A stretch of 34,536 bases of DNA from Chiloscyllium plagiosum. Taxonomy: Eukaryota. The first letter of the stretch is position 1, and every line of letters begins with the position of its first letter. The notes beneath the pieces were generated by a model. That model was not told where the DNA came from. It did no database searches and saw only the letters and a program-made list of their open reading frames with translations. The stretch covers positions 4,017,902-4,052,437 of the forward strand of contig NC_057719.1 in NCBI RefSeq assembly GCF_004010195.1, in the 5' to 3' direction. Positions 1-34,536 of the stretch are shown piece after piece. The translations under genes and the position numbers were made by a program.

Positions 1-103
1 AGTCGGGAGTGTGTTGCTTGGGCTTATGCCTGAAACGTTGATTCTTGTGATCCTCATGCTGCCTGACCTCTGTGCTTTTCCAGCAACACACTGTCAACTC
101 TGA
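1..103. mobile_element. Penelope-like terminal-repeat fragment (family A), foldback arrangement, runs off window start
   Basis: 1-18 (AGTCGGGAGTGTGTTGCT) matches 4211-4228 in the same orientation. 20-103 is the same repeat inverted (GGGCTTATGCCTGAAACGTTGATTC...CCAGCAACACACT). Hammerhead stem II and GAAAC are present; CUGANGA is lost at the junction. Confidence 0.75.
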
Positions 104-304
104 AGTCTCATCTGTTTTCATATTAAAGGGTATCGAGAGGCCTTTTTGTTTCTTTGTACCAAACCAGTCTGATCGGAAGTGGGAGCTGTTTATGACCCTC
201 TGAAAGAAACCAAAGGCACAGTATTCTTGAGAAAAGGAAAAGCTTTTAGAGAAAAGGGACCAACTTTGTGATATAGGAGAATGATTTTAAGTCTGCTCGC
301 TGGT

Positions 305-670
305 TTACTGCAGAATGTGCTGTTCTAGAAAATTGCCCTGAAAGCATTCTACCAACTCTTCATCTCGGCTCTCTTTGTCCGTCTGAACTTTACCAATGAA
401 TTGTGGATTAAAATCTCCCAAGATTATTGCCATGCCTTTCTGACAAAGTCTCAGTATTTCTTCCTTTATGCCTCTCCTTGCTGTGTGATTCCAAAGAAAT
501 GAATTTTTGCCTTTATTATTTATCATTTTTACCCAAACAGTTTTCACATCTTGGTTTCCTGAACTTAGGTCGTCCCTCTCTATTGGGCTAATCATTAACT
601 AACAACCTCTCCTTTTTTGGTTTCCTTTCATTCCTAAATGTCTTATCCTTCAAGTTACAGGTTCCATTCC
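305..670 (-). mobile_element. Decayed CR1 LINE ORF2 fragment, AP-endonuclease domain
   Basis: ORF 305-595 contains IILGDFN (APE motif) and EELVECFQGNFLEQHI, similar to FVQCVQEGFLTQYV of the CR1 at 15891-16151. Confidence 0.8.
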
Positions 671-1553
671 GTGTTATTCATGCATTCAGGAATATCAAAT
701 TTAAAACCGGCTCAACAATTTGTATAACCGGAGAAAAGGGAATGATCTGATTTCTGTGTAAAGTAAGTGACTTGTCTTCAAAATAATTCTTTAGTTGCAA
801 AGTACTGGCAGTATATTTTCTGTCTAAAGAAGTTCTGATCCAAAGGAAGTCGAAATGGAAACTATCAAGGGAGAGCGACATACAATCCATATTTAAAATT
901 CCATTCTCGGCGAGAAACCCATTTTTTTTTTTCTCACTACGGTTTGTAAATTGCTGACTCCAGATCGAAGGCCAAAAATAGTTTGAGTTCAAGGCTCTGA
1001 AATTGTGTTGTTAGAGAATAGCTTTCATAAACTCCTTCATGCTTAATAAATACAGGAGTTGGGATGAATTAAAGGAGAAACATAGTGTTTGGTTAATCAT
1101 TCCTCATCCACTGAGTCGAAAGTGCACCTCAAAGTATCTTTAAACTTGAAATGGCAACTGAAGTAGTATTCATTGACTACCTGTCAAACAAATGAACCCA
1201 TTGCTGCGTGGCGCCTCCAGAGAGGTGCTGTTTTGTGTGTGTCTGTGCAACAAGTGGTTGATTGAAAACAATACTCTTGAGTTTCTGCTTTCTAGTCATC
1301 TAGGTGATCCTAATTCAATGATGTAAGGCCCAAAGATGGCAGAAAAGAAAATAACAAAGATCCAACACTAATGTCAGTGTTAATTGGGCCCAGTTGTGCT
1401 GGACAGAAACATAATTGTTCAGTAATCTAATTAGTTATATGGTTTGACCTTATCATCCCATGGTGATGATTATTAGAAAGTTTGACAAGTGACCTGCAAT
1501 ATAAGCATAGCTTCATGTCTAAGCATGACCTGACCATTTACTTATCGACAATT

Positions 1554-1890
1554 GGGGAGACGATGGCCTAGTGGTATTATCACTGGACTGTTAATCCAGA
1601 GACCCAGGTCATGTTCTGGGGGCCTTGGTTCAAATCCTGCTATGGCAGATGGTGGAATTTGAATTCAATAAATATCTGGAATTAAGAATCTAATGACAAC
1701 AAATATCCATTGCCAGTTGTCAGAAAACACCCATCTGGTTCACTAATGTCTTTTAGGGAAAGGTGTCTGCTGTTCTTACCTGATCTACATGTGACTCCAG
1801 ACCTACAACAAAGTGGCTGACTTTCAACTACCCTCTGGGCAATCGGGAATAGGCAATAAATGCTGCCTAACCAGTGATGGCCCATTGTCC
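1554..1890 (+). mobile_element. tRNA-derived SINE (family 2) with LINE-derived tail
   Basis: A-box-like GATGGCCTAGTGG and B-box-like GGTTCAAATCC. Tail GGCAATAAATGCTGCCTAACCAGTGATG resembles the LINE 3' end at 8405-8600 (minus). Confidence 0.8.
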
Positions 1891-2382
1891 ACTTCAAACT
1901 AAATTCGGAGCAACATGGGAAAATGAAATGCTGCCTTTTTGATAAGGGTTTTGGGCTCAAATTCACCCAATAGCTTTCAGGACTTTTTCTATTCTTGGTG
2001 GTAGGTGGAGAAACCTTGCATTTGTTACTGGTCTTAAAGATCGAGGTACTTGACTGCCAAGTCAAAGTCCTGATGACTATACAGTGTAGCAGTATCCACA
2101 GTACTGTTAGATGAGGAATTCCAAATCTTGTTTGAACAATAATGTATTTCCCAGGTAGGAATGTGTTTCAGGAGAGCTTGCAGGTTGTAGTGTAATGCCT
2201 CACTGGCGTAGCACATTGGATATCAAGTCCAACTATTCTCAAAGTCAAAGTTACAATTCCCCAATTTACCTGCCATTTAAACCCAGGTAGACTGATAATT
2301 CTGACCGAGTTTCTGTTCCTAACAAGTAAATAGATTCAAATTTCACAGACAATTATGAACAATTGACACACAATTCTACTGG

Positions 2383-2519
2383 GTAAAAACAATGACTGCA
2401 GATGCTGGAAACCAGATTCTGGATTAGTGGTGCTGGAAGAGCACAGCAGTTCAGGCAGCATCCAAGCTCCTTGGATGCTGCCTGAACTGCTGTGCTCTTC
2501 CAGCACCACTAATCCAGAA
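2383..2519. mobile_element. Penelope-like foldback insertion: perfect 50-bp inverted repeat with 15-bp TSD
   Basis: Arms 2417-2466 and 2470-2519 are exact reverse complements (loop CTC). Flanked by ACACAATTCTACTGG (2368-2382) and ACACAGTTCTACTGG (2519-2533). Related to 4180-4276 and 33544-33670. Confidence 0.88.
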
Positions 2520-3544
2520 CACAGTTCTACTGGTTAAAACTCTAATCTACTGATAACCAACCCCGACACAGACAAAGCATGTGTTATTGGTAGAGAGAAA
2601 GACTGAGCAGGCTCATCGGTGGGTTATTCCTGAAAAGAGTGAGCGATTGGGTTGTCACATCCTGCAAGACTGAAAAATACCCCCCAACCCAAAAATCGCC
2701 AGACATGTCAGCAGAACAAATTAACCTTTTAAAGTCTCATTCCCACTTTTTATCATTCTATGATAATCAACTAAATGGGGTTGACAAAGTTGTTACCAGC
2801 TTAGTCACAAGAATCTGACAGCCAGTATTTAAGCAAGTTATTGACACGCAACATACGATGGTTATAACAACAAGAATTACTAGTCTATGTAGTACATATA
2901 ATCCCCAGAATCCTCCCACGTGGAAAAAGTGTTCACCAGTAAAGTTCTTAAATCCTCAGTCCTTAGTGACCACTCCATTTCCACCTCACCAAGTTGAGTG
3001 GAATCGAGCAAGTTATCCGAAATCTCTTTCCGTAAAGTCCAAGCTGAAAACAAAATCTAGTCTGGCAGGGGTCAGTTCTGTTGTGTACAGTGGATAGGGA
3101 GCCCAGGCCTCTGGGGATGCAGAGATTAGTGCTGTTCTTGCAAGCTTGAAGGGGTCCCATGCAATGAAGTGTGCTCACAAGGCAAGGTGCATATGTAGGG
3201 TTAGATGTAGCCATCTGTTTGCTTTTGGCCATCTTCCTGTTCAACTTAGCAAATTCCAACCGGAGATTCTGAGGATTTTTGGAGTCAAATCAAATGCCAT
3301 TTAAGGCTTTTTTTGCTTCTGCTATCAAATGTAACAAAACCAACTGGCTGTTTTGATGTTAGTTTGATCAGTGAACCTTCATATTCCTTAAATGATCGAA
3401 AGAGAAGGTAAAGCTCACGTGGTTTAATATCCATAGGAAGGCCACTGACAAAAACCGTACGGACCTCCTCTTCACCATTTGTGAATGGGGTGCTAATCTA
3501 CCGGGCTACTTTGTCTTCCACGATGTTTTGAGTATTTTTGGAGT

Positions 3545-4170
3545 CGCACTTGTCCAGCCAAGTGGGGAGTTTATTGTCAGATGTCTGATCGTTTTGGAGA
3601 TGGTGGACAGGCTTAGGAGGTGAGTTAACTGCTCTGGGTTCTTAGCCTTAGATATGTTCTTTTAGCTACCATATTTATATTGCTAGTTTAATTCAATTTT
3701 CCATCAATAGTAATCCCCAGGATTAGTGATTGTGATATAATGTCAGTGAATGTCTAAGGAGCAATGGTTAATTCTCATTTGTTGGGGATGGCCAGCTATG
3801 TTGTTTCATTGGAGATGGTCATCGCCCATCACTTGTCTGGTGCGAATGTCATTTACCACTTGCCAGCACAAATTTGGGTATTTTCTAGGTCTTGTTGCAT
3901 TTGGGCCCCTGATAATTGGGAGTAGGCTTATGGGGCTGTAACTGGCTAGGTTGAATTACCTGTGGATTTTGTACTGGATATTCCCAGGCCATTTTCCACA
4001 TTTTTGGAAAGATGCCAGTTGTTGTATCTGTACAGGAATAGCATGTTAGGATTACAACAAAATCTGGAGTACAGTCTTGAGTATTATTTCTGGAATGATG
4101 TCAAGGCACTTAATCTTGCAGTATTCATTGCCCTTGGTTGTTCCTTGCTATCACATGAAGTTAATGGCTA
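3545..4170 (-). mobile_element. Old decayed LINE ORF2 fragment (second LINE family, CR1/L2 group)
   Basis: Shares blocks with 11890-12070 (GACAGGC...AGGAGGTGAGTTA...TAGCYAC...ATATTTATAT...CCCCAGG). Confidence 0.6.
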
Positions 4171-4179
4171 AAGCTTGGT

Positions 4180-4276
4180 GAAAGTGAGAACTGCAGATGC
4201 TGGAGATCAGAGTCGAGAGTGTGTTGCTGGAAAAGCACAGAAGGTCAGGCAGCATCTGAGGTGCAGGAGAATTGAT
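4180..4276 (-). mobile_element. Penelope-like terminal-repeat fragment (family A), truncated before the ribozyme core
   Basis: GAAAGTGAGAACTGCAGATGCTGGAGATCAGAGTCGAGAGTGTGTTGCTGGAAAAGCAC... is near-identical to 33545-33640. Confidence 0.8.
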
Positions 4277-4320
4277 TTTTTTTTTGTTCCTTCCTGATTT
4301 GTACAACAACATCAATGATT

Positions 4321-4710
4321 AAGGGGAGATCTAATAGAAACTTACAAGATAATACATGGCTTGGAGAGGGTGGACGCTAGGAAATTGTTTCCGTTAGGCG
4401 AGGAGACTAGGACCCGTGAACACAGCCTTAGAATTAGAGTGGGTAAATTCAGAACAGAAATGCGGAGATATTTCTTCAGCCAGAGAGTGGTGGGCCTGTG
4501 GAATTCATTGCCGCAGAGTGCAGTGGAGGCTGGGACGCTAAATGTCTTCAAGGCAGAAATTGATAAATTCTTGATGTCACAAGGAATTAAGGGCTACGGG
4601 GAGAATGCGGGTAAGTGGAGTTGAAATGCCCATCAGCCATGATTGAAAGGCGGAGTGGACTCGATGGGCCGAATGGCCTTACTTCCGCTCCTATGTCTTA
4701 TGGTCTTATG
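4321..4710 (+). mobile_element. 5'-truncated CR1 LINE (ORF2 C-terminus and 3' UTR)
   Basis: ORF 4361-4624 ...FFSQRVVGLWNSLP...GIKGYGENAGKWS. Tail GATGGGCCGAATGGCCT...CCTATGTCTTATGGTCTTATG. Confidence 0.92.
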
Positions 4711-4894
4711 ACTGGAGATGGGATTTGGTATTAAAATATTATCGTGATGGCTGCAGATGTAAGGTGTGACTACTTGGATAACTGGCCAGGTTGACTTTGC
4801 TAGGTGAAATAAAATCAAGGTGGGATGGTTGTTCTTCAGAATACTTGGCAGGAGTAAATATTAAAAACAAGTTTTCTAATGTGCTGCACAAGAA

Positions 4895-5276
4895 TGGTGT
4901 GCAGTTCTGGACGACAGACTAGGAAAGATGTGGAGGCTTTGGAGAGGGTGCAAAAGAGGTTTACCAGGATGCTGCCTGGATTGGAGCATATTAATTATCA
5001 GGAGAAACTTGGATTGTTTGCATGGTGACCTGATTCATGAGGTTTAGACAATATGGATAGTCAGAGTCTTTCTCCAAGGTTGGAAATGCCACATACTAGG
5101 CAGTAAAGTGAGAGGGGTAATGTGAGTTTAAAGTAGATTTGCAAGGCAAGTTTTTTTTATGCAGAGGGTGGTAGGTGCCTAAATTTAGACTGCCAAGAAG
5201 GTGGTAGAAACAGATAGAGCAATGTTTAAGGTATTTAGGCAGACACATGAACAGGCAGTGAATAAAGGGATATAAA
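4895..5276 (+). mobile_element. Decayed CR1 ORF2 3' fragment
   Basis: TGTGCAGTTCTGG...GGAGAGGGTGCAAAAGAGGTTTACCAGGATGCTGCCTGGA (ERVQKRFTRMLPG); many indels. Confidence 0.85.
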
Positions 5277-5278
5277 TT

Positions 5279-5358
5279 AGAGTGGTGCTGGAAAAGTACA
5301 GCAGATCAGGCAGCATCTGAGGAGCAGAAAAATCGATGTTTCGGGCAAAAGCCCTTCA
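5279..5358 (-). mobile_element. Penelope-like terminal-repeat fragment (family A) with partial hammerhead
   Basis: Minus strand reads TGAAGGGCTTTTGCCCGAAACATCGATT; the 5' part of the core is missing. Confidence 0.75.
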
Positions 5359-7064
5359 AAATTAATAGCATTTTTCATTCCCACAGTTATGTTGTGCATA
5401 ATTGCTATTGTACAGTAACCGTGAAGAATGTATTTGTTGTGTGAAACAGTAGAATAAATGCAGCAAATCCTTTCCTCCTTCCTCAGTGTTTTTTCTTTTC
5501 CTCCCAACCCCAAAACTAACAAAACAGATTAACCGTTATTCTTCCAACTGAATTAGTTTAAATTTACAAATCAATGGTACTTCTTTTGAATCTCCAATTT
5601 AGTGTCTCCTCATGAAGTCAAAGTAGTTTTATTATTGATGCTGATCCGTTTGATTCTGGTGCTGTTACTAACAATACTGGGCCATTACTCTTCAATTTTT
5701 CTTCCTTCACCTTTTCCACTCCCTCTCACTTTCTTTCTTCCATTTAATATGGGATTAAGAATGCATTAAAAGCAACAGACAATAGTAAGTACAATGACAT
5801 TCAGAGGCCACCCATATTAACAAAGGAAGTGGTACACCAAAGGCTGTCACTTTTGAGGTAATTTCACAATAGAGTGTGGTTTGCAGACTGAAGTCACTTG
5901 TGCATTCTAATTCTTGACGTTTAGAATATATAATCCTGTTTGGATAGCTGGTAAATATTGCAAAGTAAATCTAAAGTTTTGATTTGGTTAAGCTGTGAAA
6001 TGAAATCCTGTCTAAGCAAAATTGAAACAACTTGTCTTTTGTCACAACGTTTTGTCTTCTCTAGACCAAATATGCAGGTGGCATTTTAAAGTATGAAACA
6101 GTGGCTCTTTTGATATAGCTAATGGCTATCTCTTAAGGTGCCATAAGGGAGTAGAGTGAATTATGCATTTCTTTCCTCCCTGAGGATCTTTTTGTCTAGC
6201 CAGTCTATCAGGGATGGAGAATGTAATGATTGCTGTGTTGACTTATTAATGTCATGGATGGATTTCATGCATTATTTTAGACTTCTGCTGTTTTGGGGTA
6301 AAATAGTTCCCATGAGCAAATTGTAAAATTTCTAAACATAAATGTAAGGAGTTTGTAGTAATTGCAGATCACTATGTACTTGGAAAATCTGTCATGGCTG
6401 GAACTAGGATGATAAATATCTCCACGTGTATATGCTGAAAGGATAACAAAAGTGGCAAATGTCCCAAGTGTGTTATTGTCAGCATTACATATGGAGATGA
6501 ACTTAATGTCATTACTGGTCAAGACAGATGTTATTTTTCCTGAGTGCTTTTTAAAATCAGAAGGACTGTGCCACTGCTATTTCCTTCTCACCACAACTCC
6601 TTTTCAATCTGTGACCCCTCTGTTCCATGCTTGTGCTGTGGAACCTTGTTTAAAAACTGCTCTGCTTGAATTTCCAAATTGCGTATCAGAAGGTGCATGT
6701 TGTTGGTAGGGAGATTATAGCTGAATTTATCCTATTAAGTGCGTACGCATACCAACATGTCCACTGGATAGCCATTGGTGTGGTTGACTTTCCTTTTGTG
6801 TTGTAGGCATTGTGCCCAACAGTGCTGTTCCAGACATTGCTCTGATGGAAAAGGCGAGTCTGGTCAACAAAATATCGAAGTATTAATGTTTATTCCTTAA
6901 AAACAGATTAATTTAGCCTCGACTGCTGGTCCTCGACCTCACTATATTGAAATGTGACTGACTTTTTAAAAAGATTTTAAGGCAATAATTTGTGTTTTTG
7001 GTTCACTGAGTAATGTGATTGACCACCACCCATTCCCGAGTGCAGAAAGTCTTCCTGTACTGTC

Positions 7065-7522
7065 GAGTTCTACAGCACAAAACAGACCCTTCATTCCCTT
7101 CGTCCGCGACGGCCATATGTGACCTAGTGCCATTTGCCAGCATTTGGCCTATATCCCTCTAAACACTTCCAATTCATATACCCATCCAGAATCCTTTTAA
7201 ATGTTGTAATTGTATCCACGTCCACCCCACACACTGGCAGCTTGTTCCATACAAGCTTTCTCTGCGTAAAAAAAGTTACCTCTCTGTTCCTTTTTAAATC
7301 TTTCCCCCTCACCTTAAACCTATGCTGTCTAGTTTTGGGCTCCCCCACCCTATGAAAAAGACCTTGGATCTTCACTTTATCCATGTCTCTCTCGATTTTG
7401 TAAACCTCTATAAGGTCACCCTTAGCATCTGATGTTCCAGGAGAAAAGAATGCCCCAGCCTATTCAGCCTCTCCCAATAACTCTAACCCTCGAGTCCCAG
7501 CAACACCCTTGTATATCTTTTC
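7065..7522 (-). mobile_element. 5'-truncated CR1 LINE
   Basis: ORF 7124-7384 ...FFTQRKLVWNKLP...CLEGYRPNAGKW; CR1 tail at ~7070-7100. Confidence 0.9.
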
Positions 7523-8139
7523 TTTTCATAACTATGTCCACAGGCTAGTACAATCTCTGTGCAGTGCGCTCTCAGTTATCTGAATATTATTAGTGAGAAA
7601 CAAAAGTGAAACCTAATTTTAATTCACTTTACATCCCTTTATACTTGCATTGTCTAGACATGTTGCATAGATTGACTTCTGCTTTTCAACAAAAATGCAT
7701 GCAATGTCTGAATTTAATCTTCAAACGTTGGTTAAAAAACTTTAAATCCTAATGCAAAAACACAATTTGACTAACTTAATAAACATTTTTTAAAAAGTGA
7801 CCTTGAAAATTATTTTGGCCATCTGTGACATGCACATTGCCGGTTTCTTACCAAGTTAAACAAAGAAGATCTTGTAACCAAAAGTCAAAGTGCACACTGT
7901 GTTCTGGTTCATGACCATCATTAGGATATCAACAAAGTACTCTTCAGATGTGGAAAAAGTTTCACAGACTTTTGTTCTTAATCTGAAGAATGGTTTAAAC
8001 CAAAGAAAGCGAGGATGTAAACAAATGACAACAGGAACAAGAGAAGTTTTTATATTTTGTGGGGATAATTGGTGTTTCTGGCAAGACCTGTACTTGTTGC
8101 CCACAAACTGTGTGGATTGCCAGGCTAGTTAAGCGTCAA

Positions 8140-8395
8140 CTACATTTCTGTGGATCTGGAATTATGTAGGCCAGACTAAGTGAGGATGGCAAATTCCTTT
8201 CCTTAAAGGGATCTGATGGGTTTTTAAGATGATGATGGTTTCATGGCTACCTTGCCTGAGATGAGCTTTTAATTTTGGATTTATTAGTGATTTTTGATCC
8301 CATCATCTGCCATAATGGGATTTGAATCTGCCTCCCCAAAGCATTAACCTGGGCCTTTGCATTACTACTCTGCGTTAACATTATGCCGTGGCCCA
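8140..8395 (-). mobile_element. Decayed SINE family 2 copy
   Basis: Reverse complement aligns by eye to 1554-1810 (GATTCAAATCCCATTATGGCAGATG...; TCTGGCCTACAT). Confidence 0.7.
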
Positions 8396-8404
8396 TTGCA
8401 CATT

Positions 8405-8600
8405 TTTTTTTATACTCATCTTGTGGGATGTGGGCATCACTGGCTGGCCAGCATTTATTGCTCATCTCAAGTACCCTTGAGAATGTGGTGGTGAGCTGCT
8501 TTCTTGAACTGCTGTAGTGCACCTGCTGTGGGTTGAACCACAAAGCCGTTAGGGAGGAAATGCCTGGATTTTGACCCAGCGACAGTGATTGAAGCATATC
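8405..8600 (-). mobile_element. 3' end of second LINE family with A-rich tail
   Basis: Minus strand GGGTCAAAATCCAGGC...AAGCAGCTCACCACCACATTCTCAAGGG...CAATAAATGCTGGCC...TATAAAAAAAA; homologous to 8892-9040 and 18423-18640. Confidence 0.8.
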
Positions 8601-8726
8601 AATTGTACTGACTTTGGTGAATATTCCTCTTGGTGTAGAAGTGCCCATATATTTTCTTGAATAAAGTCAGTGATAAAAGGATAGTGGTTATAAAATCTTT
8701 GTATTGCAGATCCTTTAACCAAATAA

Positions 8727-8878
8727 CAGAACACAGAACAGTACAACACAGTACAGGCCCTTCGGCCCTTGATGTTGTGCCAACCTTTTATCCTACTCTA
8801 AGATCAGACTAGCCTCCATACCCTGCATTATACTATCATCCATGTGTCTATCCAAGAGTCGTTTAAATGTCCCTAATC
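8727..8878 (-). mobile_element. CR1 3' tail fragment
   Basis: CAGAACACAGAACAGTACAACACAGTACAGGCCCTTCGGCCCTTGATGTTGTGCC is the same tail type as 33683-33740. Confidence 0.85.
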
Positions 8879-8891
8879 CCCTCCAAGCCCC

Positions 8892-9040
8892 TCACCATCC
8901 TGACTTGGAAATATATCCCATTCCTTCACTGTTACTGGGTCAGAACCCTGGAATTCCCTCCCTACCAGCATTGTGGGTCAACCCACAGCAAGTGGACTAC
9001 AGCAATTCAACAAGGCAGCTCACCCCACATTCTCAAGGGA
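8892..9040 (+). mobile_element. 3' fragment of second LINE family
   Basis: CACCATCCTGACTTGGAAATATA...AAGGCAGCTCACC is shared with 18423-18570. Confidence 0.8.
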
Positions 9041-9534
9041 CAATAATCAGCAATCGAAAGTGTGCAGATATATTTTGTCGTATGGTTCAACAAAAAGACT
9101 GGAAGTGGTGGCACAAGTAGCAGTTTACCAGGGCTCAAAATTAAACGTAAAACAAGCATTACTTTGGCACGCTTGATAATGTTCTTCGCTTTTAGTAAGA
9201 GGTTTTACTGTACATTGAATATCTTGGTCAGTTATTAAGTTTGTATGCTTATCACATAAGAAACATTATGCAAATTTTGATTCTGATGGCAAGTCCGTGT
9301 TTTGTCATCTCCACTAAGATTTTATTTGTGAAATGCTGCTTCATTGATGGGGATGCCATTACCAATGGTTTCCTTGCCCATTTGTACCCTTAAAAGATCA
9401 AAGAAAATCACTGTAAATGTGATGAGCATGACAATTCCATTGCAGAATATCTTTTTGCTAACAATCTATGCATATTTCTAAAAGCTGTGCAGATATAAAA
9501 TTTGCCATGTTTCAACAATTAAAATTGTACTTTG

Positions 9535-9985
9535 AATAAGACGTAGGAGCAGAAGTAGACAATTCAACCCTTTGAGCCTGCTTCACCATTCAATATGATC
9601 ATGGCTGATATCATCTCAGCCTCAACTCCACTTTCCTACCTACTCTCTATAAACCCTTCAATGCATTGCTAATTAAAAATCTAACACCTCATCAAATTTA
9701 TTCAGTGTGTGAGCATCCACTGAAATCTGGGATAGTGAATTCAACAGATTCAAAATTTTTTGAGAAATAATTTCACCTTATCTCTGTTTTAAATCTGCTA
9801 TTTATCCTACAACAATGACCTCTTATTCTAGATTGTCCCACGAGAGGATATATCTACTTTGTCGATCACCTTTTAGCATTTTATGTTCCTCAATTAAATC
9901 TCCTCTCATTTTCTTAGAACTCTAGAGAGTATAGGCCCAAACTGTCCAATCTTTCTTCAGAAGACAAATCCCTTATCTCTGAATC
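9535..9985 (-). mobile_element. Decayed 5'-truncated CR1
   Basis: Tail ATAAGACGTAGGAGCAGAAGTAGACAATTCAACCC...CCATTCAATATGATCATGGCTGAT is the reverse complement of the 4630-4710 tail type. Confidence 0.8.
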
Positions 9986-9989
9986 AGAC

Positions 9990-10292
9990 AACACAAAAGA
10001 AGCCCTTTTAGCCCAACAAATTTGTACTGCCAAAAATATACTACCACCTACACTCATCCCACTTTCCAGCACTTGTCATAACACTCAAGGCTATGGGCCA
10101 TTTCAAGAGGTGATCCAAATACATTTTAAATGTTGGGGTTTCCTGCCTGAACTACAAGCTCGATCAGTGGCTTCCAGACCCCTGCCACCCTCGGGGTTAA
10201 AGTTTTCCTCACATCTTGTCTCAACCTTCTGCATTTTGCTTTGTTTTTGACCCTCAACTAAGGGAAATAGCTCCTTTCTATCCACTCTAGCC
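9990..10292 (-). mobile_element. Decayed CR1 3' fragment
   Basis: ORF 10103-10294 begins MARVDRKELFPLVEG. Confidence 0.7.
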
Positions 10293-10639
10293 ATAAGATA
10301 TTGGCGTAGAATTAGGCCATTCAGCCATCATGAGATTGCGGTGTTTCAAACTTGGATGCCCAGAAATTCTGATCAGCAAAGTTGTCAGTAGTTCTCACTG
10401 GTAGAACGTTGAATCAAATAGAATGATATCCACGATGAGTGGAAGCTCTGGACTGGTGAGTCCTAATTAGCAGAATTGCTTTCATATCGCTCGAAAAACC
10501 ACTCAGAAGTGAGCCATACTAGAGCCAAATAGAGTTCTGGGCAAGTCATTATTTAACATCAGGATCTCTGTGAAAGGCTGGTCACATGATGCAATTACAG
10601 CTAAACCTGAAAGAAAATTGAAAAGTTTTTGTATCCATT

Positions 10640-10810
10640 CTTGAGATGTGAGCTTTAGCTGGGCCAGTATGGTGTCTGTACACCAACAATGTGTTAACGG
10701 AGACCCAACAATACTAAAGAGACAGCAGTATATTTCCAAGTCAGGCTATTGAGTGACTTGGAAATGAACATGCAAGTTATGGTGATCCTCATTCTATGTA
10801 TCTGCTCTTC
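10640..10810 (-). mobile_element. Decayed 3' fragment of second LINE family
   Basis: TATATTTCCAAGTCAGG at 10729-10745 is the reverse complement of CCTGACTTGGAAATATA. Confidence 0.55.
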
Positions 10811-10814
10811 CTAC

Positions 10815-11718
10815 TTATAGGGTCATAAAGATGTACAGCACAGAAACAGACCCTTCGGTCCAACCCATCCATGTCGACCAGATATCTCAACCCAATCTAG
10901 TTCCACCTGCCATCACCTGGCCCATATCCCTCTAAACCCTTCCCATTCATATAACCATCCAAATGCCTTTTAAATATTGCAATTGTACTAGCCTCCATCA
11001 CTTCCTCTGGCAGCTCATTCCATACAATCATCACCCTCTGAGTGAAAACGTTGCCCCTTAGGTCTCTTTTATATCTTTCCCCTCTCTCCCTAAACCTATG
11101 TCCTCAAGTTCTGGACTCCCCCAGGGGAAAGACTTTTTGTCTATTTATCCTATCCATACCCCCCATGATTTTGTAAGTCTCTATAATGTCACCCCTCAGC
11201 CTCCGACGCTCCTGGGAAAACAGCCCCAGCCTGTTCAGCCTCTCCCTATAGCTCAGATCTTCCAACCGTGGCAACATCCTTGTAAATTTTTTCTGAACCC
11301 TTTCAAGTTTCACAACATCTTTCCGACAGGAAGGAAAACAGAATTGCACGCAATATTCCAACGGTGATCTAACCAAAGTCCCGTACAGTCGCAACATGAC
11401 CTCCTAACTCCTGTACTCAATACTCTGACCAATAAAGGAAAGCATACCAAACACTGCCTTCACTACCATATCTTCCTGTGACTCCACTTTCAAGGAACTA
11501 TGAACCTGCACTCCAAGGTCTCTTTGTTCAGCAACACTCCCCAGAACCTTACCATTAAGTGTATAAGTCCTGCTAAGATTTGCTTTCCCAAAATGCCACA
11601 CCTTGCATTTATCTGAATTAAACTCCATCTGCCACTTCTCAGCCTATTGGCCCATCTGGTCAAGATCCTGTTGTAATCTGAGGTAACCTCCTTCACTGTC
11701 CAGTACACCTCCAATTTT
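10815..11718 (-). mobile_element. 5'-truncated CR1 (HER1-like) LINE
   Basis: ORFs MEFNSDKCKVWHFGK... and LEYCVQF...ERVQKKFTRMLP...RGDIIETYKIM; same subfamily as 25375-26466. Confidence 0.95.
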
Positions 11719-11724
11719 CTCATG

Positions 11725-12070
11725 GAGGTGGGTTTGGAAGCTGCTGACTCAGCAAAATTGGCAGTTTCTGCGCTGCATCTTCTAGATGGTACTTGCTGCT
11801 GTGCTTTGGTGAAGGAAGTGACTGTGGATGTGGTACCAATCAAGTGGGCTGGATAGTGTCATAGTTATTGAGTGCTGTTGGGAGCTGCACGCATCCAGGC
11901 AAGGGGACAGTGTACCATCACACGTCTGACTTCTCTCTTGTAGATTGTAGACAGGCATTGGGGAATCAGGAGGTGAGTTATTCACTGCAGGATTCCCAGC
12001 CTCTGACCTGCTCTTGTAGCCACAGTATATATGGCTCATGCTGGTCAGCGGTAAGCCCCAGGGTGATGTA
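11725..12070 (-). mobile_element. Internal RT-region fragment of second LINE family
   Basis: Similar to 3545-3730; decayed, frameshifted ORFs. Confidence 0.65.
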
Positions 12071-12791
12071 AATCTGATGGTGATCGAGCACTTGGGAAAC
12101 TAATTGGTACGAATTGAAAAGTGGACATCACTAAGGAGTAGGAAATTCCACCGTTGAGTTGGTCAACCTGCATCCATTTTGAAGCTTATGTCAAACATCT
12201 TGGAACGGTTCCAGAAGCAGGCATCCTTTTCAGCAAGGGAATCATTGTTGAAAAGATTGGCTGCCTTTTCTGATGCTGAAGAAGCACTGCTAACATTCCC
12301 ATCTCTGGGGAAGGACCTGGGTCACATGTTCAGCCGCTGATGGATAACTGACCACATTCAAGATAAGGCTCGACATTGTCTTCCGAATGGTAAGCATTGA
12401 GAGTACTGCGTTTACAGCAGTACTGTATAGTAGCCTTTCTTATGTCCTGCTATTTTGCTGTCTTTTACCAGAATGCTGTTTTATGTTTAAATGTGAAATA
12501 TTGGAGAGCAGAGCAAGGAACGTGTCACTACTATAATGATGGCATGACAATACTGCTGCTACTTATTACAGGAAGGTCTGAGAACACACATTGCTTTGTG
12601 AATGTCAAGACAATACTCCTGTAATTTGTGGTTAATGAAATTGCATAGATATCCTCCATGCTTTTAAGGCACGAATCAGGAAAGTGGACAAAATGTATGG
12701 ACAGAAGAGAAGGAAGATTATCATCGTTACAGACTGCAGCCCCGTGGACCCTGTCATTACTAGCCTTAAATGTCAAGGTGACCTTGCCTCT

Positions 12792-13502
12792 TGTTATGAA
12801 GGTGTAGGTGTGTACTGTACCTTTTGAGAGAGAGAGGAAGCTGTCAAGGACTTGGAGAAGCACAGTGTACTGAAAGATTTAAAAATGTAACATTTAGTTG
12901 ATACAAATAGCTGGTGCTGTGTTGCCATGAAACAAAAACAAATTCAAATTCAGCTGATCAGTTTAAATTATGCCCCAGATACCAAAATCCAATCGAATTT
13001 GAGTTTTACTGTTGGAGATGACATCAAACCAATGAAATGATGTAATGTTTTGGGGTGTAAAACCGGACATTTTGAACAGTTGGGAGAGCAGCACTGAGCG
13101 CCAACAAACAGACAGCTAGCAGAGTCACTCTCTGAAAGGTATCTGTCTATAAGAAATTTGTGCAGCAGAACATCACAGTCGACGTAGAGGAATCTAGAGA
13201 GAAAATTCGACATCCAAAGACCATACCTAGGTTTGAAATTGATTTTGTTGTAAATTTAAGAGGGAATTTATTGGACCAGTATTGTAGAATGGCAGGTAAA
13301 AGATCGGTTTGTGAGAAAGGAGTTGTATATAACTGTTGTTTCAATGTTCTCTCTTGAATTTAAGGAATAAAATCGCTAATTTTTACTTTAAATAGTGACC
13401 TGAGATAGTTCTTTGCCTCTCAAATTTTAACAGATTGCAGCATGAGGTGAGCTTCTCTGTGTGTCAGGTTTAAATTAAGAGGGTTCACACCGTGTCGTAA
13501 CG
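12792..13502 (+). mobile_element. Solo LTR (~711 bp)
   Basis: Termini TGTTATGA...TCGTAACG (imperfect inverted), 4-bp flanks CTCT/CTCA, AATAAA at 13366-13371, no internal coding sequence. Confidence 0.7.
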
Positions 13503-13588
13503 CTCAACGCCATGACCAAGTTCCAGTTAACGGATTAGTTGGGTAACTAGAACCTGGAAACTCCGCCAGTGGCATCTGATTTGTCAGG

Positions 13589-13799
13589 TTATCCAGGCCA
13601 TCAATAAGGAGCAGGAGTATGATCTAACTATTCTAGAGACCATGTTCATGAAGGTGGCGTGGAAAAATGTAATGCGGAAAGTCAGGAGGCATGGGATAGA
13701 GGGAAATTTGGCCATTATCCAGGCCATCAATAAGGAGCAGGAGTATGATCTAACTATTCTAGAGACCATGTTCATGAAGGTGGCGTGGAAAAATGTAAT
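13589..13799 (+). repeat. Perfect 85-bp direct repeat flanking a 41-nt CR1 RT snippet
   Basis: 13589-13673 is identical to 13715-13799. Spacer 13674-13714 encodes RKVRRHGIEGNLA (compare KKMQIHGIEGNLA at ~16998-17036). Confidence 0.92.
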
Positions 13800-14067
13800 A
13801 GCAAAGTCACAATTGTTGACTGTCTTGCCCCGTGGGGTTCAAATCCTCTACAGTTATGCAAGAGGCTGAGAATGAAGAGGAGCAGGGTGAAGGTAGCCAA
13901 CCTTATGAATAAGCTCTTCTCCTCATGTGTGTGTGGCCGTCATGGAAGATTTATACTGAGGTGAAAAATACTATACACTGAACAACAGAAGACTGAGATG
14001 AGGAAATTCTTCTGAGGATTAAGTGTCTTTGGACCCCTTGCCACTGAGAGCTGTGGGAGCAGAGTCC

Positions 14068-14236
14068 TTGTGTACATTTTAAGGTTACAATAGATAGGGG
14101 AATTTTGTCTTCATTGCTAAAGGGATTGAGTTTAAAAGCAGCGAGGTTATTTTGTAGCTGTACAGGACGCAAGTGATGCCACACCTGTAGTACCATGTGC
14201 AGTTTTGGTCTCCTTGCTTGAGAAAGGATGTACTGG
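14068..14236 (+). mobile_element. Decayed CR1 ORF2 internal fragment
   Basis: GGGATTGAGTTTAAAAGCAGCGAGG (GIEFKSSE)...GTGCAGTTTTGGTCTCCTTGCTTGAGAAAGGATGTA (VQFWSPCLRKDV). Confidence 0.85.
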
Positions 14237-14329
14237 TGAGAATGTGTATAGGCTTCAAAGTTTGTGAGAAGATTTGTAGCTCGGGTGCTTGTTGTTGTGG
14301 TTCTGTTCGCCGAGCTGGGAATTTGTGTT

Positions 14330-14369
14330 GCAGACGTTTCGTCCCCTGTCTAGGTGACATCCTCCGTGC
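14330..14369 (-). ncRNA. Minimal hammerhead ribozyme motif, core mutated (CGGAGGA)
   Basis: Identical to 15344-15383 except at position 14365, which changes CUGAGGA to CGGAGGA. Confidence 0.7.
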
Positions 14370-14824
14370 TTGGGAGCCTCCTGTGAAGCGCTTCTGTGTT
14401 GTTTCCTCCGGCATTTATAGTGGTTTGTCTCTGACGCTTCCGGTTGACAGTTTCAGCTGTCCGTTGTAGTGGCCGGTATATTGGGTCCAGGTTGATGTGT
14501 TTGTTGATAGAATCTGTGGATGAGAGCCATGTCTCTAGGAATTCCCTGGCTGTTCTCTGGCTTGTCCTATAATAGTGGTGTTGTCCCAGCCAAACTCATG
14601 TTGCTTGTCATGTGTGTGTGGCTACTAAGGATAGCTGGTCGTGTCGTTTCGTGGCTAGTTGGCGTTCATGGATGCGGGTCATTAGCTGTCTTGCTGTTTG
14701 TCCTATGTAGTGTTTTGTGCAGTCCTTGTGCAGTTGAACACCTACTAGCCACGAAACGCCACAACCAGCTATTCTTAGTAGCCACACACGCAAATGACAG
14801 GCAACATGAGTTCGACTGGGACAA

Positions 14825-15135
14825 CACGGTGGCACAATGGTTAGCACTGCTGCCTCTCAGCGCCAGAGACCTGGGTTCAATTCCCGCCTCAGGCGACTGA
14901 CTGTGTAGAGTTTGCACATTCTCCCCGTGTCTGCGTGGGTTTTCCCTGAGTGCTCCGGTTTCCTCCCACAGTCCAAAAATGTGCAGGTTAGGTGAATTGG
15001 CCATGCTAAAATGCCTATAGTGTGAGGTGAAGGGGTAAATGTAGGGGAATGGGTCTGGGTGGGTTACGCTTCGGCGGGTCGGTGTGGACTTGATGGGCTG
15101 AAGGGCCTGTTTCCACACTGTAAGTGATCTAATCT
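14825..15135 (+). mobile_element. HE1-like tRNA-derived V-SINE inserted in the Penelope arm
   Basis: A box GGTGGCACAATGG, B box GGGTTCAATTCCC, CR1-type tail GGGCTGAAGGGCCTGTTTCCACACTG...ATCTAATCT. Penelope sequence GACAACAC|TATT resumes on both sides. Confidence 0.92.
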
Positions 15136-15343
15136 ATTCTAGGACAAGCCAAACAGAGAACAGCCAGGGAATTCCTAGAGGCATGGCACTCATCCACAGA
15201 TTCAATCAATAAGCACATTGATCTGGAACCAATATACCGGCCACTGCTGCGGACAGCTGGAACTGACAACCGGAAGCGGCAGAGACAAACCACTATAAAT
15301 GCCGGAGGAAACAACACAGAAGTGCTTCACAGGAGGCTCGCAA

Positions 15344-15383
15344 GCACTGAGGATGTCACCTAGACAGGGGACGAAACGTCTGC
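15344..15383 (+). ncRNA. Minimal type-I hammerhead ribozyme motif, intact core
   Basis: GCA-CUGAGGA-U-GUCACC-UAGACA-GGGGAC-GAAAC-GUC-UGC: stem I GCA/UGC, stem II, palindromic ACGU in place of stem III. Predicted cleavage after C15380. Confidence 0.85.
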
Positions 15384-15837
15384 AACACAAATTCCCAGCT
15401 CTGCGAACAGAGCCACAACAATGTGTATAGGGTATAAGCAGGTAGGGAAAGAGTTAAGTTCTGTGTTTTGTGAAACAAGAGGTTCAGCTGGGCATGGCTC
15501 TTATTAGATAAGAACTTGCAGTTAGCAATAGGGTGCTGGAGGTGAAAAAGCATTCATTATATACAGCCATTTAACAATATTGGAAGCATTCAGTATGCAA
15601 GGTCAGCCAACAAGGGGAAAAGTATCCATTTGTAATAATCCAGTTAACAAGGTTAAGAAGATTCATTGTCTAACAGTAAAGGGCTTGGTCTCTGCTATTG
15701 ATATTCGTTGATTGTAATGTCACCCAATTAATATATATGTTGCCTTATCTGGATGCTCCTCCCTGTAAAATGGCTATATAGTTCATTGAGAAACTGCTGA
15801 TCCAGAGAAGACCTCATGTCCCTGTGTACATGGGTGA

Positions 15838-15898
15838 TCTCGCTCACGCTCTCTCTCTAGCTCGCGCGCGCCCTCTCGCGCTCTCTGTGTGTGTATGT
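15838..15898 (+). repeat. Short compound (CT)/(CG)/(GT) microsatellite
   Basis: TCTCGCTCACGCTCTCTCTCTAGCTCGCGCGCGCCCTCTCGCGCTCTCTGTGTGTGTATGT. Confidence 0.8.
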
Positions 15899-18070
15899 AG
15901 AATGGTATAACTCTGGTATGTCGGATGGATCAGTTTTTGTCCAATGTGTACAGGAAGGTTTCCTGACACAGTATGTCGAAGGGCCAACAAGAGGGGAGAC
16001 CACAATGGATTTGGTGCTTGGTAATGAATCAGGCCAGATGTTTGATCTAGTTGTAGGTGAGCACTTTGGGGAGTGTGAGCATAATTCAGTTACGTTTAGT
16101 TTAGCAATGAAAAGGGTACATGCCACAGGTCCAGAATTATCAATGGGGTAAAGGCAATTATATTGCGATTAGGCAAGAATTAGGATGCATAGAATGGGGC
16201 AGCAAAATGCAGGGGATGCAGACAATGGAAATGTGAAGCTGGTTTAACGAACAGATATTGCCTGTCCCTGTCAGGCAGGGAGGAAGTGATAAGGTAAGGG
16301 AATCGTGGTTTACTACAGAAATTGCATCTCTTGCTAAGCAGAAGAAGGAGACTTATGTGTTGATGAGGTAAGATGGTTCACATGAGGCGAAGAAGAGTTA
16401 CAGATCAGCTAGGAAGGATTTAAAGAGAGTTAAAAAGAGCAGAGAGGACACGAGCAGCCTTTAGCAAATTGAATAAAGGAGAACCCTAAAGCTTTCTATA
16501 GGTATGTGAGGAATAAAAGGATGACTAGGGTAGGATTAGGGCCAGTCAAAGAGAGAAGTGGGAAGTTGAGTGTGGACCCTGTGGAGATTGGAGCGATGCT
16601 AAATGAACATTTCTCATCGGTTTTCACTCAGGAGAAAGGAGAATATTCTAGAGAAGAATGAAGTACGAGACATTAGACTAGAAAGGATCGAGGTTAGTTA
16701 CGAACAGGTGTTAGCGATTCTAGAAGCAGTGAAATTAGACCAGTACCCTGGGCCAGAAGGGATTTATCCGAGGATTCTCTGGGAAGCTCGGGAGGAGATA
16801 GCAGAGCCTTTGGCTTTGATATTAACAATTTGATTTCAGATAGTCAACATGGTTTCGTCAAGGGCAGGTCGTGTCTCACAAACCTCATTGAGTTTTTTGA
16901 GAAGGTGACCGAGCATGTAGATGAGGGTAGGGCAGTTGACGTGGTATACATGGACTTCAATAAAGCCTTTGATATGGTTCCACATGGTAGGCTATTGAAG
17001 AAAATGCAGATTCATGGAATTGAGGGTAATTTAGCAGTTTGGATTAGAAACTGGCTTTCTGAAAGAAGGCAGCTGGTGGTGGTTGATGGAAAATAGTCAG
17101 CCTGGAGTCCGCAAGGATCTGTTTTGGGACCACTGCTGTTTGTCATTTTTATAAATGACTTAGACGCAGGCATAGGTGGATGGATTAGTACATTTGCAGA
17201 TGACACTAAAGTCGGTGAAGTGGTGTAATATTCTTCCAAACTGTCCAAGTTGAAGAGGGACTTGGATAAACTGCAGAATTGGGCTGAGAGGTGTCAAATG
17301 GAGTTCAATGTAGATAAATGTGAGGTGATGCACTTTGGGAAGAATAACAGGAAGGCAGAGTACTGGGTCAATGGAAAGATTCTTGGTAGTGTGGATATGC
17401 AGAGGGATCTTGGAGTCTATCCCTGAAAGTTGCCACCCAGGTGGATAGTGCTGTTAAGAAGGCATACAGTGTGTTAGTTTTCATTCGTAGAGGGATTGAG
17501 TTCCGGAGCCACAATATCACGCTGCAACTATCCAAAACGCTGATGCGGCCACACTTGGAATATTGTGTACAGTTCTGGTCCCCATATTTGAGGAAGGATG
17601 TTGGAAGCATTTGAAAAGGTGCAGAGGAGATTAACCAGGATGTTGCCTGATCTGGACGGAAGGTCTTATGAGGAAAGGTTGAGAGACTTGGGTCTGTTCT
17701 CACTGGAAAGAAGGCAGCTAAGAGGGGATTTGATAGAGACATACAAGATGATCAGAGGATTAGGTAGGATAGACAGTGAAAGTCTTTTTCCTAGGATGAT
17801 GACGTCAGCTTGTACGAGGGGACATGACTGCAAATTGAGGGGTGATAGATTTAAGACAGATATCAGAGGCAGGTTCTTTATGCAGGGAGTGTTAAGGGCA
17901 TGGAATGCCCTACCTGTTAATGTAGTCAACTCAGCCACATTAGGGAGATTCAAACAATCCTTAGATAAGCACATGGATGATTTTTGGATAGCGTAGGGGG
18001 ACGAGCTGAGAATAGTTCACAGGTCGGCGCAACATCGAGGGCTTGAAGAGCCTGTTCTGTGCTATGTTCT
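15899..18070 (+). mobile_element. Long 5'-truncated CR1 LINE; ORF2 pseudogenised (EN C-terminus, RT, 3' UTR)
   Basis: Motifs YVEGPTRGETTMDLVLGNE, SQHGFVKGRSCLTNLIEFF, YMDFNKAFD, QGSVLGP, FADDTK (17193-17210), WNALP; many stops and frameshifts; tail ...CCTGTTCTGTGCTATGTTCT. Confidence 0.97.
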
Positions 18071-18144
18071 AGACTGAGATTATATTCGTTGGAATTCAGA
18101 AGAATGAGGGGGGAATCTTATAGAAACACGCAAAACTAGGAAGG

Positions 18145-18281
18145 GTTGCTGTGGTTCTGTTCGCTGAGCTGGGAATTTGTGTTGCAGACGTTTCGTCCCC
18201 TGTCTAGGTGACATCCTCAGTGCTTGGGAGCCTCCTGTGAAGCGCTTCTGTGATCTTTCCTCCGGCATTTGTAGTGGTTTG
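18145..18281 (-). mobile_element. Penelope-like terminal-repeat fragment (family B)
   Basis: Near-identical to 14291-14427. Confidence 0.9.
18184..18223 (-). ncRNA. Minimal type-I hammerhead ribozyme motif, intact core
   Basis: Exact reverse complement of 15344-15383. Confidence 0.85.
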
Positions 18282-18422
18282 AACAATAAAGGAATTAAGG
18301 GATATAGTGAAAGCACAAGTAAGTGGATCTGAGTCTACGAAAAGATCAGCCATTGGATGGCGGAGGAAGCTCGAAGGGCCAGATGGCTGCCTCCTGCTGC
18401 TAGGCCTTATGTTCTAAGTCAC

Positions 18423-18640
18423 TCACCATCCTGACTTGGAAATATACCAATGTTCCTTCACAGGCATTGGGTCAAATTCTGGAATTCCTTCTCTACCGCC
18501 ATTGTGGGTCAACCCACAGTAGGTGGACTGCAGCGATTCAAAAAGGCAGCTCACCATCACCTTCTCAAGGACAAACAGGTGTGGGCTATCGATGATGGTC
18601 AGACAGCGATGCCCAAGTGTCACGAATACATTTTTAAAAA
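18423..18640 (+). mobile_element. 3' end of second LINE family
   Basis: ORF fragment WVKFWNSF...GLQRFKKAAHHHLLK; homologous to 8892-9040. Confidence 0.8.
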
Positions 18641-18649
18641 CCCATTTTC

Positions 18650-21600
18650 TTATGCTATTCCATATTCCTTGATGTCCATGCTGTGTATAAAACAATCAAT
18701 CTTTGTCTTGAACCTACTCAATGTCTGAACTCCTGCTCTCTGGGGTAGAGAATACCAAAGATTCACTACCTTGTGTATGAAGAAATTCTTCTCAGTCCTA
18801 AGTAGCTTACTTCTTCTTCTAAGACTCTTTCCTGGTCTTGGAGTCTCTGCCAAGAGGAAAATCTTTTCCCATTTCCCTGACTAGGCCTTTAAGACGTTTT
18901 TTAAATTCTCAATGAGATCATTTCTCACTCTTCTAAACTGTAGAGAATACAGATCTTGTATGCTCAGTCACTCCTCCAGGACCGTCCTGTGGTATCAGAA
19001 ATTGGTTTGGAGAATCTTGGCTTTAACCTCCTCTGTGGCGGGGACTAAAACTGCACACAACATTGCAGGTGCAGTTTCATCCAGGCTCTACACAACTGAT
19101 AGAAATTGTCTTTATTCCTGTACTCACATCATTTACAATCCTTCACCTTTCTAATTGCTTGCTGCACCTGCATGTTAGCTTCCTGTGACTTGTGTAGAAG
19201 GACATTCGGGTCCCTTTTGGATGTCAGCTTTTCTCAATCTCTTTTTCGCGCTCTCTCTCGCGCTCTCTCTCGCGCTCTCTCTCGCGCTCTCTCTCGCGCT
19301 CTCTCTCTCGCGCTCTCTCTCTCGCGCTCTCTCTCTCGCGCTCTCTCTCTCTCGCTCTCCGTCTCGCGCTCTCGCGCTCTCTCCGTCTCGCGCTCTCGCG
19401 CTCTCTCCGTCTCGCGCTCTCGCGCTCTCTCCGTCTCGCGCTCTCGCGCTCTCTCCGTCTCGCGCTCTCGCGCTCTCTCCGTCTCGCGCTCTCGCGCTCT
19501 CTCCGTCTCGCGCTCTCGCGCTCTCTCCGTCTCGCGCTCTCGCGCTCTCTCCGTCTCGCGCTCTCGCGCTCTCTCCGTCTCGCGCTCTCGCGCTCTCTCC
19601 GTCTCGCGCTCTCGCGCTCTCTCCGTCTCGCGCTCTCGCGCTCTCTCCGTCTCGCGCTCTCGCGCTCTCTCCGTCTCGCGCTCTCGCGCTCTCTCCGTCT
19701 CGCGCTCTCGCGCTCTCTCCGTCTCGCGCTCTCGCGCTCTCTCCGTCTCGCGCTCTCGCGCTCTCTCCGTCTCGCGCTCTCGCGCTCTCTCCGTCTCGCG
19801 CTCTCGCGCTCTCTCCGTCTCGCGCTCTCGCGCTCTCTCCGTCTCGCGCTCTCGCGCTCTCTCCGTCTCGCGCTCTCGCGCTCTCTCCGTCTCGCGCTCT
19901 CGCGCTCTCTCCGTCTCGCGCTCTCGCGCTCTCTCCGTCTCGCGCTCTCGCGCTCTCTCCGTCTCGCGCTCTCGCGCTCTCTCCGTCTCGCGCTCTCGCG
20001 CTCTCTCCGTCTCGCGCTCTCGCGCTCTCTCCGTCTCGCGCTCTCGCGCTCTCTCCGTCTCGCGCTCTCGCGCTCTCTCCGTCTCGCGCTCTCGCGCTCT
20101 CTCCGTCTCGCGCTCTCGCGCTCTCTCCGTCTCGCGCTCTCGCGCTCTCTCCGTCTCGCGCTCTCGCGCTCTCTCCGTCTCGCGCTCTCGCGCTCTCTCC
20201 GTCTCGCGCTCTCGCGCTCTCTCCGTCTCGCGCTCTCGCGCTCTCTCCGTCTCGCGCTCTCGCGCTCTCTCCGTCTCGCGCTCTCGCGCTCTCTCCGTCT
20301 CGCGCTCTCGCGCTCTCTCCGTCTCGCGCTCTCGCGCTCTCTCCGTCTCGCGCTCTCGCGCTCTCTCCGTCTCGCGCTCTCGCGCTCTCTCCGTCTCGCG
20401 CTCTCGCGCTCTCTCCGTCTCGCGCTCTCGCGCTCTCTCCGTCTCGCGCTCTCGCGCTCTCTCCGTCTCGCGCTCTCGCGCTCTCTCCGTCTCGCGCTCT
20501 CGCGCTCTCTCCGTCTCGCGCTCTCGCGCTCTCTCCGTCTCGCGCTCTCGCGCTCTCTCCGTCTCGCGCTCTCGCGCTCTCTCCGTCTCGCGCTCTCGCG
20601 CTCTCTCCGTCTCGCGCTCTCGCGCTCTCTCCGTCTCGCGCTCTCGCGCTCTCTCCGTCTCGCGCTCTCGCGCTCTCTCCGTCTCGCGCTCTCGCGCTCT
20701 CTCCGTCTCGCGCTCTCGCGCTCTCTCCGTCTCGCGCTCTCGCGCTCTCTCCGTCTCGCGCTCTCGCGCTCTCTCCGTCTCGCGCTCTCGCGCTCTCTCC
20801 GTCTCGCGCTCTCGCGCTCTCTCCGTCTCGCGCTCTCGCGCTCTCTCCGTCTCGCGCTCTCGCGCTCTCTCCGTCTCGCGCTCTCGCGCTCTCTCCGTCT
20901 CGCGCTCTCGCGCTCTCTCCGTCTCGCGCTCTCGCGCTCTCTCCGTCTCGCGCTCTCGCGCTCTCTCCGTCTCGCGCTCTCGCGCTCTCTCCGTCTCGCG
21001 CTCTCGCGCTCTCTCCGTCTCGCGCTCTCGCGCTCTCTCCGTCTCGCGCTCTCGCGCTCTCTCCGTCTCGCGCTCTCGCGCTCTCTCCGTCTCGCGCTCT
21101 CGCGCTCTCTCCGTCTCGCGCTCTCGCGCTCTCTCCGTCTCGCGCTCTCGCGCTCTCTCCGTCTCGCGCTCTCGCGCTCTCTCCGTCTCGCGCTCTCGCG
21201 CTCTCTCCGTCTCGCGCTCTCGCGCTCTCTCCGTCTCGCGCTCTCGCGCTCTCTCCGTCTCGCGCTCTCGCGCTCTCTCCGTCTCGCGCTCTCGCGCTCT
21301 CTCCGTCTCGCGCTCTCGCGCTCTCTCCGTCTCGCGCTCTCGCGCTCTCTCCGTCTCGCGCTCTCGCGCTCTCTCCGTCTCGCGCTCTCGCGCTCTCTCC
21401 GTCTCGCGCTCTCGCGCTCTCTCCGTCTCGCGCTCTCGCGCTCTCTCCGTCTCGCGCTCTCGCGCTCTCTCCGTCTCGCGCTCTCGCGCTCTCTCCGTCT
21501 CGCGCTCTCGCGCTCTCTCCGTCTCGCGCTCTCGCGCTCTCTCCGTCTCGCGCTCTCGCGCTCTCTCCGTCTCGCGCTCTCGCGCTCTCTCCGTCTCGCG

Positions 21601-23845
21601 CTCTCGCGCTCTCTCCGTCTCGCGCTCTCGCGCTCTCTCCGTCTCGCGCTCTCGCGCTCTCTCCGTCTCGCGCTCTCGCGCTCTCTCCGTCTCGCGCTCT
21701 CGCGCTCTCTCCGTCTCGCGCTCTCGCGCTCTCTCCGTCTCGCGCTCTCGCGCTCTCTCCGTCTCGCGCTCTCGCGCTCTCTCCGTCTCGCGCTCTCGCG
21801 CTCTCTCCGTCTCGCGCTCTCGCGCTCTCTCCGTCTCGCGCTCTCGCGCTCTCTCCGTCTCGCGCTCTCGCGCTCTCTCCGTCTCGCGCTCTCGCGCTCT
21901 CTCCGTCTCGCGCTCTCGCGCTCTCTCCGTCTCGCGCTCTCGCGCTCTCTCCGTCTCGCGCTCTCGCGCTCTCTCCGTCTCGCGCTCTCGCGCTCTCTCC
22001 GTCTCGCGCTCTCGCGCTCTCTCCGTCTCGCGCTCTCGCGCTCTCTCCGTCTCGCGCTCTCGCGCTCTCTCCGTCTCGCGCTCTCGCGCTCTCTCCGTCT
22101 CGCGCTCTCGCGCTCTCTCCGTCTCGCGCTCTCGCGCTCTCTCCGTCTCGCGCTCTCGCGCTCTCTCCGTCTCGCGCTCTCGCGCTCTCTCCGTCTCGCG
22201 CTCTCGCGCTCTCTCCGTCTCGCGCTCTCGCGCTCTCTCCGTCTCGCGCTCTCGCGCTCTCTCCGTCTCGCGCTCTCGCGCTCTCTCCGTCTCGCGCTCT
22301 CGCGCTCTCTCCGTCTCGCGCTCTCGCGCTCTCTCCGTCTCGCGCTCTCGCGCTCTCTCCGTCTCGCGCTCTCGCGCTCTCTCCGTCTCGCGCTCTCGCG
22401 CTCTCTCCGTCTCGCGCTCTCGCGCTCTCTCCGTCTCGCGCTCTCGCGCTCTCTCCGTCTCGCGCTCTCGCGCTCTCTCCGTCTCGCGCTCTCGCGCTCT
22501 CTCCGTCTCGCGCTCTCGCGCTCTCTCCGTCTCGCGCTCTCGCGCTCTCTCCGTCTCGCGCTCTCGCGCTCTCTCCGTCTCGCGCTCTCGCGCTCTCTCC
22601 GTCTCGCGCTCTCGCGCTCTCTCCGTCTCGCGCTCTCGCGCTCTCTCCGTCTCGCGCTCTCGCGCTCTCTCCGTCTCGCGCTCTCGCGCTCTCTCCGTCT
22701 CGCGCTCTCGCGCTCTCTCCGTCTCGCGCTCTCGCGCTCTCTCCGTCTCGCGCTCTCGCGCTCTCTCCGTCTCGCGCTCTCGCGCTCTCTCCGTCTCGCG
22801 CTCTCGCGCTCTCTCCGTCTCGCGCTCTCGCGCTCTCTCCGTCTCGCGCTCTCGCGCTCTCTCCGTCTCGCGCTCTCGCGCTCTCTCCGTCTCGCGCTCT
22901 CGCGCTCTCTCCGTCTCGCGCTCTCGCGCTCTCTCCGTCTCGCGCTCTCGCGCTCTCTCCGTCTCGCGCTCTCGCGCTCTCTCCGTCTCGCGCTCTCGCG
23001 CTCTCTCCGTCTCGCGCTCTCGCGCTCTCTCCGTCTCGCGCTCTCGCGCTCTCTCCGTCTCGCGCTCTCGCGCTCTCTCCGTCTCGCGCTCTCGCGCTCT
23101 CTCCGTCTCGCGCTCTCGCGCTCTCTCCGTCTCGCGCTCTCGCGCTCTCTCCGTCTCGCGCTCTCGCGCTCTCTCCGTCTCGCGCTCTCGCGCTCTCTCC
23201 GTCTCGCGCTCTCGCGCTCTCTCCGTCTCGCGCTCTCGCGCTCTCTCCGTCTCGCGCTCTCGCGCTCTCTCCGTCTCGCGCTCTCGCGCTCTCTCCGTCT
23301 CGCGCTCTCGCGCTCTCTCCGTCTCGCGCTCTCGCGCTCTCTCCGTCTCGCGCTCTCGCGCTCTCTCCGTCTCGCGCTCTCGCGCTCTCTCCGTCTCGCG
23401 CTCTCGCGCTCTCTCCGTCTCGCGCTCTCGCGCTCTCTCCGTCTCGCGCTCTCGCGCTCTCTCCGTCTCGCGCTCTCGCGCTCTCTCCGTCTCGCGCTCT
23501 CGCGCTCTCTCCGTCTCGCGCTCTCGCGCTCTCTCCGTCTCGCGCTCTCGCGCTCTCTCCGTCTCGCGCTCTCTCCGTCTCGCGCTCTCGCGCTCTCTCG
23601 CGCTCTCTCTCTAAGAAATACTCAACATTTCTATTTCACCTACCAAATTGGATAACTTCACATACCTACATTATAATCTGTATTTTTCCCACTCAGCCTG
23701 TCCAATCTCTCAACACCTCTTTGCATCTTCCTCATATCACTCATTCCCACCTACCTTTGTGCCATCCACTAACTTGAAGTATTAAATTTTGTCACCTCCA
23801 TGTTATTGATATAGATTGTGAATGGCTGGTGTCCAAACACTGATA
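18650..23845 (-). mobile_element. Old CR1 LINE split by the minisatellite (18650-19245 and 23613-23845)
   Basis: ORF fragment FFIHKVVNLWYSLPQ...DIKEYG on the left. AAGAAATACTC...CTACCAAATTGGATAACTTCACAT...GATATAGATTGTGAAT on the right continues the RT region colinearly. Confidence 0.8.
19247..23612. repeat. CpG-rich minisatellite (CTCCGTCTCGCGCTCTCGCGCTCT) x175 with (CG)2(CT)n flanks
   Basis: 24-bp period from 19357 to 23556 with no variant seen (the supplied translations are uniformly periodic); then a 16-mer (23557-23572) and one more unit. No A between 19238 and 23612. Confidence 0.99.
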
Positions 23846-23854
23846 TAAATCATA

Positions 23855-23955
23855 AACCAAAAGTTCTGAAGATGGGTCACTGGACCCTCTAATTTCTCTT
23901 CACAGATGCTGTCAGACCTGCCCAGCTTTTCCAGCAACCTCCGTTTTTGATCCTG
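23855..23955 (+). mobile_element. Decayed Penelope-like terminal repeat with broken hammerhead
   Basis: CTGAAGA-T-GGGTC-ACTG-GACCC (23866-23887) with GAAAC deleted, followed by CACAGATGCTGTCAGACCTGC...TTTTCCAGCA. Confidence 0.65.
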
Positions 23956-24027
23956 ATACAAATCATAACCTACCACCCTGAGAATGATCTGCTTGTAGAA
24001 CTACACAGATTAGAAACATTCTCTTCG

Positions 24028-24940
24028 AGGCGACATGGTGGCTCAGTGCTGTCTCACAACACCAGGAACCCAGGTTCGATTCCACCCTTCAACTGTCTGT
24101 GTGGAATTTGCACGCTCTTCCTTTTTCTGTGTGGATTTCTTCCAGGTGCTCTGGTTTTTTCCCAGTTACCAAAAATGTGCAGATTAGGCAGATTTGTAAG
24201 TTAAAAGATTAAATGGGAATATCTCTGGAAATTAATGGAATAGTAAAGGGTTAAATTGCACTATCTTTGGGTGGGGACAGCAGTTAAGCAAAAATGCGAA
24301 TCACCCACATCCCAATTAGACAGTCATTTACTACTACTCTCCATTGCTATTGTCAAGTTAAACTATTGTTCAAAATGCTTTCTGGCCAGAGATAGGTCAC
24401 TCCTGCATTATCTTGCGGAATCGGTCAGGCAATCGTCTGCATAACGACTCCCCAGGATTTGGGCACTATCTCTGAGGATGACCTTATCCTGTCATTGTAC
24501 CTGGGGTAACATGTGACTGAGGGTAACTGGGGATTGTATTGAGCGGCATGTGACTGTGGGGGAATGGCCAGACTATCTGTAAGCATGGCCAACTGGCTCG
24601 TATAAAGGGGATGTGTTTTCTTTGTTCAGGGCCTCACTTTGACTCAAAAATGGCTGCAAAGGGAGTCACCTAGCTTGTACAAGCTTTAATAAACTTCACT
24701 TGTTTGCAGAAGTTGGTATGTATGAATTGCATCTCGTGTGCAAAACCTCAGGAAAAGAAGCTAACGGATTGGCCATGTTACATTGCTCATAGTGTCCTGG
24801 GATGTGTAGGCTCGGTGGGTTAGCCATGGGAAATGCAGGGCGACAGGGATAGGATAGGGGAGTGGATCGAGGTGGGATGCTGTTCAGAGAGTTGTTGTGG
24901 ACTTGTTGGGCCAAAATGCCTGCTTTCTCACTGCATGGAT
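24028..24940 (+). mobile_element. Decayed HE1-like SINE split by an LTR (24028-24194 and 24767-24940)
   Basis: GGTGGCTCAGTG...GGTTCGATTCC...ATGTGCAGATTAGGCAGATT | GATTGGCCATG...GTGGACTTGTTGGGCCAAAATGCCTG. Confidence 0.85.
24195..24766 (+). mobile_element. Solo LTR (572 bp) with 4-bp TSD GATT
   Basis: Ends TGTAAG...CTAACG; GATT at 24191-24194 and 24767-24770; TATAAA at 24601, AATAAA at 24688; cleanly interrupts a SINE. Confidence 0.85.
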
Positions 24941-24944
24941 TCTC

Positions 24945-25075
24945 TGAACTCATCCATGCTGACCAGGTTTCCCAAACTGAATTTGTCCCATTTTGCCTGC
25001 ATTTGTCCCATATCCCTCTAAACCTGTACTATCCATGTACCGGTCCAAATAGCTTTTAAATGGTGTAATTGTTAC
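24945..25075 (-). mobile_element. CR1 3' tail fragment
   Basis: CATCCATGCTGACCAG...CCCATATCCCTCTAAACC...CTTTTAAATG is similar to 25420-25540. Confidence 0.75.
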
Positions 25076-25374
25076 CCCCATTCCATGTGTTCCAAGTTTG
25101 TTTTTGAGTTTGTGGGACTTTACTGAAAGTCGCCTGCAAATACAAATACATTACCTCTGTGATTTTCCCTCATTGGTTCTGCTGGTTTATAAAACATAAA
25201 TTTCTGAAAGGGTAATAATGTAGACTTTGCACAATCTGAATCACAATATTGTTTGTATGCAGGAGAAGACCCTTTGGCCTATCCATGTCTGCTCTGGCTT
25301 TCTGAATGAGCATCTCATATACTTCCAGTCCCCTGCTTCTTTGAATAAACCTGTACATTTTTTCCTTTTTCAAA

Positions 25375-26466
25375 TAGTCATAGGGATGTACAACATGGAA
25401 ACAGACCCTTTGGTCCAACCAGTCCATGCTGACCAGATATCCCAACCCAATCTATTCCCACCTGCCAGCACCCGGTCCATATCCCTCCAAACACTTCTTA
25501 TTCATATACCCACCCAAATGCCTTTTAAATGTTGCAATTGTACCAGCCTCCACCACTTCCTCTGGCAGCTCATTCCATACACACACCAACCTCTGTGTGA
25601 AAAAGTTGCCTCTTGGGTCTCTTTTATATCTTTCCCCTTTCACCCTAAACCTACGCCCTGTAGTTCTGGACTCCCTGACCCCAGGGAAAAGACTTTGCCT
25701 ATTTACTCTATCCATGCCCCTCATGATTTTGTAATCCTCTATAAGGTCACCCCTCAGACTCTGACGCTCCAGGGAAAACAGCCCCAGCCTGTTCAGCCTC
25801 TCCCTGTAGCTCAGATCCTCCAACCCTGGCAACATCTTTGTAAATCTTTTCTGAACCCTTTCAAGTTTCACAACATGTTTCCAATAGGAAGGAGACCAGA
25901 ATTGCATACAATATTCCAACAGTGGCCTAACCAATGTCCTGTATAGCCACAGCATGACCTCCCAACTCCTGTACTCAATACTCTGACCAATAAAAGAAAA
26001 CATATCAAACGCCTTCTTCACTGTCCTATCTACGTGCAACTCCACTTTCAAGGAGCTCTGAACCTGCACTCCAAGATCTTTGTTCAGCAACTCTCCCTAG
26101 GACCTTGCCATTAAGTGGATAGGTCCTGCTAAGATTTGCTTTCCCAAAATGCAGCACCTCGTATTTATCGAAATTAAACTCCATCTGCCACTTCAGCCCA
26201 TTGGCCCATCTGGTCCAGATCCCGTTGTAATCTGAGGTAACCTCTCCCTAGGACCTTGCCATTAAGTGGATAGGTCCTGCTAAGATTTGCTTTCCCAAAA
26301 TGCAGCACCTCATATTTATCGAAATTAAACTCCATCTGCCACTTCAGCCATTGGCCCATCTGGTCCAGATCCCGTTGTAATCTGAGGTAACCTCCTTCGC
26401 TGTCCACTACACCTCCAATTTTGGTGTCATCTGTAAACCTACTAACTGTACCTCTTATGTTCACAT
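25375..26466 (-). mobile_element. 5'-truncated CR1 (HER1-like) LINE with internal ~151-bp tandem duplication
   Basis: 212-aa ORF2 C-terminal ORF 25452-26090; VSRFTDDTKIGG (RT catalytic-motif variant) at ~26420-26450. Confidence 0.97.
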
Positions 26467-26494
26467 AATTTACATTGTAACTTACATAAATTAT

Positions 26495-26940
26495 TTTAAT
26501 GTAAATGTCATTTGATTCCCTTTTGAATGCTTTAATTGAAACTGCCTCCACATGCTGTCAGAGTGCATTCCAGACTGCCACCACTTGCTGCATGAGAAAA
26601 TCTTCCCACTTGATGCCTTTTTGCTTTTATCAGTAATTTTATCTGTTACATTCTCATTCTCAATCTCTTCGAGTGGGAGCATCTTCTCCCTGTTCATTCT
26701 GTTAAGATCTTGTGATTTAAATGCTTCAATCAGATTTTCTCTTTGCATGCTCTTCTCAAAGGAAATTAAGCCCAACTTCAGTTTTCCTTCTTGACAATTC
26801 TGATAAAACCCTTTGTCCTCTTTCCAATACCTTTACTCCTTTCCTAAAGTGTTCCCAGAACTGAATGCAACACTAACTTGAAGTCTGCCATCTTTATATA
26901 AACTCAATGTAATCTCCTTGATCTTGTACTAAGTGTCCAT
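26495..26940 (-). mobile_element. Old decayed CR1 3' fragment
   Basis: ORF fragments RENLIEAFK...REKMLPL and AVSIKAFKRE. Confidence 0.7.
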
Positions 26941-27699
26941 AGATTATAATAACATGACATCTGTACTCGGAAAAATCCTGGAATCTAACAGGTCCGTAGT
27001 TCCCTCTTCTATTTCACTACCTTTCTGAACTTGTGGGGTTATGTTTACAAACATTTAATGCATTCCAGAATTTATAGAAGAAAAAATGATCACCAATACC
27101 TTCCACTATCTATAACTACCTCTTTGAATATTTGGGATGTAGATAACTGAATCACAAAGATTTAGCAACTTTCAGCCTTGTTCTTTCTGTAGTATGACTT
27201 TTTAAACAAAGCAGTCAGCTCCCTTGATCCACCCTATCTGGAACAAATGTTGTGCTGAAGAATGTACATAATGAGTATGTGGGATCTTTATTGGTTTATC
27301 AATTTTGGGATAGAGCAGAGGGTGATATTTTGAAGAACCCACGTTCTAGTTGAATTGCAGCAGACAAAGTTTGGGAGTTTTTAGAAATAATTTAACTTGA
27401 GCTAGTCTCACACATTTCATAAACCCAACAGCATCCTTGTCAGCTTTAAAGTAATTCTCAATATTCCATTCACCTAACTCTCCACATGCACAGGAATATT
27501 CAACCCCTTGAACATGCTGCCCCATTTGAGTAAATCACTGTTGATCTGTATTTCTCTCTTCATTCAATGGTTGTGGCCAAGGCCTAGATTCTTAACTCTC
27601 GAGCAGGTTAAGTTGTTTTCTTTGAAGACTGCAATCCTTTTGTTGAACTATGATTGGTTCACTAGAGCAGTTTCAAAGGGACATAATCAGCCATATTTT

Positions 27700-27940
27700 T
27701 ATGGCATATCAACTAGATATCTGTCCAGGTATTTGGACAGAATCTTTCCTTGTCTGGAGGGAATTATTGCATTTTCATGTTAATTCAATAACTTAATAGC
27801 CAGGATATTGATATTAGCTCTTAATTCCAGATTTTTAAAATGATTAACTAAATTTATATTTGGAAATCACCATGGTGAAATTTGAGTTACAGACTTTGGG
27901 ATATTGTTAGTCTAGAAGCACAAGCACTATATCTACCATT
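27700..27940 (-). mobile_element. Highly decayed SINE family 2 copy
   Basis: CTTAATTCCAGAT...CACCATGGTGAAATTTGAG resembles the reverse complement of 1630-1690. Confidence 0.5.
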
Positions 27941-28249
27941 TTTATGTCGTCGTCTTTTATTTTGGATTCTGTACACCTCAACACCCTTAGATAGTAACCT
28001 GTGAATCTCAGTTTTGAGATTTGCAATTGGCTTAGAGTCTAACCTTTGTGTGAAGAAATGATATCACCATTGAATATCCCGTCTCTTAATTTGAATATCA
28101 TACGCTTGCTCTCTTTTCCTCGCTCGCTTTTCTTGCTTGCTCTATCTCGCTTTGTCAACTTCCTGTCAGGCTTTCTGTTGTTTTTCAGAAAATAAATTTC
28201 TGCCTTGCACTCCATGCTTCTTGCACTGCAAATCTGTAAAGACCTCGTT

Positions 28250-28650
28250 ACTTGGATGCGGAAAAGATTTGCAAGGATGTTATTGGGAGAGGGTCTGAGT
28301 TATAAAGAGAAGCTGGGACATATTTCACTGGAACATGGGAGTTGAGGGTTGACCTTTGTAGAGGTTTATAAAATCATGAGGGGCATTGTCAAGGTGAACA
28401 GCCAAGGTCTTTTTCTCGAGGGTAGAGGAGTTCAAAACTTAGAAGGTAGAGGGGAAAGATTTTAAAAGGGAACTGAGGGGCAGGTATGTATGGAATGAAC
28501 TGCCAGAGGAAATGGTAGATACAGGTACAATTGCAACGTTTAAATGACATTTGAACAGGTACATGAAAGGTTCAGAGGGATAGGGGCCAAATGTGAGCAA
28601 ATGGGTGTAGTTTGAGAAAAAAAGTCAGCGTACTATGACTGACTCTATCT
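28250..28650 (+). mobile_element. Decayed 5'-truncated CR1
   Basis: GAAAAGATTTGCAAGGATGTT...AGAGGTTTATAAAATCATGAGGGGCAT...TGGAATGAACTGCCAGAGGA...ACTATGACTGACTCTAT. Confidence 0.88.
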
Positions 28651-29865
28651 ACTTTGTGCTGCGTCGCTGTTACCTTATCAATTGAATAGTCAAAGCAGAA
28701 TCTGAGGTTGAGGGAAAAAATGTGTACATGTTAGATGTACTCTGCTTTAACTAAAATCAGATTTTTATATTTTGTTTTCTTTGTCCCATTATAGTTGACC
28801 CAGTAAGTTCTTCATAAAAACACATGACTGGAATTTTAAAAACTGTTAAGTGGTGACTTAATGAGAAATTATTTTTATCAACTATCTCTGACTTATTTAA
28901 TTCCATCTGTTGCTTGCTATCCTCTCACTTTTAGAAGTCCTCACTATCTTTGTCCAACTGGATGTCCTGCTCTGAAACTTTTAAAAGGTTGCTCTAAAGG
29001 TGTGCTGCCTGGGATGACCCCAGTATTGGCTCCTATTTGAGACCAGGTACTCCACCTGAGTTATAAATACCTTTCAGCATCTTGTTTAAAAAACATCTGC
29101 TAAATATTTTGTGTTTAGCTCATGTTTTTGAGTATAAATATAATACAAAGATCCTGGTTGAAGAAGAGGAAAGAATAGTTCAGATTGAAAGTCCTCTTCA
29201 ATAATTGGAATTGAATAAAGAAGTCTGCATATCTAAGTTGAAGATAATGATTCTGTTGATAATGTTTTGCAAATGCTATGAAATGGAATTAATTATTCTG
29301 TTGCCATTATATTTGGTTTATATGCAATGTTAAAAATACAGCTCAATAAAACCATAATAAACCAGTTTTTGCTTGTCTGTTGACCGGTTATATTTAACAC
29401 AACTATTTTGCTGTATTTACATTAAAAATAATTTTTGATCATGAACCGCATCATCTCTTCAACTCTGTGATGCAAGGGAGATATGGTTCACTTCAATCTT
29501 GCAGACATTGTGCACATATACTTTAAGCAATGCCATCTTTTCCAACTGTAGCTGAGATTGGACACAAATTGTACTTCCTGAAAACCTGAAGTAGGTGAAC
29601 AAATCAGTCCTTTGCAGTCTTTCACTTTTACATTACAGTAAACTTTGTTTTAATTGGCACTCTTGATAAACCAAAAAAATGTACCTATAATGTGGTGATC
29701 GACCACAATGTTAAAAGTATTTATGCTGTAAATAAAGTATAACAGTGATGTGTTTACCCCCTGCATTACATTTATATTAGTTAGATTTTAGGAGGTGTGT
29801 GATGTTTTCAGAGGTTTTTTTTGAGGGATTTCAACTTTCACTTGGTCAGGGTTTACTGCTGTCAT

Positions 29866-29948
29866 ACGTACCTCTTGATTATCCAGAAAATTTGATCAAC
29901 CGGCGCACTCCTGGTCCCGTAGGTGCCGGTTAATAAAACGTTTGCTGT
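29866..29948. mobile_element. Possible small Tigger/pogo-like MITE remnant
   Basis: Local CpG enrichment; ACCGGCGC...GTGCCGGT inverted motif; end GGTTAATAAAACGTTTGCTG resembles a Tigger-type TIR (from recall only). Confidence 0.35.
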
Positions 29949-31379
29949 GTTTAAACATATTGTTAATTCTTGGACATTTTTGCATATTTATAGTTAGCAT
30001 CATGCTGCCTAATTAAGCAGCAGGATGTCTTGCACTGTGAATGTTGTTGGCATTGATGCAGCCACTCTTAAGTATTCGGAGTGTGTGTTTGTATGAATGT
30101 TCTGCATGATCCTACATTACTGTCCAAAGATTTCAAAGAAGCTATTGTTACTTACGATAGCAGAAGCTTGCAGCTAATTAGTGGCTCATTGCTGAGAAGA
30201 GTGTGCTTAGAATTGAAAGGTGGGAATTGGTAGAACGCTGAAAGTCAAAGTCACTGGGGGTCAGTCTGCCGCCATATTTGTTTCTGAGGAGAGAGCAGCT
30301 GTCTTGAGGCTTTTATTTCCCCCTCCACCCACCCCTTGTTTTTCTTTCTCTCTTGCCATTCTGCTGCAAGTTCGTGCTCTTGTTTAACGCAAGTCTGCAT
30401 TTAAGATTTACTCAGCGCTGTTGGCTATCTGTTTTAAAGCAAGGGGTACAGTGAAGTGGTGGAGGTAGCTAGGAGAGAGTTGTGCGAATTATGATGTCCG
30501 CATAATTGTCTTGAATTCCTAAGCTCCTAGAGTGAAGCATATTCAGTATATCTACTTTGTCTGTGGTGAGTAGTCTGCTCCTAATTCCATGGAATTTTTT
30601 AAACATTTTTTAAAAAAATCCTCCTTGGCTAAATTCTTTGCCCTTGGCTGCGTGACTGCCGGTGCCGGAATCTACGACAAAACTGAAAAGGTCACGTTCA
30701 TTGCTGCAGTAACCATTCACTGTTCTCCATTGTTTGGCATCCACACGGGAAGCTGCAGCTGCCTTTGGCCTTCAGAATATGAGAGATGGCCGTTTGCAGG
30801 AGAAATGCTTTGTTCCAGTAGGTGCTGTGCACTATTAACATGTTAATGCAGGTTACGCTTGCTGTTTTCTCTACTTGAACTTGACATAGTCTGTGTTATG
30901 TTGTCTCTCTGGCTAGAAGCTATCTTTTATGTTGAGGCCTATATTATTCAGCTTTTTTGTTTGTGGTGCTTTTTAAAATTGTTTTTAATAGTCTGCAAAG
31001 AAAAGCCATGATATTTGTCTTAGAATTGAGACACTTTCAATAAAATACTGTGACTCTGGATGGGGTAGTGTTCTTATCTGTTTCTGGGAAAGCCTGAATG
31101 AGGCAGTATTCTTGTGTGTTTCTGGGAAAAGATGAAATACCTGAAGCAAAAATTGAGCTTCAGGTACCTTTCCACTTGTGCCACTCTAACCTTTTATGTG
31201 TAGCATGGAAGTATACACGATGTGGATGTTTTGGATACAATAGTAGTCCATTCTCCACTTTCTCATAAAGGACATTTTTTTCAGAATCTATGTTTACTAG
31301 ATTTTATATTCTGTTCAATGGATAATCCATAGTGATTCCAGCAAAACATTTTGACAAAACTAAGTTCATGAACAGATAG

Positions 31380-31530
31380 ATATAGAATCAGTGTGGAAGC
31401 AGGCCATTCAGTCCATTGAGTCCATACCAACCCTCCAAAGTACATCACATCCAGGCACCCCCCTCCCCACCCTATCCCTGTAACTCTGCATTTCCCATGG
31501 CCAGTCCACCTAACCTGTACATCTTTGGGT
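31380..31530 (-). mobile_element. 3' half of HE1-like SINE
   Basis: CAGTGTGGAAGCAGGCCATTCAG...CCACCTAACCTGTACATCTTTGG is the reverse complement of the SINE 3' half. Confidence 0.8.
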
Positions 31531-31940
31531 ATTTTGGGTATGTTTTTGCTGTAAATGGTGCATAAATAAGAAAATTAAATTATTCTGCAGTAAATTTGAA
31601 GATTACAAATGGAAATGCATATTACAATGCAAAAATACCCATAAACTGAAACTTCCCGGATAGTCTTGTGCTAATATGTAACATGGTGTCAGTGGAATGT
31701 TTCTGGCAATGAGCAAAGAATCTGTTTCTCAATGGTTGGATTTAGCAGATTTGGTGACATAATATTGATGTTAGTCCAGCTGCGTGAGATCTAAGTTTCA
31801 GAAACAAATGAGAGTGCAAGCACTGTTAAGTCTTGTATCAAAGGATTGTCAATTCCAGCTCCTGTGGGACCAGATCCATAATGCAAAATTGTCTCTGGGT
31901 TCACACTAGAATGAGTTGGTCACAAGGTGGTCCATTATAT

Positions 31941-32042
31941 AAGGTCATTGGTCACTAATTCAGTGGATACATTTTCTGTTCAGTCAGCTTTTAGCTGACT
32001 AAACAGAAAATGTTCCCCACTAAATTAGTGACCAATGACCTT
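31941..32042. repeat. Near-perfect ~50-bp inverted repeat (hairpin)
   Basis: Arms 31941-31989 and 31993-32042, loop TTT; two C/A mismatches and one small internal loop. Confidence 0.92.
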
Positions 32043-32057
32043 TCAACTGACGAGGTC

Positions 32058-32250
32058 CCAGACTCTGAAATGCCCTCCTTGTGCTTCTGCACTTCTTTCC
32101 TTTTTAAGATGCTTCTTAAAAAAAGTAGATCTTTAACCAAGCTTTTGGTCATCTGGCTAAATATTTTGTTTTGTGTATGGTGTCAAATTTTCTTTGATCC
32201 TGCAATGAAGCACCTTGGAATGTTTTACTATGTTAAAGGATGCAAATTAT
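32058..32250 (+). mobile_element. L2-type LINE 3' end, decayed
   Basis: TTTAAGATGCTTCTTAAAA...CTTTAACCAAGCTTTTGG...TGAAGCACCTTGGAATGTTTTACTATGTTAAAGG, a typical L2 tail (from recall). Confidence 0.65.
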
Positions 32251-32783
32251 TGGTGTAGGTGAGGTAGAGTGAGACTGGCAGAGTTGGTACAAAATAAATG
32301 GAGCTAAATTTCACATCCAATTGCTGTCCGTAGTTTCAAGGATGTTTTGAGGTTGCTATTGGCTCTTGGGGATCATGTGAGTTCTGTCAACGTTTCCAGC
32401 ACATTCAACTTGTGGATAAAAAAAATTTTTAAAAACAGTTTCCAAATTTAGATTTATTAAAATTAGAAATTTCAGCTCATGAATGGTTTGGTTGATTATC
32501 ACTGTTTTAATAGAAAACCTGGAACTAATCTCATTACCATTTATTAATTGAATCATCTTGAACAGCTGAATGATCAACTAATCAGGTATACCCTTAACAT
32601 TTTCTTTTATGCTTATCTACATTCGGTCAAGGATTGTCATTGATTGGGTCAGCATAAATTGGTTGGAAATATGTTCTTGTAACAAACATTTCAGCATAAA
32701 GGTGGAAGAGGAAGAATATTGTATTTTTTTTCAAATTCTTGCATTTCCTGCAAACAGAAGCTTAGTGCTAAAACTTAGTTGAA

Positions 32784-33043
32784 GGTGGCACGGTGGCTCA
32801 GTGGTTAGCACTGCTGCCTCCTAGCACCAGGGACCCTGATTCGATCCCAGCCTCGGGTGACTGTCCGTGTGGAGTTTGCACGTCGCCAGTTTCCTCCCAC
32901 AATACCAGGTTAGGTGAATTGGGCATGCTAAGTTACCCATAGTGTTCATGGATGTGTAGGGTCTGTGACATTAGGGGAATGGCTTTGGGAAGGTTAATCT
33001 TCGGAGGGTCGGTGTGGGCGTGCAGGGCCAAATGGCCTGTTTC
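32784..33043 (+). mobile_element. HE1-like SINE (older, internal deletion)
   Basis: GGCACGGTGGCTCAGTGGTTAGCACTGCTGCCTC...GGGCCAAATGGCCTGTTTCC. Confidence 0.9.
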
Positions 33044-33334
33044 CGGCACGGTGGCACAGTGGTTAGCACTGCTGCCTCGCAGCGCCAGAGACCCGGGTAC
33101 AATTCCCGACTCAGGCGACTGACTGTGTGGAGTTTGCACGTTCTCCCCGTGTCTGCGTGGGTTTCCTCCGGGTGCTCCGGTTTCCTCCCACAGTCCAAAG
33201 ATGTGCAGGTTAGGTGAATTGCCCTTAGTGTTAGGTAATAAGGGGTAAATGCAGGGGTATGGGTGGGTTGCGCTTCGGCGGGTCGGTGTGGACTTGTTGG
33301 GCCGAAGGGCCTGTTTCCACACTAAGTAATCTAA
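33044..33334 (+). mobile_element. HE1-like SINE (young, near full-length)
   Basis: Highly similar to 14825-15135; CpGs retained; 13-nt deletion at the AATTG microhomology (~33220). Confidence 0.93.
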
Positions 33335-33336
33335 AT

Positions 33337-33530
33337 GGGTGGCAAGGTGGCTCAGTGGTTAGCACTGCTGCCTCAGTGCCAGAAGCCCGGGTTCAATTCC
33401 AGCCTCTGGTTACTGTGCATACTCCACACAGACATTCTCCCCGTGTCTGCGTGGGTTTCCTCCGAGTACTCTGGTTTCCTCCCACAGTCCAAAGATGTGC
33501 AGGTTAGGTGAATTGGTCATGCTAAGTTGC
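33337..33530 (+). mobile_element. HE1-like SINE, 3'-truncated
   Basis: A and B boxes plus central domain up to GGTCATGCTAAGTTGC. Confidence 0.88.
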
Positions 33531-33543
33531 GTGTAGAGTTAGG

Positions 33544-33670
33544 AGAAAGTGAGGACTGCAGATGCTGGAGATCAGAGCTGAAAATGTGTTGCTGGAAAAG
33601 CGCAGCAGGTCAGGCAGCATCCAAGGAGCAGAAGAATCGACGTTTCGGGCATGAGCCCTTCTTCAGGAAT
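33544..33670 (-). mobile_element. Penelope-like terminal repeat (family A)
   Basis: Most complete family A copy; includes the hammerhead motif at its 5' end. Confidence 0.85.
33635..33670 (-). ncRNA. Minimal type-I hammerhead ribozyme motif, intact core
   Basis: Minus strand AUUC-CUGAAGA-A-GGGC-UCAU-GCCC-GAAAC-GUC-GAUU; weak stem I. Confidence 0.78.
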
Positions 33671-33682
33671 ATAGAGTTAATA

Positions 33683-34385
33683 GAACATAGAACCATACAG
33701 CACAGAACAGGCCCTTCGGCCCACGATGTTGTGCCGAACATTTGTCCTAGCTTAAGCACCCATCCATGTACCTATCCAATTGCCGCCTAAAGGTCACCAC
33801 TGATTCTGACTCTGCCACTCCCACAGGCAGCGCATTCCATGCCTCCACCACTCTCTGGGTAAAGAACCTACCCCTGACATCCCCCCCTATACCTTCCAAC
33901 CTTCACCTTAAATTTACGTCCCCTTGTAACACTCTGTACCCGGGGAAAAAAAAGTTTCTGACTGTCTATCTATTCCCCTGATCAGCTTATAAACCTCTAT
34001 CAAGTCACCCCTCATCCTTTGTCGTTCCAATGAGAAAAGGCCTAGAACTCTCAACCTATCCTCGTACGACCTATTCTCCATTCCAGGCAACATCCTGGTA
34101 AATCTTCTCTGCACCCTCTCCAAAGCTTCCGACATCTTTCCGAAAGTGAGGTGACCAGAACTGCACACAGTACTCGAAATGTGGCCTAACCAAGGTCCTG
34201 TATAGCTGCAACATCACTTCACGACTCTTGAATTCAATCCCTCTGCTAATGAACGCTAATACACCATAGGCCTTCTTACAAGCTCTATCCACCTGAGTGG
34301 CAACTTTCAAAGACCTATGAACATAGACCCCAAGATCCCTCTGTTCCTCCACCACACTAAGAACCCTACCGTTAACCCTGTATGC
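33683..34385 (-). mobile_element. 5'-truncated CR1 LINE
   Basis: ORFs EEQRDLGVYVHRSLKV...RPHFEYCVQFWSP and ERVQRRFTRMLPG...RGDLIEVYK; tail (plus strand) GAACATAGAACCATACAGCACAGAACAGGCCCTTCGG. Confidence 0.96.
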
Positions 34386-34536
34386 AATGCAATTCTGCTG
34401 TCTGTTCCCCAATTCTCACTGAGACCCATTCACCCATCAGCCCTGCATTCAGTGACCTAACCTGGTTTCTGATGTGGAAATATTCCATTTTCAAACTCTC
34501 ATCCTGCTGAGGGTCTGTCTCCCCGGGTCTTGTTTC

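Follow-up and report, generated by a model that had tools for sequence, protein, structure and literature searches.

One-tailed fold-back insertions of Penelope-like elements in a Chiloscyllium plagiosum genomic window

The window analysed here, a 34,536-nt stretch of the Chiloscyllium plagiosum genome (contig NC_057719.1, positions 4,017,902 to 4,052,437), contains pieces of two families of Penelope-like elements (PLEs), referred to as A, a probable member of the class, and B. Some of these pieces form fold-back insertions, in which two PLE stubs stand head to head and one arm carries an extra tail of 30–40 bases; this pattern is real. The family A fold-back consists of the following features.

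2368–2382: left TSD copy, 15 bp, one mismatch to 2519–2533
2383–2416, minus strand: tail of family A, 34 nt, with no counterpart in the right arm; alignable with the ends of the copies at 4180 and 33545
2417–2466, minus strand: body of the left arm, 5'-truncated before the hammerhead; 50/50 bases identical to 2470–2519 of the right arm
2467–2519, plus strand: right arm, tail-less, extending 3–4 nt beyond the left arm on the 5' side
2519–2533: right TSD copy, pairing with 2368–2382

The additional 5' bases make the right arm the source of the 3-nt loop between the arms. Allowing two mismatches lengthens the TSD to 21 bp; the tail's first 6 nt are thus target-like, and the tail measures 28–34 nt. 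Both arms end before the ribozyme, and an Rfam search of the palindrome (2413–2523) returned no hammerhead, only sub-threshold matches to microRNA hairpins.

The family B fold-back is larger and is listed below with a separate copy of the same family.

14241–14252: left TSD copy, 12 bp, exact match to 15420–15431
14254–14292, minus strand: family B tail, 39 nt, between two family-wide termini marked by loose ends and a depth step
14293–14728, minus strand: left arm, comprising the pLTR with its hammerhead motif and a stop-interrupted coding part for the C-terminal GIY-YIG
14729–14734: junction insert, 6 nt, repeating neighbouring left-arm bases
14735–14827, plus strand: inner part of the right arm, 82/91 bases identical to 14578–14668 of the left arm
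14825–15133, plus strand: SINE-like repeat inside the right arm, with BLAST matches to 33047–33334 and other copies; no TSD seen
15134–15419, plus strand: outer part of the right arm, tail-less, 263/284 bases identical to the left arm
15347–15380, plus strand: minimal hammerhead-like motif within the pLTR of the right arm, from a motif scan, without an Rfam hammerhead hit
15420–15431: right TSD copy, pairing with 14241–14252
18145–18281, minus strand: tail-less family B copy, ending at the equivalent of 14291, without TSD

The repeat that interrupts the right arm is presumably a tRNA-SINE. The outer right arm has 2 nt in common with the TSD (15420–15421), and reads of family B leave the window sequence behind 14728 (4084 and 3852 reads). 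An assembly fold-back artefact was ruled out by the differing flanks, the direct TSDs and the 7–10% divergence of the family B arms. Two further candidates were rejected: the 18145 copy as a clean single insertion lacking a tail, since about 215 nt of host repeat are absent beside it and it has no TSD, and the inverted pair 8474–8588 / 8926–9039 as a fourth fold-back, because it has no TSD, other repeats between its arms and no hammerhead motif.

A third inverted pair lies at the window edge, and three single copies of family A were found elsewhere in the window.

1–18, minus strand: left-arm remnant, outer end beyond the window; 15/18 bases identical to the right arm
20–103, plus strand: right arm, tail-less, starting in hammerhead stem II and ending at the equivalent of 4207
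4180–4275, minus strand: single copy with tail, from a related subfamily; a TSD was sought and none found
5279–5357, minus strand: single tail-less copy, with a 3' end lying about 6–11 nt internal to the remaining short ends; a 6-bp AT-rich TSD is possible but weak
33542–33671, minus strand: single copy with tail and an intact minimal hammerhead motif at 33666 (minus strand); possible 8-bp TSD (33534–33541 / 33672–33679)

BLAST matched 20–103 to 33658–33572 and 41–103 to 4272–4207, upholding an earlier estimate that this right arm stops 27 nt short of the terminus of the 4180 copy. Base 1 of the window corresponds to 4211 of that copy, a position 4 nt internal to its short-end equivalent at 4207; the left tail and the TSD are thus out of view. 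Among the copies, family A tails measured 27–34 nt and the short ends varied by 5–11 aligned positions. Family A is known from six pieces, each shorter than 135 nt, which between them display a minimal hammerhead motif, a tail, an inverted arrangement and a TSD. Motif scans of sequence collections for this family gave 10 loci with matches of only 19–34 nt, which we treated as chance.

The initial annotation had described three insertions with inverted arms, the second arm always short. Its anatomy was confirmed in part: it stood at 2383–2519 and 14254–15419, and at 1–103 the left end falls outside the window. The shortfall of 34 nt at 2383 was retained, as were TSD lengths of 15 bp (one mismatch) and 12 bp (exact). 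The shortfall of 40 nt given for 14253 became 39 nt, since reads place the long end of family B at 14254 and the short end at about 14293. The description of the left arm as the longer one reflects only the strand of the window.

Family B could be assigned to the endonuclease-bearing (EN+) PLEs through its homologues, in line with the PLE identity that the annotation had proposed. The window holds the endonuclease end only; reverse transcriptase and, at the C-terminal end, a GIY-YIG domain in one ORF were found in related proteins. A 74-aa piece gave 80 hits in a protein search, among them P0015 (62% identity over 40 aa), with RVT_1 at 12–89 and GIY-YIG at 248–283, both above cut-off. Scanning 11 of the hits detected GIY-YIG in five, RVT_1 in two, no family in three and unrelated families in two. 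A 39-aa piece matched P0001 at 34/39 positions and gave an Atlas lead for GIY-YIG of 0.92; Pfam assigned no family to the two window pieces alone. The terminal repeat carries a minimal type I hammerhead motif at 15347 (plus strand) and 18220 (minus strand), with one core change in the left-arm copy. Rfam returned no hammerhead in family B, and the motif, called by scan, is a putative ribozyme. By eye, the pLTR resembles that of Poseidon of Anolis carolinensis (PAc), a Penelope/Poseidon element; the window itself is without RT. Family B also shows 5' truncation, tandem and inverted arrangement and a 12-bp TSD. Motif scans for family B gave no hits in viral contigs and none in metagenomes.

We mapped the 3' termini of family B by comparing sequence sets (reads in X19 and X20, contigs in X10, and X7) with the left arm as reference. 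Two termini were found, at 14254 and at about 14293, with the tail present on approximately 57% of ends, in keeping with the optional 30–40 bp 3' tail of PLEs. Loose ends before 14254 were seen in 2864 of 47,000 reads in X19, 2932 of 45,752 reads in X20 and 242 contigs in X10, and those before 14293 in 1340 reads in X20. Among the six loose-end positions listed per set, with 2391 more beyond those lists, 14293 did not appear in X19, X7 or X10, nor 14254 in X7. The flanks beyond the loose ends were unrelated and AT-rich (agreement 0.35), and the comparison revealed no empty site. Read depth climbed in a single step, the last tail bin standing at 0.567 and 0.579 of body depth. A two-site model with hand-chosen weights and overlap parameter (minimum overlap 35) gave 0.576, 0.935 and 0.986 against observed values of 0.574, 0.933 and 0.991, for which a uniform-end model gave 0.637, 0.782 and 0.908; the two-site fit was too high in the first tail bin (0.475 versus 0.435 observed). 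Two termini together with a one-step rise in depth mean that the family B offset is peaked, as the annotation had predicted.

One contig also had the short end at a tandem joint that runs head to tail from 14403 to 14293; the offset therefore belongs to the element and not to the second arm. Put forward earlier as a possibly undescribed rule for second arms, it is the known optional 30–40 bp PLE tail. The short end of family B sits in a 25-nt AC-rich loop on a predicted 7-bp stem (z −2.37, 77-nt piece). A longer 122-nt family B fold and all four predicted family A folds were no better than shuffles (z between −1.27 and +1.27).

Both arms of one insertion could be linked at two loci in the window, and the one-sided tail was present at both testable loci (2383–2519 and 14254–15419), not at three. 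If arms chose their ends independently with a tail share of 0.57, one long and one short arm would occur at 2/2 loci with a probability of about 0.24, or about 0.10 if the tail-less right arm of 1–103 is added. The rule that one arm always lacks the tail rests on n = 2 and is not established.

That the two arms are insertions of different age, the later one landing at the 5' end of the earlier, might be suspected from the 21/284 differences between the family B arms and from the great abundance of that family. However, a single direct TSD surrounds both arms at 2/2 testable loci, the junction showed no TSD, the 2383 arms agree at all of 50 nt, and the same arrangement with a TSD was reported in rotifer PLEs (PMC3846280); we regard this explanation as highly improbable. 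Equally improbable is a ready-made, MITE-like palindromic master of fixed asymmetry copied as a unit. The short TSD-flanked hairpin at 2383 resembles such a unit, but the two family A loci have different junctions and the arms carry PLE coding sequence, with depth falling towards the 5' side (a 5'-truncation gradient). The family B junction in the window also differs from two opposite-strand joints found in a related organism, C (14336/14512 and 14348/14501, among the joints listed). No joint is shared among the 15 listed of 134, all from X10 contigs, which include opposite-strand and go-back joints, and none from raw reads; the few joints seen suggest dispersed junction positions. Asymmetric ends and junctions differing between loci set these insertions apart from MITEs and TIR DNA transposons.

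We therefore favour, with a probability of roughly 0.6, one insertion per locus by an EN-bearing PLE, with both nicks priming on element RNA. The GIY-YIG endonuclease would nick both strands of AT-rich DNA about 12–15 nt apart, and both 3'-OH ends would prime reverse transcription on PLE RNA. That RNA would offer two fixed internal start sites 30–40 nt apart, the long one 3' of a stem and the short one within that stem's AC-rich loop, and the tail would be the sequence between them. End-joining repair would then link the two cDNAs, 5'-truncated at different points, in head-to-head orientation, and the direct TSD would arise by fill-in. We infer the two-nick origin of the inverted arms and the joining step; the template may have been two RNAs or a single one that was re-read through strand displacement. 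Priming from both nicks, already suggested in the annotation along with a staggered cut, is supported by the direct TSD and by the anole PLE protein, which in vitro cuts both strands and extends them (PMC11167929). The same study places the anole tail between two internal RT start sites, one in an AC-rich stem-loop, and has a predicted dimer. The earlier interpretation was thus borne out in part. A second RNA, one of the two options it named, is not required, as overlapping arms can arise in L1 twin priming from a single RNA, through internal duplication (10.1101/2024.08.27.596794).

Its other element, a hammerhead-mediated RNA dimer that supplies two templates and sets the second-arm offset, has in its favour the minimal hammerhead motifs of both families, proposed to act as dimers (PMC4209133). 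Yet the family B ends lie 40 and 79 nt downstream of the ribozyme cut, the 2383 arms lack the ribozyme, and Naiads without canonical hammerheads have inverted copies and tails (PMC8557442). For the anole PLE, moreover, hammerhead cleavage is not needed and ribozyme mutants insert normally in vitro (PMC11167929). We consider this link extremely improbable.

A stronger rival is snap-back, in which one cDNA (or an antisense template) copies itself and EN resolves the product at the edge of the tail, so that one side keeps it. Snap-back was proposed from junction palindromes (PMC3846280) and EN-mediated resolution in PMC8557442. It gives one tail per insertion without extra assumptions, the 50-bp perfect hairpin with a 3-nt loop at 2383 is what it would produce, and at 14254 the tail-less arm is nested within the tailed arm. 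The arm reaching further 5', however, is the tailed one by 60 nt at 14254 and the tail-less one by 3–4 nt at 2383, the latter impossible by copy-back from the tailed arm unless the centre was trimmed later. At 1–103 the tail-less arm exceeds the other arm by about 65 nt on the 5' side, though the tail region of that other arm lies outside the window. The presence of the short end at the tandem joint, and RT beginning directly at the short site in vitro (PMC11167929), also speak against it. Snap-back appears unlikely, though it deserves a hearing beside priming from both nicks.

Within the favoured reading, the start sites might be obligately paired: a PLE protein dimer would hold one RNA at both sites, one subunit priming at the long site from one nick and its partner at the short site from the opposite nick. 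The tail share of 0.57 and the 2/2 loci fit such pairing but do not show it. We advance it tentatively, as a possible but doubtful refinement.

A one-tailed fold-back is a signature already described for PLEs, whose insertions have an inverted pLTR and an optional 30–40 bp tail, and is ordinary for the class (Arkhipova et al. 2013, PMC3846280; Craig et al. 2021, PMC8557442). Our insertions share with these complex EN+ insertions the head-to-head, 5'-truncated inverted copies, one tailed inverted end, a junction that is palindromic and a hammerhead motif in the pLTR. They differ in a slightly longer TSD around the whole unit (12–15 bp versus 8–10 bp in rotifer PLEs), in that both arms are stubs without a full ORF, and in a measured share of tailed ends (about 0.57, for one family). 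With PAc (Frangieh et al. 2024, PMC11167929) they share two tail-bounding termini, an AC-rich stem-loop and AT-rich targets. The family B ends, 40 and 79 nt from the hammerhead cut, compare with a stated PAc site at 82–89 nt and an AC-rich motif at 46–53 nt, taken by eye as the other start site. The accessible text of that paper has no inverted double insertions or start-site pairing, and our families are known from sequence alone. Accessible parts of PMC9977147 and 10.64898/2026.07.22.740005 held nothing further on the PLE tail. The short-stem-II core motif of metazoan PLE hammerheads (Cervera and De la Pena 2014, PMC4209133) occurs in the terminal repeats of both families; here it was recognised by sequence only and marks neither terminus.

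The fold-backs work like twin priming yet are not L1. In L1 twin priming with internal duplication, both nicks likewise prime on element RNA, arms can overlap and cDNAs are joined by microcomplementarity (10.1101/2024.08.27.596794). L1 uses poly(A) and a spurious internal site, with partial overlap, whereas here there is no poly(A) end, the start sites are fixed 30–40 nt apart and arm overlap is near-complete.

The formation of inverted and tandem PLE ends has been named an open question (PMC8557442), and family B copies could serve as a test set for it. Family B depth was about 14,700 in 1,934 million letters, from which, assuming a genome of 3–5 Gb, its ends probably number in the tens of thousands. 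Pair types (long+long, long+short, short+short) together with 5' reach could separate paired twin priming, independent priming and snap-back. If pairing is true, nearly every fold-back would have exactly one tail, and a single programmed twin-priming reaction would account for the inverted pLTR, the tail and the TSD together.

The anatomy of the loci was derived from self-comparison of the window combined with base-level alignments. Fold-backs, in which two copies (arms) of the 3' region of a Penelope-like element (PLE) lie inverted and overlapping, involve two families, A and B. Their long ends carry an extra 3' terminal sequence of 30–40 nt (tail), and short ends are without it.

1–103: family A; left arm of 18 nt within the window, ending 4 nt inside the short terminus
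2383–2519: family A fold-back; arms 2417–2466 and 2470–2519, 50/50 bases identical, with a 3-nt loop between; 2383–2416 unpaired, with no counterpart in the other arm
14254–15419: family B fold-back, ends at 14254 (long) and about 14293 (short); left arm 475 nt, right arm about 380 nt and split by a SINE-like repeat; arm identity 263/284 and 82/91 bases
18145–18281: tail-less family B copy inside a LINE-like repeat

The 2383–2519 unit is enclosed by a TSD of 15 bp with one mismatch. As this TSD can be lengthened to 21 bp (two mismatches), the tail measures 28–34 nt. The target just past the right TSD (2534–2540) is similar to the initial tail bases (2383–2389), a likeness that suggests target–terminus microhomology at the long start. 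The 14254–15419 unit is enclosed by an exact 12-bp TSD. At 1–103 the left arm stops inside the short terminus, placing tail and TSD beyond judgement, and the locus was left out of the count. Thus, of three one-tailed fold-backs claimed by the initial annotation, two stand, each complete with arms, tail and TSD.

The SINE-like repeat (14825–15133) has the same orientation as the right arm, of which about 3 nt are missing, and no TSD was found around it within that arm; it either inserted afterwards or arose by template switching in the same event. On the 5' side of the copy at 18145–18281, about 215 nt of host sequence are missing, reflecting target deletion or subsequent loss of a second arm.

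Family B codes for the end of a GIY-YIG endonuclease. Its 74-aa piece has 80 relatives, one of which (P0015) carries RVT_1 followed by GIY-YIG. Among 11 relatives scanned for families, GIY-YIG was found in five, RVT_1 in two, unrelated families in two and none in three; a Pfam search of the window's own family B pieces gave no match. A motif scan detected a minimal hammerhead-like motif in both families, of a kind described for PLE terminal repeats (PMC4209133); Rfam did not detect it in either. The window holds no coding sequence of family A, whose probable PLE status rests on motif and anatomy.

Other repeats were also recorded. At 31940–32077, a hairpin whose arms are each some 50 bp long (87% match; no TSD found) precedes, on the + strand, a degenerate hammerhead-like motif (32047–32077); the whole may be the stub of a third PLE-like family. 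The region 8400–9050 was rejected as a PLE fold-back: it holds two opposed copies of another repeat (85% match over 115 nt; third copy at 18413–18615) with other repeats between and no TSD. A near-perfect 4.4-kb tandem array of an 18-nt unit (19232–23612), with several reading frames open, is a satellite or an assembly expansion. Local direct duplications lie at 13589–13809 (96 bp, 97%) and 26091–26394 (154 bp, 99%).

The termini of family B were assessed by aligning four public runs to its left arm (14133–14732): raw reads X19 and X20, sharing the species label of the best-matching run, and contig sets X7 and X10 from two other organisms. Loose ends with unrelated AT-rich flanks piled up before 14254 (X19: 2864 of 47,000 aligned reads; X20: 2932 of 45,752; X10: 242 contigs), and a second pile-up of 1340 reads preceded 14293 in X20. 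Among the loose ends listed, 14254 appeared in X19, X20 and X10 and not in X7, and 14293 in X20 and not in X19, X7 or X10. Depth in the last tail bin was 0.567 and 0.579 of body depth and rose by about 5,300 within the following 20 nt. A two-site model with hand-set parameters gave 0.576, 0.935 and 0.986 against the observed 0.574, 0.933 and 0.991, but was too high in the first bin (0.475 versus 0.435); the one uniform-end model tried failed to fit the profile. The expectation of peaked, non-uniform ends was thus borne out in family B, the family tested.

These reads give single termini and do not join the two arms of one insertion. In X10, one head-to-tail joint (14403 back to 14293) contains the short end and a second (14318 to 14254) the long end; both termini are therefore properties of the element that also occur outside second arms, and the proposed second-arm offset rule is not supported. 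The family B short end is predicted to sit in a 25-nt AC-rich loop on a 7-bp stem (z −2.37, 77 nt); a longer family B fold and four family A folds were no better than shuffles. At 4180–4260 and 33544–33672, family A has a predicted stem, at energies no better than shuffles, in which part of the tail pairs with the body and the short end is enclosed, resembling that predicted for family B.

We favour, at a probability of roughly 0.6, a reading in which both nicks of a staggered cut, 12–15 nt apart, would prime at two fixed RNA start sites, and the two truncated cDNAs would then be joined head-to-head. Varied junctions fit priming from both nicks: at 2383 the tail-less arm is 3–4 nt longer at its 5' side, and at 14254 the tailed arm is 60 nt longer, with a 6-nt insert identical to neighbouring bases. 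Family B reads depart from the window sequence behind 14728, and two opposite-strand joints in X10 lie at positions other than the window junctions. Snap-back with endonuclease resolution would account neatly for the single tail and is compatible with the 14254 locus, but the 2383 locus would require later trimming; we regard it as a less likely alternative. Two separate insertions, or a palindromic master element copied as a unit, are hard to square with the single TSD and with junctions that vary, and we regard each as very improbable. For an anole PLE (PMC11167929), both strands are cut and extended, reverse transcription starts at two internal sites with the tail between them, a dimer is predicted, and insertion is normal in hammerhead mutants. 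The suggested link between offset and hammerhead dimer is contradicted by those mutants and by position, the family B ends lying at distances of 40 and 79 nt to the ribozyme cut; we give it scarcely any credence. For L1, overlapping arms are described as possible from twin priming on one RNA (10.1101/2024.08.27.596794).

If each arm chose its end independently at a tail share of 0.57, one fold-back in two would combine a long and a short end, and two out of two would do so with a chance of about 0.24. That the tail is always single is accordingly not established. Obligate pairing of long and short starts within one insertion may occur, though it is less likely than not. None of the titles and abstract openings listed (20 of 121 in one search) pointed to a count of how two PLE ends pair. 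Published work describes, for PLEs, an inverted pLTR (the PLE terminal repeat) that completes an insert flanked by TSDs, a tail of 31 bp optional on one of two inverted pLTRs, and junction palindromes in a mostly head-to-head arrangement (PMC3846280); an inverted 5'-truncated copy adjoining the element and a 30–40 bp tail, often at one end only, also in Naiads, which are without canonical hammerheads (PMC8557442); and inverted pLTRs with short 3' extensions as PLE traits in a curation guide (PMC8969392). The fold-back with one tail is this known PLE signature of inverted copy plus tail; the feature is real, and its peaked offset holds for family B.

What the first reader, a model, noticed from the sequence alone, without database searches (positions are those of the whole stretch)
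19357..23556. 4.2 kb of apparently identical CpG-saturated 24-mers: a de novo CpG island inside a dead LINE
Seen: 175 units, 17/24 GC, 5 CpG per unit (875 in total), every G in a CpG, and no TG/CA decay product seen, in an otherwise CpG-poor window. The flanks are colinear halves of an old CR1. Known: methylated CpG decays quickly in vertebrates, and CpG-rich repeat expansions can cause fragile sites and local silencing. Inference: a very recent or ongoing expansion, an unmethylated protected array, or consensus over-homogenisation by the assembler. It could be a length-polymorphic epigenetic switch.
Basis: partly seen in the sequence, partly recalled or inferred. Interest (0 to 1): 0.7.

Follow-up and report, generated by a model that had tools for sequence, protein, structure and literature searches.

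The report
Young microsatellite-born repeat, length unverified
In a shark-type genome record, a 24-base CpG-rich repeat fills a spot in a dead jumping gene where a related species has only 12 bases; it likely grew there by copying slips from an ordinary TC/GC stutter, and its 175 letter-perfect copies were likely written at least in part by the assembly, so it is probably an ordinary passenger repeat, not a gene switch.

Summary
175 of 175 units are identical, with 875 CpG, in a window whose CpG o/e is otherwise 0.31, and the flanks are colinear halves of one dead CR1-like LINE (13, 14). One contig of relative C joins both flanks with 12 letters between, against 4,378 here (17, 19), so the tract is lineage-specific. 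Contigs from two samples of the own species run 36-37 letters past the laid flank and break, so a repeat is present; its length was not testable. The edges hold 8-16-base (TC)nGCGC blocks, a common stutter type, which points to slippage. Purity needs no protection from methylation: youth explains it. Two to eleven real units would supply every k-mer of the 175-unit version (48). This scan noted letter-perfect arrays with other units at four other places in this genome and doubted their assembly. Verdict: ordinary microsatellite-derived minisatellite. Copy number and purity partly assembly-written about 55%; real, very recent neutral expansion about 35%; unmethylated regulatory island about 8%. 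No host gene or promoter was found nearby.

The parts
18612..19245 (-). 3' part of a dead CR1-like LINE (end of ORF2); host element, left flank
   Evidence: aligns to 4 in-window LINE copies, z 7.2-15.5; tblastn E 9e-10; present in own-species contig (X1, 1 difference in 576) and in organism C
19246..19356 (+). left ramp: (TC)nGCGC blocks, four 12-mers, three 14-mers, then a transition block; likely older stage of the repeat
   Evidence: block parse; TRF period 14
19357..23556 (+). core: 175 identical 24-mers, each a 16-base block (one CG interruption) plus an 8-base block; one predicted 4-bp GCGC hairpin per unit; copy number unverified
   Evidence: folds
23557..23612 (+). right tail: doubled 16-base block, 8-mer, 10-mer and a short (TC) run
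   Evidence: block parse; contigs of two own-species samples run 36-37 letters past 23619 and end
23613..23844 (-). upstream (RT-domain) part of the same dead LINE; right flank
   Evidence: continues the left-flank alignment after 10 reference letters; joined to the left flank by one 426-bp organism C contig with 12 letters between

Best explanation
A 24-base CpG-rich tandem repeat lies inside a dead LINE at a site that is empty in related organism C; it likely grew in place by replication slippage from a (TC)n stutter with GCGC interruptions, and its 175 identical copies are likely set at least in part by the assembly rather than read from single molecules. Shown: empty site in C, a repeat tract in two own-species samples, block structure of the edges. 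Inferred steps: (1) a short TC run in the LINE lengthened; (2) a GCGC interruption was copied along, giving 12- and 14-mers; (3) one 16-base block gained a CG interruption and, with an 8-base block, became the 24-mer; (4) the 24-mer multiplied, perhaps helped by the small predicted GCGC hairpin; (5) an assembler or polisher looped over or flattened the core. The CpG density is a by-product of the unit and likely has no regulatory job.
For: Empty site: run X6 holds one 426-bp contig (depth 57.7) lying on 19147-19240 (record 333-426) and on 23619-23885 (record 52-320), leaving 12 letters where the window has 4,378. The LINE alignment also leaves only 10 reference letters at the site. Own species: X1 (S1) and X15 (S8, another study) contigs end 37 and 36 letters beyond 23619, where a 31-mer graph breaks on entering a shared repeat. 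Every block of the tract is (TC)n plus GCGC/GC, 6-16 bases, and the 16-mer differs from a plain TC block at two adjacent letters. Such stutters are common: the ramp drew depth 320 in raw run X21 against 0-2 in unique bins, and 213 of 300 reads keep the G at 19250. For the assembly part: all departures from the unit lie within 109 bp (left) and 39 bp (right) of unique flank; 2-11 true units supply every k-mer of the 175-unit version for k 31-250; copies are more alike (0 in 4,200) than the flank is to another own-species sequence (2 in 843); unchecked scan notes report letter-perfect arrays of other units in this genome.
Against: No read or contig spanning or covering the core was examined: the read tool skipped 23562-23618 and X22 laid 0 reads, so the artefact step is circumstantial. 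The lengths are not round (4,219 perfect, 4,367 tract), unlike the 20,000-base block of e1-9338599. The window has no N. Worn edges around a pure centre are also expected of real expansions (general knowledge). The 12 letters in C were not printed, so the local TC seed is inferred.
Confidence: 0.55

Rival explanations
1. The 4.2-kb array is real: a very recent, probably still polymorphic expansion of the same slippage-born unit, neutral and probably methylated like the LINE around it; purity reflects youth.
For: Not round in length; no gap in the window. Zero changes are expected for up to about 215,000 generations at the epaulette-shark rate of 7e-10 (PMC10587355 passages, used as a proxy) with an assumed tenfold CpG rate and star-like descent. 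Kilobase expansions with edge or internal variants are known, e.g. SCA10, 280-4500 repeats (PMC2639644 passages). Per-unit hairpins: -27.6 and -31.2 kcal/mol per 6 units, z -2.8 and -2.4.
Against: It must be younger than about 1-3.5% of the time since the split from C, and younger than the flank's own allelic differences (P of 0 changes about 0.007 at half that divergence). Several other zero-variant arrays of unrelated units in one assembly are easier to explain by one software cause (unchecked notes). The hairpin is no stronger in the core than in the non-expanded ramp (-18.4 against -14.8 per 96 nt).
Confidence: 0.35
2. The array is real, stays unmethylated because of its GC and CpG density, and acts as a new orphan CpG island whose length changes local chromatin.
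For: 71% GC and CpG o/e 2.0. Synthetic high-CpG, high-GC inserts in a gene desert stay unmethylated and gain H3K4me3/H3K27me3 in mouse ES cells (PMC4204011 passages). Human STR length can track local methylation (PMC10069470 abstract).
Against: No host gene, RNA family or promoter island found in 34.5 kb (exons under 70 codons would be missed). Absent in relative C, so not conserved. No exact BANP/Kaiso, NRF1 or SP1 word (recalled motifs). Composition-based island calls gave mixed results outside mammals (PMC8286816 passages). Known expanded CpG-rich repeats become hypermethylated (PMC8744678 passages). The synthetic-island passages read hold no mention of tandem arrays.
Confidence: 0.08
3. 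Alternative origin step, compatible with either length: the tract was pasted in from another TC/GC repeat locus (templated repair or conversion) instead of growing from a local seed.
For: Hundreds of look-alike TC/GC tracts exist in this genome and in B and C; about 6-10 LINE letters seem replaced at the site.
Against: The tract sits directly on TC-like LINE letters at both ends and grades from simple to complex blocks inward; no target-site duplication is evident.
Confidence: 0.2

Closest known systems
Vertebrate minisatellites / VNTRs (unit of 7 bp or more; PMC8096271, passages read)
   Same: 24-bp head-to-tail unit, variant units at the edges, lineage-specific presence
   Different: zero variants over 175 units as assembled; copy-number variation between individuals not shown; unit visibly built from dinucleotide blocks
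SCA10 ATTCT expansion (PMC2639644, passages read)
   Same: simple repeat in a retroelement-rich setting that lengthened in one lineage; kilobase alleles; variant units at the edge
   Different: 5-bp AT-rich unit, expanded alleles often interrupted, lies in a known gene and causes disease
CpG-rich disease expansions: FMR1 CGG, CSTB dodecamer (PMC8744678, passages read)
   Same: GC- and CpG-dense short unit, possible hairpins
   Different: those lie at promoters or 5' UTRs next to existing islands and become methylated; here no promoter was found
Mouse expanded simple tandem repeats Ms6-hm and Hm-2 (PMC3419097, passages; their long homogeneous arrays and retroposon origin are recalled, one search found no text)
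   Same: long homogeneous array of a simple unit, born in a dispersed repeat (recalled)
   Different: units under 10 bp (recalled); measured germline length-change rates of 3-7%; none measured here
Unresolved exact tandem repeat ('loop tangle') in assembly graphs (Verkko preprint 10.1101/2022.06.24.497523, passages read)
   Same: a unique entry, a cycle of identical units and a unique exit; accurate reads fail on exact repeats and size is estimated
   Different: the assembler and read type of this record are not known; 4.4 kb is within reach of a long read

Membership tests
Minisatellite (tandem repeat, unit 7 bp or more) | head-to-tail unit of 7 to several hundred bp | tested here: met
   24-bp unit; class limits from PMC8096271
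VNTR | copy number differs between individuals | not testable with these tools
   contigs break on entering the repeat and the read tool skips it
Microsatellite-derived repeat born in a retroelement | flanks are colinear parts of one element and an outgroup lacks the tract | tested here: met
   one organism C contig with 12 letters between flanks
Microsatellite-derived repeat born in a retroelement | unit decomposes into simple-repeat blocks with simpler stages at the edges | tested here: met
CpG island | GC over 50%, CpG o/e over 0.6, over 200 bp | tested here: met
   0.708 GC, o/e 2.0; would still be met by about 10 units; criteria from PMC8286816
CpG island | unmethylated in vivo | not testable with these tools
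   no methylation data; absence of decay is uninformative for a young array
CpG island | linked to a transcription start or conserved regulatory element | tested here: inconclusive
   no host gene or RNA family found, absent in organism C; short exons and RNA data not examined
Assembly loop or polishing artefact | exact cycle whose k-mers are all supplied by a much shorter allele | tested here: met
   2-11 units suffice for k 31-250; necessary, not sufficient
Assembly loop or polishing artefact | round or gap-sized length | tested here: not met
   4,219 and 4,367 bp; 4,200 is only 175 whole units
Assembly loop or polishing artefact | read depth or spanning reads disagree with the assembled length | not testable with these tools
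   repeat skipped, X22 laid 0 reads

The most novel reading that the evidence does not exclude
A real 4.2-kb, still-segregating expansion has created an unmethylated orphan CpG island from nothing inside a dead LINE, so that animals with long and short alleles would give a natural test of whether CpG density alone opens chromatin in a shark germline.
Probability: 0.08. Interest if true: 0.55.

Novelty: new member of a known kind. Interest (0 to 1): 0.17.

Why it matters
Most likely it matters little: a tidy example of a dinucleotide stutter turning into a minisatellite, with the empty ancestral site visible in a relative, and a warning that letter-perfect arrays in this assembly need read support. 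If the long allele were real and unmethylated, it would be a natural version of the synthetic CpG-island experiment in a slowly mutating vertebrate.

Tried and rejected
No whole genome is held, so the unit could not be counted elsewhere in the assembly. Read depth over the core could not be had: the read tool skipped the repeat and X22 laid 0 reads (no test). Organism B (X5) gave no long left-flank contig (a hole proves nothing). Of 24 runs listed 6 were laid. Word shares (best 0.61) cannot say whether array words are held. Protein coding by the array: all six frames are open only because the tract has no A on one strand; rejected. RNA family: 0 of 4,227. Pfam: 34 of the 97 ORFs were scanned; above cut-off only RRM_1 and RVT_1, three sub-threshold hits ignored. 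Z-DNA and triplex drivers: alternating and pure-pyrimidine runs in the unit are only 5-8 bases (read from the sequence); rejected as unlikely. Exact BANP/Kaiso, NRF1, SP1 words: 0. Protection from methylation as the cause of purity: unnecessary. Scan look-ups for relatives (none), by words (none) and by sequence (one unrelated phage hit, chance). blastn found no in-window match for the LINE part of the flanks; local alignment and tblastn did (13, 14); the right flank scored z under 2 against 3 of 5 references, which do not reach that part of the element. Paper searches showed no listing on this repeat or on shark TC/GC minisatellites; they were general, and the unit itself was not searched.

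Full report
Observation. Window 19357-23556 is 175 of 175 identical 24-mers with 875 CpG, no A on the + strand and every G in a CpG. Outside the tract GC is 41.6% and CpG o/e 0.31. The perfectly periodic stretch is 19355-23573 (4,219 bp) and the whole tract 19246-23612 (4,367 bp). The window has no N. Its LINE, SINE and Penelope-like content looks like a shark genome (my reading from recalled features; earlier scan notes on this genome say the same). No whole genome was held.

Anatomy. Cut at GC/TC borders, the tract consists only of (TC)n blocks ending in GCGC or GC. From the left: four 12-mers, three 14-mers, a transition, then the alternation of a 16-base block (with one CG interruption, two adjacent letters away from a plain TC block) and an 8-base block, 176 of each. 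At the right end come a doubled 16-mer, an 8-mer, a 10-mer and a short TC run. All departures from the unit lie within 109 bp of the left flank and 39 bp of the right flank. Each unit is predicted to form one 4-bp GCGC hairpin on either strand (z -2.8 and -2.4), only slightly stronger than the ramp's.

Host element. Both flanks align, in order and on the minus strand, to a younger LINE copy in the window (Pfam RVT_1): left to reference positions 14-616, right to 627-874 (protein level). Ten reference letters correspond to over 4,300 in the window. The name CR1 is from recalled motifs.

Other DNA. A search with 17900-26400 listed 24 runs of organisms A (own species label), B and C; six were laid, on the flanks only. 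In organism C (run X6) one 426-bp contig of depth 57.7 lies on 19147-19240 with record positions 333-426 and on 23619-23885 with positions 52-320. It bridges the site with 94 and 269 letters on the two sides and 12 between, where the window has 4,378. C differs from the window at 38 of 937 aligned flank letters (4.1%). Since the LINE itself also lacks the tract, gain in the A lineage is the simple reading; it rests on one contig. In organism A, contigs of X1 (sample S1) and X15 (S8, another study) run 37 and 36 letters beyond 23619 and stop. That is six LINE letters plus 30-31 more, where a 31-mer graph breaks on entering a repeat shared with other loci, and unlike C's contig they do not run through. 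So a repeat tract is likely present in both animals; its letters and length were not shown, because the tool skipped 23562-23618, and raw run X22 laid no read. The seed type is ordinary: the first 30 letters of the ramp drew depth 320 in raw run X21 against 0-2 in unique bins, 213 of 300 reads keeping the G at 19250, and similar pile-ups in B and C.

What purity means. If the copies were as old as the split from C, 85-371 changes would be expected; none is seen, which bounds their age at about 1-3.5% of that time under star-like descent. With the epaulette-shark rate of 7e-10 per base per generation as a proxy (PMC10587355, passages) and an assumed tenfold CpG rate, zero changes are expected for up to about 215,000 generations. 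Lack of CpG decay is therefore no evidence of protection from methylation. The copies are also more alike than the flank is to X1's sequence (2 of 843), so a real 175-copy array would be a recent allele, not a fixed feature.

Real length or assembly? For an artefact: 2 to 11 true units contain every k-mer of the 175-unit version for k of 31 to 250; variants survive only within a short read of unique flank; exact repeats are a known failure in which size is estimated (Verkko preprint, passages); and unchecked scan notes describe other zero-variant arrays in this genome (513 x 39 bp, 44.5 x 740 bp, 169 turns, about 200 x 32 bp) and call the assembly gapped. Against: the lengths here are not round, the window has no gap, 4.4 kb is within reach of a long read, and worn edges round a pure centre occur in real arrays. 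No direct test was possible. I put copy number or purity partly written by software at about 0.55 and a real kilobase array at about 0.43.

Function. The array meets the compositional island criteria, which work poorly outside mammals (PMC8286816, passages). Synthetic GC- and CpG-rich inserts can stay unmethylated in mouse ES cells (PMC4204011, passages), which keeps the island idea alive, but natural expanded CpG repeats become methylated (PMC8744678, passages). I found no target: 34 of 97 ORFs scanned gave only a retrocopy RRM and a LINE RT above cut-off, Rfam gave none, and the only other island-like 500-bp window lies in a SINE cluster at 32.8 kb. Short exons would be missed and RNA was not examined.

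Comparison and verdict. It is a minisatellite by unit size (PMC8096271, passages); VNTR status is untested. It works like other simple-repeat expansions that arise in retroelement debris (SCA10, PMC2639644, passages; mouse ESTRs, PMC3419097 passages, their origin recalled). PMC10069470 was seen as abstract only; other papers only as search listings; no supplements were read. General searches showed no listing on this repeat, which is weak evidence of absence. New member of a known kind; interest 0.17.

Noticed in passing
window 2963-3497 (-): Intronless, frameshifted copy of an RBPMS/RBPMS2-like RNA-binding gene (Pfam RRM_1; PDB 5det and 5cyj E 2e-27); likely a processed pseudogene.
   Followed up: partly
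window 26091-26394: Tandem duplication of about 151 bp inside a young LINE, the two copies differing by one substitution and one indel. The period equals a common read length, so it may be a join of two alleles or copies by the assembly, or a real duplication.
   Followed up: partly
window 13589-13799: Two exact 85-bp direct repeats around a 41-bp piece that reads like LINE reverse-transcriptase sequence; too long for a usual target-site duplication, perhaps a repair scar.
   Followed up: no
   Followed up: no
window 15840-15895 and 28105-28150: Two more short, worn TC/GC compound stutters of the type that seeds the array.
   Followed up: partly
window 30180-30860: Repeat-free stretch that reads like a conserved non-coding element (contains a recalled YY1-like word near 30270); no test made.
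   Followed up: no
window 32784-33547: Three stacked SINE copies give the only other island-like 500-bp window (GC 0.57, CpG o/e 0.61).
   Followed up: partly
window 23666: Run X1 carries G where the window and X15 carry C, so X1's right-flank contig is a different allele from the assembled one.
   Followed up: no
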